From Nannocystis radixulma (GTDB lineage: Bacteria; Myxococcota_A; Polyangia; Nannocystales; Nannocystaceae): a stretch of 64,000 nucleotides of DNA. How positions within the stretch are numbered: position 1 is the stretch's first letter; each line of letters begins with the position of its first letter. The stretch spans positions 629,253 through 693,252 of the forward strand of contig NZ_JAQNDN010000024.1 of the NCBI RefSeq assembly GCF_028369095.1, in the 5' to 3' direction. Below, one piece after another: positions 1-64,000 of this stretch. The position numbers and the translations under genes are program-made. The notes beneath the pieces are model-generated. The model ran no database searches and had not been told where the DNA came from. It saw only the letters and a program-made list of their open reading frames with translations.

Positions 1-675
1 CTGGTGCGTTGCGCGTTCCTCGAGTGCGAGCTCTCCGGCGCGGATCTGCGGTCGTGCCGACTCGACTCGGTGACGCTGCTGGCGACCGATCTGCGGGCGA
101 CGCTGATCGAGGACGCGGAGTTCGAGCGCTGCACGCTGATCAAGGCCACGCTGGCCGGCATGCGCCTCGCCGGTATGCGCTTCCCGTTCACGCAATTCAC
201 CGACGCGGCGCTCGAGGGCTGCGACCTGAGCGGCGCCGATCTGCGCAACTGCAACTTCAAGGGCGCGAAGCTGGCGAAGCTCAAGGCGGGACGGGCGCGG
301 CTGACGAACGCGCTGTTCGTCGAGGCCGACCTGCGCGGCGCCGATCTGCAGGGAGCCGAGCTCACGCAGGCGATCTTCGTCGACGCCCAGCTCGAGCGGA
401 CCCAATGCGCCGGGGCGACGATGTATCAGTGCATCTTGCACCGGGCGAATTGCCGCGAGGCGACGTTCCGCGGGGCCGACCTGGTCTACGCCGACTTCTC
501 GCAGGCGATCGTCGCCGGCGCCGATTTCACCGGCGCGTCGATGTTCCGCGCCAACCTCCACGCCGTCGCGGACGAGGGGGCGAAGATCCCGAACCGCGCC
601 GTCACCCTCGGGACCGACCCCGAGCTGGCCGCCGCCCAGGGCTGGCGCCCGACCATGCCCCCTCCCAAGGAGTAG
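1..675 (+). CDS. pentapeptide-repeat protein (5'-partial, continues upstream of window)
   Basis: Open in frame from nt 1. Tandem pentapeptide A(D/N)LxxA(D/N)L pattern throughout (ADLRSCRLDSVTLLATDLRATLIEDAEF...GADLRNCNFKGAKL...). Stop TAG 673-675. GC3-rich codons. Confidence 0.8.
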   Translation: MVRCAFLECELSGADLRSCRLDSVTLLATDLRATLIEDAEFERCTLIKATLAGMRLAGMRFPFTQFTDAALEGCDLSGADLRNCNFKGAKLAKLKAGRARLTNALFVEADLRGADLQGAELTQAIFVDAQLERTQCAGATMYQCILHRANCREATFRGADLVYADFSQAIVAGADFTGASMFRANLHAVADEGAKIPNRAVTLGTDPELAAAQGWRPTMPPPKE

Positions 676-678
676 CGA

Positions 679-1335
679 ATGCAAGTCCACGATCTCCAGC
701 GTCTCCGTGTCCCCGCGACCGCGCCCGCGCATCAGGGCAGCGCGATCGTCCGCGAGCTGCGCGAGCAGTCGATTGTGCTGAGCGAGGAGCCGGGCGGCGA
801 GCCGTGGAGCGCACGACGGGCGGCCAGTTGCCTGCTCGCGCCGGAGCTTGGCGATCGCGTGTGGTTCGTGGTCGAGGCCGGCGTGCCGGGACAGCAGCGC
901 TGCTTCGTGACGGCGGTGCTCGAGCGCGAGAGCGACGCGGCGGCCCGCCTCGGCGTCGCGGGGGCGCCGGAGCTGCGGGTGGAGGCGGCCCGACTGACGC
1001 TCCGCGCCGACGCGCAGCTCGAGCTGCAGGCCGACGAGCTGCGCGCGCGCGGCCGGCTCGCGCGGGTGGTGCTCGACGAGTGCTCGTCGGTGCTGCGCAC
1101 GCTGTTCACCCACGCGAGCAAGGTGACGGTGGTCGGCAAGGTGGTCGAGACGCTCGCCGACCGGATCAGCCAGCACAGCAAGATCTCGCAGCGCACCGTC
1201 GAGCAGATCGATCAGGTCAAGGCCGGCACCATCGATTACCGCGCGACGTGCAGCGCCCAGATCGGGGCCGAGCACGCGCTCGTCACCGGCGCCGAGCTGG
1301 TCAAGATCGACGGCGGCCAGATCCACCTCGGCTAG
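679..1335 (+). CDS. DUF3540-like protein of a T6SS VgrG-associated accessory cassette
   Basis: ATG 679 with AAGGAG 7 nt upstream, 3-nt gap after the pentapeptide gene. Protein-like 218 aa. Gene order pentapeptide -> this -> DUF4150 PAAR-like matches known T6SS auxiliary modules; family assignment is from context, not from a recognised motif. Confidence 0.6.
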   Translation: MQVHDLQRLRVPATAPAHQGSAIVRELREQSIVLSEEPGGEPWSARRAASCLLAPELGDRVWFVVEAGVPGQQRCFVTAVLERESDAAARLGVAGAPELRVEAARLTLRADAQLELQADELRARGRLARVVLDECSSVLRTLFTHASKVTVVGKVVETLADRISQHSKISQRTVEQIDQVKAGTIDYRATCSAQIGAEHALVTGAELVKIDGGQIHLG

Positions 1336-1351
1336 AACGACAGGAGCCATC

Positions 1352-1747
1352 ATGTTCGCCAATACACAGATGATGGGCGTCGACACCGGCTTCCCCGATG
1401 TCTGCCTGACACCCTCGCCGGCCGGGCCGGTGCCGGTCCCGTACCCGAACATCACCGCCGGGCCGATGGGTGTACCCGCCGTCTACAACGTGCTGTTCAT
1501 GTGCGCCCCGGCGCACAACATGGCCACGACGATCCCGATGACTAATGGCGACAACGCGGGCCTCGCCACGGGCGTCGCCTCGGGTACGGTGATGGGCCCG
1601 TCGCGTCACTTGACCGGCGCCTTCACGTGCCTCGTCGGCGGCCTGCCGGTGACGCGCGTGACCAGCATGGCGCTGCAGAACTCGACCAACTGCCCGGGCG
1701 TGCGCGTGGTGCCGAGCCAGGTCAAGGTGCTGGTGCTGGCGCCCTGA
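1352..1747 (+). CDS. PAAR-like protein, DUF4150 family (T6SS spike-tip protein, no C-terminal toxin extension)
   Basis: Signature FPDVCLTPSPAGPVPVPYPNI near the N-terminus is the DUF4150 hallmark. 131 aa. 16 nt downstream of the previous gene. Confidence 0.85.
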   Translation: MFANTQMMGVDTGFPDVCLTPSPAGPVPVPYPNITAGPMGVPAVYNVLFMCAPAHNMATTIPMTNGDNAGLATGVASGTVMGPSRHLTGAFTCLVGGLPVTRVTSMALQNSTNCPGVRVVPSQVKVLVLAP

Positions 1748-1809
1748 ACTGCACGAAGCAGGACGCGTGCGCGGCCCGGAGCGCGGAGTTTGTGCGATAC
1801 TCGCCGGCG

Positions 1810-2277
1810 ATGACCGGCACGTCCACGAACCCCGGGCTCGCGCTCCTCTTCATCCCCGGGACGCTCTTCTGGGTCCTGGTGCTGGCGGGGATCTTCACCA
1901 AGAACACGTTCATGATCGGCGGGGCGGTGGTGCTGTTCGTCGTCACCGCCGTGGGCGCGATCACGATCAAGGCGCGCGCGAGCTCGGCCCGCAACGCCGA
2001 GCGCCTGCGCGTGTGGCAGGGCGGGACGCCGGGGCGCGCCCGCATCGTCACGATCGGCACGAAGGGCGGCGGCATCAATGGTCACCCCAACATCGACTTC
2101 GACCTCGAGGTGACGCTGCCGGGGCAGGAGCCCTATCGCGTGCAGGTCACCAGCCTGGTGTCGAAGCTGGCGATCCCGCGGGTCCAGCCCGACACCCAGA
2201 TCGACGTGCGCGTCGATCCGGCCAACAAGCTGAATGTCCTCATCGACGCCGCGCTGACGCCGTACGGCTACGAATGA
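1810..2277 (+). CDS. small membrane protein with 2 predicted TM helices, function unknown
   Basis: Track ORF 1627..2277; the first ATG (1810) sits in front of the hydrophobic stretch GLALLFIPGTLFWVLVLAGIF...GGAVVLFVVTAVGAI. Upstream in-frame part is low-complexity. Confidence 0.5.
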   Translation: MTGTSTNPGLALLFIPGTLFWVLVLAGIFTKNTFMIGGAVVLFVVTAVGAITIKARASSARNAERLRVWQGGTPGRARIVTIGTKGGGINGHPNIDFDLEVTLPGQEPYRVQVTSLVSKLAIPRVQPDTQIDVRVDPANKLNVLIDAALTPYGYE

Positions 2278-5200
2278 GCAATGCCGCGATCGTGACACTC
2301 TGAGCAGTCCTCGCCGAGCCAGGCGCGTGCGAGCTCGAGGGTGCCCGCATTCTCGGCGACCCGTTCGAGGAAGCGGCGGCGCGCGATGGGGTCGGTGATC
2401 TTCGCGGCGTTGGCGAGCAGGCGGTCACGCGCGGCGCGGATGACGTCGCGGGCCGCGTCGTGGTCCCCGGCGGCGTGGAGCGCTCGCGCGTGGACGAGGC
2501 GAGCGTGGGCGCCCTTGAGGCCGAAGCTGCCGAGCGACTCGAACTGCGCGACCGCGGCGCGGGCCGTCACCGCGGCCGCGGCCGCGCGACCCTGGGCGAG
2601 CTCGATGGCCGCCAGGATCGCCGTCGCCGACGCGCGCTCGATCGGGGCTGCCCGCAGCTGTTCGATGGCAGCCCGGACCTCGCGCGTCGCGTCGTCGAGC
2701 GCACCCAGGCGCAGGTGGACATCGGCGAGAGCGAGCCGTACCCGCCCCTGATCCATCGTGAGTCCGGGGCCCTGCCAGAACTCGACCATGCGAGCGGCCT
2801 CCTGCCGCGCCTCCTCCAGCGCGCCGCGGTTCGCCAGCACGCAGACGAAGAAGTAGTTCTGCATCGAGGTCGTGCTCCCGAGCTCCACCCCCTCGCGCAT
2901 GAGCTCACGGAGCTCGTGCTCGGCCTCGGCGAATGCGCCGAGCAGCAGGTAGTTCACGCCGACGAACAGCTGCGCGATCGCGGCGTGGCGGCGATGGCTC
3001 GCCTCGAGGAAGCTCCGCCGCGACGCCTGGGACCACTGTAGCCCCGCCCACGGGTCCTCGTTCGCCATGGCCTCGCGGTGTACGTGCGACAGCTCCATCA
3101 CGCCGCGGGCGAAGGGGTCGCGGCCGGCGACGGGCTCGACGATCGCGTGCACGCGCCGGAGACAGACCTCGGCGCGCTGGAACTGGCCGCCGATGTCGAG
3201 GATGAACATGCCCGTGGCGAGCGCCCAGGCGACCATCGCGGTCGCCTCGGGCGCCGGCGTCACGGCGCGCACGAGGTCGAGGGTGCGATCGAACTCGTCG
3301 AAGGCCTCGACCCGCACGCCCTCCCAGAGGAGCGCCCAGATCGCGCGGGCCCACGGCGCGGTGCCCGGCGCGGCCCACTGGACCGCCTCCCTCGCGTACG
3401 AGGCCGCGGTGTCGAGTTCGCTGCGCCATCCGTGCGCCTCGCACAGGACGATGAGCAGCGCGACTCGCCCGTCGTTCGGCACGTCGCACTTCAAGCCCTG
3501 GTGCGCGTAGGTCACCGCGGAGGTGGTGTCGTTGCCGCGCAGCGCGTGCTCGGCCGCGCCGATGTAGTAACTCCCGGCGCGCACTGGATCGCCGCCGCGC
3601 TCGAAGTGCTCCGCGAGCGCGATCGGGTTGTTCTCGCCGGACTCTGCGAGCCATGCTCCGGCGAGGCGGTGGCCGAGCGCGCGATCGGCCCCGGTGAGCA
3701 TCGCGTACGCGCCCTCGCGCAGCAGCGCGTGGCGGAACGCGAACTCCTGCTCCGCCGGGAATCGGCTGTCGGCGCGACGGACCAGCACTTCGGCCCGGAC
3801 CAGGTCGGCGATGTGCGCCGCTGCGTCCGCCGCCTGCGACACGCCGCCGAGCAGCGCAGCCACGCCGCCGAGCCAGAACACCTCGCCGAACACGCTCGCC
3901 GCCCGCAGGACCCGCCGCACGTCCGGATGCAGCCCGGTGAGGCGCGCCTGGACCATGGCGAGCACCGTCTGGGGCAGCGCCTCGCCGCGACGCTCGGCCA
4001 CCGCCCGGATCAGCTCCTCGAGGTAGAACGCGTTGCCCTCGGCCTGCACCACCAGACGCTCGACGGTCGCCGTGCTCACGGCGGCGCCGAGCACCTGGCG
4101 GATCAGCCGCTCGCTCGCCCGCTGGGGCAGCCCCTTGAGGCGCAGGTGCTGGACGTCGCGTCCTTCCCACAGCTTCGGGAACAGCGTGTGAACTTCGGGG
4201 CGTGCCAGCGCCAGCACCATGAGGGGCCGCTGGGCGAGGGATCGCAGCGCGGCGTCGATGAATTGCACGGTCGGCAGGTCGCCCCAGTGCAGGTCTTCGA
4301 GGACCAGCAGCACCGGATGCGCCGCGGTCTCCGCCAGCACGAATTCCTCCCAGGCGCGCCGCATCTGCTCGGACATCAGCTGCACGTCTTGCCGGGCGGC
4401 GCGCAGCGGGGCGCTCTCCTCGTCCGGAAGGCGGAGCTGGATGATCTCGCCGAGGAACTCGGTGACGCGGCGGCGCTCGCCGGCAGATACGGACCTGGCG
4501 ACGCGCTCGTGGAGCTTGTCCTGGCGGACCGCGAGCGGCTCGCCGTCACGCATGCGGCAGGCGTCGCGCAGCAGCTGACCGAGCAGGTCGAAGGCCGAAC
4601 CGGCGCGCAACGAGTCGCCGCGGCAGCACCAGATCTCGAGCGGCTCACCGCGCTCGCGCAGCGCCCGGACGACCTCGTGCGCGAGGCGGGACTTGCCGAG
4701 CCCCGCCGGCGCCGTGACCAGCACCGCGTGGGCGACCGAGTCGTCGACGCACTGGCTGAAGATGCCCTCGAGCGTGGCCAGCTCCCGCTCGCGACCCACG
4801 CACGAGGTCGCCTTGCCGAGCAGGGTCCGCGTCCCTTCGGCGAGCTCGGCCTCGGCCACGAGCTCGAGCCCGAGGGGGCCCTCGCGGACGTCGAACCTGG
4901 CGTCGAGCAGTCCGGCGGTGACATCGTCGAGCGCGATCGGCAGCGGAGCCTCGTACGGCCCCGGGCGTGCCGCGAGCATGCGCACGGCGCGATCGATCGC
5001 GTCGCCGACGGGCAGCGGGCCCGCGACCTCGCCCTGACCGGTGGCGATGGCCACGGGCCGCCCGGGCGACAGGGTCTGCATGGCGAGCGCGCAGCGGGCC
5101 GCGAGCACCGCCTGGTCGGTAGCGATCTGTCCGCCGACGATCGTCGTCACGATCGAGCCGTCGGCGAGCCGCTCGAAGTGGCCACCGCGGATAGCGACCG

Positions 5201-6176
5201 CGCCGCGCAGCTCCTCCGTGGTCGGCTCCGCGAGCTCGTCGCCGGGGAGCTGCGTGGTTGCGACGTCGATCCCGTGCTCGCCGCCCATCAGCACCACCGA
5301 GAGCACCTGCCGCTCGCCGTCCGTCAACGACATCGGGCGCTCGCGCGGGGGCTCGGGCAGCCCGCCCAGCGCCGAGAGTGCGGCCGCCACCTCGGCGCCG
5401 TCGCGCGGTCGCTCCTCCGGTCGCTTCGCCAGCATCTGCGCGAGCAGCTGCTCGAGGCTGCGCGGCACCTCGGGTCGGAGTTGCCGGAGCCGCGGCACCT
5501 CGGCGAACAGCACCTTCGCCAGCACCGCCATCAGATGATCGCCGGTGAACGCCGGCGAGCCGGCGAGACACTCGAACAATACGCAGCCGAGCGAGAATAC
5601 GTCGACCCGCGGTGTGACGTCCTGTTCGCCGCGCGCCTGCTCCGGGGCCATGTACCCCGGCGTCCCCAGGACCGCGCCTGCCTGCGTCAGATGCGTCCTG
5701 GCGTCGAAGCGGGCGATCCCGAAGTCGAGCACCTTGGCGCGCTCGACCTGTCGGCCGACCAGGAATAGGTTGCTCGGCTTGAGGTCGCGGTGGATCACGC
5801 CGCGAGCGTGGGCTGCTCCGAGCGCATCCGCGGTGCGTGCCCCGAGCGTGATACATTCGATGACCGATAAGGGCGAGCGTTCGAGCCGGTGGGCGAGGTC
5901 TTCGCCCTCGAGCCATTCCATCACCAGATACGGCTCTCCCGAGGGCACGAGCCCGCGCGCGACATAGCGAACGATCGCGGGGTGACGCAGCTCCGCCAGC
6001 ACCTCGGCTTCGCGCTCGAAGCGAGCGCGCTCGGCCCCGCGTCGCTGGGCGAGCATCTTCACCGCGACGGCATCACCGGTCGCGCGATCCGCCGCGCGGT
6101 AGACCTCGGCCATGCCTCCGGTGCCGGCGTGGTATTCGAGGATGAAGCGATCACCGACGACTTCACCTGGTTTCAT
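2268..6176 (-). CDS. Ser/Thr protein kinase fused to AAA-type NTPase and TPR-like C-terminal region
   Basis: Start taken at [11 protein letters not shown]. Hanks kinase motifs [30 protein letters not shown]; Walker [11 protein letters not shown]; long helical repeat C-terminus. Typical myxobacterial architecture. Confidence 0.85.
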
Positions 6177-6335
6177 CTCCGGGCATCTTACAAGCCGGCC
6201 GTGCGCACCGTCCACGCCTGACGGTGCCCTGGCCAATGAACCTCGTTATTCGCGCGCCGCGATCGATTCGCCGGACGGCTCGCTGGGGGCGTGCGTCCCC
6301 GGTGGAGCGGAATGCGGCCGGACGACTGGCACGCG

Positions 6336-8024
6336 TTACTGCATGAGCGGGCTGCGGTCGCAGGGCAGGCTGCCGCCCGAGCGGTAGAGCATGTCCTGAT
6401 AGACGATGGTGTTGTCGATCGGGAAGGCGCTGACGGCCTCGGCCACGGTCTCGCCGTCGCGGACGACGCGGAAGCTCGGCGTGCCCTCGACCAGGGGGAC
6501 GCGGAACGACTGGATCCCGGCTTCCGCCTCGGTGGTCTGGACCTCGCCGCCGACCTCGATCTCGAGGGTCGCGGGGGCCGTCAGGAACGCGAGCAGCTCG
6601 ATCTCGTCGAGTGGTTCGCCGCCGTTGACCGCCTCGTAGACCGACTCCTGCTGCGACAGATCGGGCATGGCCGTGGTCGCCTGCAGGCGGTGTGAATAAT
6701 AGAGGGCGTCGCGGACGATCGGCGGCTGCTGGCCGGTCTTGAACCAGGTGACGTAATAGGCGGTCAGGTCGAACAGGGCCCATTGCGTGCCGCTCGACGG
6801 CGAGACCTCGGAGGCCTCGGAGTAGTCGTTCCAGGTGATGAGCTGGACCCATTCGGCGTCGCCTTCGACGGCGGCGTCCCACAGCAGGCGCATCGTCTGC
6901 GTGTTGCCGGCCTCGCTGAAGATGAGGTCCTTCGGCCGCGAGTCCTGCGGGCGCACCGGCGACATCCACTTCACGCCGAGCGCGTGGGCCTGTTCGGCGT
7001 TGCTGGCGTAGCCGGTCGCGCCGGAGACGGTGGCGGGGCCCCACGACGAGGTGCCGGCGAGCGGCACCTCGGCCTGGAAGCTCATGGTCGCGGTGCTCCA
7101 CGGCGACACGAACACCGGCCACAGCACGGCGTCGATGCCCTCGGCGGCGAGGGCGTCGATCGTCGACGCCCACCACGCGGGGCTGCGCTTGTCGGCGGCG
7201 AACGGGGCGAGCAGCAGCTCACCGCCCTCGGCGCGGAACACCGCGGGGTGTCCGGCGACCTCGGCGATCGAGTCGACGAAGGCGACCTGGGCCTCCATGT
7301 CGCTGCCCTCGTAGGTCGAGGTCATGTCGGGCATCAGGACGATGCGGAAGTCGGGGTCGGCGTTGCTGCTGGCGTCGAGAAGCTTGAGCAGGCGGTCCCA
7401 GTGGGTGCCGCTGGTGCTGAGGATGTCGTAGGTGAAGCCGTCGAGCCCGAGCGCGACGGCGCGGCGCACCTCCTGCTCGAAGTTGGCCAGCTCGTAGTCG
7501 ACGTCCTGCGGCCGCGGCGGCTGCGGGAGCGGGCGCTCCTTGATGAAGCCGCCGCAGTAGGCGAACTTGCCGTTCTCGCCCTCGGGCCGCAGGTAGTTCT
7601 TGGCGTAGTAGTCCTCGGCGGGCTCCTTGTTGTCGAGGGACAGCGGGTAGGGCGAGAAGTAATGCGCGAACACCTTTTTCGGCGAGTCGCGCAGCTCGCT
7701 CAGCGGCGGGGCGTCGAACGGCCAGCACGGGGTGCTGTCGACGGGATCGCCGGTGGTCTCGCCGGTGCTCGCGTCCGTGGTCGCGGTACCGTCGGTGGAC
7801 GTCGCGGTCGCGGTGGTGGTGGGCGGCTCGGCCGTGGTCGCGGCGGAGGACGTGGTGGTCGGCGTCGCCGTGTCCGAGTCGGTGGTGGCCGAGTCGGTGG
7901 TGGCCGAGTCGGTGGTGCTCGCGGTCCCGGCGGTCGACATGCTGCCGGCGCTGCCGTCGCCGCACGCCGCGACGAGCGAGACGGTGAGCAGGAGGTCGCA
8001 CAATGGGACGTTCGGCGCGCGCAT
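6336..8024 (-). CDS. secreted lipoprotein with Thr/Ser-rich linker; possible glycoside hydrolase (GH71-like?) domain
   Basis: Lipobox LVAACG after a basic N-terminus, long T/S-rich linker, about 450-aa globular domain. The hydrolase family is a guess from composition only. Confidence 0.55.
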   Translation of the reverse strand: MRAPNVPLCDLLLTVSLVAACGDGSAGSMSTAGTASTTDSATTDSATTDSDTATPTTTSSAATTAEPPTTTATATSTDGTATTDASTGETTGDPVDSTPCWPFDAPPLSELRDSPKKVFAHYFSPYPLSLDNKEPAEDYYAKNYLRPEGENGKFAYCGGFIKERPLPQPPRPQDVDYELANFEQEVRRAVALGLDGFTYDILSTSGTHWDRLLKLLDASSNADPDFRIVLMPDMTSTYEGSDMEAQVAFVDSIAEVAGHPAVFRAEGGELLLAPFAADKRSPAWWASTIDALAAEGIDAVLWPVFVSPWSTATMSFQAEVPLAGTSSWGPATVSGATGYASNAEQAHALGVKWMSPVRPQDSRPKDLIFSEAGNTQTMRLLWDAAVEGDAEWVQLITWNDYSEASEVSPSSGTQWALFDLTAYYVTWFKTGQQPPIVRDALYYSHRLQATTAMPDLSQQESVYEAVNGGEPLDEIELLAFLTAPATLEIEVGGEVQTTEAEAGIQSFRVPLVEGTPSFRVVRDGETVAEAVSAFPIDNTIVYQDMLYRSGGSLPCDRSPLMQ

Positions 8025-8182
8025 GGTGGACGGCAGGAGAACGAACTGTGCCCACCGTTGTCAAGGCGCGCGGGTGCGCCGAATCTCGCTCGTACGGCCG
8101 GGAGTCGAGCGCAGTGAGGTGCGCCGTGGTGGCCGGGCCCCGCCGCGCGCCGTTCACGAATGACGGCAGGAGCGCGCTGCCG

Positions 8183-8719
8183 TCATTCGCAGTCGCTCCA
8201 GACGAGGTGCGTGTGGCCCTCCGCCTCGCTCGACTCGATCTCGATCTGGCCGCCCGCGTCGATGATGGCGAAATCGGTCGGGGTTATCGTCAGCGTGTGC
8301 GTGTGATCGGCGGCGCCCGTGAACTCGTAGGTGCGCTCCACGCAGGCGTCGGCGTCGAAGGCGGGGATCACGAGCTCGTGCGGGGGCTCGTGGTTGTCCT
8401 TGATGATGATGTTGAGCGAGTCCTTGGCCGCACACCAGCCGCCGCCGCACGAGACCACGCCGGTGCTGGTGGTGCCGTGGTCGGTGGTGGCATTCGTGGT
8501 CGGCTCGGCGGTCGTACTCGCGCCTTCGCTCGTGGAGGTCGAGGTCGCGGGGTCGCCGGTCGAGGTGTCGCCCTCGGTGTCGGTGAGACCGGTCGAATTG
8601 GTGCCGGCGGTGCTGCCGGTCGAGGGGTCGGTGTCGCTGGCGGTGTCGCCGTTGCCGGGCTTGCAGGCGAGCAGGGCGGCCAGGGCGAGCGAGAGGCGTG
8701 CAGGTGTAATGTTAGGCAT
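8183..8719 (-). CDS. small lipoprotein (His-rich C-terminus), function unknown
   Basis: Internal ATG at 8719 gives MPNITPARLSLALAALLACKPG with a lipobox; T/S-rich linker; HTHTLT...EGHTHLV motifs. The upstream part of the track ORF is low-complexity. Confidence 0.55.
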   Translation of the reverse strand: MPNITPARLSLALAALLACKPGNGDTASDTDPSTGSTAGTNSTGLTDTEGDTSTGDPATSTSTSEGASTTAEPTTNATTDHGTTSTGVVSCGGGWCAAKDSLNIIIKDNHEPPHELVIPAFDADACVERTYEFTGAADHTHTLTITPTDFAIIDAGGQIEIESSEAEGHTHLVWSDCE

Positions 8720-8876
8720 GCGGACGAGCGTAGCGCGTCGCCGTGGCAGGCGGGAGCCGCTCGCTGCATCGCGCGACCGCTCGGGAGTGATGGGGGTGTT
8801 CGTGCTCGCGTGAACATTTCGGCCGCGGGACCACTGCGGACCGAACGGTCCGGTGAGCGAGAGCGCGGGCGCGCGC

Positions 8877-9869
8877 TCAGAAGTGATAGTCGAGCTGGTA
8901 CGGCACGCAGGCGAGGTTCTGCGGGGTGTCGACGCGGATCCAGATCTTGGCGCTGTCGTCGAGTCCGTCGCAGTTGAGCTTGGGGGCCACACTGCTGGCG
9001 CTGCAGCAGCCTTTCTGGCCCAGCGGGGCGATGTCGTCGGTGGCGCTGCCGCAATTGATGCTGGTGCCGCCGCTGTTGCACTGCAGGTAGACGCAGACCC
9101 GCCCGCCGCCGCCGTTCTGGGTGACGAGGCTGCGCACGGGGTCGACGTAGTTGAGGAAAGCGTCGTCGCCGGCGAAGGTGAACCAGTCGACGTCGTTGGC
9201 GCCCTTGATCGTGCCGCAGGCGAACGAGCCGTCGCCGTCGTTGTCGCTGATCGTGCCGAGGTTGAGGGCGGTCTCCTGATTGTCGTGCGGCTCGGCGCCG
9301 TAATCCTCGCAGGCGTCGGTGACCTGCTTGCACGGGCGGCAGGCGGCGTCGGTGTGGCAGAACTGGCTCAGGCCGGGACCGCAGGCGGTGTGCATCGGCC
9401 TGGGGGTGTTGAGCGGCGTGGCGCCCTCGCAGGTGTCGTCGGTGCAATCGTTGGTGTCGTCGGGGACGTCGGAGGCGTCGAGCATGGTGACGATGTCGCC
9501 GCCGTCGCACACGTAGCGCTGGCAGTCGCCGGGCACCTGCGGCGGCGGATCGTCGGCCAGCTCGCTCTGCAGGCCGCCCTTGCCGTCGCACACGTCCTGT
9601 CGACAATCACCATGGGTGCCGGGCCAGACTGTCCCCGCGGGCAGGTCGGCGACGCCGCAGGCGCCGTCGGTGCAGGTGATCTGCCGGCAGGGGCCGGGGA
9701 TCGGGCAATTGTTGGGACACTGATCGGCGCCGGTGGTCGGAATGTCGTCGGTGGTGCCGCCGCTGGTGCTGCCGGTCGAGGTCGTGGGATCGGTGGGATC
9801 GTCGTGGAACAGACAGGCGCCCGCGAGCGCCGTGGTGAAGATGCTGATCGCCGCCGTCGTGCCTCGCAT
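8877..9869 (-). CDS. Cys-rich secreted lipoprotein
   Basis: MRGTTAAISIFTTALAGAC signal with lipobox; more than 30 Cys in CxxC/CxDGxC-like patterns; T/S linker. Confidence 0.6.
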   Translation of the reverse strand: MRGTTAAISIFTTALAGACLFHDDPTDPTTSTGSTSGGTTDDIPTTGADQCPNNCPIPGPCRQITCTDGACGVADLPAGTVWPGTHGDCRQDVCDGKGGLQSELADDPPPQVPGDCQRYVCDGGDIVTMLDASDVPDDTNDCTDDTCEGATPLNTPRPMHTACGPGLSQFCHTDAACRPCKQVTDACEDYGAEPHDNQETALNLGTISDNDGDGSFACGTIKGANDVDWFTFAGDDAFLNYVDPVRSLVTQNGGGGRVCVYLQCNSGGTSINCGSATDDIAPLGQKGCCSASSVAPKLNCDGLDDSAKIWIRVDTPQNLACVPYQLDYHF

Positions 9870-9891
9870 CGCCCACACCTCCGATCCGAGG

Positions 9892-11796
9892 ATGCCCGGG
9901 GGGCACGGGCCGCGCGAGGACCTCGTCGGGGGGCCGCCGAGGGCGTGGCCGCGCGGGGCGCTGCTGCGCCGGCTCGACGTGGTAGGGTCGGCCGTGCCGT
10001 CGTTCCGCCGCGCGCTGTGCCTGCTGCTCGCGGGGGCGGGCGCGAAGCTGGTGCTGGTGGCCCTGCGCGCGCTCGACGGGGCGGCCGCGGGCCTGGCGAC
10101 GCCGTGGGCCGTGCCGGCGCTGCTCTACCAGGAGGTGTGGGTGGCCCTGGGCGCGCTGGCGCTCGACTTCGGGCTCACCCGCGCGGGGGCGCGACGGGCC
10201 GGGTGGGCGATCTACGCGGTGGCGGCGCTGTACATGTCGGCCAACGTGCCGATCGCGCGGCAGTTCGGGACGCCGCTGACGTGGGCGTTCGTCGAGGCGA
10301 CCGGAGGGGCGCTGGGGGACTCGATCGCGGCATACGTGACGCCCGGCAACGTGGCGGCGGTGCTGGTGACGCTGGCGTGGGCGGCGGCGCTGCCATGGTT
10401 CGTGCGTCGGCCGCCGCGGCGGGTGGGGGCGCTGGCGATCGCGGCGGCGCTGGCGATCGCGCTCGGGCCGGCGGGGGTGCGCCGCTGCGAGACGCTGGGG
10501 CTGCACCGCAACGCGATCGCGGCGCTGGTGACGACGCGACTGGCACGAATGACCGAAAGGTCAGGTTCTCAAGGACAGGTGGCGACGGTGCCGGCGGAGG
10601 GCCCGGCGATCGACCTGACGCACCTGGCAGGCGCGGCGCGCGGGCGCGACGTGATCTGGGTGGTGCTGGAATCGACGGGGGCGCGCTACCTGACGCTCCA
10701 CGGGGCGGAGGTCGAGGCGACGCCGCGGCTGACGAAACTGGCGCGCGGCGGGGTGGTGTTCGAATCGGCGTACACGAGCTACCCCGAGAGCATCAAGAGC
10801 CTGTACGCATTGCTGTGCGGGCGCGCGCCGGCGCCGGACACCGCGGCGGCCGACTACGCGGCCGGCAAGGCGCCGTGCGAGCCGCTGCCGCAGCTGCTGC
10901 AGGAGCATGGCTACCGCACGGGGCTGTTCCACTCGGGCCGGTTCGTGTACCTCGGGATGCGCAACATGATCGCGGAGCGCGGCCTGACGGCGCTGCACGA
11001 CGCGCAGACGATCGGGGGCGAGCACGCGGTCAGCTTCGGCACCGACGACGCGGCGACGGCGGCGCGCTTGCTGCAGTGGATCGACGAATCGCCGCAGCAG
11101 CCGTTCTTCGCGCTGTACATGCCGATCGCGGGCCATCACCCGTACCGCAGCCCGGGCGCAGGGACGCGGCCGTTCGCGGCCGAGACGGACCTCGAGCATT
11201 ACCGCAACGACCTGTTCGCCGGCGACGAGGCGCTCGGGCGCCTGATCGACGGACTGGCGGCCCGCGGGCGGCTGGACGATGTGCTGTGGGTGATCCAGGG
11301 CGACCACGGCGAGGCGTTTCAGCAACACCCGGGCAACTTCGCCCATTCGCTGTTCGTGTACGAGGAGAACGTGCACGTGCCGCTGGTGATCGTGCCGCCG
11401 CGAGCGTTCGCCTCTCCGGTCCGCGCGCCGCAGGTGGCGGGGGCGATCGACGTGGCGCCGACGATCGCGGCGCTGCTCGACGTGCCGGCTCCCGCGTCGT
11501 GGACCGGACGCTCGCTGCTGACGTCGGCGCCGGGAGTGGCCCGGTTCTTCAGCGACTACAACAGCGTGCTCCTGGGGCTGCGGACGGGCCGCTGGAAGTG
11601 CATCGTCGAGCCGGAGCGCGGGCAGGTGCGCGTGTTCGACGTGGTCGACGATCCGGGCGAGACGAGGGACGTGGCTGCCGTGCGGGCGGAGTGGGCGCGG
11701 GCGTGCGAGAGCGATCTGCTCGACTGGGCGGTGCGCTCGCGGGCCGCGGTGCTCGAGGGGCAACGACGGAGCGCGGCCGAAGACGCGGGGCCGTGA
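9892..11796 (+). CDS. membrane-anchored sulfatase-family protein (LTA-synthase / phosphotransferase-like)
   Basis: Multi-TM N-terminus followed by VIWVVLESTGARY, HHPY and GDHGE motifs typical of the alkaline-phosphatase/sulfatase fold. Start is ATG 9892; an alternative in-frame GTG is at about 9979. Confidence 0.7.
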   Translation: MPGGHGPREDLVGGPPRAWPRGALLRRLDVVGSAVPSFRRALCLLLAGAGAKLVLVALRALDGAAAGLATPWAVPALLYQEVWVALGALALDFGLTRAGARRAGWAIYAVAALYMSANVPIARQFGTPLTWAFVEATGGALGDSIAAYVTPGNVAAVLVTLAWAAALPWFVRRPPRRVGALAIAAALAIALGPAGVRRCETLGLHRNAIAALVTTRLARMTERSGSQGQVATVPAEGPAIDLTHLAGAARGRDVIWVVLESTGARYLTLHGAEVEATPRLTKLARGGVVFESAYTSYPESIKSLYALLCGRAPAPDTAAADYAAGKAPCEPLPQLLQEHGYRTGLFHSGRFVYLGMRNMIAERGLTALHDAQTIGGEHAVSFGTDDAATAARLLQWIDESPQQPFFALYMPIAGHHPYRSPGAGTRPFAAETDLEHYRNDLFAGDEALGRLIDGLAARGRLDDVLWVIQGDHGEAFQQHPGNFAHSLFVYEENVHVPLVIVPPRAFASPVRAPQVAGAIDVAPTIAALLDVPAPASWTGRSLLTSAPGVARFFSDYNSVLLGLRTGRWKCIVEPERGQVRVFDVVDDPGETRDVAAVRAEWARACESDLLDWAVRSRAAVLEGQRRSAAEDAGP

Positions 11797-12012
11797 CGAT
11801 CGTCGAGGGGCGGACGGGGCGGCGAACAGGCGCTCGCCGATCCGTCGTCCCCAAATCGTCCGACCGCACGGCCTGGGGGCGTCGATTCGTTCGGGCAGCG
11901 CGGCATGGGCGACTCCGGCGACAGCGCCGTGCCGTTGCTGTTCGCCCTGCCCTGATTCGTCGTCCGGCCGATCGTTCTGTCGTCCGGTAGGTCGACTCCG
12001 CTCAACCGGGGC

Positions 12013-14085
12013 TCAGCTCCGCTTCTTCAACCGGTGAAACACCGGGCCCTCGACGTGGGCCAGCACCTCGTCGCCGCACATGAACAGCTCCGCCACGCAG
12101 TCGGCGGTGATGCCGAAGTCGGCGCGCGTCAGCAGCGTCGGCTTGCCCCCGGACAGCGGCACCTGCGCGCCGATGAACTCGGTCTTGTTGCGCCCGAGGG
12201 TGCCGTTGAACGTCACCAACAACGAGCGGTTCGGGCCCGGCATCGGCTGCACGCCGAGGCTCAACTTCTTCTTCTCGGTGACGTCGACGACGCTCTTCCG
12301 GCCGTCGCGCGAATAGAAGACGAGCTTCCCCGCGGGCAGCGGGCATACCACGCGGCCGTCGATCGTGGGGAAGGTCCACGACGGGTTGACCGCGGTCATG
12401 TCGAACAGCTTCGTCGCGCGCGCCTGGGCGTCGACGTGCCATGCCGCGTCGCGGAAGGTGATGAAGCTGAAGCCATCGCTCAGGTTGTGCGCGCCGGTGC
12501 CGCCCGTGGCGTCGATGGCGTGGAGCCCGGTGACCTCCTTCCACGCGCCGCCCTGCCAGATGAGCGGCGCCACCTGACCGTCCAGGTCGAACAGCATCGG
12601 CGCTTCGCCGAGGAACCCGACGACGTCGGCGTAGCGGGGCGTGGGCAGGTGCTCGCCGCGCTCGGAGAAGTCGCGCGTGAGCCACAGGCCGTCGCGGTGC
12701 TCCAGCGCGAACATTCCGCTCGGAGAGCGCGCCGCACCGAACACCACCATGCGCGACGACGTGCGCGGAGGCCAGGACGTCAGGTCGACGAAGGTCGACA
12801 CATCGTCGACGTACGAGCTGTAGATGATGCCGCCCGGCACCACGCGGGTACTCACCGGCTCGTTCTCGAAGGGAATGACGAGCGCGTCGTCGGTGACCTG
12901 CGGCGCGGGCGTCTTCGGCACCACCCAATCGGTCCCCGGCGCCGGCAGCTTCGGCTTCGGCGGCGGTTCCACCTTCGGCGCCTCTCGCGGCAGCTGCGTG
13001 GTGTCCCACACCGCGACGACGCCCTTCGTGAGCCGCTCGAGCACGAAGCGTCCACCCGATGCGACATGCGCCGAGCGCCAGCTCGCCAGGCGTGAGAGCT
13101 CGACGTTCTCCTGCACGGGCGTGTCGTCGTCGCCCGCGTAGAACGAGCCGGAGCCGACGACGAAGCCGGTGGTGGTGAACGCTTCCACGCCGCCGACGCT
13201 GCGCATGTCGGCGAACAGCTTCGTCAGCGCGCGTTCTCCGGTCGCGATGGAGAAGGCCTCGATCGAGCGCCGGCCCGAGCCCGCGAAGTAGATGGAGAGG
13301 CCGGCCACGTGCTCGCCGTTGATGGCGAGGTCGTGTACGCCGCGCCCTGCGCCGAAGGAGCACCGCCGTACCTCCGTGCCGTCCTTCGCGTCCCACACGA
13401 TGAGCTCGCCCGCATCCTGCGCGCAGGTGGCGAGGTAGCGGCCGTCGTCGCCCAGCGCGCAGTGCTGTACGTTCTCGAGCGTGACGATGACGTTGCCGTC
13501 GAGGTCGAACAGCGTGGCGAGGTCACGGTGGCCCCGCAGCAGCACGCGGTCTCCGCCCACGCGCAGGCGCCCGGTGCAGCCTTCGGCCTTTGCGAACACG
13601 CGCAGCCCCGATGCGTCGAGCTTCCAGACCTCGGTCGATGCGCAGGCGATGAGCGCCGCGTCGCGCGAGAGGGCCACGACGTCGGACACGATGTCCTGCG
13701 GAATGCCGAGCGCGCGGAGGTCGTGCGTGGCGAGCAGCTCGCCGCTGCGCGCATAGACCTTCGCGGTCGGCACGAGGCCGCGATTCTCGACGTCCCACAC
13801 GGTCTCGCCGTCGGGCGACACGCTGCTCGCGCCGTTCTCGTCCGATGCGAGGAACTGCGCCACGAGCCCCTCCTGGGCCCCGTCGAGCACGTAACCGCCC
13901 CGGAGCTTCTTGATCAGCTCTGCGACGTACTTCTCTTCAGCCTCGTGCGGCCGCTCGAAGGTCTCTTCCTTGGTCGCCGGCTTCGTCGTCGTCCCGCTGA
14001 TGATGGTGAGGCGCCCGCCGTCGAGCTCGGCCTTCCAGATCCGGGGCGTCTTGCCGGGGAGAATCAGCGCACGCGTCGTCGTCAT
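12013..14085 (-). CDS. WGR-domain protein with C-terminal beta-propeller-like region
   Basis: N-terminus RIWKAELDGGRLTIISG...KEETFERPHEAEEKYVAELIKKLRGGYV fits the WGR domain consensus. About 600 aa of beta-rich repeats downstream. Confidence 0.65.
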   Translation of the reverse strand: MTTTRALILPGKTPRIWKAELDGGRLTIISGTTTKPATKEETFERPHEAEEKYVAELIKKLRGGYVLDGAQEGLVAQFLASDENGASSVSPDGETVWDVENRGLVPTAKVYARSGELLATHDLRALGIPQDIVSDVVALSRDAALIACASTEVWKLDASGLRVFAKAEGCTGRLRVGGDRVLLRGHRDLATLFDLDGNVIVTLENVQHCALGDDGRYLATCAQDAGELIVWDAKDGTEVRRCSFGAGRGVHDLAINGEHVAGLSIYFAGSGRRSIEAFSIATGERALTKLFADMRSVGGVEAFTTTGFVVGSGSFYAGDDDTPVQENVELSRLASWRSAHVASGGRFVLERLTKGVVAVWDTTQLPREAPKVEPPPKPKLPAPGTDWVVPKTPAPQVTDDALVIPFENEPVSTRVVPGGIIYSSYVDDVSTFVDLTSWPPRTSSRMVVFGAARSPSGMFALEHRDGLWLTRDFSERGEHLPTPRYADVVGFLGEAPMLFDLDGQVAPLIWQGGAWKEVTGLHAIDATGGTGAHNLSDGFSFITFRDAAWHVDAQARATKLFDMTAVNPSWTFPTIDGRVVCPLPAGKLVFYSRDGRKSVVDVTEKKKLSLGVQPMPGPNRSLLVTFNGTLGRNKTEFIGAQVPLSGGKPTLLTRADFGITADCVAELFMCGDEVLAHVEGPVFHRLKKRS

Positions 14086-14869
14086 ATCGTGTCAGCTCGC
14101 CTTGGAGGGTAGGAGATCGACGGCCTCGGCAAAGGAGAGACCGTGGGTGAAGGGTCGCACGGCCCCGGGCCCGCTAGCGAAACTCCATCCATGACGAATC
14201 ACACCTGAGTGGGTAAGGGACGGACCGAGCAGCTCGCTGCATGCCAGTCTCTCCCGCCACACCTCCGTGCCCCGCAGCGCCCTGAAAGGCGCATGGGGGC
14301 AGCCGCGGCTCGCCACAGTCGAGCGAGACCGTCGACCTGGTCGCCGCGCTCCAGGTCGCTGCGTGCTCCGCTGGTGTTTTGAACGAGTGTCCTCGCGGTG
14401 TTCGCAGGCTCCACCGTCGGGCTGCCGATCGCGGGGGAGCGCGACGATGAGGGCGTGACGACGATCGGCGTCACGACGACGGGCGCTGCGCCGATGACGC
14501 GAGCGCGATCGACACGAGCGGCGCCTCCCCGAGCCGTCGACCGTCCCGTGCTCCGAGTGCTTCCCGCTCGAGCGGTTGCCGGACGAACTGCGTGCCCAGG
14601 CGGAGGAACTGCTGCTGCAGCGGCAGATCGCCGAGCTGTGGGCCGAGGTCGAACGGCTGACCGCGCAGCTCGCGGGGGCTGCGGCGCGAGCGGCCGCGGA
14701 GGCAGCTCTTGCGCAGGTTGTGAGCCGTGCTGAGGAGGCGCCATTCCAGCTGTACATTCTCGTACCGCGTGCCGCCTCGATCGGACCGAAGACCGGCTCG
14801 CCTACGGCGCGGGCGGTGTGGTGCCTCGCGCTCCTTCGCTGTGCTCGATCCGAATGTTGGTAGCTGTCT

Positions 14870-16222
14870 TCAAGGACAGGGCCGACGCAGCGGCAGCCAG
14901 GTGCCGGGCAGGCCGTCGCCGGCGAGCAGGACGCCGGCGTGGCCGGGGCGGGCGAGGAGGTGGACGTCGTAGCCGCGGGCGAAATCGCCGTCCTCGCCGT
15001 CGTGCGGGAGGGCGACCGCGGGCTCGGTCTTCCATTCGCCGGGGGCAGGACGGGCGTACTGTCGCCGGCCCGCGAATTGCCAGACGTCGTGGTACTCGCG
15101 GACGCCGTCGGCATCCTCGGGGCCGTGGCGCAGGCCGGCGGAGGCGGCGAAGTCGACGAGGAGGACGCCGTCGCCGACGGCGAGGAAGCGCTGGCGGTCG
15201 TGCTCGAACTTCGGCAGCAACTCGGGGGCGCCGGGGCGCAGGTCCGGGCCGATCGTGACGAAGGCGCGCCGACCGTCGGCGGCGGTGACGACGAGGCCGT
15301 GGCGGTCGGGGAGGGCGAGGTGAGCGAGCTCGGCGCAGTCGGGGTCGGCGGTGGGGAAGGAGTCCTGACGGAGCTTGCCGGCCTCGAGGTCGTAGGCGGC
15401 GAGGCCGATCGTCTTGCGCTCCGACCAGGCGATCCGCCACTCCTGGCCTTCGAGCCAGGTGACGGCGCCGTTGCAGTCCCAGCGGCCGAGATCGCCGAGG
15501 CGGACGGCACCGCCGTCGCCGAGCTCGACGAGGGTGCGCGACTTCCGATCCCCGTTGGGGGTGGCGACGCCAAGGCAGCGGCCGGCGTCGCAGTGGGCGG
15601 CCCACACGGTCATGCCGGCGCGTGGACCGAGGCGGTTGCCGGTGGCGACGTCGAGGAGGAAGGTGTCGCCCTCGTGGCGCTCGCCGCCGGGGCGCCGCGC
15701 CTCGCGGTAGAGGGAGACGAGGGCGCGGGCGCCGTCGCTGGCGACGCCCTTGGGGTACTCGCCGGGGACGAGGCCGGGGACGGCGACGGGGTCGGCGACG
15801 ACGGGGGCGTCGCGGTCGCGCAGGTCGACGGCCGCCCAGGTGGGCTCGTCGGTGAAGAACAGGCGCAGGCCGCTGTCCCGCTCGACGGCGATGTCCTCGG
15901 TCCAGTCGGGGAGGCGGGTCCGCGCGAGCGCACCGGCAGGGTCGAGGTGGAGGAGGACGGGGACGTCGCCCTCGCGCGCGACCAGCCAGCGCTTGCCGGC
16001 GACGTCGCCGAGGTCGACGACCGCGGCGAGGCGGAGCTCCTCGGCGGTCGGCTGGTCGATCGGACAGGTGGCGGAAACGGCCGGCGCGGGCGGCGAAGCG
16101 TCGGGAGGCGCGGCGGCGGTCGGATCGGCGGGAGGCGAGTCGACGCGCGCGCCGCAGCCGAGCAGCGCGGCGAGGAGGAGCCGCGAGGACCGGGCGACGA
16201 GCGGCGAGGACATGAGGCGCAT
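14870..16222 (-). CDS. secreted lipoprotein, function unknown
   Basis: MRLMSSPLVARSSRLLLAALLGCG lipobox signal. 450 aa, protein-like composition. Opposite-strand ORFs here are low-complexity. Confidence 0.6.
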   Translation of the reverse strand: MRLMSSPLVARSSRLLLAALLGCGARVDSPPADPTAAAPPDASPPAPAVSATCPIDQPTAEELRLAAVVDLGDVAGKRWLVAREGDVPVLLHLDPAGALARTRLPDWTEDIAVERDSGLRLFFTDEPTWAAVDLRDRDAPVVADPVAVPGLVPGEYPKGVASDGARALVSLYREARRPGGERHEGDTFLLDVATGNRLGPRAGMTVWAAHCDAGRCLGVATPNGDRKSRTLVELGDGGAVRLGDLGRWDCNGAVTWLEGQEWRIAWSERKTIGLAAYDLEAGKLRQDSFPTADPDCAELAHLALPDRHGLVVTAADGRRAFVTIGPDLRPGAPELLPKFEHDRQRFLAVGDGVLLVDFAASAGLRHGPEDADGVREYHDVWQFAGRRQYARPAPGEWKTEPAVALPHDGEDGDFARGYDVHLLARPGHAGVLLAGDGLPGTWLPLRRPCP

Positions 16223-16406
16223 GGTAGCGAGTGCCGGGCGAGGACGCGACGGTCAGGTCGAGGAAGCGGCGTTCCGAGCGGCCCCTCCGCGCTCAACGAC
16301 CACCCTGTGAGCTCCGGCCATCGCACCCGCGCGAGGTCGGCCCAGCCCGTCGCGGCCCGCATCGGCGAGGACGACCCCGCCCGGCCCTTGGCGAGCGTCT
16401 GTCGCT

Positions 16407-16766
16407 CTATGGCCCCCAATCTTCAATGGCGTCCACCAACGCATCCTCGAGTCTGGAAATCGTGGCCTCTGTGAGATGCATGAGCACAAGATCTCCCGGG
16501 GGCTGCTCGGATGTCACCTTGAAACTGATGATGGTCTCCCGTCGAACCAGGAACACGGCGGCATCGCTGAACAAGCGCCCCACATTCAACTGCAGATAGT
16601 CTCCGTTCCGATCTCTCAGGAGATTGAGCATCTCGCGCAGCCCGCCCGCGGGAAGGGCACGCCACTGAATGGTGAGGTTTTCCGCGACCAGGGCGACCGA
16701 GCGCAAACCATCTTCGCAGTCATCGATCAAGAGATCCAGGAAATGATACTCGGCGCTCTCACTCAT
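16407..16766 (-). CDS. small acidic cytoplasmic protein (119 aa), possible immunity-type protein
   Basis: Internal ATG 16766 gives MSESAEYHFLDLLIDDCEDG... Local GC drops to roughly 55%. Immediately downstream of a SUKH gene on the same strand. Confidence 0.5.
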   Translation of the reverse strand: MSESAEYHFLDLLIDDCEDGLRSVALVAENLTIQWRALPAGGLREMLNLLRDRNGDYLQLNVGRLFSDAAVFLVRRETIISFKVTSEQPPGDLVLMHLTEATISRLEDALVDAIEDWGP

Positions 16767-16804
16767 TTGTTTGTCCTGATTCGTCCTGGGTGACGCAGGA
16801 GGGC

Positions 16805-17377
16805 TCATGCCGGGCGATCGCAGTACTCGTCCCACGAGTCCTCGATCTGCGTCGCCGCGTTCGCCGTCGCGGCCGCGAGCGAGGCAAAGACCACGGCGGA
16901 CTCCGGGCCCCAGTCGAGCTCCTCGATGTACTCGTGGCTGTAGTCGGCGACCTTCATGTCGCCGGAGGCATCGGCGGTATCGACGAGAAAGACGAATCCC
17001 TCGCCGGCGTCGAGGCCGAACTGAAAGAAGATCGCGTTGGCCAGCTGCTTGCGCACGCGTTCGAGCGACTCGGGCTCCTCGAACATGTCGGGATCGAGGG
17101 ACCGGCGCAGCTCTTTCGTCCACTTCACGATCTCTCGCGGGAGCAGCACGGTGAAGTCCAGGTTCTCCGCGCGCTTCGGATCGGCGCCGGGAGGCAGCCG
17201 AGGCAGGACCGCGGGCGCTCCCAACGTCGTGACGAGCTCGACGTACGAAGGCGGCAGCCGCACCTTGAGCTGAGTTTCCGCCTTCTCGATGTCTGCACGC
17301 GTCACGGGCCGGTACCGCACGCGAGCGCCTTTTGCTTCGAGCCTCCGCCAGATGTCGATCGCCGATTCGCGACTCAT
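16805..17377 (-). CDS. SMI1/KNR4 (SUKH-1) family protein, candidate polymorphic-toxin immunity protein
   Basis: LPPSYVELVTTLGAPAVLP matches the SMI1/KNR4 core motif. 190 aa. Confidence 0.65.
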   Translation of the reverse strand: MSRESAIDIWRRLEAKGARVRYRPVTRADIEKAETQLKVRLPPSYVELVTTLGAPAVLPRLPPGADPKRAENLDFTVLLPREIVKWTKELRRSLDPDMFEEPESLERVRKQLANAIFFQFGLDAGEGFVFLVDTADASGDMKVADYSHEYIEELDWGPESAVVFASLAAATANAATQIEDSWDEYCDRPA

Positions 17378-17460
17378 GGAGCGCGAGGCTACGCGAAACT
17401 CACCGACGAGGCGACGAGCAGGACGTGCTCATCGCCACCGACGACGGCGAACTCCTGCCG

Positions 17461-18435
17461 CTATTGGCGGGTGTGGGCGATGCCGCGGAGGTCGGCGGTG
17501 ACGGGCGGGGTGACGGCGGTCCAGGTGAGGCTGTCGGGGCTGTAGGCGATGTTGCCGCCCGCACCGACGGCGACGTGGCGCTGGCCGTCACTGGCGACGT
17601 CGAGCAGGGTGGTCATGAACGGAGAGGCGCGCACGAGCCAGGTGATGGCGTCGCTCGAGCCGAGGATCTGGCCGCCGCCGCCGACGGCGACCCAGCCGCC
17701 CGGGCCGTAGGTGAGGCCGCGCGGGTCGGCGGCGAGGTTGAACAGCGGGGTGTAATTCCAGGTCAGGCCGTCGCCCGAATAGGCGCTCTTGCTCGGGCCG
17801 ATCATGGCGAAGTTCGGCGCGCCGTGGCCGATGGCGCTGTAGCGATCGCCGGTGGGGCTGCCGTCGATGCGCTGGACCCAGCCGACGCCGTCCTGCCAGT
17901 TGAAGGCGCCGAAGTTCATGGCCTCGGCCTGGTAATTGCCGATGGCGACCAGGGTGACGCCGTCGCCGGTGAGGTCGACGAGCATGTGCTTGGGCATCGG
18001 CAGGTCGGGCCGGGTCCAGGTGATGCCGTCCTCCGATTCGAGGGTCTCGGCGCCGACGCTGTAGTCGCCGCCGACGGCGACGAAGCGGGTGCCGTGGTAG
18101 CGCACGGCGTAGAGGTCGCGGGTCGACGGGCTCGAGGAGGCGTTCCACTCGACGCCGTCCTCGGAGTGGAGGATCTTGCCGGCCTGGCCGACGGCGACGT
18201 ACATCTCGGCGCCGTAGGCGACGTCGTTGAGCGCGACGGTGACGCCCGAGGTGGAGATGGTCCAGTCGGCGCCGTTCTCCGAGCGCACGATGCTGCCGCC
18301 GTCGCCCACGGCGATGAACAGCTCGCTGGGCGGCTCGCCCGCGGTGCCGCCGTCGCTGTCGGTGCCGCCCGCCGGCGGGAAGAAGATGCAGCCGGTGACG
18401 GAAAGGGCGAACGACGCGACGACGACGCGGAACAT
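17461..18435 (-). CDS. BNR/Asp-box repeat beta-propeller lipoprotein (Ycf48-like)
   Basis: Signal with lipobox SVTGC. Repeated SxDxGxTW motifs (SEDGVEWN, SEDGITWT, SGDGLTWN, SPDSLTWT). Confidence 0.7.
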   Translation of the reverse strand: MFRVVVASFALSVTGCIFFPPAGGTDSDGGTAGEPPSELFIAVGDGGSIVRSENGADWTISTSGVTVALNDVAYGAEMYVAVGQAGKILHSEDGVEWNASSSPSTRDLYAVRYHGTRFVAVGGDYSVGAETLESEDGITWTRPDLPMPKHMLVDLTGDGVTLVAIGNYQAEAMNFGAFNWQDGVGWVQRIDGSPTGDRYSAIGHGAPNFAMIGPSKSAYSGDGLTWNYTPLFNLAADPRGLTYGPGGWVAVGGGGQILGSSDAITWLVRASPFMTTLLDVASDGQRHVAVGAGGNIAYSPDSLTWTAVTPPVTADLRGIAHTRQ

Positions 18436-18613
18436 GGCCCGGGAAAGCTAGCCGCGCGGCCAACGAGTGTCGAGGCGCGGGTCGGCGCGGCGCCGTCTCG
18501 GGCGGCGTCCGAGGGTGATGACGCAGCGCAGCGATCGCGGCCGGCGATTCACGAACGCGTGCGGGGGTGGACCGCCCGGAGCCGCGCGAGGCCGTCGCGG
18601 TCGCTCGCGGACC

Positions 18614-19195
18614 TCAGCTGGTGGCCTGCGGGAGGCGGCGGGGGCGGCGGTAGGGGGTGTTTTCCAGCGGGTTGTCGCCGACCAGCGAGGGCCCGAGGAG
18701 GTGCTCCATGAGGTTGAGCAGCTCGAGGCGCTCCTCGTCGGTGCCGCGGGCGCGGGCGAGGTCGTAGAAGAAGGCCGGGACGGTGAGCGCCATGAACATG
18801 GCGACGAGGCCCAGCTTGGCGCCGGTGATGCCGGTGAGGCCGAGCCAGGCCAGGCTGGTGGCCCACATGATCCAAAAGCTGGCCTGGCGGGCGAACGGGC
18901 CGCGGGTGAAGCGGACCTGGACGGCTGTCCCTTGGGGCATGGGCACGAGCTCGGCCTCGAGGGTCATGCGCCGCATGATGGCCGGCCCGGTGTCGACGAC
19001 GCCGGCGGTCTGGTTTTGACAGACGCGGAACTTGCGCGGGCCGAGCTCGGCGAGGAACTTGCGCCGGGTGCGGCTGCGGGCCGGAAAACCCTCGACGACC
19101 TGGACGTCGGCGTCGCCGCGGAGCCGTGCGAGGACCTCGCCGGGCGCGAGGTCGACGCGGTAGGTGAGCGCTTCAGGCAGGGCGCGCAGGGGCAC
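18614..19195 (-). CDS. hypothetical protein with C-terminal TM helices
   Basis: 193-aa ORF with GTG start; protein-like; hydrophobic stretch WIMWATSLAWLGLTGITGAKLGLVAMFMALTV. Confidence 0.45.
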   Translation of the reverse strand: MPLRALPEALTYRVDLAPGEVLARLRGDADVQVVEGFPARSRTRRKFLAELGPRKFRVCQNQTAGVVDTGPAIMRRMTLEAELVPMPQGTAVQVRFTRGPFARQASFWIMWATSLAWLGLTGITGAKLGLVAMFMALTVPAFFYDLARARGTDEERLELLNLMEHLLGPSLVGDNPLENTPYRRPRRLPQATS

Positions 19196-19430
19196 GTGCG
19201 CGAGAGTATTGGCGATTTCTTGGGCGCTCGCCAGCGGCTCGGCGCCGGAGGCGAGGACGGGTGCGCCGGAAAACCGTGAGTTGTGCGCTCGCCGACGGAT
19301 CGGCGGCGAACGTCCGCGCGAGGCCGTGAGCCGCGCAACGGTGAGGTGCGCCTGCGGACTGGAGGTCCTGCGGCGGATGCTCGCGCGGGGACCTGGACTG
19401 CGGGGCCCGCGAGCGGATGCGCCTGCTGGC

Positions 19431-20657
19431 TCAGGGGCGCGCGACGCGGGCGTTGCGGCGCGCGCCGGCGGCGGCAGCGGCCGGCGCGCGCTTCCACGGC
19501 CACCACGAGCGGCGCGGCGGCTCGGCGGTGCGCGCGAGGCGATCCGTCCGCGACGGGCGCTCGGGCGCGGGGGCGCGGTTGCGCTGATCGCTGATCCGCC
19601 ACGGGCGCGGGCGGCGGGAGATCGAGAGGAGGATCCCGGTGGCGCCCATGCTGACGAGCAGCGACGAGCCGCCGTACGACAGGAACGGGAGGGTGATGCC
19701 CTTGGCGGGGATCACATCGAGGACGACGGAGATGTTGATCAGGGCCTGGAAGCCGAACAGGGCCGAGAGGGCGACGGCGAGGTAGGTGCCGAAGCGGTCC
19801 GGGGCGCCGCGGGCGGCCACGAGGCCGCGCCACACCAGCAGGCAGAACAGGCCGATGACGGTCCACACGCCGACGAGGCCGAGCTCCTCGGCGATGCTGG
19901 CGAGGATGAAGTCGGTGTGGTTCTCGGGCAAAAACCCGAGCTTCTGCCGGCCGGCGCCGAGGCCGAGGCCCCACGTGCCGCCCGAGCCGACGGCGATCAG
20001 CGACTGCTGGATCTGGTACGACTGCTCGCCCGAGAGGAAGTCGAGCAGGCGGCCCTTCCGGAAGCCGACGCCGACGATCTGCGACCAGGCGAGCGGCGCG
20101 GCCAGCATCATGGCGGCGACCACGTAGGTGATCCGCGTGCCGGCGACGAACAGCGCGGTGAGGGTCACGGCGCCGAGGAGGATCGTGGTGCCGAGGTCCT
20201 TCTCGAGCAGGACCAGCAGCATGGTGATCGAGGCGATGAGGAGCGGCGGGAGGAAGCCGGCCTTGAAGCGGCGCACGCGCTCGCCCTGGCGGGCCAGGAC
20301 GGACGAGAGGAACATCGCCAGGAACACCTTGGCGAGCTCGCTCGGCTGGATGTTGATGCCGGGGGCGCGGATCCACCGACGCGCGCCGTTGACCTCGTCG
20401 CCGACGGCGAGCACGAGGAGGAGGCCGAGCAGGCCGATGCCCATCAGGTGGGGGGCGAAGCGGCGGAACAGCCGGTAGTCGAGCCGCGAGGTGAGGACCA
20501 TGACGGCGGTGCCGAGCGCGAACAGCACGCTCTGGCGGCCGAGGAAGTACTCCCAGTCGTGGTAGCGCACCCGCGCGGTGTAGACGCTGGCGCTGTAGAC
20601 CATGACGAGGCCGAGGCAGGCCAGCGACATGGCGGCGAAGAACAACCACGGGTCCAT
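19431..20657 (-). CDS. SEDS-family glycosyltransferase (FtsW/RodA/SpoVE)
   Basis: Start taken at MDPWLFFAAMSLACLGLVMVYSAS, the typical SEDS N-terminus. Ten hydrophobic segments. Not in a dcw context, so probably a paralogue. Confidence 0.8.
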   Translation of the reverse strand: MDPWLFFAAMSLACLGLVMVYSASVYTARVRYHDWEYFLGRQSVLFALGTAVMVLTSRLDYRLFRRFAPHLMGIGLLGLLLVLAVGDEVNGARRWIRAPGINIQPSELAKVFLAMFLSSVLARQGERVRRFKAGFLPPLLIASITMLLVLLEKDLGTTILLGAVTLTALFVAGTRITYVVAAMMLAAPLAWSQIVGVGFRKGRLLDFLSGEQSYQIQQSLIAVGSGGTWGLGLGAGRQKLGFLPENHTDFILASIAEELGLVGVWTVIGLFCLLVWRGLVAARGAPDRFGTYLAVALSALFGFQALINISVVLDVIPAKGITLPFLSYGGSSLLVSMGATGILLSISRRPRPWRISDQRNRAPAPERPSRTDRLARTAEPPRRSWWPWKRAPAAAAAGARRNARVARP

Positions 20658-20978
20658 GGCCCGCCGCTCGTCGCCCTGGTCCCCCACGGGCGACGGCGAG
20701 CCCTCTGCGGGCTCGGCGATCGGGTCGCCGTCGCAGTCGGGGGCGGCTGCCTCGCTCGGGGTCACGCCCAGGGGCTCGCACATGTGCGCGCGCGAGGCGA
20801 GTTTTCGGCGCAAACCGAGGGGGTGCGCAGGCGCGCAGCGCCAGGTTGACAGACCGGCGTGTCAACTTGACCTCCGGCCGTGCCCAAATGGCGCCAGGGC
20901 GGCCGCGCGGAGGCGTTTTGACGATTTCGGCGGGGCCTTGCGCGAAGCCGGGGGGTCGCGTCATCCTCACGGACGTCC

Positions 20979-22136
20979 ATGCAGCTCCCGCGTCGTCCGC
21001 TCCACGGCCTGTGCGTCGTGCTCGCAGCCTCGCTGATCGCACCCCCCGTGGTGGCCAAGCCGGCGAAGACCAAGGAAGCGGCGCCGGTCGGCACCGCGAG
21101 CACGAGCAGGCCGATCGACTCCGACATGCCGGAGGCCGGCGACGAGGCGATCCCCGACGCCCCACTCGAGGAGGGCCAGGTCGCGCCCGGGTCCCGCGCC
21201 ACCAGCGGCGCTGGGCCGCAGAAGGGTTCGGGCATCACGATGTCGCGCAAGCCGAACGTCGGCAGCGACACCCTGGCCCTGCAGTTCGACGTCGAGGCGT
21301 CGGCCCGCTTCGACGAGGGCAACTACCGCGAGGCGGCCCGCCTGTGGGTCAAGGCGCTCGAGGCCCTGTCCGAGAACGAGTCGAACCACACGGTCCGCTC
21401 GGCGATGCTGCTCAACGCGGTCACCGCCTACGAGCAGCTGTACGTCGAGACCGGCGAGGTCGAGATGCTCAAGCGCGGGCAGCTCATCATCGGTGACTAC
21501 TTGCGCGCCTGCAAGAAGCGCTACGGCACCGGCTGCGACCGCTTCCCCGAGACCGCCGACGCCCGCAAGCGGCTCGAAGAATTGATGAAGCGGATCGACG
21601 AGGCGCAGCCGAAGATCAAGAAGATCGCGCCCGAGATCGACACGGCGCCGGGCGGGCGGCCGTTCAACCGCATGGTCAAGCAGCCGGCGGCGCCACCGTG
21701 GATCGGGGCCGCGTTCGCCGTCGGCACGGTGATGGCCGCGGGCGGCGTGGCGCTGGCCTACTGGGCTCGCACCAGCCCGCGCTTCGACCCGGTCGACGAG
21801 ACGCTCGCCGAGCGCGGCCGCGTCCGCTTCCGCGAGGAGGGCGACGGGACCGACACGGGCGGGGACACGGGTACCGATACCGGGGACACGGGCGGGGACA
21901 CGGGCGGGGACTCGGCCGGAGTGCTGACGCAGGTCGAGCTGCGGCCCGAGGTCAAGGGCGACCTGGTCACCGTCGCCGGTGTGTTCGTCGCCATCGCCGG
22001 CGTGGGCCTCATCGTCCTGGCCTCGGTCAAGCTGTCCAAGCACCGCCGGCTCAACCGCGAGCGCGCGTCGGAGCTGTCGCTGTTCCCGACGCTCAACCGC
22101 GGCGGCGGCGGCATCGGCCTGAGCGGCCGGTTCTAG
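20979..22136 (+). CDS. secreted/membrane-anchored protein, function unknown
   Basis: Signal peptide MQLPRRPLHGLCVVLAASLIAPPVVA; two TM segments flanking a GDTGTDTGDTGGDTGGDS repeat; GC3-rich. Confidence 0.55.
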   Translation: MQLPRRPLHGLCVVLAASLIAPPVVAKPAKTKEAAPVGTASTSRPIDSDMPEAGDEAIPDAPLEEGQVAPGSRATSGAGPQKGSGITMSRKPNVGSDTLALQFDVEASARFDEGNYREAARLWVKALEALSENESNHTVRSAMLLNAVTAYEQLYVETGEVEMLKRGQLIIGDYLRACKKRYGTGCDRFPETADARKRLEELMKRIDEAQPKIKKIAPEIDTAPGGRPFNRMVKQPAAPPWIGAAFAVGTVMAAGGVALAYWARTSPRFDPVDETLAERGRVRFREEGDGTDTGGDTGTDTGDTGGDTGGDSAGVLTQVELRPEVKGDLVTVAGVFVAIAGVGLIVLASVKLSKHRRLNRERASELSLFPTLNRGGGGIGLSGRF

Positions 22137-22239
22137 CGACCTGACCGATCGGCCAGGCGAACGTCGATGCCTCGCGGTCGCCGTGGCGAGTGACGGGCGT
22201 GGCTTCCCGCGCGGCTCGGCGGGTGCTACGGTCGCAGCG

Positions 22240-23085
22240 ATGGCACTGAAGACGATCAGCGAGAGCCGCTGCTTCGGCGGCGTACAGGGGACCTACAGCC
22301 ACGCGTCGACGGCGACGGGGACGGAGATGCGGCTGTCGGTGTTCGTGCCCGAGGAGGGCACGCGGCGCGCCCTGCCGGTCGTCGTCTACCTGTCGGGGCT
22401 GTCGTGCACCGAGGAGAACTTCACGGTCAAGGCCGGGGCCCAGCGCTACGCGGCCGAGCTGGGGCTCATCGTGGTGGCGCCCGACACCAGCCCGCGCGGG
22501 CCGAACGTCGCCGACGACCCGGCCTACGACCTCGGGCAGGGCGCGGGGTTCTACGTCGACGCGCTGCAGTCGCCGTGGGCGCCGCACTTTCGCATGTACT
22601 CGTACGTGGCCGAGGAGCTGCCGGCGCTGATCGCCACCAACTTCCCGCAGCGGCCCGGCGCGCTCGGGATCATGGGCCACTCGATGGGCGGCCACGGGGC
22701 GCTGGTGCTCGGGCTGCGCGAGCAGGCGCTGTTCGGTTCGGTGTCGGCGCTGGCCCCGATAGCGACGCCGTCGCAGGTGCCGTGGGGGATCAAGGCGTTC
22801 TCGGCGTACCTCGGGCCGGACGCGGCGCTGTGGCGCCCATACGACGCGACGGCGCTGATCGAGGACGGCCACCGCCGCGCCGACGTGCTGCGCATCGATC
22901 AGGGCGAGGCCGACAAGTTCCTCGGCGAGCAGCTCCGACCGGAGGTGTTCGCGGCGGCGTGCGAGCGGGCGGGCCAGCCGGTCGAGGTGCGCCGGCACCC
23001 GGGCTACGACCACGGGTACTTCTTCGTGGCGACGGTGATCGGCGACCACCTGCGCCACCACGCCGAGCTGCTGGCGCGCCGCTGA
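22240..23085 (+). CDS. frmB: S-formylglutathione hydrolase (esterase D family)
   Basis: MALKTISESRCFGGVQ...VFVPEEG N-terminus and GHSMGGHGAL nucleophile elbow are near-identical to the esterase D/FrmB family. 281 aa. Confidence 0.9.
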   Translation: MALKTISESRCFGGVQGTYSHASTATGTEMRLSVFVPEEGTRRALPVVVYLSGLSCTEENFTVKAGAQRYAAELGLIVVAPDTSPRGPNVADDPAYDLGQGAGFYVDALQSPWAPHFRMYSYVAEELPALIATNFPQRPGALGIMGHSMGGHGALVLGLREQALFGSVSALAPIATPSQVPWGIKAFSAYLGPDAALWRPYDATALIEDGHRRADVLRIDQGEADKFLGEQLRPEVFAAACERAGQPVEVRRHPGYDHGYFFVATVIGDHLRHHAELLARR

Positions 23086-23926
23086 GTCGGGCCGGACGAT
23101 GCCTGCGCGGCGGCGAGACGGGCGATCGGGTGGCGCCGGGCCGATGCTTCCCCCGGAGCCTCCGTTGCGCGCCGCCACACTTCAGCATCCGCCTTGCTCC
23201 CGGACTCGAGACCCTTTCCGGGATAGCTCGGATCGAGGCGGAGAAAATTGCAGAGCTTCATATAGACGTCGCTCGGGTTCCTGAACGATGTCGCGGCGGC
23301 GCGGGTCTCATGCAGCGGGAGCTCGTTCAAGACCTCGCTGAGCTGCAGTACTTCCGGGTGGGTCTTGGAGATCTTGTCCGGGCGGTGTCTGAAATACAGG
23401 TCGAGCGCGAGGATCAGCTCGTCACGGGTCCAAGGGGGAGAACGCGGCCTCTGGAACGCCTCCGGCAGCGCAGACTCGCCGCGGAGGTGTCCCTTCGCCT
23501 GCTCGACCGCGTAAGCGTAGAGGCACACCTTGTCGAGCAGCGCGGGCACATCTGCCGTCGTTCCGAGTTGCAGCGGCCACCGTGCTCCGCGTCCAATCCG
23601 CCGAGAGCATCATTGGCTCCGGGCGCGGTCTTTCGGATAGCCTCGACGAGGTCTCGTCGACTGACGGCGGCGCGGATGGTGACCCTACCAGACTGAAAAA
23701 ATCCGACGGCGCCGTCGATCTCTGTCGTGCATTCATCGCCGTTGAATTGGATGGACGCTCCGGCGCCATAGCGAACGGCCTCGTTTATGTGTATAGCCTT
23801 GCAGATTAGATCGTCTGGCGTGAAATTCTCGTAGAACCCGAACAATGTCTGCACATCGCCCTCGTGGGGCCGGAAGATCCAGCATTTTGTCGATTGATGG
23901 CTACCTCCGCGATATCCCAAGCGCAT
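23004..23926 (-). pseudogene. frameshifted/truncated gene remnant (HNH-nuclease-associated N-terminal-like fragment WTRDELILALDLYF...NPSDVYMKLCNFLRLDP)
   Basis: Two protein-like ORF pieces (23926->about 23580 and 23549->about 23150) in different frames overlap, each followed by Arg-rich junk. The 3' end runs 82 nt into the convergent frmB. Local GC is lower. Confidence 0.4.
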
Positions 23927-24483
23927 ATCGCTCGTCTCACGCTGCACTTCTCCGAGGCGGGTCCGCAGCGGACGTTCTGAGAGCGCTGCTGTTTTCGCGG
24001 AATCCGCGCGCCCGAGCTGCCGCGGGCGGCCAAGTGGCGCGTGCCAAGCCGTGTTGGCGCTCAGAAGCGGGCCTTGGCGACCCGCGCCCCGGCCGAGCCA
24101 CCGGGAGGCGCCCGAGCTGCCGACGCGCCTGGCGACCCCCGCGTGCAAGGTCGCCCCAAGCGCGACGTCAGCACGCCGAACTCGATCCGTCTGTTGACGT
24201 TGCCCCCTCGGGCGCCTCGTCGAGCAGCTCGCCGAGCAGCCGGTCGACCTGGTCCCCGCTGAGCGGCCGCAGCTCGAGCTCCGTCTACCGGGATCGATGC
24301 GACGGCGCCGACGCGAGCGTCCAGACTTCTTGTGCTCAGGTGTTTCCTGGCCAGCCAAGCGGTCTCCTAGCCTAGCCTGGTAGGCCGCTGACGGCGAAAT
24401 CCGGCTCCCCTGTAATAGCCTAGCCAGACTGTTCAACGATAATTTCATTGACTTCTCTCGATGCGTCGAATACTGACAATTCA

Positions 24484-25833
24484 ATGTCAGAAATTCGGTT
24501 GGCTCTCTCGTTGGTTATTCTCTCATCCTGCGCAGGTGACGATGGTGGTGCCGGCGGGCCCGCTCTCCAGCTTATGAGTGAACAAACGCTGGCCGCCGAG
24601 ATGGGGCCGATCGACGACACCCTACGCTCGATTGTCGAGTTGCGCACTGAATTCCGTGTCGCGCCTGAAGTCGAGTGGACCGAGGACGCGGAACAGGAAG
24701 CGTGGGAACTTCGGTACCGATTCGCGCGGGCGCTCCAGGGGGCCATGGGGGCCGAGGCGTTGCTGGCTCGCAGCGGCGATTCGCAGGTCGTCACGGTCGA
24801 ATATCTCGGTAAGGGGGTCATCGGCGACGGTCCGAATGGTGAGCCGCCGGGGCCGAGCGGCGACGAGCCCCCCGCTGTTCCGGAGTACATGAAGGATGGC
24901 GCTCGGTGGCTGGACGGCTTCTCTGTGGAGACGCAAAACGAATACCGGGTCCGCATTCCGAAGGATTTCAGCCGTGCGGTCGGCGAGCAGGCCGTCCTGG
25001 ATGGGATTCATCTCGGCAGCGGCGACATCGACGCCGAGGACGTGCCGCGCGGCTTTTCGGACGGAACGGACGATCGGCAATTTTTCGGTTTACTCAACAC
25101 CGCGCACACGAATTCCAACTACAAGAGGCTCGTATCGATCAATAGTAGTTCGAACGGCGGCTGCTCAGGAGCGCTCATCGGGCCGAAGCACACGGTGACC
25201 GCTGCGCATTGCGTGTGGAAGTGGACTGCAGAGAATGCCGGGACTTGGAGCGTCGGCACTCTGCGCGCCGGCCGAAACGGCACCGATTGGCATGCTGATG
25301 CCACTATTTCGAGTGATCAATGGTACTGGGTCCCGTCCCAATACCGTGCCTCGTTCTGGTATCCGGGGGCGGGCGTGTGGGACATCGGTGTGTTCGTCAC
25401 GCACAGCGGGAGGATGGGAGAGGACCCGGACATCAACGGGTGGTTCGGATGGTGGTGGACCTCGAGCAACACCAGCTTCGAGACCTATCTCAAGAATCTT
25501 CGCGGATATCCCGCCTGCGGCTTGTCTAACCCTCCCCAGAATTGCCAGCAAAACCATCTCTACGGCGACACGACCTCCTGCAGCGTGGGGGGTTACAGCA
25601 CCACCTACACGGATTCTGCGGGGGTCCCGTTGCGGTTCAAACACTCGTGTGACGCGAGCGCAGGAATGAGCGGCAGTGCGATCTACGAGTTCAACGGCGC
25701 GCAAAACGCGGTGTTTGTGATCGGCGTCCATACCGGGTACGACGGTACAGTCGGTGTGATCCCGTACTACGCGACCAGGATTACCCGCGACTACAGCGAC
25801 GACATCAGCTGGTTGAGAACCACCTACCCTTGA
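24484..25833 (+). CDS. secreted trypsin-fold (S1 family) serine protease, lipoprotein-type signal
   Basis: MSEIRLALSLVILSSCAG signal; TAAHC (His) and GMSGSAIY (Ser) catalytic motifs; AT-rich region immediately upstream. Confidence 0.8.
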   Translation: MSEIRLALSLVILSSCAGDDGGAGGPALQLMSEQTLAAEMGPIDDTLRSIVELRTEFRVAPEVEWTEDAEQEAWELRYRFARALQGAMGAEALLARSGDSQVVTVEYLGKGVIGDGPNGEPPGPSGDEPPAVPEYMKDGARWLDGFSVETQNEYRVRIPKDFSRAVGEQAVLDGIHLGSGDIDAEDVPRGFSDGTDDRQFFGLLNTAHTNSNYKRLVSINSSSNGGCSGALIGPKHTVTAAHCVWKWTAENAGTWSVGTLRAGRNGTDWHADATISSDQWYWVPSQYRASFWYPGAGVWDIGVFVTHSGRMGEDPDINGWFGWWWTSSNTSFETYLKNLRGYPACGLSNPPQNCQQNHLYGDTTSCSVGGYSTTYTDSAGVPLRFKHSCDASAGMSGSAIYEFNGAQNAVFVIGVHTGYDGTVGVIPYYATRITRDYSDDISWLRTTYP

Positions 25834-26993
25834 TGCCCGCTCTGCTCTACCCCGCGCACCCCTGTACGGGCGTCGCTCTCCGGGTTGTGGCCCTCGCCAC
25901 GGCCCGGGGCGTGTTCGTCTCTCTCTTGCTTGCCTGCGGTAATGACACGTCGGGAGAGACTTCGGCGATGAGCACGACTTCGATCGGCGCGTCCGAGTCC
26001 GGAGCCGGCACGACCGACGACCCCACCAGCGGCGGGCCGGGCGTGCAGGTCGTGGTCCCTGACGCGGTGTCGCTCTGTGCAAACTCCCATATCTCTACGA
26101 CTGTACCCGAGGCGTTCGCGCTCAACGCTCGGCTCGAGATCCCTGCCGGGAAGTCCGGCCTCGGACCCCGGGTAGAATGGCCTGTGGACGAAGACGGGAT
26201 GCCGCAAGGCCCTCCGCCGTCTGGCGAAGATATCGAGTTGAACGCAACCATCCAATTCCCGAACACGGACGCAGGGATGCACGCGTTCGGCGGAGGAAAC
26301 TGGGCGGCCATTCAGGACCGCGACGTTTGGGGAGGTGACGCACCCGGGCTCGTCTGGATGTCGCCCGCGAAATTCCCGACGAGCGAGAGTGCGCCACTCC
26401 GGGCGGCTTTTTTGCGCGTCGGGCTCGCTGGCGTCCCGGACGCGCAAGAGTCGTTGTATCTGCGGCCTCCATCCACGCCGGAGGAGGCGCATGGCTTCAA
26501 CGTCATCGTCGGCTGCGACAACTCGGCGGTGGACGCGTGCTCGATCGGTACCGTGCCGCAGCCTCAGGGGATCGGCATCGAGCTTGTTCCGTGCGATTTT
26601 GGGGAGTTGCCGGTCCGTCGATGGACGGTGGAGACCGCGAGGGGCACCTTCAGATTCGAGATCCAGAACCTCGAGCGTCTGTTTAGTTTCCATCAAGGAC
26701 TGGCGCTCCTGCTCCGCGTCGAGGGAGAACTCGACGGCCAGCCATTCGTGCAAGACGACGTGATGTCGTTGACCATGGCTCGGGGCAGTTTCAGTCCTAC
26801 TGGGCTGGGCGACAGCCTCGGCGTGTTGTTCCGGGAACCCCTCGCCGGCACGTGCGGCGTCCTCGTCGAGAACCTCGACTTCGAGCCGCAGAGTCCCTTG
26901 GACCCGCTCGGTCGGATCGCCTACGAAATCACCTGTGAGCGCGAGCGAGGTGCGGCGTTCGAGGTCTACGGCTACGCCGAAGACTGGCTCTGA
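25830..26993 (+). CDS. lipoprotein co-transcribed with the S1 protease (candidate inhibitor/partner)
   Basis: ATG overlaps the protease stop codon (ATGA coupling). Lipobox LLLACGND; 387 aa protein-like. Confidence 0.65.
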   Translation: MMPALLYPAHPCTGVALRVVALATARGVFVSLLLACGNDTSGETSAMSTTSIGASESGAGTTDDPTSGGPGVQVVVPDAVSLCANSHISTTVPEAFALNARLEIPAGKSGLGPRVEWPVDEDGMPQGPPPSGEDIELNATIQFPNTDAGMHAFGGGNWAAIQDRDVWGGDAPGLVWMSPAKFPTSESAPLRAAFLRVGLAGVPDAQESLYLRPPSTPEEAHGFNVIVGCDNSAVDACSIGTVPQPQGIGIELVPCDFGELPVRRWTVETARGTFRFEIQNLERLFSFHQGLALLLRVEGELDGQPFVQDDVMSLTMARGSFSPTGLGDSLGVLFREPLAGTCGVLVENLDFEPQSPLDPLGRIAYEITCERERGAAFEVYGYAEDWL

Positions 26994-27100
26994 CAGCAAT
27001 GTGCGCCGATGATCGCCGTGTAGCGTAAGTCCTTTGCCACCAAGACCGACCCAGCCAGGGCGTCCCTCGAAGCTCTTGCGCAGGCGACTGACACCCCGCG

Positions 27101-27487
27101 TCACGCGCCTGGAGAACCGCCTGCGCGAGAGCACCGGACCGCACGAGTCGAGCGTGTCGTGCCTGACCGGGAGACGAAGAGGGCTGAGGCGCTCGCGGCA
27201 GCGGCATCGAACAATTGACGTGCGTCGCTCCGACGCGAGATCCCGCGGCTCAAGCCGTCGATCGTCTCGGCCCGCTGCGGGGGGTGGGCGGTGAGCATGT
27301 TGAGGATGGGATCGAGCTGCTGGAGGCGCTCGATCAGCGCCTTGATCCCTGCTTCGTTGTTCGGCGATGCCCACGCCTGGTGAGCTCGCTTCGTCGGTTG
27401 CGAGGGCTGGCTCGGGTCGACGGCCTTGACGGCGACGTCCAGCCAGTCGTTTCCGACGTCGATTCCGACGAAGTACACGCTCTTCAT
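27101..27487 (-). mobile_element. IS110-family transposase N-terminal fragment (truncated, inactive)
   Basis: MKSVYFVGIDVGNDWLDVAV...NNEAGIKALIERLQQLDPI matches the IS110 N-terminal module and then degenerates. No intact transposase ORF. Confidence 0.55.
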
Positions 27488-27951
27488 GTGTCGTTCTTCC
27501 CTTCCGTGGCTGTGCTGCTCGTTGCTTCGCTTGACCTACCGCCCACCCTTGCAGGATTCGAGCTGACTGACGCTCTTGCAGTTGTTCGGGCTCTTGAGGT
27601 CAAACTCGGACGACGGGGCCTCGTCTCACGCGCGGGCTCGGCGCCCCAGGGACCCACGGCCTCTCGATGTCCTCCAGGAAGCGCGGGCCGAGTCCGCGTC
27701 GACATCCAGAAAATCAAGATCGAACTCCGGGGGACCACACTCGCTAACGGGCTCGAAGCCCCAGGGACCCTCGGCCTCCCCGAAGTTCTGGAGGCTTCGC
27801 CCTGTCGGGCTCACCTCGGCGGGGAACATACAAGGGACCCGCGCCGCCGCTCCGTGCCCGCCGTCACCGGCTCTCCACAGCCCCGCGTCTTCGGTCGCGC
27901 GCTTGTCTCAGGCGCGCGCGCGCGAGGCTCACCCGCGCCAACGTCAGGCTG

Positions 27952-28815
27952 CTAGATCGGGCAGCCGGGCTCGCCCATGTCGCAGCAGAGGCACGCCGAG
28001 GTGCCCATGTCTTCGCCGCAGAAGCCGTGGTCGTAGAGGGTCATCATGTCGTCGCCGACCTCGGTGCACTGGACGAAGCAGTCGAACTCGGCCAGCTTGC
28101 CGTAGATGCAGGTGTTGAGGTTGGTCTGGTCGGCGCAGCTGGGGGCGTCGGCGTTGTCGCACGGGGTGCCGGGGCCGTCGCCGCACACGAACTCGACGTT
28201 CTTGCCGTCGTCGACGCAGCCGTAGGCGAAGTCGTAGCCGTCGAAGTTGCAGCTGTCCTTGGCGAGGTTGGGCTCGAGCACCCACTCGGTGCCCTCGCAG
28301 CGGTAGACCTCGCTGCCCTCGGGGCCGCAGGCTTCGGTCATCGTGCACCAGAACTGGCCGTTGCTGCAGGCGTCGGGCGGCGGCTGGGCGCCCATGCACT
28401 CGGGGCCGCCGGTGGTGGTGCTCTCACCCTCGGTGGTCTCGGCGGTGGTGCTCGCGGTGACCTCGGTCGTGCTGGTGCTCGAGGTCTCCGGGAGGCTGGT
28501 GGCCTCGGTCTCGGTGGTCGGCTCGGTGGTGGTCGGCGTGGTCGTCGAGGTCGGCTCGACGGTCGTGGTGCCGACGCTCGGCGAGGAGGTGGTCTCGTCG
28601 ATCGGACAGCACGACAGGTCGTTGGGGTCGTCGGTGCAGTACTCGAAGCCTTCGTCGCAGTAGCAGGTCTCGCCGTCGAGGTAGGAGTTCGGGTCGTCGC
28701 ACACGAACTCGCTGCTGGTGTCGGATTCGCTGGTGGTTTCGCCGCCCGTGATGATGCAGCCGGGCACGAGCGCCAGAGCGACGAAGAGCGCGATTTTGCG
28801 AGGTAAGCGAGCCAT
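27952..28815 (-). CDS. Cys-rich secreted lipoprotein with Thr-rich linker
   Basis: MARLPRKIALFVALALVPGC lipobox; ETT/TST linker; many CxxC / CxDG motifs. Confidence 0.6.
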   Translation of the reverse strand: MARLPRKIALFVALALVPGCIITGGETTSESDTSSEFVCDDPNSYLDGETCYCDEGFEYCTDDPNDLSCCPIDETTSSPSVGTTTVEPTSTTTPTTTEPTTETEATSLPETSSTSTTEVTASTTAETTEGESTTTGGPECMGAQPPPDACSNGQFWCTMTEACGPEGSEVYRCEGTEWVLEPNLAKDSCNFDGYDFAYGCVDDGKNVEFVCGDGPGTPCDNADAPSCADQTNLNTCIYGKLAEFDCFVQCTEVGDDMMTLYDHGFCGEDMGTSACLCCDMGEPGCPI

Positions 28816-28846
28816 GGCGAAAAAATGACACAACCCGCCGCGCGCG

Positions 28847-30043
28847 TCAGGGCAATTTATCGCCCACGTCGCACAGGAAGCGGAAGCTGTAGCCGCCGGG
28901 CTGCGGCAGGGCCTTGTAGCTCTTCACGCTGCCGTCCTGGTTCCACTGGTAGAGCATCGAGCAGCCCGAGCAGGCGCCGATGATGTCGGGCTCGCCGCTG
29001 CCCACGGCCGCGTCGCTGACCCACCAGGTCTGCTCGTCGCCGGCCTGCCACTCGGGGCAGGCCTCCGCGTTGAGCGGCTGATCGACGCAGCTCTCGCCCG
29101 GCGTGGCCGGATAGATCCCCAGGATCTGCAGGTAGTCGGCGCCGCTCCCCGTCATGCCGCCCCCGACCGGCGGGAGGTTGTCGGCGACAGCGAACTGATG
29201 GGCGGCGACGGTATGCGCCGGGCTGCGCGGGACGAACAGCCGCATGCCGAAGTCGGCGCAGGTGGTCTCGGCGCTGCTGGCCGACGGCGCGTTCGGGTTC
29301 ATGCCGGAGACGTCGACCTTGAGGAAGGTGTAGCCGCCGCCGTCGACCTCGGCCTCGAGCGCGCACCACACGTCGAGCGGATCCATGATGCCCTCGCGGC
29401 GGATCGTGAAGACGCCGCTGACGGCCGCCGGATCGGCCGTCTGCCAGTCGAGGCAGCTGCGGGCGAACTTGCAGGTCGGCAGGCAGTCGGGGCCGTCGTC
29501 GCAGTCCTCGAACTCGGCGTCGAGCTGGCCGTCGCCGCAGGCCGGGGCGAGGGCGCTGCAGTCCTCGGCGCAGCCGCCGTAGCTGCCGTCGTTGACGCCG
29601 TCGTCGCAGGCCTCGTCCGACTTGACCAGGCCGTCGCCGCACACGCCCGGGAGACAGGCGGTGGTGCAGGCGCCGTCGTCGGCGTTGTCAGAGCCCTCGT
29701 CGCACTGCTCGGCGGCGGGGTTGACGAGGCCGTCGCCGCACACGGCGTTGCGACAGGCGGTGGTGCAGTCGCCGTCGTCAGCGTTGGCCGGGCCGAGGTC
29801 GCACTCCTCGTCGGCGTCGACGAGACCGTCGCCGCACATCGCCTCGGCGCCGGTGGTGACGGGCGGGCCGCCGGTCGGATCGTCGGTGGTCGAATCGCTG
29901 GGGACGCCGGTGGTGGTGTCGGTGCCGGGGGTGCCGGGACCGGTCGTGGTCGAGGCGCTCTCGGTGTTGGCGTTGGGGTCGATGCAAGCCTGCAGGGCGA
30001 GGGCCGCAGACAGCGAGAGCGAGAGGCGCGACGCGATGTGCAT
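28847..30043 (-). CDS. lipoprotein with 4 myxobacterial Cys-rich repeats (CGDGxV...EECDxG) and C-terminal globular domain
   Basis: Start at MHIASRLSLSLSAALALQAC. Four tandem CGDGLV(D/N/K)..E(E/Q/A)CD units, diagnostic of the Myxococcales cysteine-rich repeat. Confidence 0.65.
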   Translation of the reverse strand: MHIASRLSLSLSAALALQACIDPNANTESASTTTGPGTPGTDTTTGVPSDSTTDDPTGGPPVTTGAEAMCGDGLVDADEECDLGPANADDGDCTTACRNAVCGDGLVNPAAEQCDEGSDNADDGACTTACLPGVCGDGLVKSDEACDDGVNDGSYGGCAEDCSALAPACGDGQLDAEFEDCDDGPDCLPTCKFARSCLDWQTADPAAVSGVFTIRREGIMDPLDVWCALEAEVDGGGYTFLKVDVSGMNPNAPSASSAETTCADFGMRLFVPRSPAHTVAAHQFAVADNLPPVGGGMTGSGADYLQILGIYPATPGESCVDQPLNAEACPEWQAGDEQTWWVSDAAVGSGEPDIIGACSGCSMLYQWNQDGSVKSYKALPQPGGYSFRFLCDVGDKLP

Positions 30044-30179
30044 GTGCAGGGACCGATTTGTCCACGATTCGCCCGGCGCCGCAAGGGTCGTGCGACGCCG
30101 AAGACGGCGATCGGCGAGGCCGGCGCGGCCGCCCGTGCGCAGGCCGGTACGCGCACAGGGTGTGCGCGTGGACCTGAAG

Positions 30180-33100
30180 TCAGCGGGTCTTGACCTCGAA
30201 GCCGAGGCCGCGCCGGGCCGCGACGTAGGCCGGGCTGACGGCGAACACCAGCAGGTCGCGGAGGTCGCCGTCGTGGGCGGCGCGGGCCTTGAGGGCGGCG
30301 CTGCGTTCACCTGGCTCTTGGGGCAGGCCGAGGATGTCGAGGGCGGCGCCGAGGTTGCGCGACAGGCACAGGCCGACGCGATCGCCGGAGCGCTGGACCC
30401 ACGCGCGCCAGTCGCGGCTGTCGAAGCCCTCCTGCTCGCGCTCCTTGAATTGGGTGCTGAGCTGGCGCGCGAGCCGGATCGGCAGCTTGCGCGCGAGGGT
30501 CTGGCCGAGCCGCGCGGCCAGGTCGGCCTCGTCGCGGCCCCGCACGCGCCGGGTGTGGCGCGGATGGAAGGCCTGCAGCGCGGCCGCGAGGACGCCGGCG
30601 AAGATCGGCCTCGGCAGGCCGGCGACCAGGATCGCGGCCGGACGGGTGAAGAACAGCGCGCGGCCGAGGGCGAAGCGCAGGCGCGGGGCGGTGGTCTCGG
30701 CGCGCGCCGCGGGGCCGACGAGGATCACCGGCGAATGCACGGCGGAGACGTTGACCCAGCCGCCGTCGACCTTGCCGTCGGGGATCAGCGCGATGTCGGC
30801 GAGGCGCACGCCCTGGGCCGGGAGCTGGGTCCCGAGCTCGGTCCAGACCTTCCACAGCAGGGTGTCCTTGTCGGTCTCGGCCTCGATCCAGGCGGCCTCG
30901 CTGAACTGCGGGCGCGGCAGCTCCTCCGCCAGCAGCTCGGCGGCGCCCTCCCACAGGGCGGTCATGGCCGGGACGACGCCGGCGTCGGCCGGGGCCGCGT
31001 CGAGCACGGTCGCCGGATCGAGCTTGCCGCTGCGCACCGACACCAGCTCGTTGCTCGACAGGAAGGCGCCGGCCTCGGCGTGGCCGGGGCTGACGATCCG
31101 CAGCAGCTGGTGGATCGCGTGGGCGCGGTCGCGCTCGCCGGTCTCGGCGCAGTGGCGGGCGAGGGCGGCCAGGCTGGCCTCGTCGAGCGGGTCGAGGTGC
31201 AGCAGGGCGTCGGAGTTGCTGCGCACCTGCGGGCCCTGGATCTTGGCGTCGGCGTAGAGCCGGGCCAGCTGGCGCCGCGGGACCAGCCCGAGGCCGGCCG
31301 GGTCGAGCTCGGCGGCCCGCTCGAGCAGGCGTATGGCCTGGGCGGGGCGGCTGTCCGCAGGGTCAGCCGGCGGGTCGGCCTGGAGGACCAGGTCGGACAG
31401 CCAGACCAGGAGGCGCTGGCGATCGCGGGCCTCGCGGAGGTCGCCAGGCGGCTGCTGCAGGGCCTCGCGGCCGAGGAAGGCGCGCACGGCCGGCTCGATC
31501 TCGTCGTCCTTCCCGGCGGCGCGTAGCGCGTCCACGAGGGCATGGATCGGGCCGGCGGCGTCGGGCAGCAGCAGGGCGGCGGCGCGGGCGTAGCCGAGGG
31601 CGCGCGCGGGGTCGCCGGGTTCGCCGCGCTGGAGGGCGATCCGCACGCCCTCGAGCAGGAAGGCGGCGCGCTTGGCCTCGCGCAGGTCGGGGTGGTGGAG
31701 CAGGCGGTCGAGGCAGCCGAGGGCGATGGCGGCGTTGCGCGGGACGGCGGTCCAGAAGGCGGCCTCGAGCTGGCGGCGCTCGACGACCGGGTGCGGGATG
31801 TCCTGGATCAGCGCCAGGCCGGCCTGCACGGCCTCGAAGGCGGCCGCGAGGATCTTCTGCGCCGAGCTGCTGGCCACCGTCTCCTCGCCGGCCTCGGCGG
31901 CGGCGCCGGCCGCCTCGTGGAACAGCATGCCGGCGCCGAGCAGGGCCCGGCCGCGCGCCTCGGGGTCGGATTCGAGTTCGGCGAGGGCGAGGGTGTGCTC
32001 GGCCGCATCGACCAGTCTGCCCGACTCTTGGGCCAGCTGAGCCAGGGCGGCGCGAGCCTTGCGGTGGCGCGGGGCCAGCTCGAGCGCGCGGGCGTAGCGG
32101 GCGGCGAGCCGCTCGGCGGGGGCGTTCTGCTTGGCGTCGCACTCGGCGGCGAGGATCAGCAGGTCGGCGACCACGGGGGCGCGCTCGGCCGGGATCGGCG
32201 TGCCGGCGGCCAGGCGCTGCTCGACGGGCTCGAGCGCGGCGACGGCGTCGCGGTGGCGGCCGGCGGCGGCGCGGTTGTGGGCCATGGCGGCGCGGATCTC
32301 GAGGTCGTCGGGGACGTGGCGCAGGGCCATCGACAGCCGGCGGTAGGCCTCGTTGGCGCGATCTGTCCGTTCGAACAGGTGCGCGAGCAGCAGGAGGCCC
32401 TCGACCAGGCGCGGCTGATCGCGGGTGAGGCCGAACGCCTCGACCGCGGCCTCGAGCGCGGCCTCGGCCTCGGCGTGCAGGCCGGCCTCGATCAGCGCGG
32501 AGCCGAGGGCCAGGCGCGCGGGCGCGTGGTCGGGGTCGACGGCGAGGGCGGCCTCGAAGCGGCGGCGGGCGCGGGCGAATTCCTGGCCGCCGCGCAGCAG
32601 GGCGCGGCCGCTCTCGGTGAGGATCCGGGCGCGGATCTCGGGGTCGTCGATCTGGGCCAGCTGGGCGTCGAGCAGGGCGTCGGCGCCGTCGAGGTCGCCG
32701 GCGGCCAGGCGCAGGCCGACCAGACCCTCGATCGCCTGCGACAGCCGGCGGCTGCGCTGCGGGGCGCCGGGGGCCAGCTCGGCCAGCACGCGGGTGAACA
32801 GCTGGGCGGCCAGCTCGGGCTCGCGCAGGCGGTCGCGGGCGATCGCGGCGGCCTCGAGGATGCCGTCGGGCTCGCCGACGGCGGCGAGGCTGACGGCGAG
32901 CACGCGGTCGTCGCCGAGGGCGCGGGCGAGGGCGACGCGGCGCTGCTGCAGGCCGAGGGCGGCCTCCGGCGGGGCGGCGGCGAGCGCCTCGTCGAGGGTC
33001 TCGAGCGCGCCGCGCGGGTCGCCTGCCTCTTCGGCCAGGGCGGTCGCCAGCGCCTCGGCGACGCGCAAGCGGCGGGCCGCCAGCGCCGGCGAGACCGGCT

Positions 33101-36100
33101 CGGGGATGTCGAACGGCAGCGGCTCGTCCTCGACCGGCTCGAGGCGCACCTCCATGTCGCTCATGATCTCGGCCAGGCGGCGGCGCAGCATCTCGATGCC
33201 GTCGTCGAGCCGGCCGCCCTTGCGGTAGAGGCGGGACAGGCCGAGCACGACGTCGTCGTTCTCGGGGGCCTCGGCGGCGAGGGTCTCGAGGGTCTCGAGC
33301 GCGGCGATCTCGTCGCCCTGGCCCTCTTGCAGGGCGCGGGCTTTGACGACGAGCAGGGCGATCCGGGCGTCGCGGTCGCCGGGGGCGACCTGGGCCAGGC
33401 GGCGGTCGAGGACCGGCAGCAGCTTGGCGTACTGCTCGCTGCGCAGGTAGAGGTTCTGCAGGCGGGCCAGCGCGTCGGGGTCGCCGGGGTTGTGGACCAG
33501 CACTTCGGACCAGGTGGCGATCGCGGCGTCGATCTGGCCGAGGCGCTCCTCGGTGAGGAGGGCGGCGCGGGCCAGGCAGCGCACGCGCGCGTCGGGGTTG
33601 GGCACGACCTCGGCGGCCCAGCGCAGGGCCTCGACCGCGCGGACCCACAGGCCCTCGCGCTGGAGGATCTCGATCAGCTCGGCGTGGACGTCGGCGGTCT
33701 CGGGGGTCTCCTTGACCAGCGCGTCGAGGCGGCGGATGGCCTCGAGCGAGCGGTCGGCGCGGTAGGCGAGGTCGCGCGCGAGCTGGAGGACGCGGGGGAT
33801 CCGCTCCTCGAGCGTGAGGCAGTCGGCCTCGGCGTCGTAGAGGCGCGCCGACGCCTCGGCGGCCTCGCGCTCGCGGCCGGTCTTGGCGTGCAGCGCGGCC
33901 AGGCTGCGCAGCGCCGGCAGGTGCTTCGCCGACACCGCGAGCACGCCGCGGTACTGCTCCTCGGCGCGCTCGGGCTGACCTGTCTGTTCGTACAGGTCGG
34001 CGAGGCGCAGGTGATAGGCGACGATGTGCTCGGGCAAAGTGAGGTCGCCGAGCAGGCGCGAGAGCGCGGCGATCAGGCGCTCGGGGTCACCTGCCTTTTC
34101 GGACAGGTCGACGAGGCCGGCGAGCGCGGTCTGGTCGTCGGGCACGAGCGCGAGGGCCTCCTCGAGGCGCTCGATCGCGGCCTCGGGCATGCCGGCGCCC
34201 TCGTCCCACAGGCGGGCGAGCAGGCGCTGGAGGCCGGCCCGCTCGGACTTGCTGGCGGGGACCACCGAGGCGTAGGCGTGGGCCAGCTCGTGCCAGGCGG
34301 AGCTGGCCGAGGGGCGGGCCGGCAGGACCGGGGCGTCGAGCTCGGGCAGCGGCGGCAGGCCGGCGGTGACGGCGTCGATCAGCTCGCGGCTGGCGACCGG
34401 AGGCGGCGGCGGCAAGCTGGCCGCAGGGACAGGTTCGGGCGCGGCCGGCGGGCGCGAGGGCGGCGGCGGGGCGGCCGGGCGGCGCGTCGGCGGCGGGGCC
34501 TTGGCGACCGGCTTGCCGCCGGGCGGGCGCGGCGGGGCCGTCTTGAGCGGCTTGGCGGCCGGGCGCGGCAGCGACGGCTTGGCCGAGGTGGGCCGCGGGA
34601 CGTCGTCGTCGAGCTCGAGCATCTCGTCGAGGTCGAGCACGCCCGAGGTCTCGCCGCCCGGGCGCTTGGGCGCCGGGCCGACCAGGCTGTCCTCGATCGG
34701 CTCGAGGTCGGCGAGGTCGAACACGCCGCTGTCCTGGCGCGCCAATCCGGCCGCGCGCACGCTGACCGAGACGGAGGCCTCGACCGGCTCGAGCTCGGCG
34801 ATGTCGACGATGTCGGTCTCGCCGCGGGCCGGTCGCGAGGGCCGGATCTTGGTGGTGGTGGCCACCGAGGCCTCGATCGGCTCGAGCTCGGCGATGTCGA
34901 CGATGTTGGTGTGCGTGTCGGAGGCGACGCCCTTGCCCGGGCGGGCGACGACCTCGGCGCCGCCGCGGCGGAAATCGCCGAGCGGCTCGAGCTCGGACAG
35001 GAGGATCTCGGTGGTCGGGCGCGAGACCTCCTCGATGTCGTCGAGCTCGACGACGCTCGACTCTTCCTTGCTCCGCACCTTCTTGGCGACGCGCGGGGCG
35101 AGGGTGTCGGGGTCGAGGCCGAGCTTGCGCCACTGGTCGCGGTCGGCCAGCTCGGGCGGGGCGATCTGCGGCCACAGCAGCGGGTCGCGCGCCGGCTGCG
35201 GGGTGAGGTAGGTGCCGGTCAGGCCGGCGAGGTGCCACATCTTGGCGTGGGTCGGGCCGAGCTCGCCCTTCTCCGGCGGCAGGTCGCCGTGCAACTTCCA
35301 CGCGGCGATCCGGGCCCGCAGGGCGTACTCGGGCCGGCCGAGGCAGTTCTCGTAGAGCTCGGCGATCTGGGTCAGGAGCTTGCCCTGCTGGGCCTTGCCT
35401 GTCCCGAAGTGCAGCTCGGCGGCGGGCGCGAGCAGGAGGAGGTGCCACAGGTTGTCGCGCTCGGCCAGGCGGTCGAGCTCGAAGCGGGCCTCCTCGCTGC
35501 CGGGGTGGAGCGAGAGGGCGCGCAGCCACTCGGCGATGGCACCGGCGGTGTCGCCGAGGCCGGCGCGCAGCTCGGCGCGCCGTTTGAGCAGTTGCAGCTT
35601 GAGCGCGGGGTCGACGGTCTGGCCGATGATCTGCTGGGTGACGGACAGCAGGGTCAGGGCGCCGGTCGGCGGGGTGTCGGGGCTGCGGTTCTCGTCGACC
35701 TTGGCGGCCATCGCCTCGATCGCGGGCATCAACGCGGCGCCGTCGCGGTCGTAGGCGACGCCGAGTCGGAGCGTGCGCAGGGCGGCCAGCGGATCCTGGC
35801 GCTTCTCGTAGTCGATGCGGGCCGAGTCCTTGAGCTGATTGAGGCCGCCGCGCTCGCTCCGCTGCAGCTTGGCGAGCGCGAGGCCGCGGTGGTGATCGGC
35901 GAGCTCGGGCCACAATTGATGGCGCTGGGCCAGCTCGGTCATCAGGCCGGCGGCCTCCTCGGCGAGCGACGGATCGGCGGGCCGCAGGTCGTTCTCGGCC
36001 CGGCGCAACCACTGGAAGGCGCGCCTGGGATCGTCGAGGTGGCGCTCGTAGATCTTGGCGATCGCGGTGCAGGGGTCGAAGCGGCCGAGGCCGGTCTTGG

Positions 36101-39100
36101 CGCGGGCGAGCCGGGCCTCCTGCAGGTCGATCAGCGCCTGCCACATCTTGTGCGCCTCGGCGAGGGCCTCGATCTGGCGCCCGAGATCCTCGTCGTCGGG
36201 GCGCAGCTTGTAGGCGCGCTGCAGGTAGCCGATCGAGCGCGCGGGGTCGCCGAGGCGCTCGCGGGCGATCTCGGCGGCGGACATCAGGAGGGCGATGGTG
36301 CCGAAGTCGCCGTAGTTGGGGGTCTTCTCCTGGAAGGCGAGCTCCTGCTCGCTGACCTCGAGCATCTGCGGCCACAGGCCGTGGGCCTGGGCCAGGCCCT
36401 CGAGGCGGTCGAGCACGGGGCCGGCGTCGAGGCCGGCGCGCAGGGCCACGAAGTAGGCCTTGCGCGCCCACGCGAACGCGAGGTCGGCGTCGCCGATCTT
36501 CTTCTCGGCGGTGGCCGAGGCGCCGAGGCAGAGGTCGATCTGGCCGCGGCTCTCGGCCCGGCCGCTCATCTCGGTGAAGCGCTCGCCGTAGACGACGAGC
36601 AGGTCCTTGTACATGCCGTGGCGCTCGGCGAACCCTTCGATCTTGGTCTTGAGGTCGCGGCTGCCGGGGGCGATGCCGAGAGCCCGCCCGAGCAGCGCGA
36701 GCGCCCGCTTGGCGTGGCCGAGCCCGTACTCGCACACCTCCGCCATCTGCTCGAGAGTGACGACCTGCTGGGCGGCGTCGGTGAGGCTCTCGAGCCGCTT
36801 GGCGAGGGTGTCGAGGGTGGCCTGGTGGTCCCCGGCCATGGTCTGCAGCTCGCCGAGGACCTTGAGGCCCTCGCTGTCGTCGGGCTCCTCGCGCATGAAC
36901 CGCTGGAACGCGGCGATGGCCTTCTGCGGCTGGTTGAGGTTGACGACGTAGTTGCGGGCGATCAGCGAGAACAGCTCGCGCCGCTCGTCGGTCTCGAGCG
37001 CGGACAGCAGCAGCACCTCGGCCTGGCGGATCAGGCGGTCGTACTGGCCGGCGCGCTCGTACAGCTCGAGCAGCTTGAGGGCGACGTCGCGGTGGCCGAC
37101 GGCGGAGGTCGAGGCGAGCTGCTCGAGCACGCGGATGGCGGCCGCCGGGTTGTCGAGGCGGTCGGCCAGGATCTCGGCGCGCTCCCAGCCGATGCCGAGC
37201 GCCTCCTCGTCGCTGTCGGCCATCTCCTGCAGGGTGCCGAGCGAGGCGGCGAGGCCGTGCCAGCTGCCGAGGTTGCGGTAGAGGCGGGTCAGCGCCTCGG
37301 TGGCGCCGCGGTGGTCGCGGTGGATCCGCAGCGCGCGCTCGAAGGCCGAGCAGGCCAGGTCGGCGTCGCCGAGCGAGGCCTCGGCGACGTGGCCCAGGCG
37401 CATGAGGTAGTCGAGCTGGCGGATCGCGGGGGTGCGCGCCGAGCTGGCGGCCTTGCCGAGCAGGTTGGCCAGCTCCTCGCGGTTGCCGAGCGCCTCGTAG
37501 GCGGCGATCAGCTTGTCGGTGACCTCGAGGTTGTGCGGATCGGCGGCCTGCAGCTGCGTCCACGCCTGGGCCGAGCGCTGCGGATCTTGCAGCTTGCGGT
37601 CGGCGACGTCGGCCATGCGCCGGATGATGCGGGTGCGCTGGGCCGGTTCGCCGACCAGCTGCAGCTCGCGCGAGAGGGCCTCGTACTCGCCGCCGGCGTC
37701 GCCGAGCTCGGACGACAGGCCCTGCATGCGGTGGACGGCGTCGAGGTCGGACGGGCTGTAGCCGAGGATCTGCTCGCAGGCCCACAGCGCCTCGCGCGGG
37801 CTGTGCAGCTCGTGCTGCCACAGCTCGGCCATGCGCCGCAGCAGGACCACCCGCTGCGAGATGCTGCGGGTGACGTCGTGCTGGCGCCGCAGCAGGTCGA
37901 TGACCTGGTCGTAGGCACCTGTCCGTTCGTACATCTCCGCGAGCGCCCGCAGGGCACCCTCGTGGCCGGGCGCCAGCGCCAGCATCTCCTGCAGCAGGAC
38001 GATGGTGCGCTGCGGGTCGGTCATGCGCTCGCGGTGGGCCTGCGACAGCCGGCGCAGCACCTCGAAGCGGCGCTGCGGATCGACGGTGCGCTGCAGCTCG
38101 GACTCGAGGGTGGCGAGGTTGGCGTCGAGCATGCGCGCGCGCTTGTCGATGCGGGCGATCTGGTCGCGCGGGCGCCAGTCGTTGGGGTAGGCCAGCGCGA
38201 GCCGGTTCCACGCGTCGAGGGCGCCGGCGAGGTCGCCGAGGCGGCGCTCGTAGATCTCGGCCAGCTCGACGAAGTGCTCGGCGAACTCGCTGCGCGCGAG
38301 CGGGCTGTCAGGGCCGCCGCCCATCTGCAGCGCCTGGTCGACCTGGTAGAGGATGAGGCCGGCGAGGTGCGACCAGTTGTTCTTGCGCCGCCAGTGCTCC
38401 TTGTAGCCCTCGAACGCCTCGTGGTTGAAGGGCTCGCGCTCGAGCACGCGGTAGAAGGCGACGGCGGCCCGCTCCTCGTCGCCGAGGTCCTCGCGGGCGA
38501 CGCGGGCGGCCCACAACAGCTTGTCGGTCGGCAAGCTGCTCGGGTCCTGCTCCGACCAGCGCTCGTACAGGCCGACGAGGGCGTGGTTGTCGCCGAGCTC
38601 GACGAGCAGGGCCTCGAGCCGCAGCCAGGCGTCGCCGCCGGGTCGCTCGAGCCGCGAGGCCTGCTCGTAGCAGGCGCGCGCCTCCTCGCGGCGGGCGAGG
38701 CGGGTCTCGAGCAGCTCGCCGCGCGACAGCCACAGGCCGTAGCTGTCGGCCTCGGTGACGTAGCCGATCCAGGCGCCGTAGAGGTCGTCGAGCTCCATCC
38801 ACTTCTCCTGCGCCATCAACAGCTCGGCCAGCGCGTTGCCGGCCTCGTGGTGATCGGGGCGCAGGCTCATGGCCCGACGCAGGAGGTTGTAGGCGATCTT
38901 GTCGTCGCCCTGGCTGCGCGCGAGCTTGGCTGCCCGAAAGAACACGTCGGCGGCCTTCTGCAGGCCCTCGTCGCTGGCCTTGCCGCTGCCGAGGTAGAGG
39001 GCGCCGAACGCCCGCAAGGCGGCCACGTCGTCAGGGTTGGCCTTGAGCGCGGCTTGCAGGTGGAGCGCGGCCGAGGGGATGTTCTCGAGCTGCTCGGCCT

Positions 39101-39845
39101 CGATCCGCGCGAGCCGCAGGTGCAGCGCGGCGAACCGCTCGCGCTCGCGGACAGTGTCGGTGCGCGCGAGCTCGGCGTTGATCAGATCGATGACCCGCAG
39201 CCAGGCGCCGGCCTGAAGGTGCAGCCGGATCAGCTGCTCGGCGGCGTCGCGCTCGCCATGGTTGATGTCGAGCGCGGCCCTGTAGCAAGCGATCGCCTCG
39301 TCGACCTGACAGCGCTGCTCGTCGACCTTGCCGAGCTCGACCAGGGCGGCCGGCACAGCCCCACGATCGTTCCGACGCAAGTGATCGAGGCGGAACTTGA
39401 GGAGGGTGGCGAGCTCGTCCAGCGCGCCGATCTCCTGGTAGACCTTGCGCAGCAGCTCGAAGGCGCGATGATTGTGCGGCTCGGCCTGCAGCGCCCGCAC
39501 GAGGGCGTAGGCGGCCTGCGGCTTGTCCTTGACCCGGTCGTACCAGAGCTCGTACGCCTGCACGCACAGCTCGCCGACCTTCGGCGGACCAGTGATCGCA
39601 GCGGCGTGCACGACGAGCAAGGTGGCGAGCCCGCTCCAGTTCTCGGCCTCGCGGAAGGCCCGGCGCAGACGCAAGAATGCGTCGTCGCTCGGCTTGGCTC
39701 GAAACGCGGCCAGCTCCGGCGGCTCTCCAGGAGCCACAGGCGGCAACGGGCAAGGCAGATCGTGAGGCGAGGGCTGGCGCTTGGGCGCGACGGCAGTTTC
39801 AGGCATGGGGCGTGGTGCCGCGAGCGGGGCCGCCCAAGGTACCAC
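30180..39845 (-). CDS. giant TPR-repeat protein (3,221 aa) with internal Pro-rich linker
   Basis: Continuous 9.7-kb ORF with helical TPR-like repeats throughout. Central PPRPPGGKPVAKAPPPTRRPAAPPPPSRPP linker is preceded by a three-fold IVDIAELEP(I/V)EASV repeat. The antisense 2,803-aa ORF is compositional junk. Confidence 0.8.
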   Translation of the reverse strand: MVPWAAPLAAPRPMPETAVAPKRQPSPHDLPCPLPPVAPGEPPELAAFRAKPSDDAFLRLRRAFREAENWSGLATLLVVHAAAITGPPKVGELCVQAYELWYDRVKDKPQAAYALVRALQAEPHNHRAFELLRKVYQEIGALDELATLLKFRLDHLRRNDRGAVPAALVELGKVDEQRCQVDEAIACYRAALDINHGERDAAEQLIRLHLQAGAWLRVIDLINAELARTDTVRERERFAALHLRLARIEAEQLENIPSAALHLQAALKANPDDVAALRAFGALYLGSGKASDEGLQKAADVFFRAAKLARSQGDDKIAYNLLRRAMSLRPDHHEAGNALAELLMAQEKWMELDDLYGAWIGYVTEADSYGLWLSRGELLETRLARREEARACYEQASRLERPGGDAWLRLEALLVELGDNHALVGLYERWSEQDPSSLPTDKLLWAARVAREDLGDEERAAVAFYRVLEREPFNHEAFEGYKEHWRRKNNWSHLAGLILYQVDQALQMGGGPDSPLARSEFAEHFVELAEIYERRLGDLAGALDAWNRLALAYPNDWRPRDQIARIDKRARMLDANLATLESELQRTVDPQRRFEVLRRLSQAHRERMTDPQRTIVLLQEMLALAPGHEGALRALAEMYERTGAYDQVIDLLRRQHDVTRSISQRVVLLRRMAELWQHELHSPREALWACEQILGYSPSDLDAVHRMQGLSSELGDAGGEYEALSRELQLVGEPAQRTRIIRRMADVADRKLQDPQRSAQAWTQLQAADPHNLEVTDKLIAAYEALGNREELANLLGKAASSARTPAIRQLDYLMRLGHVAEASLGDADLACSAFERALRIHRDHRGATEALTRLYRNLGSWHGLAASLGTLQEMADSDEEALGIGWERAEILADRLDNPAAAIRVLEQLASTSAVGHRDVALKLLELYERAGQYDRLIRQAEVLLLSALETDERRELFSLIARNYVVNLNQPQKAIAAFQRFMREEPDDSEGLKVLGELQTMAGDHQATLDTLAKRLESLTDAAQQVVTLEQMAEVCEYGLGHAKRALALLGRALGIAPGSRDLKTKIEGFAERHGMYKDLLVVYGERFTEMSGRAESRGQIDLCLGASATAEKKIGDADLAFAWARKAYFVALRAGLDAGPVLDRLEGLAQAHGLWPQMLEVSEQELAFQEKTPNYGDFGTIALLMSAAEIARERLGDPARSIGYLQRAYKLRPDDEDLGRQIEALAEAHKMWQALIDLQEARLARAKTGLGRFDPCTAIAKIYERHLDDPRRAFQWLRRAENDLRPADPSLAEEAAGLMTELAQRHQLWPELADHHRGLALAKLQRSERGGLNQLKDSARIDYEKRQDPLAALRTLRLGVAYDRDGAALMPAIEAMAAKVDENRSPDTPPTGALTLLSVTQQIIGQTVDPALKLQLLKRRAELRAGLGDTAGAIAEWLRALSLHPGSEEARFELDRLAERDNLWHLLLLAPAAELHFGTGKAQQGKLLTQIAELYENCLGRPEYALRARIAAWKLHGDLPPEKGELGPTHAKMWHLAGLTGTYLTPQPARDPLLWPQIAPPELADRDQWRKLGLDPDTLAPRVAKKVRSKEESSVVELDDIEEVSRPTTEILLSELEPLGDFRRGGAEVVARPGKGVASDTHTNIVDIAELEPIEASVATTTKIRPSRPARGETDIVDIAELEPVEASVSVSVRAAGLARQDSGVFDLADLEPIEDSLVGPAPKRPGGETSGVLDLDEMLELDDDVPRPTSAKPSLPRPAAKPLKTAPPRPPGGKPVAKAPPPTRRPAAPPPPSRPPAAPEPVPAASLPPPPPVASRELIDAVTAGLPPLPELDAPVLPARPSASSAWHELAHAYASVVPASKSERAGLQRLLARLWDEGAGMPEAAIERLEEALALVPDDQTALAGLVDLSEKAGDPERLIAALSRLLGDLTLPEHIVAYHLRLADLYEQTGQPERAEEQYRGVLAVSAKHLPALRSLAALHAKTGREREAAEASARLYDAEADCLTLEERIPRVLQLARDLAYRADRSLEAIRRLDALVKETPETADVHAELIEILQREGLWVRAVEALRWAAEVVPNPDARVRCLARAALLTEERLGQIDAAIATWSEVLVHNPGDPDALARLQNLYLRSEQYAKLLPVLDRRLAQVAPGDRDARIALLVVKARALQEGQGDEIAALETLETLAAEAPENDDVVLGLSRLYRKGGRLDDGIEMLRRRLAEIMSDMEVRLEPVEDEPLPFDIPEPVSPALAARRLRVAEALATALAEEAGDPRGALETLDEALAAAPPEAALGLQQRRVALARALGDDRVLAVSLAAVGEPDGILEAAAIARDRLREPELAAQLFTRVLAELAPGAPQRSRRLSQAIEGLVGLRLAAGDLDGADALLDAQLAQIDDPEIRARILTESGRALLRGGQEFARARRRFEAALAVDPDHAPARLALGSALIEAGLHAEAEAALEAAVEAFGLTRDQPRLVEGLLLLAHLFERTDRANEAYRRLSMALRHVPDDLEIRAAMAHNRAAAGRHRDAVAALEPVEQRLAAGTPIPAERAPVVADLLILAAECDAKQNAPAERLAARYARALELAPRHRKARAALAQLAQESGRLVDAAEHTLALAELESDPEARGRALLGAGMLFHEAAGAAAEAGEETVASSSAQKILAAAFEAVQAGLALIQDIPHPVVERRQLEAAFWTAVPRNAAIALGCLDRLLHHPDLREAKRAAFLLEGVRIALQRGEPGDPARALGYARAAALLLPDAAGPIHALVDALRAAGKDDEIEPAVRAFLGREALQQPPGDLREARDRQRLLVWLSDLVLQADPPADPADSRPAQAIRLLERAAELDPAGLGLVPRRQLARLYADAKIQGPQVRSNSDALLHLDPLDEASLAALARHCAETGERDRAHAIHQLLRIVSPGHAEAGAFLSSNELVSVRSGKLDPATVLDAAPADAGVVPAMTALWEGAAELLAEELPRPQFSEAAWIEAETDKDTLLWKVWTELGTQLPAQGVRLADIALIPDGKVDGGWVNVSAVHSPVILVGPAARAETTAPRLRFALGRALFFTRPAAILVAGLPRPIFAGVLAAALQAFHPRHTRRVRGRDEADLAARLGQTLARKLPIRLARQLSTQFKEREQEGFDSRDWRAWVQRSGDRVGLCLSRNLGAALDILGLPQEPGERSAALKARAAHDGDLRDLLVFAVSPAYVAARRGLGFEVKTR

Positions 39846-40397
39846 GGCCGCTCACGCGTGTGGGTGCTCAGGCGGACAGGTGACCGTGGGCGAGATCGCG
39901 CGGGCTTTCGGGGCGGGACTGGAGTGGGGGTGAATGGCCCCAGTGAGAGTTGACTGCTCACGGCCACAGGGCAGGTTGATTGCATGGGAGAAGCGATTGA
40001 AGTGGTGCGAGTCCAAGTTTTGGAGACGGGGACGATTGTATCGGAATTCAGCGGGTTTAATGGGGCTCACGATTTCAATTTCAGAACGGGCATGTCTGGG
40101 TGCAGGATGAGTATAAGTACAGCTATCATTACGCTCACAGGCCTACGGCGATAATCGTGGATGGCCCAAGGGATATTGTCATTGCGGGCGGATGGCATGA
40201 GCGAACGGGTTCGTGTACGTCGAGCGTAATGCATCCACCGGAGCACTCCTTCGCCGGTCTCGCTATGGCGAAGCGCGTTCGCCGGCTCCTCCGCTGCGTC
40301 GGCGGGGACCGCGGCGCGGCGCGGCGATCGTCGTGTGGAGCAAGGCTGTCGGAGGTTTGCGCTGCGTTGACGCGCCGGCTGGTCCTGCGATAGAGGC

Positions 40398-41963
40398 TTG
40401 CGCGTGCGCCTGCTTGTTCGTCCGTTGCTCCACGCCTCGCTCGTCGTCGCAGCCTGTGCCCGAGCCTCTGCGCCGCCGCCGTCGCCGCCAGCAACTGCGG
40501 CGTCCGGGACGCCACTGCCGGGGCCGCTGCCGCCGCACGCGAACGCCGAGCAGCTCGGTACCTGGATAGATGCCTACGTCTCGGCGTTCGGCGCGCGCTG
40601 GGGGGAGGCGTACGCGGCCCAGGGCTACCTGGTCATCGCCGAGGACGGGAAGATCCTGTTCGAGAAGGCCTATGGCGAGGCCGATCGCGCACGAGGTCGG
40701 GTCGCCGGGCTCGACACGCGCTTTCGCATCGGCTCGCTCACCAAGCAATTCACGAGCGCGGCGATCCTGCAATTGGCGGAGCAGGGCCGGCTCCGCCTCG
40801 ACGACCCGATCCGCAAGTACCTGCCCGACTATCCGGCGGCGGGCGACGCGATCACGATCCACCACCTGCTCACGCACACCTCGGGGATCCCGAATTACAC
40901 CGACGACGAGGCGCTCATGCAGCGCCGCGAGCGCCCGATGACGCAGGCGGAGCTGATCGCGTCGTTCAAGGACAAACCGCTCGAGTTCGAGCCGGGGTCG
41001 GAGTTCGAGTACTCGAACTCCGGGTACTTCCTCCTCGGCGTGATCATCGAGCGGGTCTCGGGCGAGCGCTACGAGGACTATCTCCAGGCGAACGTCCTCC
41101 GCCCGGCAGGGATGACGCGCACGAGCACGGTCGACGCGCCCGACGCGGACGATACCGCGATCGGCTACGTGGCCAGCCCGGACGAGACGCTCACGCGTGC
41201 CCAGCCGATCGACATGTCCATCCCGTTCGCGGCCGGGGCGCTCCGCTCCACGGCGCGCGATCTGCTGGCGTGGGATCGGGCGCTCGCGGGCGACACGATC
41301 CTCGACGAGACCTGGAAAGAGCGGATGTTCACCCCTTTCAAGGACGGCTACGCCTACGGCTGGTTCGTCGGTGACGAACAGGGCAAGCGGGTGGTCTCGC
41401 ACGCGGCCGGGATCGACGGCTTCACCGGATACATCGCGCGCGTACCCGAGGCGGGGCTCGTGGTCATCGCGCTCTCCAACAACGAGGATTTCCCCGCCGC
41501 CAGGATCGGCCGACCGGCGCTGTCGATGGTGCTGTCCGGTGAGCCCATTCCGCCGGTGGAGGAGCGCTCGGTGCTCGCGCTCGACGAAGCCGTGACGAAC
41601 GGCCTGATCGGCGAGTACGTGCTCGCTCCGGAGAGCCGCAAGGAGCTCGAGGCCGCGATCCCGGCGGCGAACCTGCAGGCGATCGCGTCTGTCGCGTTCA
41701 GCACGGAGGGTGGGCGCCTGTTCTTCAAGGCTGCCGGTCAGGAGCGCCGCGAGCTGTTCCAGGGCGAAGGCGGCGTGCTGTTCACGAAGACGTCGGGCGT
41801 CGAGATCACCGCCGATCCGGGGGACCGCCCGAACGCGCCCGCGAAGGGCGTCACGGTGGCCCAGGGCGAGCTCCGGATCCGGTACGCACGCGGGTCGGTC
41901 GGGGCGAAGAAGAGCGCCGCTCCCAAGCGGCGCGGCGACAGGCGAGCTCCGGCGCGAGGCTGA
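40398..41963 (+). CDS. serine hydrolase of the beta-lactamase/transpeptidase superfamily (class C-like), lipoprotein
   Basis: Signal LLHASLVVAACA; SLTKQF (SxxK) and YSNSGY (YxN) motifs. Confidence 0.85.
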   Translation: MRVRLLVRPLLHASLVVAACARASAPPPSPPATAASGTPLPGPLPPHANAEQLGTWIDAYVSAFGARWGEAYAAQGYLVIAEDGKILFEKAYGEADRARGRVAGLDTRFRIGSLTKQFTSAAILQLAEQGRLRLDDPIRKYLPDYPAAGDAITIHHLLTHTSGIPNYTDDEALMQRRERPMTQAELIASFKDKPLEFEPGSEFEYSNSGYFLLGVIIERVSGERYEDYLQANVLRPAGMTRTSTVDAPDADDTAIGYVASPDETLTRAQPIDMSIPFAAGALRSTARDLLAWDRALAGDTILDETWKERMFTPFKDGYAYGWFVGDEQGKRVVSHAAGIDGFTGYIARVPEAGLVVIALSNNEDFPAARIGRPALSMVLSGEPIPPVEERSVLALDEAVTNGLIGEYVLAPESRKELEAAIPAANLQAIASVAFSTEGGRLFFKAAGQERRELFQGEGGVLFTKTSGVEITADPGDRPNAPAKGVTVAQGELRIRYARGSVGAKKSAAPKRRGDRRAPARG

Positions 41964-42020
41964 CGGCGGGGCGCAGCGCATCGGTGAATGTCGACACCCG
42001 GCCGTCACGAGCCCATCGCT

Positions 42021-43169
42021 TCAGAAGCGGCCGGTGAGGTTGAAGAGGGCGCCGCGCGGGCTCGGGCGCAGGCCGAACGACAGGCGCTTGCCGAGGTCGC
42101 TGCGGTGGAGGGTGGGCACGAGGACGCCGATCGAGGTGCCGGCGATCGAGCCGGCGATCACGTCGGTCCAGAAGTGCTTGCCGGCCTCGACGCGGAGGAT
42201 CGCGGTGGTGGCGGCGATGCCGATCGCGGCCAGCCACACCGGCACGGCGGCGCGTGCTCGCGAGTGACGCAGGGTGAAGATGGTGGCCCAGGCCGTCATC
42301 ATGGCGAAGGCGGTGGAGGCGTGACCTGAATAAAAGGACAGGCGCGCCTCCTCGTCGTGGATGTCGCCGAGCGAGTTGTCCTCGTCGTAGCTGTAGGGGC
42401 GCGGGCGGCGGACGGCGTACTTGACGAGGTTGGTGAGGCCGACGTTGACGGCGAGGACCTCGAACAGGACCACGACGTCGCGGGCCCAGCCGCCTGCGGC
42501 CCGGCGATAGGAGCCGGGGGCGCGCCGGCCGGTGACGAGGGCGTCGGCGAGGTCGGCGACCAGCGGGGCGGCGATGGTGGTGTAGAGCAGGGCGTCGGAG
42601 GCGTGGGCGGCTGCCAGGTTGTCGTTGCCGAGGACGCGGCGATCGAGGCCGTTGATCCGCGAACGATCGCAGGCGGCGCAGCCGGCCCAGCTCGAGTCCT
42701 TCGCGGCCAGGTCGCTGCCGAGCCACAGGACGAGGCCGAGGCCGATGACGGGGACGTCGATCGCGGGCCGGATCCGCATGAGGTGCGGCGGGAGAGCGGG
42801 CGGGGCGGGCTCGGATGGTGCGAAGGACATGTCCTCGGGGGCATGTCCCGAGGGCGGGGCGGGTTGTTGCGGGGAGGCTCCGGGCGGGCGCTCTGCGGGC
42901 GGCGCGTCGGAGTGGTGCGAGATGTCCTCGGGGACATGTCCTGAGGGCGACCCGGACGCGGTCGCGGCGCCTGGTTCGATCGGCATGTCCTGGGGAGCAT
43001 GTCCCGAGGGACCGGCCGGGGGCGCCCAGGCGCCGAGCGGCGCCGGAGCAGGCGACGCGGAGGCGTCAGGCGCGAGCGAGAGCGCGACGCGGCCGGGGAC
43101 GAGTGGATGCGCGGCGACGGGCGGGGCGACGAGGGCGACGAGCAGGGCGGAGAGCAGACGGCGCGACAT
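42021..43169 (-). CDS. PAP2-family phosphatase with repetitive N-terminal region
   Basis: Start at MSRRLLSALLVALVAPPVAA. PAP2 motifs KYAVRRPRP, SFYSGH, RVEAGKHFWTD. N-terminus carries a three-fold PSGHxPED repeat. Confidence 0.8.
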   Translation of the reverse strand: MSRRLLSALLVALVAPPVAAHPLVPGRVALSLAPDASASPAPAPLGAWAPPAGPSGHAPQDMPIEPGAATASGSPSGHVPEDISHHSDAPPAERPPGASPQQPAPPSGHAPEDMSFAPSEPAPPALPPHLMRIRPAIDVPVIGLGLVLWLGSDLAAKDSSWAGCAACDRSRINGLDRRVLGNDNLAAAHASDALLYTTIAAPLVADLADALVTGRRAPGSYRRAAGGWARDVVVLFEVLAVNVGLTNLVKYAVRRPRPYSYDEDNSLGDIHDEEARLSFYSGHASTAFAMMTAWATIFTLRHSRARAAVPVWLAAIGIAATTAILRVEAGKHFWTDVIAGSIAGTSIGVLVPTLHRSDLGKRLSFGLRPSPRGALFNLTGRF

Positions 43170-43493
43170 CCGGGTGCGGCGAGTATGCCCGGTCGCAGCG
43201 AGGCGCGGGGCGGCGGAAACAGGGCGCGAGAGGCCGCGAGCGGGGCGTTCGATCAACCTGGCGACGGCTCGTCGCCGGGGACGGGCCGATGGACGTCCGC
43301 GTCGCGCTCTGCAGGGTGGCTGAGATCGCCGCCTCTCGACCGATTCTTCCTCGTCGCACTCACCCCGTCGAGGTCGCGGCGTCGGAGGCGTCCGCGCTCG
43401 GCAATTCGCTGCATCGTGGTGCCCTGATCGTTCAGGGTGCTCCGCGTCCGGATGGCGCGCTCGCGCGCGACGGGATACCTTGGCGCCATCGAC

Positions 43494-44828
43494 ATGCAGA
43501 CCGAGATCTACGAGGAACTCGAGGCGCGCGGGGTGACGTTGGCGAGGGCCGCGGCGAGCGGCGACCTCGAGGCCGAGGGAAAGCTGGTCGAGACGCTCGG
43601 CGAGCTGACGCGGGCGCCGTACCACAACGAAGGCTGGCCGCGCTCGGGGAGCGTGGCGTACGCGGTGTTCGACGCGTTCCTGCAGGTCGACGACGGCGAC
43701 CGCGAGGCGCTGCGGCGGCTGGTGGGGCCGTTCGTGGAGGCGCTCATGGCCCACCCGGACCACCTCGGCGTGCCGTATCGGTTCGAGCCGGCGGAGATGC
43801 TGGGGCCGTCGGCGATCCCGCTGCTGGCGCGGCTGTTGGCGCGCGGGCTGGCGGCGACGTCGCGCGCGGCGATCGAGGGGCTGGACTACGTGAACCCGCT
43901 GAACGACGCGGGCTTCAGGCTGGCGACCGACGCGCTGGTGGGGCTGTTCACGTACGAGGAGGAGGCGGTCGAGGCGGTGGCGACGGCCGTGGCGGCGCTC
44001 GAGTGGAACGACGAGCGGCTGTGGCTGTTGTTCCGCGTGCTGGCCGCGCACGCGGTGACGGGGGTGGCCGCGCTGGGCGAGGTGGCGCGGGTGGTGCTGG
44101 TGCGGCTGGCGACGGCGACGACGGGCATCACCGGTCCGGGCGCCGACAAGCTGCGCGGGCTGCTGCTGCGGGCGAAGATCATCCCGAAGGCGCTGGCGCC
44201 GGGCGTGAAGCCGGCGACGCTGCCGCGCAAGTTGCCGCTGACGGTGGCGGAGGCGCTGGCGCTGGGCGAGACGTGGGGGCTGTCGCCGGCCGAGGTGCAG
44301 GCGGGCCGGCCGGCGAAGGCGAAGGAGCTGGATGTCCTTGCGGACAGGTTGGGCCGACGCCTGCCGAAGGAGCTGACGCTCTTGCTCGGCACGCACGCGT
44401 CGCTCGGGGCCCGCGACATCGGTCCGCCGGCGCGCATGCGGCAGCTGCTCCGCGAGATGGCGGAGACGATCGAGGACGACGAGGAGGAGGCCGACGACGA
44501 GGTGCCGAGCGGGCGCGGGCAGTACGACGTGCGCGGCTTCGATCCGCTGAAGAAGGCCATCCCGCTCGGCAGCGATCCGTCCGGCGACCTGTACTTTCTG
44601 GCGACCGGGGCGAAGTCGGGGGCCGAGACGGCGCCGGTGATCCGCTACCGCCACGACCAGGCGCTGGTGGCCACGATCGTGGCCGACTCGCTCGGCGAGT
44701 TCGTGGCGCTGATCCTTGCCCGCGTGTACGCGCGCCGCGAGGGGCTGGGGCCGGAGCTCGACAAGCTCGATTCGCGCCGGCGGACGATCACGTCGGGCTA
44801 CAAGAAGCCGAAGCCGCCGCGCGAGTGA
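43494..44828 (+). CDS. hypothetical protein with C-terminal SMI1/KNR4 (SUKH)-like domain
   Basis: C-terminus KKAIPLGSDPSGDLYFLATG...IRYRHDQALVATIVADSLGEFV fits the SUKH pattern. ATG 43494 chosen; earlier in-frame starts exist at 43437 and 43452. Confidence 0.55.
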   Translation: MQTEIYEELEARGVTLARAAASGDLEAEGKLVETLGELTRAPYHNEGWPRSGSVAYAVFDAFLQVDDGDREALRRLVGPFVEALMAHPDHLGVPYRFEPAEMLGPSAIPLLARLLARGLAATSRAAIEGLDYVNPLNDAGFRLATDALVGLFTYEEEAVEAVATAVAALEWNDERLWLLFRVLAAHAVTGVAALGEVARVVLVRLATATTGITGPGADKLRGLLLRAKIIPKALAPGVKPATLPRKLPLTVAEALALGETWGLSPAEVQAGRPAKAKELDVLADRLGRRLPKELTLLLGTHASLGARDIGPPARMRQLLREMAETIEDDEEEADDEVPSGRGQYDVRGFDPLKKAIPLGSDPSGDLYFLATGAKSGAETAPVIRYRHDQALVATIVADSLGEFVALILARVYARREGLGPELDKLDSRRRTITSGYKKPKPPRE

Positions 44829-44846
44829 GCGGCGCTCTGCCGGCCT

Positions 44847-45458
44847 CTACATCGATTGCCAGGTCCCGCCGCCCACCTGGTACTCGGTGATCCATGTCAG
44901 CGGAATGGGGGTGAGGAACGCCATCTCGCCGTTCCGCGGGGCGCTCTCGCTCTCGCGCTGGCTCTCCTTGTAGAGGGCGATGAGCGAGGCGCCGTCGATG
45001 GTGCTCGTGTCCGTGATCAGGTACGCGTCGACGCGGCTCTGCCCGAGCTCCGCGACGCTGTTGACCGTCTGGACCTCCGGGGAGAGCCCTGAGCGCTGGG
45101 CCTTCCGCTGGTACAGGGGGAAGTCGAGCTCGATCTTGTACTTCGTGTCGGCGGTGCGGCCGCCGGTGACCTCGCTCGTGGCCGTCGAGACCTGAATCGT
45201 CGTACTGCTGACGACGTTGCGGATGAGCTCGTACAGGGTGGTGATGCCGATCAGCCGACCGTTCGAATCGGCCAGCAATCGGTTGACCTCCGTCGCTCCC
45301 CGCGGGATCGCCACCGGCTGCTGAAAATTGATGGCGACGCGGCGGATCAGATCCTGGCTCTCTCCCAGCGAGAGCTCGACCCATGCCCGGAAACCCGGTT
45401 TTTTGGGGTCCTTGATCTTGTCCTTGGGGCGGCTGTCGGCGCGATACAGTGTGAACAT
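44847..45458 (-). CDS. hypothetical protein (203 aa), lower-GC island gene
   Basis: ATG 45458 preceded by GGAG; Lys-rich N-terminus KDKIKDPKKPGF, S/T-rich middle. The upstream in-frame part of the track ORF is junk. Confidence 0.55.
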   Translation of the reverse strand: MFTLYRADSRPKDKIKDPKKPGFRAWVELSLGESQDLIRRVAINFQQPVAIPRGATEVNRLLADSNGRLIGITTLYELIRNVVSSTTIQVSTATSEVTGGRTADTKYKIELDFPLYQRKAQRSGLSPEVQTVNSVAELGQSRVDAYLITDTSTIDGASLIALYKESQRESESAPRNGEMAFLTPIPLTWITEYQVGGGTWQSM

Positions 45459-46046
45459 GCGGCTCCTGTGTCCCCGGGCGCGCGGGCGACTGTCGGCGAC
45501 GCGGCGCGCCGGCGTAATCGGTAGTGTCGTCGGCGCCAGACCGCGCCGATGTTCGCAGCGAACGTACTTGTCCGCCGTGTATTCGTCAAGCACGAACCAT
45601 CCATTCGCGGCGAGTGGAAATCGCCTGACTGTGTGGCACGGAAGCGCGCTGCGATCATTCGATCGAGTGGGCGCGCCCGCGGCTCTGGGCGGGCGCCCGG
45701 CGAATGGCAATGTCCTCATGGCCTCGCTCGATTCGATCTCGCCCGGCGCAGCTCCGAGCGGGGCTGAGACGTCGTCAGAGGGAGAATCGTAGTTGCGGCA
45801 GCGGCGGTTCGCGGGCCGGCGGGCCGCGTGTGCCCGCCGGCGATCGGGCGAAACGGCCGCGAGGCTGGAACGGTGATGTTTGCCGCCTGTGTTCCGGAGG
45901 AACGGTGTAATCGCGGGAGTGATCGCAGGGCTCGGCGTGCCGCTCCTATAGGTGGTTCCGACGCCGCCCGGCGCCTGCGCGAGCGTGTGTGACGCTTCAT
46001 TCAAATGAGCGGAGTTGCTCCGCGACAATGGGCGTTTTAAGCATGA

Positions 46047-46730
<684 letters not shown>

Positions 46731-46827
46731 TCGCGGCGCTCTCCGTCGCGTTCACGGCGGCCGCCCGGGCCGCCTGGATTTCCATTGGCCACACGACGAC
46801 AAACGACAATAAGGAAGGAGTGCGAAC

Positions 46828-47514
46828 ATGGCTGAACCACAACTCGTATCCATGGCAGAGCAGTTCACGGGGTTGCCGATGAGCGATCTCATCGGCGCCC
46901 CACTGCTGGCGGCGGCCGAGGCCAACAACATGATGGCCGTCACGCAGACGCGGTTTTTGCTCGACACGGCGTTCTCCATCAAAGCGGATGAGACGACGAA
47001 GGCCGAGACCTACTCGCCGATCATCATCGACATGAAGCTGACGCGGGGCGTGCTGATCCCGGCCGACCCGACCAAGCCGGACAGCAAGGCCACCATCGAC
47101 CAGGTGACGACGATCTTCTCGCTGCCGCTGCTGACGATCCTCCCGCTCAACTCGCTGGCGGTCGACAACGTCGACATCACCTTCGACATGGAGGTGAAGT
47201 CGAGCTACAGCGAGAGCACCAGCGAGGCGACCGAGGAGAAGATGGCGGCGGCCTCGACCTTCTCGGCCAAGGTCGGCTTCGGCATCTTCTCGGCCTCGGT
47301 CACCGGCAGCGTGTCGTACGACAGCGCGCATTCGACCAACCACGACACCCACTACGAGAAGAGCAACTCGGCGAAGTACGGCGTGCGGGTCCACGCCGGG
47401 CAGCTGCCGCTGCCGCAGGGCGTGACGACGATCATCCAGGCGTTCACGAACTCGATCACGCCGATCACCATGCCGACCGAACCGCCGGCGAAAACGACGA
47501 ATTCCGGCGGGTGA
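46828..47514 (+). CDS. uncharacterised protein, paralogue B of tandem pair, with Ser/Thr-rich amphipathic beta-hairpin-like segment
   Basis: AAGGAAGGAG Shine-Dalgarno 8 nt before the ATG; segment KVGFGIFSASVTGSVSYDSAHST has alternating polarity; lower GC than surroundings. Confidence 0.7.
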   Translation: MAEPQLVSMAEQFTGLPMSDLIGAPLLAAAEANNMMAVTQTRFLLDTAFSIKADETTKAETYSPIIIDMKLTRGVLIPADPTKPDSKATIDQVTTIFSLPLLTILPLNSLAVDNVDITFDMEVKSSYSESTSEATEEKMAAASTFSAKVGFGIFSASVTGSVSYDSAHSTNHDTHYEKSNSAKYGVRVHAGQLPLPQGVTTIIQAFTNSITPITMPTEPPAKTTNSGG

Positions 47515-47616
47515 GCCGGCCCGGTCCGCGCGCGACGCCGCGGTGTGCGGCGCGCGCGGACCGTTCACGCATGAATACACCGTGCGCGAATCTCCACAGT
47601 TTCATGAGGCAACGAT

Positions 47617-47820
47617 ATGAGCGGCCAGATCCCCTGTCCTGATTGCGGTGGCATCATCGTCTTCGACGCCCACGCGCTCCTGCGCGGCGAGACGTTCGCC
47701 TGCGCCGGCTGCGGCGCGTCGCTCGGCCTGGCCCGCGAGAGCGTGGCGACCGTGGCGAACGCGATGGCCAAGCTCGACGCGCTGCGCAAGCAGGGCGACG
47801 GCCGGCGCGCGCCGGGCTGA
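47617..47820 (+). CDS. small zinc-ribbon protein (CPDCG...CAGCG)
   Basis: 67 aa; two CxxC pairs 29 residues apart; GAGG upstream of the ATG; stop codon lies inside a GC hairpin. Confidence 0.55.
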   Translation: MSGQIPCPDCGGIIVFDAHALLRGETFACAGCGASLGLARESVATVANAMAKLDALRKQGDGRRAPG

Positions 47821-47829
47821 GCGCGCGCC
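47804..47829 (+). terminator. GC hairpin (9-bp perfect stem GGCGCGCGC / GCGCGCGCC, 8-nt loop) spanning the stop codon of the Zn-ribbon gene
   Basis: Perfect stem seen directly. No U-tract follows, so intrinsic terminator function is uncertain. Confidence 0.3.
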
Positions 47830-47900
47830 GACGGCCTGTCCTCGGGGTCGGCGGCCCCGCGGAGTGCTGCGGCGGGACGGTGTGCCCCTCGCGCCCGGCC

Positions 47901-48094
47901 ATGGCCGTCGGGCGCGGGAATGATGAGACCATGACGCGCGGGCGCTGAAGCAGCGGGGCGCGGCTCATGGCCGTCGGGCGCGGGAATGATGAGACCATGA
48001 TGCGCGGGCGCCGAGGCAGCGGGGCGCGGCTCATGGCCGGCGATCGCGGAAATGATGAGACCATGACGCGCGGGCGCTGAAGCAGCGGGCGCGT
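47901..48094. repeat. intergenic tandem direct repeat, 66-bp unit x about 3
   Basis: Units start at 47901, 47967, 48033 (CATGGCCGTCGGGCGCGGGAATGATGAGACCATGACGCGCGGGCGCTGAAGCAGCGGGGCGCGGCT); a few substitutions per unit. Lies between two convergent genes. Confidence 0.75.
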
Positions 48095-48307
48095 CGCGGC
48101 GTGAGCGTGACGAGGCGAGGGCCCGTGACGCGCGACCGGGTGGCGCGGTGTGCCGTTCCCAAGATCCAGACCTGCGACGGTGCGCTCGATAGGATGAGCT
48201 TGCACGTGCGGCCTGCACCCGGCACTCGCGCCTTGCTGCTGGCGGCGGGCGAGATTAGACCCCGCCAGGCCAAACCCGGTCACGTTCGGGCCGGACCTCG
48301 CAGGCGG

Positions 48308-48952
48308 TCACACGTCCTTCACGTCGAGCTGCAGGCAGGTCGAGGTGTCGATGAACACGACCTCCTCGAGGGCGACGGGCTCCAACTCGGGGCGGTCGAT
48401 GTCGATGGGCTCGAAGTCGGGGCGGTCGATGGGCTCGAAGTCGGGGCGGTCGATGGGCTCGAAGTCCGGGCGGTCGATGGGCTCGAAGTCCGGGCGGTCG
48501 ATGGGCTCGAAGTTCGGGCGGTCGAAGTCCGGGAAGTCGATGCCGGGGCGGTCGTCGTTGCCGAAGCCGTGCCAGCCGGGCCAGCGGGGCGTGAGCTCGC
48601 TGGGCGCGCAGAACAGCGCGCCGCCGTCCTCACACTGGCTGCGGCAGGTCGCCGCGCGGTCCTCGAGCTCGCCGGCGCACTGGGCCAGGCAGACCGGGCC
48701 GGTCAGCGTGTCGCAGTCGTACGAGCGGTCGTCGCCGTTGGTGCCGACGAAGATCTGGGTCTGGACACACGCATCGAGGGCCGTGGCGGTGCCCAGGTCG
48801 ATGCCCTGTTCCGGGTTCTTGCCGATCGGCTCCCACTGGCCGGGGCCGTTCATCGGCTCCAGCTCGGCCGTGAGGGGACGCGCCATCGTCGGGTTGGCCA
48901 CGAGCGACGCGGCGACCAGGGCGGGGCAAACGATGAGGATATTACGCAACAT
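48308..48952 (-). CDS. secreted Cys-rich protein with 5x PIDRPDFE tandem repeats
   Basis: Signal MLRNILIVCPALVAASLVANPTMA; Cys-rich domain; 24-bp in-frame repeats at about 48384-48540. Confidence 0.65.
   Translation of the reverse strand: MLRNILIVCPALVAASLVANPTMARPLTAELEPMNGPGQWEPIGKNPEQGIDLGTATALDACVQTQIFVGTNGDDRSYDCDTLTGPVCLAQCAGELEDRAATCRSQCEDGGALFCAPSELTPRWPGWHGFGNDDRPGIDFPDFDRPNFEPIDRPDFEPIDRPDFEPIDRPDFEPIDRPDFEPIDIDRPELEPVALEEVVFIDTSTCLQLDVKDV
48384..48540. repeat. in-frame 24-bp tandem repeat (x5) encoding PIDRPDFE
   Basis: GGGCTCGAAGTCGGGGCGGTCGAT repeated head-to-tail inside CDS 48308..48952. Confidence 0.8.
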
Positions 48953-49873
48953 GGGGAGTACCTTTCTTCTCTTCCAGCTTCTCTCGGTGGCGGCGTGGGA
49001 TGATTCCCTCCGTCGCGCTGTGTAGGACTATTCGGCCCATTCAGCGCGTGGCAACGTCGATTTGTGGCGTATCGCATACTCGGCCGCGCCCCGAATTCGC
49101 GTAAAAGCCGGCGAGCCCCGGCGCATCTCGGGGAATTCGCGGGTTCTTCTCGATCGGGCAGAAACCCGGCGGCGGCGCCGTCTGCGGCGGTTTTGCGGCG
49201 CTCGTGAGCAAATGTCGCCGTCGTCCGCCGCGCTCATACATTGTTCATAGCCCTGCGACCCGGACGAGGCAATATCGAGGCCACGCGTCGATTCGATAAA
49301 CGTACTATGATCATTGATGAAGCGGCGCGGTCGCAGCGGCTTGCGGAGGGCTCCGCGCACTTTTTGGTGCAGGGCGGTCGGGGAACGCCTCTGATTATAT
49401 ACAATGTGCTATTTCCCCTTACAAGTCGCGGACGCTGCGACATTGATGATTCGCCGCCGCGCCGTCGGCAGCGCCGGGGACCACGCCGATGCGTCGATCG
49501 GCGCGTCGTTCGACGCGCCGATCGATCCGTCGGCGCAGAGGCGTCGCGCGCGGCCGACGAGCGCCGCGGGGTGGCGTCGCGCCGGCGCACGCGGGCCGGC
49601 GGGGCATGACTCGCGGTCGCGACGCGTGGTGCGAGCAGCACCTGTCGCGGTGCGCCGGCAGCTCGCCCCACGCGCCTTGCTCGCGTCGAGCCGCCGCCGC
49701 TGCGGATCGCTGCCCGCGAGACGAGGTGCGTGTCGTCGAGGAGAAGAGCCGCGCGGCGAAGTACGGCGGGAGGTCCACGCCGGGCAGCTCTCGTGCCGCA
49801 GCTGGGACGACGATCGTCAGGGGGTCACGCACTCGATCACGCCGGGCGCCACGCCGACCGCCGCCGCGCGACT

Positions 49874-49998
49874 GGGCGGGGCCGTCCGGCGATGGGTCCT
49901 CGCCGGGAAGGTCGGACATGCGCGGTCACAAATGGACGAAGTTCGGGATTGTGGATCGTCGCGGCGGGGCGGGGCCGTCCGGCGATGGGTCCTCGCCG
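49874..49998. repeat. 33-bp direct repeat pair (GGGCGGGGCCGTCCGGCGATGGGTCCTCGCCGG) spaced 92 bp
   Basis: Identical copies at 49874-49906 and 49966-49998, each followed by an operator-like inverted repeat. Confidence 0.6.
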
Positions 49999-50054
49999 GC
50001 GGAACCGGGCGCGGCCGCTGGCTGCACGCACCCGGCCCGCTGGGCAGTCGGCGC

Positions 50055-50080
50055 TTGCACAAAGTTCTGGATTTGTGCAA
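50055..50080. promoter_or_regulatory. perfect inverted repeat TTGCACAAA-N8-TTTGTGCAA, putative TetR operator
   Basis: 9-bp arms, 8-bp spacer, 10 nt upstream of the TetR start. A degenerate copy (CACAAAT-N14-ATTGTG) lies at about 49926-49953. Confidence 0.6.
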
Positions 50081-50089
50081 GGCTCGGGC

Positions 50090-50815
50090 GTGCTCGTGAA
50101 TTCGGGGCGAGGCAACGGCGAGACGCGCGAGGCCATCCTCGACGCCACCGATCGGCTGCTGACGACCCGGGGCTTCCGCGGCGTGACGATGGACGACATC
50201 GCCGCCGAGGCGGGGGTCAGCCGGCGGACGATCTACATGTACTTCCCGAGCAAGGAAGAGGTGGGGTTGTCGTCGATCGACCGGGTGGTGGCGCAGACGT
50301 ACGCGCGCCTGGTCGAGCTCGCGAGCGGGACGGGCGACGTCGCGGCGGTGCTGCACCGGGTGCTGGTCGAGCGGGTGCTGCGGCGCTTCGACAGCGTCAG
50401 CGCCTACCACACGAGCCTGGACGAGCTGTTCGAGGCGGTGCGCCCGGCGTACATGGCCCGCCGGACGATCCACATGGAGCGCGAGGTGGCGTTGGTGGCC
50501 AAGGTGCTGGCGGCCGGCCGCGCGGGCGGGCGGTTCGCGCTCGACGACGCGGTGGCGACGGCGTCGACGCTGGTGAAGGCGACCAATGCGTTCCTGCCCT
50601 ACAGCCTGAGCGTGCACGAGCTCGGGCAACGGGCGCACGTCGAGGTCGAGGTCCGGCGCATGGCCGACTTGCTGCTCAGGAGCCTGGTGGTGCCGGGGTC
50701 GGAGCTGCGAGCCAAGGGGGCGGCGGCGGCGAAGAAGCAGGCGAAGGCGCAAACAGGAGCGCGTGCCCGGCCGGGTGAGGCAGGGGCGACGCGGAGAAAG
50801 AAACTGAAGCCGTGA
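50090..50815 (+). CDS. TetR-family transcriptional regulator
   Basis: GTG about 50090; HTH region TREAILDATDRLLTTRGFRGVTMDDIAAEAGVSRRTIYMYFPSKEEV; perfect operator-like palindrome 10 nt upstream. Confidence 0.8.
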   Translation: MLVNSGRGNGETREAILDATDRLLTTRGFRGVTMDDIAAEAGVSRRTIYMYFPSKEEVGLSSIDRVVAQTYARLVELASGTGDVAAVLHRVLVERVLRRFDSVSAYHTSLDELFEAVRPAYMARRTIHMEREVALVAKVLAAGRAGGRFALDDAVATASTLVKATNAFLPYSLSVHELGQRAHVEVEVRRMADLLLRSLVVPGSELRAKGAAAAKKQAKAQTGARARPGEAGATRRKKLKP

Positions 50816-50909
50816 CGGGGCGGTCGGAGTGAGCCGGGATTTCGCCGCAGCGAGCAGAGACAGGAATGACAGGACAGGGCCCGCGCCGGGGTCCCACGAT
50901 TCGGAGACG

Positions 50910-52052
50910 ATGGTGATGCGATTGTACAGGAGCCTGATCGGTTGGCTGACGATATCCACTCTCTACGCTTTCGGTTGCGCGCCGGTCGCGGCCGCCCGGC
51001 CGGCCGCAGCGGCGCCCGCCGAGGCCAGCGAACCGAAGCGAGCCGTGCCGCCGCCGCGGCCGCCGAAGGGGCCGGACGGGCCGATCACGGCGGCCGAGCG
51101 CGAGCAGGCGATCGAGGCGCTGGCCCGCGAGTTGACGGACAAGTACGTGTTCCCGAAGAAGGCGACCGAAGTGGCGCGCGCGCTCCGGGCCCGCAAGAAG
51201 CGCGGCGAATACAATGGCATCACCACGGGCCATGCGCTGGCGACGGCGCTGACCGCTCATATCAACGAGGTGCTGTTCGACGCCCACTTCCACGTGCGGT
51301 TCAGCAAGGAGACGCTGCCGCCGCAGCGGCAGCCCGGGCCGCCGTCGGCCGAGGATCTGGCGCGCTACGAGGAGTTCGCCAACCAGGTGAACGGCGGGTT
51401 CGAGCGGGTCGAGCGGCTGGCGGGCAACCTCGGCTACGTCGAGGTGCGGTCGTTCGAGTTCCCGGGGCGCGGCTTCACGGCGGCGAGCGCTGCGATGGAC
51501 TTCCTGGCGGAGACCGACGGGCTCATCATCGACCTGCGCCGCAACGGCGGCGGAGCGCCCGAGGTGGTGGCGTACCTCTGCAGCTACTTCTTCGACGAGC
51601 CGGTGCACCTCAACGACCTGTACTTCCGGCCAGATGACGCGACGCGCCAGTTCTGGACGGCGCCGGTGCCGGGCAAGGCGTACGTCGGCCGCGAGATCTA
51701 CGTGCTCACCAGCAAGAACACCGGGTCGGCGGCGGAGGAGTTCGCCTACAACCTGCAGAACCTCAAGCGCGCGACCATCGTCGGCGAGGTGACGTGGGGC
51801 GGGGCCAACCCCGGCGACATGGTCCGCCTCGGCGACCACTTCGCGGCGTTCGTGCCGACGGGACGCGCGATCAACCCGATCTCGAAGACGAACTGGGAGG
51901 GCGTCGGCGTGAAGCCCGACGTCGCGGTGCCGGCCGACGACGCGCTGCGCGTGGCGCAGGTCAAGCTGCTCGAGAAGCAGGTGGCGAAGGCGACGGACCC
52001 GCAGGCGAAGGAGATGCTCGAGGCGCGGCTGCGCGAGCTGCAGGCGAAGTGA
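50910..52052 (+). CDS. S41-family peptidase (tail-specific protease-like), secreted
   Basis: Signal MVMRLYRSLIGWLTISTLYAFGCAP; motifs LIIDLRRNGGG and TSKNTGSAAEEFA of the S41/IRBP-like fold. Confidence 0.75.
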   Translation: MVMRLYRSLIGWLTISTLYAFGCAPVAAARPAAAAPAEASEPKRAVPPPRPPKGPDGPITAAEREQAIEALARELTDKYVFPKKATEVARALRARKKRGEYNGITTGHALATALTAHINEVLFDAHFHVRFSKETLPPQRQPGPPSAEDLARYEEFANQVNGGFERVERLAGNLGYVEVRSFEFPGRGFTAASAAMDFLAETDGLIIDLRRNGGGAPEVVAYLCSYFFDEPVHLNDLYFRPDDATRQFWTAPVPGKAYVGREIYVLTSKNTGSAAEEFAYNLQNLKRATIVGEVTWGGANPGDMVRLGDHFAAFVPTGRAINPISKTNWEGVGVKPDVAVPADDALRVAQVKLLEKQVAKATDPQAKEMLEARLRELQAK

Positions 52053-52214
52053 GGGCGCATGTTCGGCATGCCGCGTGCCGCCCCGTCAGGAGCGACACGC
52101 CGTGAATGACGCGTCCCACCAACCGGCAGCGAAACGCGGCTCCGGCAGGTCTTCCCCGACGACCATGAAGTCGGCGCGGTCTACCCGCACGAGGACGAGG
52201 CGGTCGGTGATGCT

Positions 52215-52931
52215 TCAGAAGGTGCAGATGCCGACCACGACGCCGACCTGCGGCACCGGGGCGCCCTCGCGGTGGGCGAAGTCGTAGCCGAGGCGGACCA
52301 TTCCGGCGACGATGCCGCGGCGGCGCGAGCCGAAGCGGAGGCCGACCCGGCCCTCGGCCTCGATCATGGGCGAGAAGAAGCGGACCGCGAAGCCGCCGCC
52401 GACGCTGGCGAAGCCGCGGCCGCGCGCGCCGAAGCTCGTGAGGCCGGTGACGTGATAGCGGTGGGTGAGGAGGCCGGAGAGGTAGCGCTCGGCGAGCCCG
52501 GTCGACACGGTGAACTGGAAGCCCAGCGCCCACGGGCTGCGCTTCAGCCGGGCGCCGAAGAAGAACGGCAGGTTCGCGGAGGGGAAGTAGTGGAGCCCGA
52601 GCGTCGGTCCCGGCAGGAACGCGAACACGAACCGCGACTTGTTCGCCGGGGCCGGCGCAGGAGGGTAGGCTGGCGGAGCAGACATGTCCTGATGGACATA
52701 CGCGGGCCCAGGCGCGGGCTGCGGGGCTGCCGAGGGGTCGGCGGTCCCGTCGATCGGGGCCGTCGCGGGGGCCGCGGGCGCGGCCGTCGCTGCAGGCGCA
52801 GGGGCGGGCGCGTCGGGAGCGGCTGCCGGAGCGGGCGCGGCGGGCGGCGGGACGGCGACGCCGGCCGGGGTCGGAGCCTGACCGAAAAGACTTGTCGCAA
52901 GAGACATGTGTAAAAGAACATGGGAAATCAT
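52215..52931 (-). CDS. putative outer-membrane beta-barrel protein with Pro/Ala-rich N-terminal region
   Basis: Internal ATG at 52931; signal-like MISHVLLHMSLATSLFGQA; C-terminal beta-strand pattern ending in Phe. The upstream part of the track ORF is junk. Confidence 0.5.
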   Translation of the reverse strand: MISHVLLHMSLATSLFGQAPTPAGVAVPPPAAPAPAAAPDAPAPAPAATAAPAAPATAPIDGTADPSAAPQPAPGPAYVHQDMSAPPAYPPAPAPANKSRFVFAFLPGPTLGLHYFPSANLPFFFGARLKRSPWALGFQFTVSTGLAERYLSGLLTHRYHVTGLTSFGARGRGFASVGGGFAVRFFSPMIEAEGRVGLRFGSRRRGIVAGMVRLGYDFAHREGAPVPQVGVVVGICTF

Positions 52932-53845
52932 GACGCACCTCCGGCGGCGCGACGGCGGCGGCGGCCGAGCGTGCCGATCCACAGCAGCGGGGCGAACAGC
53001 CACAGCGCCAGCGGCGACGCGTGGCCGGTCACGGCGCAGGGCGTGTAGATGAGCTCGCGGTCGTAGTCGCCGCGGTCGAAGCGGCGCGTCTCGCCGCGGG
53101 TGCCGTCGGCGGCGACAGGCGTGAGCTCGAGGCCTCCCTTGGTCGGCGGCATCTCGATCGCGCTCGACCAATTGCTGTCGGGCTCGCGGACGGCGAACAC
53201 CTGGCCGTCGTCGTAGAGCACCTCGACGTAGCCGCCCTCGAGCAGCCACGGCTGCTCGAGGTCGAGCCGCAGGTCGAGGTAGCTGCCGCTCTCGCAGCAG
53301 CCCTCGTCGCCGCGCTTGAACTCGAGCCCGATGTCGTCCAGCGAGCCCGGCGCCGCGGCCGGCGCGGGGTCGAGGCGCGAGCGCACGAACGTGTACTGGC
53401 CCTGCTCGTCGTTGGGCGCGGGGCCGTTGGCGTCGCACACGAGCACGTAGGAGCGCTCGGGGAGGAGCGGGCGCTCGGGCACGTAGCGGACGAGCGCGTC
53501 AGGGAAATTGTCGCCGCCGACGTACGAGGGCTCGACGTTGCAGTGCTCCGCGCCGTCGACCTCGACCGCGACCGGGATGACGTCGTCGCCGCGCTCCAGC
53601 CGGCACTCCGAGGGGGGGGCAAAGTCGTACGCGCAGCCGCGCAGCTCCCAGAACTGGGCGTCGAGCGGGAACTCGGCGGTCGAGTCGTGCAGCGAGCCGG
53701 GCATCGACCACTCGTCCTCCCACGGCGGACCGTCGCACGAGAGCGCCGCCGCGGGCCGCTCCGGCAGGACGAACAGCGCCGCGCAGGCCAGCCCGGCCAG
53801 GACTCGCGCGCGCGTCGTCGAAGAGATGTTTGTTGTGCTGTACAT
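52928..53845 (-). CDS. secreted protein with MYXO-CTERM sorting tail
   Basis: Signal MYSTTNISSTTRARVLAGLACAALFV; C-terminus CAVTGHASPLALWLFAPLLWIGTLGRRRRR fits the MYXO-CTERM pattern (Cys, hydrophobic span, Arg cluster). 4-nt overlap with the next gene. Confidence 0.6.
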   Translation of the reverse strand: MYSTTNISSTTRARVLAGLACAALFVLPERPAAALSCDGPPWEDEWSMPGSLHDSTAEFPLDAQFWELRGCAYDFAPPSECRLERGDDVIPVAVEVDGAEHCNVEPSYVGGDNFPDALVRYVPERPLLPERSYVLVCDANGPAPNDEQGQYTFVRSRLDPAPAAAPGSLDDIGLEFKRGDEGCCESGSYLDLRLDLEQPWLLEGGYVEVLYDDGQVFAVREPDSNWSSAIEMPPTKGGLELTPVAADGTRGETRRFDRGDYDRELIYTPCAVTGHASPLALWLFAPLLWIGTLGRRRRRAAGGAS

Positions 53846-54134
53846 GATGGGCGTCACCGTGCGGACCTGGAGTCGCCGCAGGCGACCGAAAAATTGCGGG
53901 AGCCGAAAATTGCCGCTCGCGCGGGCCTGGACGAGGTTTGGCGGGTCGGGCTGGTTGAAATCGCGCGCGGGCGTCGCGACCTGGGCGGGTCGGGCGGAGT
54001 CGTGCCCCGCGCCCCTCTGAACATGGCTATTCAGACATGTTCATGAGAACATGGCGAAATAGACATCCAAGGTGCCGACGGTGCCGCGGACGATCGTCAG
54101 CTCGACCGGCGTGGCCGCGCGGCGAGGGGTTCGC

Positions 54135-54731
54135 TCATGCGAAGAGCAGGGCCATCATGTGGTCGTCGACGAGCGCGCCGTCGTCGCGGAGGACGAACGC
54201 GCGGCGGGTGCCCTCGAGTCGGAAGCCGAGCGCGTGGTACAGGGCGAGGGCGCGGTGGTTGTCGGCGCGGGTGTAGAGCTCGACGCGGAGGACGCGGCCG
54301 CCGTCGCGGTCGCGGTGGTCGCGGGCCCAGGCGAGGAGATGGGTGAGCAGCGCGCGCCCGAGGCCGCGGCTCTGAGCGCTCGGATGGACGCCCATGCCGA
54401 GGACGGCGACGTGGTGGAGCATGCGGAACGGCAGGCGCACCAGCGACGCTTCGCCCAGCAATTCGCCGTCGTCCTGTTCGGCGACGAGGGCGAAGGCGGC
54501 CCCGGAACTGGCGCGCTTCTCGGCGTACGCGGCGAGGTCGGGCGGGAGCTCGTCGGGGTACTTCACGACGCCGTCGCGGGCGCGCACGATGGCCTGCTCG
54601 AGCGCGTACAGGCCGGCGTCGTCGCCCTCCGCGGCGGCCCGGAGGGTGCAGCGACGACCGTCGGAGAGATGCACGGTGACGGGCGCGAAGGACATGGAGG
54701 ACATGGAGGCGTGGTCGAGCGAGGCTGTCAA
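54135..54731 (-). CDS. GNAT-family N-acetyltransferase (last gene of the putative RiPP-like operon)
   Basis: Motifs HHVAVLGMGVHPSAQSRGLGRALL and YHALGF. A TTG start overlaps the upstream stop; alternative ATGs lie 9 and 11 codons downstream. Confidence 0.7.
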   Translation of the reverse strand: MTASLDHASMSSMSFAPVTVHLSDGRRCTLRAAAEGDDAGLYALEQAIVRARDGVVKYPDELPPDLAAYAEKRASSGAAFALVAEQDDGELLGEASLVRLPFRMLHHVAVLGMGVHPSAQSRGLGRALLTHLLAWARDHRDRDGGRVLRVELYTRADNHRALALYHALGFRLEGTRRAFVLRDDGALVDDHMMALLFA

Positions 54732-55852
54732 GGGCGGGCGATCGGGCGCAGCGAGGCGGCGCTCAGGGCGAGGTGCGGAGCGCCCTGGCTGACGGGCAGG
54801 TTGTTCTGACCGTCCTTGTTGCAGCCGAGCGCGGAGTCGAAGAAGGTGAGGTCGTCGGCGATGCCGGCGAGCCGGGCGAGCGTGGCGAGCTTGTCACCCA
54901 CGAGGTCGAAGCGGCGCAGCACCTCGCCGGTCGGTCGGCCGTCGCGGATCCGCACGCCGTACGCGGGGCGGAGGACGAACTCGCGGCCGACCGAGCCGCC
55001 GCCGATCACGCCGCGGCAATAGATGGCGTCGGCCTGGTCCGCGAGCAGAGCCGCCGGCGACTGCCCGCCGGGCTCGACGTAGGTCACGGCCATGCGCGGG
55101 ATGGCGGGCGCGTCGTCGACCCGCCGACCGTGACCCGAGCTGTCGACGCCGAGCTGCCGGGCGCTGGCGCGGCTGTGCAGCAGGCCGCACCAGACGCCGT
55201 CCCGCACGAGCGGGATGGCGTGCGCCGGGACGCCCTCGTCGTCGACGTCATAGCCGCCGACGCGACCCGGGAGGCGCGGATCGTCGACCACGTGGAGCGG
55301 CAGCTCGGTCCAGCGATGCCCGAGCTGGATCCCCGCCGGGGCCATGTACGCGGCGTAGTTGTCGGCCTCGGAGCTGTGGCCGATGCACTCGTGCACCAGC
55401 GTGGACGCGAGCCATGGATCGAGGACCACGGGGCAGCGCGTGACCTCGGCGAGCGGGACGCCGTCGACGGCGGCGCGCACCTCGCCAGCGATCACGTCGC
55501 CCGCGAGCGTGGCGTGGAGCTGGCGAGCCAGCGCGTCGGTGCCGGCCTCGGGGACGCAGGTGTGCCAGACGACGGGGATCCGCGAGCGCGGCCCGGCGAC
55601 GACGAGCCGGATCACGAGAGCGGTGTGCGCGACGCATGCGTCGCCGCGGAGCCGTGCGCGCGACTCGAGCGAGAGCTCGTGGGCGACGACCTCCGGGCCG
55701 AGCGTGGCGGCGAGCGCGACCTGCAGCGCCTCGGCAGCAGCGGCGAGCTCGGACCAGGCGAGCAGCCCGGGGTGCTCGCACGTCGCTCCGAACCACCGCG
55801 GCGCGGCGCCGGCGGTCAGCAGGACGCTGCGGTGGAGACGGACGTCGCTCAT
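54728..55852 (-). CDS. TldD/PmbA-family metallopeptidase
   Basis: Start at MSDVRLHRSVLL (ATGA overlap with the upstream gene). Motif VLDPWLASTLVHECIGHSSEADNY typical of the TldD/PmbA C-terminal domain. Confidence 0.7.
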   Translation of the reverse strand: MSDVRLHRSVLLTAGAAPRWFGATCEHPGLLAWSELAAAAEALQVALAATLGPEVVAHELSLESRARLRGDACVAHTALVIRLVVAGPRSRIPVVWHTCVPEAGTDALARQLHATLAGDVIAGEVRAAVDGVPLAEVTRCPVVLDPWLASTLVHECIGHSSEADNYAAYMAPAGIQLGHRWTELPLHVVDDPRLPGRVGGYDVDDEGVPAHAIPLVRDGVWCGLLHSRASARQLGVDSSGHGRRVDDAPAIPRMAVTYVEPGGQSPAALLADQADAIYCRGVIGGGSVGREFVLRPAYGVRIRDGRPTGEVLRRFDLVGDKLATLARLAGIADDLTFFDSALGCNKDGQNNLPVSQGAPHLALSAASLRPIARP

Positions 55853-57978
55853 GTCGCGAGGGCCCGTTCGACGCCGGCGAGCAGGGCCTCTCCGGCGGGC
55901 GTGAGGCGGGCGTGCTGCCGCAGGGTGGACATCGCGGCGGCGACCCGGTCCTCGATCTTTCGCAGATAGCGGTCCATCGGCGCCTCGGCGAGCGCGGGGA
56001 CGCCGGCCGCGAGCATGCGGCGGGTGATCTGAATGTCGTGGAGGAACGAGTACACGCCGTGGACGAGCGCCGTCAGCGGCCGCGGGATGGCGACGAAGGG
56101 CGAGGGGTGGAGCTCGTCGTCGGGGTTGGTGACGACCGGGTAGACGTCGAGCAGCGTGCTGAGCTTGTTGTGCGCGGCCTCGTGGACGAGCGTCTGCGCG
56201 GTCATGTAGTCCGGACGAGCGCTGGCGGTGACGAGGCCGCGAAAGCCGGCGACGCTGGCGTTGTGCGGGCGCAGGCCGTGCGAGCGTACGGGCAGCAGGA
56301 GAGCGACGCTGTCCTCGAGCTCGGCGCGAGCGGCGGGCCAGTGGTGCGCGACGTGCTGCAGGCCCTGGGTCATCGCTACTCGCCACGCCGCCAGCGCGGC
56401 GTCGTCGATGTCGAGGAACAGCGGGCTGACGCGGCCCTCGACGTCCTCGCGCGCCGGGAAGAACTCGGTGTACCAGCGGCTGGTCCGCAGCAGGAGCACG
56501 CGGGAGCCGGGCGCCGTCGCCAGCGGTACGACCTCCCAGCCGTCGCCCCTGGCCGGTTCACGCAGCGCTGCGCGAGGGATCGCCAGCGCCTCGCCAAGGC
56601 GGAGCTCGTCGCCCGCGGCCACGGCGGTGACGACTTCGGGCAGCGGCTCGCGGGTCCGCAGCGCGCATGCCAGCGACAGCAGGTGCAGCTCGGTCGCATC
56701 CGTGGGGGCGAGCAAGACGGGCTCGCCCGCGGGGAGCGCGTCGTGGACGAACAACGCCGGCAGCAGCGCGACGCCGAGGTGACGCACGAGCAGCTCGAGC
56801 TGCGGCGGGAAGGCGAACTCGAGCGCCTCGGCCATGCGCCAGATCCAGGAGGTGAGCTCGGGCCGGAGCAGGAGGTCGCGCAGGACGTCGGGGGCGAGCC
56901 GCTGCACGCCGGCGACCAAGGTGGCCAGCGAACGCCGGTGGGCCTCGTCGTGCAGCTTCGCGTGGGCGCGGCCGCAGAGGACGAGCAGGCGCTTGAGGTA
57001 CGGGCGCCAGGTGTAGTCGCGTAGCAACCGGTGGGCCGCGCCGTCGGGCTCGGGGAGCGCGAGCCGGCTCGGGTCGAGCGGCGGCAGCGGGGCCTGCAGC
57101 AGCGTCCGCACGCGGGCCATGTCGATCGGCAGCGCGTCCGCGGACGAGGCATCGCGCGGCGGAGTGATGCCGGCGGCCTGCCGCAAGCGGGCGACCCGCG
57201 CCTGCCACCACCGCCGCGCCAGCGTGCGCGCGACCTCGGGGTCGCGCAGGGCCTCGCCGAGGTCGGACAGGACCTGGGCGAGCACGTCCGGCAGCGCCGC
57301 CTCGGCGGCCGCGAGATCGACGGGGACCGCGGGCAGCGGCGACCAGAACCGCTCGTCCTCCGAGAGCAGGGCCGCGAGCGTCGGCACGATCTCGCCGTGC
57401 GCCGACTCGGCGTCGACGAGCAGCGAGACGCTCGTCGACGGGCCGCGCGACAGCCCCCAGTGCGGCCAGAAGATCGGGATGTACAGCAGATCGCCCGGCT
57501 CGAGCGTGTACTCGATCGCGCCCGCAGGCATGGGCACCGGGCCGAGCTCCGGGTGCTTCAACATGCGCAGGCGCTGCTGATCGCGCGGGATGATGTCGGG
57601 CGGGTGAAGTCGCCACAGCTTGGCGCCGGACTGCTGGAGGATGAAGTTGTCGCTGTAATCGTAGTGGCTGCCGATGCTGTGCCCGTCCCGCATCGTCGAG
57701 CCGTCGAAGCCGACGCTTGCGCTGCCGAACAGGGACACGAGCCGCTGGGCGAGCGCCCGCAGCCGCGGCACCACGGCGTCGATGCGCTGGGCGAACACGA
57801 CGTCGTCGCCCGAGCGCTTGACGCGGTCGGGGTCGAGCCGGGACAGCCGCGCGATGGCGTCGTCGAGCTCGTCCTCCGTGACGCCGGGCGTGAGCAGGCG
57901 CGAGGCGCCGCCGCGGATGAACAGCGGGCGGCGGCGCCAGTGCGTGGCGAAGAATTCGTCGGGCAGCCAGGTGCTCAC
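55849..57978 (-). CDS. fusion protein: JmjC/cupin-4 oxygenase domain + C-terminal HExxH-motif domain
   Basis: GTG start overlapping the upstream stop (GTGA). N-terminus GHSIGSHYDYSDNFILQQSGAKLWRL ... LEPGDLLYIPIFWPHWG (HxD...H 2-oxoglutarate/Fe cupin). C-terminus LVHEAAHNKLSTLLD (HExxH). Confidence 0.7.
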   Translation of the reverse strand: MSTWLPDEFFATHWRRRPLFIRGGASRLLTPGVTEDELDDAIARLSRLDPDRVKRSGDDVVFAQRIDAVVPRLRALAQRLVSLFGSASVGFDGSTMRDGHSIGSHYDYSDNFILQQSGAKLWRLHPPDIIPRDQQRLRMLKHPELGPVPMPAGAIEYTLEPGDLLYIPIFWPHWGLSRGPSTSVSLLVDAESAHGEIVPTLAALLSEDERFWSPLPAVPVDLAAAEAALPDVLAQVLSDLGEALRDPEVARTLARRWWQARVARLRQAAGITPPRDASSADALPIDMARVRTLLQAPLPPLDPSRLALPEPDGAAHRLLRDYTWRPYLKRLLVLCGRAHAKLHDEAHRRSLATLVAGVQRLAPDVLRDLLLRPELTSWIWRMAEALEFAFPPQLELLVRHLGVALLPALFVHDALPAGEPVLLAPTDATELHLLSLACALRTREPLPEVVTAVAAGDELRLGEALAIPRAALREPARGDGWEVVPLATAPGSRVLLLRTSRWYTEFFPAREDVEGRVSPLFLDIDDAALAAWRVAMTQGLQHVAHHWPAARAELEDSVALLLPVRSHGLRPHNASVAGFRGLVTASARPDYMTAQTLVHEAAHNKLSTLLDVYPVVTNPDDELHPSPFVAIPRPLTALVHGVYSFLHDIQITRRMLAAGVPALAEAPMDRYLRKIEDRVAAAMSTLRQHARLTPAGEALLAGVERALAT

Positions 57979-59213
57979 AGTCCTGCGTCCTTTCGTGTCG
58001 CCTGCAATCGCTCGAGCCGCGCGCGGACCTCGTCGAGCTCGCGGGCGCGGCCGAGGCGGGCCGCGGCGATGCTGGCGAGCTGGTACGGCTCGGCCCGCAG
58101 CGGGATCCGCTCGAGGCAGCGCAGCGCGGCGGCCAGGCCGGCCGCGAAGTCGCCGCGCCGGCACTCGGCGAGGGCGCGCAGGGAGAGGCTGTGGGCCTGC
58201 ATGGTGTCGATGAGGTCGCCCTCGGCGCGAGCGAACCACTCGGCCGCCGCGCCCGGCTCGCGCCGCGCGAGGTGGCGAAGGCCGAGCTCGTAGGCCGGCC
58301 AGGTTGCGCGGTCGCCGAGCCTGCGCGCCTCGGCGTGGGCCTCCGCGGCCTCGCCCAGCCGATCGGCGCGGGCGCACAACACGGCGCACAGGGCCATCCC
58401 GGGCCCGCCCAGGGGGTCCAGCTCGCTGGCGGTGAGCTCGGCGAGCTCGGCGTGCGACGCCGGCGCTGCGCGAGCGACGACGGCGAGGCTGCGCGCGGCC
58501 TGCTGCGGCCGCGGGGTCGAGGGGGCGAACGCGAAGCCCATCGCCGCGGCCAGCCGGGCGCCGAGCGGCCGCAGGTGCTCGGGCATGAAGCCGCTGGCGA
58601 TCGAATGGGTCATCGCCGGCGGGTCGTCGAGCAGGCCGGCGGCGGCCAGCTCGGCGGCGACGTCGGCTGGCTCATGGGTCAGGTCGGGACTGCCGTCGTA
58701 AAAGAAGTCGAGGTCGACGTCGAGCCGGGCGCCGCGCAACCCGAGCCGCGACAACCTGCGCAGCGTGGTCGCCTCGACCCGCAACCCGCCGACGCGCGCG
58801 CGGGCGGCGACGTCGTCGGCGACGAAGCTGCCGAGCACCTCGTGCCCGTGGCCGGGCAGCAGCGACAGGGCCGACCACAGCACCTCCGCGAGCTGGGCCG
58901 CGCTCCGCGGCCGCGGCTCCGGCAGGACCCACACCACGCGCTCGATCAGCCCGAGGTCGGCGGCGGCGTAGAGGAAGCTGTCGAGGCCGTAGGCGAACCG
59001 GTCGTCGTCGCGGAACGGGAGATCGCGGTGGAGCCGGTCGAGACCGCCGCCGTGGGCGCCGTCGCGGACGCGCGCGAGCTGGTCGGCGGCGATCCGCTTG
59101 AGGTCGAGGTGATGATCGAGGACGACCACGCACTCGCGCGACCAGCCCTGGCGATGCCAGTGCGCGAGCACCTCGCCGTGCTCCTCGAAGGCGCGGACCA
59201 GTCCCCGCGTCAC
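57975..59213 (-). CDS. hypothetical protein with helical C-terminal half (operon member)
   Basis: 412 aa; N-terminus AHWHRQGWSRECVVVLDHHLD; 4-nt overlaps at both ends indicate coupling. Confidence 0.55.
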   Translation of the reverse strand: MTRGLVRAFEEHGEVLAHWHRQGWSRECVVVLDHHLDLKRIAADQLARVRDGAHGGGLDRLHRDLPFRDDDRFAYGLDSFLYAAADLGLIERVVWVLPEPRPRSAAQLAEVLWSALSLLPGHGHEVLGSFVADDVAARARVGGLRVEATTLRRLSRLGLRGARLDVDLDFFYDGSPDLTHEPADVAAELAAAGLLDDPPAMTHSIASGFMPEHLRPLGARLAAAMGFAFAPSTPRPQQAARSLAVVARAAPASHAELAELTASELDPLGGPGMALCAVLCARADRLGEAAEAHAEARRLGDRATWPAYELGLRHLARREPGAAAEWFARAEGDLIDTMQAHSLSLRALAECRRGDFAAGLAAALRCLERIPLRAEPYQLASIAAARLGRARELDEVRARLERLQATRKDAGL

Positions 59214-60010
59214 GCGATCACCCCCAGACGCGCGAGGCCCTCGCCGAGCGCCGCGAGGCTTTCGACAGTGACCATCATGCCCTGTCCCGCGAGCGCGGCG
59301 ACCAGGACGTCGGGCCGCATCCGCCCGTGTTCCAGCAGCGCCGCGCTGACCGGCGTGGCGGGGCCGCGGACGAAGCGCGCGGGCGTGGCGGCGTAGAGGA
59401 ACAGCGCCGCGCCGGACGGATCCGGAGCGACCGGGCCCTTCGTCAAGGTGCGGACGAACTCGAGCGGATAGCGCTGCACCGCGTAGTGGGCGACGCCGTT
59501 GTCGCGGATCAGCGCGGTGCGCACGGCGAAGCTCGGGTCCCGGTTGAGCACGAGGATCGAGAGGAGCCCGGTGAGGAACTCGTGGGTCAGCAGATCGACG
59601 GCGTGCGGTCCGGCGGCCCGCAGCGCGTCGTCACCGCGCAGGAACTCGAAGAACGCCTCCTCGACCGAGATCCCGCGCGGGCCGTACGGCACCTGCCGGC
59701 TGTCGGCGTACTGCGGCGAGGCGACGAAGCGCTCGACCAGCGCGGCCGCGCCGTGACCGGCGCGCTCCAGCTGCGCGAACAGATCGGGGAAGGTGCTGCG
59801 CAGGCCGCCGTCGTACTCGACGTTGCCGCGCAACAGGTCGCGCCCGATCGCACCGCTGATGGCGACCAGCTCGTCCGGATCGATGGTGCGCAGGTGGGCC
59901 TGCGCCTCGGGCTCGAGCCCGAGGGATTCGAGGCGGCCGGCGAGGAACTGGTCGCGCGCGCGGCGATCGTGGAGCAGCCGGTAGAGCGCGGTCTGTAACG
60001 TCTCAGGCAT
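59210..60010 (-). CDS. DUF2063-like partner protein of the MNIO (MbnC/TglI-type)
   Basis: 266 aa directly downstream of, and overlapping by 8 nt, the DUF692 gene, the canonical position of MNIO partner subunits. Assigned mainly from synteny and size. Confidence 0.5.
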   Translation of the reverse strand: MPETLQTALYRLLHDRRARDQFLAGRLESLGLEPEAQAHLRTIDPDELVAISGAIGRDLLRGNVEYDGGLRSTFPDLFAQLERAGHGAAALVERFVASPQYADSRQVPYGPRGISVEEAFFEFLRGDDALRAAGPHAVDLLTHEFLTGLLSILVLNRDPSFAVRTALIRDNGVAHYAVQRYPLEFVRTLTKGPVAPDPSGAALFLYAATPARFVRGPATPVSAALLEHGRMRPDVLVAALAGQGMMVTVESLAALGEGLARLGVIA

Positions 60011-60962
60011 GCGCCTCCTCGCCGAGCCAGGCGGCGGCCATGGCCGCGAGCCGCTCGAAGTTGGCGACCGACTTGGGCACCAGCTCGCCGTCCTCGAAGT
60101 AGCGCGGATCTTCGTAGGTGATCGCGCGGAGGTGAGGGCAGCGGGGCAGCAGCCAGGCGAGCAGCTCGAGCTGCTCGTCGAGCAGGACGCCGTGGTGAAG
60201 GTCGCGGAACTTGCCGCCGGAGATCTGGCAGCCGGACAGGTGAATCTCGTGACAGGCGAGCAGCGGCAGGCGCTCGAGCGCCTCGAAGCGGCGCGGGCCC
60301 ACGCGGCCCTGCGACCACTGGTAGCTGAGGAGGTGGCCGACGTCGAGCGTGACCGGTGAGCCCGTCTCGTCGGCGACGACGCGGAAGAACTCGAAGGCGT
60401 CCATCGCCCCGATGGTGATCGTCGCGCCCTCGGTGAAGCCGGGGAACTCGACGCACACCGGCGCGGCCAGGCGCGACTGCCAGCCGCGGACGTTGCGGAT
60501 GCACGCGGCCAGCCCCTCGTCGGTCAAGAACGGCGGCAACGGGTACGGCAGCGATTTGCCGGCGATCGACCACAGCCCGAGGTCCTCGACGATCCACGCG
60601 AAGCCGTAGCGCTCGACGAGCGCGTTGGTGAACGCGGCCACCGCGTCGAACTCGATCGGATCGAGGGTCGCCATGTTGAGCAGGGTGTGGTGCAGCGCGC
60701 GGTGACCGATCCGCGGCGCCGCGGCGAACAGGGCGTCGTAGGCGGCGAAGTAGTCGCCGGCGCGCAGGCGGTTGCGATTGCCCGGCTGGAACGCGAACAC
60801 GAGGTAATTGAAGCGCTCCTGGTAGCGCGCCAGGAAGTTGGCGACCCGTGGGGTGACGGTGTCGCCGCGCTCGGGATCACGGGTGAAGCCGATCCGCTCG
60901 CCCCACGGCAGATCCATCCCGACCCCGAGGCCGAGCCGCGGCGTCGTCGGTCGTCGCGTCAT
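60003..60962 (-). CDS. DUF692-family multinuclear non-heme iron oxidative enzyme (MNIO, MbnB/TglH-like)
   Basis: Start at MTRRPTTPRLGLGVGMDLPWG (ATGA overlap with the rSAM stop). Motifs LGLGVG, LDVGHLLSY, LLACHEIHLSGCQ resemble the DUF692 TIM-barrel family. Confidence 0.65.
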   Translation of the reverse strand: MTRRPTTPRLGLGVGMDLPWGERIGFTRDPERGDTVTPRVANFLARYQERFNYLVFAFQPGNRNRLRAGDYFAAYDALFAAAPRIGHRALHHTLLNMATLDPIEFDAVAAFTNALVERYGFAWIVEDLGLWSIAGKSLPYPLPPFLTDEGLAACIRNVRGWQSRLAAPVCVEFPGFTEGATITIGAMDAFEFFRVVADETGSPVTLDVGHLLSYQWSQGRVGPRRFEALERLPLLACHEIHLSGCQISGGKFRDLHHGVLLDEQLELLAWLLPRCPHLRAITYEDPRYFEDGELVPKSVANFERLAAMAAAWLGEEAHA

Positions 60963-62914
60963 GCGGACCTCCGGGCCCGCACCGGCGTGCCCGCGCCGGT
61001 CGCGAGCAGTCGCGTGAGCACGTGGGCGGCCTCGTCGCCGTCGGCCCGCAGCAGCTCGCCGTCGTGCTGGATGGCGGGCGGCAAGCGATAGATCGTCTGC
61101 CACAGCAAGTTGGCGAGGAACGACGCGGCCGCGCCGTCACGCCAGGTGGCGCGCACGACCCGGACCCACGGGTGCAACTGGAGCGCGTACACGGGCTCCG
61201 CGGGCGCCGGCGGCCCGCGACGCTCGGGCGGGACGTCGTCGTTCTTGTGGGGGTGGACGTTGTGATGGATGGCGAGGAAGCGCCGCTGCATCGCCTCGAA
61301 GGGCGGGGCGCCGCGCGCCTCGAAGCGGAGGCCGACGCGACCGAGGCCGTAGCTGAGCAATTCGTTGCCCTGCCAGCGCTCGCGGTCGGGGATGACGACG
61401 CCGAATTCCTCGGGGCGCTGGGCGAGCGGGGTGCCGGGCTCGCAGGTGAGCATCTGCATGACGTCGATGGCGATCTTGCCGGCGTTGGCGGCGAGGAACG
61501 CCTCGGAGGCGGCGACCTCCTCGGCGGTCTCGTCGAGGATCCCGCCCATCACCGACAGCCGCAGCTCGATGCCGACGGCGTGCAGGTTGTCGACGATCGG
61601 CTGGTAGTCGGCGGCGTCGACGCCCTTGTCCAGCCGATCGAGGAGGCGCTGCGAATTGGTTTCGTAGCCGACCGCCATCTGGACGCAGCCGAGGGCGCGC
61701 AGCTCACGGCAGACCTCGAGGTCGCGGAGCAGGCGCTCGAAGCGGCAGCGGACGCTGAACTCGATGGCGACGCCGCGGCGACGGAGCAGGCGCATGGCCC
61801 GACGCACGACTGGCAAGTTTGTCATCTCGTCGACGAAGTTGATGCGGCGGACGCCGTACGTGCGGACCAGGTGCTCGCATTCGTCGGCGATCTGGCGCGG
61901 CGACTTCTGCTGATAGCCGACGCGGCGCGAGCGGGCGCCGTACGAACAAAAGGCGCAGCGGCCCCAGAAGCAGCCGATGCCGGTGACGAGCGGGAGCTGG
62001 ACCGCGTCCATGACGTAGCGCTGCCACGGCAGATCGGAGAAGTCGGGCGGGGGCAACGCGGCGATCGGCGGCGGCGGATCGTCCCGCGACGGCGCGCGGC
62101 GGTCGAGCCACACCACGGAGGGCACGTCGCTCCACGCGGCGGCGCCCGCGGCTGCGCGCGCGAGCGCGGCGAGGGTCGCCTCGCCGGCGCCGGTCGCCAG
62201 CGCGTCGACGACCCCGGCGATCGCCGGGACGCGGGAGAGTGCGTCGTGACGCAGCATGATCTGCGGGCCCCCGAGCACGATGACGGCGTCGGGGCAGCGC
62301 GCGCGGATCCGCCGCGCCAACCACAGCGCCGGCCCGATCTGGCTGTAGAACGCGACCGAGATGCCGACGATCGCCGGGGTCGACGGCGCGAGCGCGTCGT
62401 CCAGCAGCGCCGCGAGGGCGCGCGCGGCGAGGTCGTCCGCGTCCGGCTCGTCGCCGGCGGTGAACCGGGCGGCGAGCTGGGACAACGAGGTCGACGAGAA
62501 CTTCAGCGCCGATCGCTCGAGCAGCAGATCGATCGCCTGGCCGGCGAGTCGCAGCGCCGACCGACTGTCGATCGCCGCCGCGGCCTTGTCGAACACGCGG
62601 GCGCGCAGCGAGTCGCAGATCGACAGCAGGTAGCGCGCCATCGCCGAGCGATACGCCCGCGCGAGCGGCTGCGGGTCCGCCTCGGCGGCGAGCTCCGGCC
62701 CGAGGTAGGCGCGCAGCGCCGCAGGCGCGAGCAGGGCGTGGCACAGCTCGATGTTGAGGTCGCGCGGTCGCACCGCGACGCCCTCGCGCCGCAGGTACGC
62801 GGTCAGGGCCGGCAGGCTGAGGTACGGGAACAGCCGCGCCTCGGTGGCCGGGGGGAACAGCAAGAGCACGTCGGGCGGGCTGACACTCGCGCGCATGTCG
62901 ATGGTGGGTGGCAT
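60959..62914 (-). CDS. B12-binding-domain radical SAM enzyme
   Basis: Start at MPPTIDMRASV. Rossmann-like B12 region IVGISVAFYSQIGPALWLARRIRARCPDAVIVLGGPQI. Radical SAM cluster motif CFWGRCAFCSY. Confidence 0.85.
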   Translation of the reverse strand: MPPTIDMRASVSPPDVLLLFPPATEARLFPYLSLPALTAYLRREGVAVRPRDLNIELCHALLAPAALRAYLGPELAAEADPQPLARAYRSAMARYLLSICDSLRARVFDKAAAAIDSRSALRLAGQAIDLLLERSALKFSSTSLSQLAARFTAGDEPDADDLAARALAALLDDALAPSTPAIVGISVAFYSQIGPALWLARRIRARCPDAVIVLGGPQIMLRHDALSRVPAIAGVVDALATGAGEATLAALARAAAGAAAWSDVPSVVWLDRRAPSRDDPPPPIAALPPPDFSDLPWQRYVMDAVQLPLVTGIGCFWGRCAFCSYGARSRRVGYQQKSPRQIADECEHLVRTYGVRRINFVDEMTNLPVVRRAMRLLRRRGVAIEFSVRCRFERLLRDLEVCRELRALGCVQMAVGYETNSQRLLDRLDKGVDAADYQPIVDNLHAVGIELRLSVMGGILDETAEEVAASEAFLAANAGKIAIDVMQMLTCEPGTPLAQRPEEFGVVIPDRERWQGNELLSYGLGRVGLRFEARGAPPFEAMQRRFLAIHHNVHPHKNDDVPPERRGPPAPAEPVYALQLHPWVRVVRATWRDGAAASFLANLLWQTIYRLPPAIQHDGELLRADGDEAAHVLTRLLATGAGTPVRARRSA

Positions 62915-62982
62915 GTCGGGTGGGGGCGACCGGCGGGCCCGACGCCGTGCAATGCACAGCGCGCGCCCGCCGGTCCGGCCGC

Positions 62983-63294
62983 TCACTTGGTGAACAGCTT
63001 CGAGTGGGCGATGACGTGACGGGAGACCTGCTCGATCGGGTTGCTCTCCCCCGCCTCGTCGAGGATCCGCTGCTGCGCGGTCTTCTCGTCGATGCCTTGC
63101 TGCTTGGCCAGGAGCACCGAGGCCTCCTTGAGGACGGCGAAGGTCCGCTCGTCGAGCTCGTTCAGCGGCTGCACGACGGCGAAGCGGAACGCGTGGAAGG
63201 CGTTGCCGACCTTCAGCTCGTTCGATTCGATCACGTCGAGCTGCTCGAGCTCCGCCAGCTGATTTCCATCCTGCATGCTTGATTCGTATGCCAT
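62983..63294 (-). CDS. small acidic protein (103 aa), first gene of operon; candidate precursor or recognition partner
   Basis: AGGAGGA 5 nt upstream of the ATG; GC3-rich codons; no Cys; 68 nt upstream of the rSAM gene. Confidence 0.6.
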   Translation of the reverse strand: MAYESSMQDGNQLAELEQLDVIESNELKVGNAFHAFRFAVVQPLNELDERTFAVLKEASVLLAKQQGIDEKTAQQRILDEAGESNPIEQVSRHVIAHSKLFTK

Positions 63295-63540
63295 AGATCC
63301 TCCAATTCGCCTGCGACGCGCGGGCGTTCACCTGTCGCACCTATTCACGACAGCGCGGGGAAGCTAGCACGGCATATGGGCCCCCTCAAGACCCACGACC
63401 GCGCGCACGGGCGGGAGACGGCGATGATTCGCTGGTGCCTGTCGACCACGCATTGCGCTGCGCAGTGTATGGTTTCCGAGCGATGCTCGCCGTGGCGATT
63501 GCGAGCATTCGTCGACGGCCGGCGATTCGAGCGAGATGCA

Positions 63541-64000
63541 TCATTGCGCGGTGAGGGCGCGAAGCCGGCGCGGCCTCTGGCGCGGCCGCGCGAGCGTGGC
63601 GTGCAGGCCGGAGCCTTCGCCCCCAATCGGGGTCGACTGCACCGAGGCGCCGGCGCGCCTCGGTGCTCCCGCGGCAGCGAACGGCCCGCGCCCCGTTCTC
63701 TCACCGACCGGGAGCGAGGTCCGGGGTGCGAACTCCTCGATGCGAATGTTTCCGTCGAGCTTTTCCCATGGGTCGACCCGCACGGTCGGGATGAACCACC
63801 CGTTGCAGAACTCGAAGTCGAGGTCCTGGCAGAGCTCGCCTTCGAGCGTGAATCGCATGAGGAGCGACGTGCAGTATTCGGACAGGCAATCGTGTACGTC
63901 GTGTCGCCGCTCGGAGCGGCCCTCGAACAGGAGATCGGGGCGCCCGTCGAGGTCGAGATCGGGGTCAGCACATCGGCGATGTCGACGAAGCGCGGCGTGT
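63541..64000 (-). CDS. 3' end of a gene continuing beyond the window (function unknown)
   Basis: Frame is open to nt 64000; protein-like segment ...DLLFEGRSERRHDVHDCLSEYCTSLLMRFTLEGELCQDLDFEFCNGWFIPTVRVDPWEKLDG...; the last 60 codons are low-complexity. Confidence 0.3.
   Translation of the reverse strand, partial: HAALRRHRRCADPDLDLDGRPDLLFEGRSERRHDVHDCLSEYCTSLLMRFTLEGELCQDLDFEFCNGWFIPTVRVDPWEKLDGNIRIEEFAPRTSLPVGERTGRGPFAAAGAPRRAGASVQSTPIGGEGSGLHATLARPRQRPRRLRALTAQ

What the first reader, a model, noticed from the sequence alone, without database searches (positions are those of the whole stretch)
62983..63294. Candidate precursor/partner: 103-aa Cys-free acidic ORF heading the operon
It is the best-supported small gene in the window (AGGAGGA SD, GC3-rich, 68 nt upstream of the rSAM gene). 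MNIO substrates classically carry Cys, but this ORF has none. Its C-terminus (EQVSRHVIAHSKLFTK) is His/Lys-rich, which would suit hydroxylation by JmjC/HExxH enzymes or C-methylation by the B12-rSAM instead. It could alternatively be a stand-alone recognition protein, with the true precursor encoded elsewhere.
Basis: inference. Interest (0 to 1): 0.6.

Follow-up and report, generated by a model that had tools for sequence, protein, structure and literature searches.

The report
Biphenomycin-type precursor with ANTAR-fold tail
This small gene encodes the precursor peptide of a biphenomycin-like antibiotic pathway characterised in 2025, in a myxobacterium (Nannocystis); the modified part is an internal Phe-Arg-Phe, not the C-terminus, and the long tail has the fold of an RNA-binding ANTAR domain, which has not been described for these peptides.

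Summary
The ORF (62983..63294, minus strand, 103 aa) is real and coding. It is a BipA/PbsA/BpmA-type precursor. Residues 14-38 (LAELEQLDVIESNELKVGNAFHAFRF) carry the leader and the FHAFRF motif that define biphenomycin-type RiPP precursors (JACS 2025, PMC12257519; Angew 2025, PMC12707348). The seven downstream, translationally coupled genes include orthologues of every enzyme of that pathway: B12-rSAM, MNIO, RRE partner, TPR-arginase, a JmjC/HExxH hydroxylase fusion and a TldD-type protease. The seventh gene is a GNAT.

The core is F36-R37-F38, not the C-terminus. The MNIO ortho-hydroxylates Phe. The B12-rSAM makes a biaryl bond rather than methylating.

This long-follower type is rare: 13 clusters in 5.8 billion proteins. 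All 13 are FHAFRF precursors, and where enough flank is available (six loci) a GNAT gene lies nearby. It is a new variant of a known kind.

The parts
62983..63294 (-). Precursor gene (BipA/PbsA/BpmA-type), 103 aa plus stop codon
   Evidence: ORF listing. GC3 0.90. 22 relatives that all carry the motif. FHAFRF literature.
63298..63303 (-). Shine-Dalgarno GGAGGA, 3 nt before the ATG at 63294
   Evidence: Read directly from the sequence.
63190..63294 (-). Leader peptide, residues 1-35. It includes the conserved recognition block L16-E-Q-L-D-V-I-E-S-N-E-L-K-V-G-N-A-F-H-A35.
   Evidence: Invariant or near-invariant columns L16, E17, L19, D20, V21, I22, E23, L27, V29, G30, F33, H34, A35. Window residues 16-41 are 65% identical to the Peribacillus pbs-type precursors. 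The published model has the RRE partner binding the leader as a beta-strand, and leader deletion abolishes processing.
63181..63189 (-). Core peptide F36-R37-F38, the site of all known modifications in this family
   Evidence: Motif located at 63181..63198. F36 and F38 invariant, R37 near-invariant. Experimental assignment in PbsA/BipA.
62986..63180 (-). Follower peptide, residues 39-103 (65 aa)
   Evidence: Alignable across 11 long-follower homologues. The follower profile finds only FHAFRF precursors in 5.8 billion proteins.
62989..63150 (-). ANTAR-fold three-helix bundle inside the follower (helices at about residues 49-66, 70-82 and 86-102)
62925..62980 (-). Stem-loop just after the stop codon, between the precursor and rSAM genes (probable attenuator or mRNA-stabilising hairpin)
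   Evidence: MFE -56.3 kcal/mol, z -4.05, 0 of 200 shuffles as stable. Most other bip-type loci have an equivalent hairpin after the last precursor gene, short-follower loci included.
60959..62914 (-). B12-binding radical SAM enzyme (PbsB/BipD orthologue; biaryl cross-linker)
   Evidence: Pfam Radical_SAM and B12-binding. 40-45% identity over the full length to the rSAMs of pbs-type loci.
60003..60962 (-). MNIO (PbsC/BipE orthologue; Phe ortho-hydroxylase). Likely start is the ATG at 60962, overlapping the rSAM stop codon.
   Evidence: PF05114. 54-59% identity to MNIOs of pbs-type loci. All 9 predicted Fe ligands of PbsC conserved. Start codon.
59210..60010 (-). MNIO partner / RRE-containing protein (PbsD/BipF orthologue)
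   Evidence: 33-39% identity over about 230-265 residues to the partner genes of pbs-type loci. No Pfam hit, as reported for this family.
57975..59213 (-). TPR-type peptide arginase (PbsE/BipC orthologue; Arg37 to Orn)
   Evidence: 32-45% identity. All 6 predicted Mn ligands of PbsE conserved: H12, D33, H35, D37, D167, D169.
55849..57978 (-). JmjC hydroxylase fused to an aKG-HExxH beta-hydroxylase (BpmG/BipG + BpmH/BipH equivalents). Likely GTG start at 57978.
   Evidence: PF08007 JmjC_2. TIGR04267 mod_HExxH, 83 bits. HEAAH motif. Start codon. The same fusion occurs in Thermoactinomyces locus L003.
54728..55852 (-). TldD-type metalloprotease (PbsP/BipI orthologue). Likely ATG start at 55852.
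   Evidence: PF19289. HECIGH = HExxxH. 37-57% identity to the proteases of related loci. Start codon.
54135..54731 (-). GNAT N-acetyltransferase, last gene of the operon. It has no counterpart in the characterised pbs/bip/bpm clusters.
   Evidence: PF00583. Homologues lie next to long-follower precursors in L001, L010, L014/L015 and the P0016 contig. None was found in the short-follower Bacillota loci.

Best explanation
The ORF is the ribosomal precursor peptide of a biphenomycin-type RiPP pathway in Nannocystis. It has three parts: an acidic leader (residues 1-35), the core F36-R37-F38, and a 65-residue follower.

By orthology with the reconstituted pbs/bip pathways, the steps are inferred as follows. 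The RRE partner docks on the leader block LDVIESNELKVG. The MNIO ortho-hydroxylates F36 and F38. The TPR-arginase converts R37 to ornithine. The B12-rSAM joins the two ortho-tyrosines by a C-C biaryl bond. The JmjC half of the fusion enzyme gamma-hydroxylates the ornithine, and the HExxH half beta-hydroxylates one oTyr. The TldD-type protease removes the leader and then, if it can, the follower.

The GNAT probably N-acetylates the freed amine of the macrocycle, as a tailoring or self-protection step. This is inference only. The follower folds as an ANTAR-like three-helix bundle that has lost the RNA-contact residues. It most likely acts as a protein module (docking, solubility, or a pro-domain that keeps the product inactive or protected) rather than as an antiterminator.

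Shown here: motif, leader, gene neighbourhood, enzyme orthology, conserved metal ligands, and the follower fold prediction. Inferred: every chemical step in this organism, and the roles of the follower and the GNAT.
For: Motif and leader: LAELEQLDVIESNELKVGNAFHAFRF is shared by all 22 relatives. Window residues 16-41 are 65% identical to the Peribacillus pbs-type precursors.

Literature: FHAFRF precursors are substrates of MNIO+partner, arginase, B12-rSAM, JmjC hydroxylase and TldD protease, giving biphenomycins (PMC12257519; PMC12707348).

Enzyme orthology to pbs-type loci: rSAM 40-45%, MNIO 54-59%, partner 33-39%, arginase 32-45%, TldD 37-45% identity. All 9 Fe ligands of PbsC and all 6 Mn ligands of PbsE are conserved.

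Operon structure: start/stop overlaps (mostly 4 nt) indicate translational coupling. A post-precursor hairpin is shared with most other bip-type loci.

Context of homologues: every long-follower homologue with enough contig sits directly upstream of rSAM-MNIO-partner. In L001 the gene order differs but the TldD and GNAT neighbours are kept.

Follower fold. Loss of RNA-contact residues. No ANTAR target hairpins.
Against: No chemistry was or could be tested here.

A folded 65-residue follower is unlike the characterised precursors, whose followers are short: 'RS' in Streptomyces and about six residues in the Peribacillus pbs-type loci read here. The 'pencil-sharpener' TldD model assumes unfolded substrates, so complete release of a tripeptide is uncertain.

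The window ORF itself scores only 13.2 bits against Pfam ANTAR (gathering score 27.3). The fold assignment rests on an AF2 model built from 11 sequences. No exporter was identified next to the operon. The window ends about 700 nt upstream of the gene, so further precursor copies upstream cannot be excluded.
Confidence: 0.9

Rival explanations
1. Bifunctional precursor-regulator. The protein is a genuine substrate, but its ANTAR-fold follower, in the intact precursor or after release by the protease, also binds RNA or another partner and couples precursor supply or processing to expression of the operon, for example at the hairpin between the precursor and rSAM genes.
Against: Of the 11 EutV residues that contact RNA, only E160 is kept in the window protein. 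The essential aromatic (Y164), M172 and the N173/R175/R177 loop are replaced in every follower. The window follower is net acidic (-2). No dual AxxGxx hexaloop hairpins lie within -450..+160 nt of eight long-follower precursor genes. The post-precursor hairpin is also present in loci whose precursors have no ANTAR tail.
Confidence: 0.07
2. The product is a modified mini-protein, not a tripeptide. Only the leader is removed, and the product is the roughly 68-residue ANTAR-fold domain carrying an N-terminal (possibly N-acetylated) biaryl macrocycle.
For: PbsP removed only the leader in vitro, leaving an N-terminal macrocycle with its C-terminal tail. A folded bundle should resist a TldD-type protease that acts on unfolded peptides. 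A GNAT lies near the long-follower precursor in all six loci with enough flank.
Against: BipI removes followers of unrelated sequence after leader removal. Follower sequences are only 19-40% identical between subfamily members, which fits a scaffold better than a bioactive surface. There is no direct evidence.
Confidence: 0.1
3. One reading: the core is the His/Lys-rich C-terminus, hydroxylated by the JmjC/HExxH enzymes or C-methylated by the B12-rSAM.
For: Only the local composition of the last 16 residues.
Against: The C-terminus varies in sequence and length among homologues and lies in predicted helix 3. The invariant residues are in the FHAFRF block. Orthologous enzymes act on FRF, and no methylation occurs in the pathway.
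Confidence: 0.02
4. A stand-alone ANTAR-type regulator or recognition protein that is not itself modified, with the real precursor encoded elsewhere.
For: ANTAR-fold C-terminal domain. At 103 aa the protein is long for a precursor.
Against: It carries the exact substrate motif and leader. No other FHAFRF ORF exists in the 64-kb window. In every related locus it occupies the precursor position. The RNA-contact residues are lost.
Confidence: 0.02

Closest known systems
BipA / BpmA (Streptomyces griseorubiginosus, S. filipinensis) and PbsA1-4 / Ps_BipA1-3 (Peribacillus simplex): biphenomycin precursor peptides (PMC12257519, PMC12707348)
   Same: The same AFHAFRF motif and the same leader block (LExLxVIExxELxVG). 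The same position in front of B12-rSAM, MNIO, partner, arginase, JmjC, HExxH and TldD genes. An Arg in the motif is matched by an arginase gene. There are no Cys residues.
   Different: The follower is 65 residues and predicted to fold, against 'RS' in Streptomyces and about six residues in the Peribacillus pbs-type loci read here. The host is a myxobacterium (Nannocystis), whereas the JACS paper reports mostly Actinomycetota and Bacillota. JmjC and HExxH are fused into one protein. A GNAT gene is part of the operon. No adjacent MFS transporter was seen.
ANTAR domain (Pfam PF03861) of the antiterminators AmiR, NasR, EutV and Rv1626
   Different: RNA-contact residues are not conserved: no aromatic at the Y164 position, no basic alpha7-alpha8 loop, and AKG mostly lost. 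The window follower is net acidic. There is no receiver, NIT or PAS sensor domain. No dual-hexaloop RNA target lies nearby. The window protein is below the Pfam threshold.
RiPP precursors whose non-core part derives from a folded protein family (NHLP and Nif11 leaders; bufferin-type MNIO substrates, which are small folded proteins)
   Same: A large part of the precursor, borrowed from a protein domain, accompanies a short modified core.
   Different: Here the borrowed domain is a follower at the C-terminus, not a leader, and it derives from an RNA-binding fold. NCBIfam models gave no hit to the ORF. The comparison with NHLP/Nif11 rests on general knowledge, not on a test.
Aminopyruvatide (Apy) cluster: ApyD B12-rSAM, ApyH MNIO
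   Same: The window rSAM and MNIO give weak NCBIfam hits to ApyD and ApyH. Both pathways pair an MNIO with a B12-rSAM on a Cys-free substrate.
   Different: The scores are far below the cut-offs (76 vs 750 bits; 47 vs 400 bits). The substrate motif and chemistry differ (C-terminal Asp versus FRF).

Membership tests
Biphenomycin-type precursor peptides (BipA/PbsA/BpmA) | Conserved (A)FHAFRF motif containing the FRF core | tested here: met
   A32-F-H-A-F-R-F38 at 63181..63198. F33, A35, F36 and F38 invariant, H34 and R37 near-invariant in 11 homologues. The motif is defined in PMC12257519.
Biphenomycin-type precursor peptides (BipA/PbsA/BpmA) | Conserved leader block upstream of the motif, needed for recognition by the MNIO partner | tested here: met
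   LEQLDVIESNELKVG aligns with LVENLEVIEAKELEVG of the Peribacillus pbs-type precursors. Leader dependence is reported. Binding itself was not tested.
Biphenomycin-type precursor peptides (BipA/PbsA/BpmA) | Encoded next to an MNIO of the PbsC clade, its partner protein and a B12-rSAM | tested here: met
   Pfam and NCBIfam. 54-59% (MNIO), 33-39% (partner) and 40-45% (rSAM) identity to pbs-type loci. The Fe ligands are conserved.
Biphenomycin-type precursor peptides (BipA/PbsA/BpmA) | An Arg in the motif is accompanied by a TPR-arginase gene and a JmjC/cupin Orn hydroxylase gene | tested here: met
   The 412-aa protein is 32-45% identical to PbsE-type proteins and keeps all 6 Mn ligands. JmjC_2 domain.
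Biphenomycin-type precursor peptides (BipA/PbsA/BpmA) | The peptide is actually converted to an oTyr-Orn-oTyr biaryl macrocycle | not testable with these tools
   This requires co-expression or in vitro reconstitution followed by MS/NMR.
ANTAR domain (PF03861) | Sequence score at or above the Pfam gathering threshold (27.3 bits) | tested here: not met
   The window ORF scores 13.2 bits, E 0.079. Homologues P0012 (32.6 bits) and P0017 (28.7 bits) do pass. The family profile's best PDB hits are Rv1626 and EutV at E 0.025-0.09.
ANTAR domain (PF03861) | Three-helix ANTAR fold | tested here: met
ANTAR domain (PF03861) | Conserved RNA-contact residues (EutV R142, K143, K147, K149, E160, Y164, R168, M172, N173, R175, R177) | tested here: not met
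   The window protein has F, A, E, S, E, Q, L, G, E, N and I at these positions. No follower keeps the aromatic residue or the basic loop.
ANTAR domain (PF03861) | A cognate dual-hexaloop (AxxGxx) RNA target overlapping a terminator in the regulated transcript | tested here: not met
   A pattern scan of -450..+160 nt around eight long-follower precursor genes found 0 dual motifs. Rfam found nothing relevant. The scan was simple, and trans targets were not searched.
Cys-based MNIO substrates (MbnA, TglA, BufA, ChrA, HvfA) | One or more Cys residues at the modification site | tested here: not met
   The ORF has no Cys.
NHLP / Nif11 long-leader precursors | A match to the NCBIfam leader-domain models | tested here: not met
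   No NCBIfam family matched even at E<=10.

The most novel reading that the evidence does not exclude
The ANTAR-fold follower is not passive. It would make this the first RiPP precursor that is also a regulator or effector. Either it still binds RNA or a protein partner, so that precursor abundance or processing controls expression of its own modification enzymes, or it remains attached, so that the final product is a small ANTAR-fold protein capped by an N-acetylated biaryl macrocycle rather than a tripeptide antibiotic.
Probability: 0.15. Interest if true: 0.8.

Novelty: new variant of a known kind. Interest (0 to 1): 0.42.

Why it matters
The cluster needs no new biosynthetic logic. It is a biphenomycin pathway, a class of potent anti-Gram-positive antibiotics whose biosynthesis was solved only in 2025.

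Three things add value. First, among the long-follower precursors found here, Nannocystis is the only cultured, and therefore experimentally accessible, host. No paper in the searched library links Nannocystis or other myxobacteria to biphenomycin biosynthesis. Second, the enzyme set predicts a biphenomycin A-like core (beta-OH-oTyr / gamma-OH-Orn / oTyr), possibly N-acetylated, which is a concrete target for metabolomics. Third, it defines a rare subfamily in which the precursor carries a folded ANTAR-derived follower and, where the flank could be read, the cluster carries a GNAT. That raises testable questions. How does a TldD 'pencil-sharpener' protease deal with a folded follower? Do follower domains guide the enzymes? 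How did an RNA-binding fold become part of a RiPP precursor?

Tried and rejected
- Pfam and NCBIfam at default thresholds gave nothing for the ORF. Only lax thresholds revealed the weak ANTAR signal.
- The word-indexed protein search found only 3 relatives. The exhaustive HMMER search was needed to see the family and its repeated motif.
- Rfam at E<=10 over 62000..64000 gave only sub-threshold chance hits. The sigma-70 promoter and U-tract terminator scan found nothing. The 5' UTR fold is no better than shuffles (z 0.16).
- Foldseek with the full-length AF2 model (pLDDT 64; the disordered leader was modelled as a spurious helix) gave no significant hit. Only the follower-only model was informative.
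- The genome-contig scan returned only short-follower Bacillota loci and not the Nannocystis locus. The metagenome scan added three long-follower loci.
- An ANTAR antitermination mechanism was considered and largely rejected: RNA-contact residues are lost, there are no dual hexaloops, and the hairpin is also present in loci without an ANTAR tail.
- P0024, a 2501-aa protein that hit the follower, is a Calx-beta repeat protein. I treated the match as spurious.
- The weak NCBIfam hits of the enzymes to ApyD/ApyH (aminopyruvatide) were rejected as the family assignment, because the scores are far below the cut-offs.
- Literature searches linking ANTAR, Nannocystis or a GNAT to biphenomycin/MNIO pathways found nothing. 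The key supplementary figures are images and could not be read.

Full report
**1. The observation**

The ORF lies at 62983..63294 on the minus strand: 103 aa, ATG start, no Cys. It is acidic (pI 4.84) and has GC1/2/3 of 0.66/0.31/0.90 in a 71% GC window, which is the signature of genuine coding sequence. A GGAGGA Shine-Dalgarno (63298..63303) sits 3 nt before the ATG.

The next gene's ATG is at 62914, 68 nt downstream, and orthologous rSAMs align from about residue 8 of that start. NCBI annotates the protein from M7 (97 aa, WP_267689146.1, 'MULTISPECIES: hypothetical protein [Nannocystis]'). The SD and the leader length of homologue P0003 favour the 103-aa start. An independently called, near-identical 103-aa protein (P0028) also exists.

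**2. What it is**

The word-indexed search found only three relatives. The exhaustive HMMER search of 1.84 billion representatives found 22. All of them share one block, E-L-E-x-L-D-V-I-E-x-x-E-L-x-V-G-x-x-F-H-A-F-R-F. They come in three architectures:
- one motif plus a follower of about 55-70 residues, as here;
- one motif plus a short acidic tail;
- two or three tandem copies of the motif.

A full-text search for 'FHAFRF' led to Padhi et al., JACS 2025 (PMC12257519), and a follow-up 'biphenomycin' + 'MNIO' search to Strunk et al., Angew. Chem. 2025 (PMC12707348). FHAFRF is the defining motif of the precursors of biphenomycin-type RiPPs (PbsA, BpmA, BipA).

In those reconstituted pathways the steps are:
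- The MNIO with its RRE partner ortho-hydroxylates both Phe of FRF.
- A TPR-arginase converts the Arg to Orn.
- A B12-rSAM joins the two ortho-tyrosines by a C-C bond.
- A JmjC/cupin enzyme gamma-hydroxylates the Orn.
- An aKG-HExxH enzyme beta-hydroxylates one oTyr (in the Streptomyces pathway).
- A self-sufficient TldD-type protease removes the leader and then the follower.

**3. The neighbourhood matches gene for gene**

Downstream of the ORF, on the same strand, lie seven genes:
- B12-rSAM, 60959..62914
- MNIO, 60003..60962
- a 266-aa protein, 59210..60010
- a 412-aa protein, 57975..59213
- a JmjC plus HExxH fusion, 55849..57978
- a TldD-like protease with HECIGH, 54728..55852
- a GNAT, 54135..54731

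Successive genes overlap at their start and stop codons, mostly by 4 nt, which indicates one translationally coupled operon.

I used loci fetched from Peribacillus, Bacillus dicomae and Thermoactinomyces genomes as references. The Peribacillus ORFs reproduce the published PbsC and PbsE ligand numbering exactly. BLASTP of the window proteins against these loci gave the following identities:

| Window protein | Identity to pbs-type loci |
|---|---|
| rSAM | 40-45%, full length |
| MNIO | 54-59% |
| partner | 33-39% |
| 412-aa protein (arginase) | 32-45% |
| TldD | 37-45% |

All nine predicted Fe ligands of PbsC and all six predicted Mn ligands of PbsE are conserved in the window proteins. The JmjC-HExxH fusion is not unique to this genome: Thermoactinomyces daqus has it too (L003). 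This is a bona fide biphenomycin-type cluster, and the ORF is its only FHAFRF-bearing ORF in the window.

**4. Anatomy of the precursor**

- Leader: residues 1-35. The invariant or near-invariant positions are L16, E17, L19, D20, V21, I22, E23, L27, V29, G30, F33, H34 and A35.
- Core: F36-R37-F38 (63181..63189).
- Follower: residues 39-103.

A stable hairpin (62925..62980, -56.3 kcal/mol, z -4.05) follows the stop codon. Most related loci have an equivalent hairpin after their last precursor gene, including the short-follower Bacillota loci. It is therefore a general feature of these operons, most simply an attenuator or stabiliser that gives excess precursor transcript. That reading is an inference.

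**5. The unusual part: the follower**

Characterised precursors have short followers: 'RS' in Streptomyces and about six residues in the Peribacillus pbs-type loci read here. Here the follower is 65 residues, and it is homologous across eleven long-follower relatives.

The evidence that it has an ANTAR fold is:
- Pfam ANTAR (PF03861) matches six of the eleven, at the same place. Two are above the gathering score (P0012 32.6 bits, P0017 28.7 bits). The window protein scores only 13.2 bits.
- A profile of the family finds Rv1626, EutV and NasR as its best or near-best PDB matches, each at its ANTAR domain.
- An AF2 model of residues 39-103 (pLDDT 80.9) is a three-helix bundle.
- Foldseek gives the same proteins at rmsd 1.2-1.6 A.

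I conclude that the follower has an ANTAR-derived fold.

**6. Is it still an antiterminator? Probably not**

The EutV-RNA structure and mutagenesis define the contact residues as R142, K143, K147, K149, E160, Y164, R168, M172, N173, R175 and R177 (PMC8934654). In the window protein these positions are F, A, E, S, E, Q, L, G, E, N and I. No follower keeps the aromatic residue or the basic alpha7-alpha8 loop, whose mutation abolishes binding. The window follower is net acidic.

A scan for the canonical dual AxxGxx hexaloop hairpins within -450..+160 nt of eight long-follower precursor genes found none, and Rfam found nothing. The most economical reading is an exapted protein module. Its role is not established: it could be docking for one of the enzymes, solubility, or a pro-domain.

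**7. A coherent, rare subfamily**

Searching 5.8 billion proteins with the follower profile returned only 13 clusters, and every one is an FHAFRF precursor. Apart from the two Nannocystis species, all come from metagenomes.

Where contigs are long enough, the operon is the same: precursor, rSAM, MNIO, partner, arginase, JmjC(-HExxH), TldD. A GNAT gene lies nearby in six loci: the window, L001, L010, L014/L015 and the P0016 contig. Its orientation varies. The short-follower Bacillota loci have no GNAT homologue, and the two papers do not mention one. L002 is a minimal variant with FFAFKF and no arginase before the contig turns into unrelated genes.

**8. Literature status**

No paper in the searchable library links ANTAR, Nannocystis or myxobacteria, or an acetyltransferase, with biphenomycin or MNIO pathways. 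Strunk et al. mention more than 1,000 similar pathways in diverse organisms. The relevant supplementary figures are images that could not be read. Prior sighting of this locus therefore cannot be excluded.

**9. Verdict**

The finding is real, and its core interpretation (precursor) is right. The biology is now largely explained by 2025 literature. What remains new is a variant: a biphenomycin-type precursor in a myxobacterium with an ANTAR-fold follower, and a GNAT gene in the operon. Confidence that it is the pathway's precursor is 0.9. The functions of the follower and the GNAT are open.

Noticed in passing
P0004, P0005, P0008, P0009, P0011, P0018, P0021; L003 9953-10156 and L004 9956-10159 (Thermoactinomyces): Some relatives carry two or three tandem copies of the whole recognition-plus-core unit (..LDVVEAxELKVGNAFHAFRF..) in one ORF. 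These are multi-core biphenomycin-type precursors. The two papers describe several separate precursor genes, and I saw no mention of multi-core ones.
   Followed up: partly
window 54135..54731 (-); L001 1261-1971; L010 9184-9888 (-); L014 5189-6109 (-); L015 2124-3044 (-): A GNAT acetyltransferase gene lies near the long-follower (ANTAR-fold) precursor in all six such loci with enough flank, in varying orientation. It is absent from the short-follower Bacillota loci. Its substrate is unknown; candidates are the N-terminus of the macrocycle, the Orn side chain, and the follower.
   Followed up: partly
window rSAM residue 315 (CFWGRCAFC); L002-L006 and L010 rSAMs: The radical-SAM cluster motif in this whole rSAM clade is C-x4-C-x2-C (C[YF]WGRCxFC), not the canonical C-x3-C-x2-C.
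   Followed up: no
window 55849..57978 (-); L003 5907-8072; L014 11454-13403; P0016 contig 8660-10822: In the window and in Thermoactinomyces L003 (35% identity over about 720 residues), the JmjC (Orn hydroxylase-type) and aKG-HExxH (beta-hydroxylase-type) enzymes are fused into one polypeptide of about 710-720 aa. They are separate genes in Streptomyces. The 649-720-aa JmjC proteins in metagenome loci L014 and the P0016 contig may be the same fusion; their HExxH halves were not checked.
   Followed up: partly
L002 89-385 (P0012): This variant precursor has FFAFKF in place of FHAFRF and the strongest ANTAR score (32.6 bits). Its cluster shows rSAM, MNIO and partner but no arginase before unrelated DNA polymerase B genes, which fits a Lys-containing, non-deguanidinated analogue.
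   Followed up: no
window 63276 versus 63294: The NCBI annotation (WP_267689146.1) starts the protein at M7 (97 aa). The upstream ATG at 63294 has the GGAGGA SD and gives a leader of the same length as homologue P0003.
   Followed up: yes
window 54700..62000, both strands: In this 71% GC DNA nearly every real gene is shadowed by long spurious ORFs in other frames, for example a 793-aa GTG ORF at 60959..63340 that overlaps the precursor gene. The longest-ORF starts for the MNIO, JmjC/HExxH and TldD genes are 47, 137 and 178 codons too long.
   Followed up: yes
P0016 contig 2915-3205 (no DNA available): A 96-aa gene with no Pfam hit overlaps the start of the precursor gene by 4 nt. It could be a second precursor or another small partner.
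   Followed up: no
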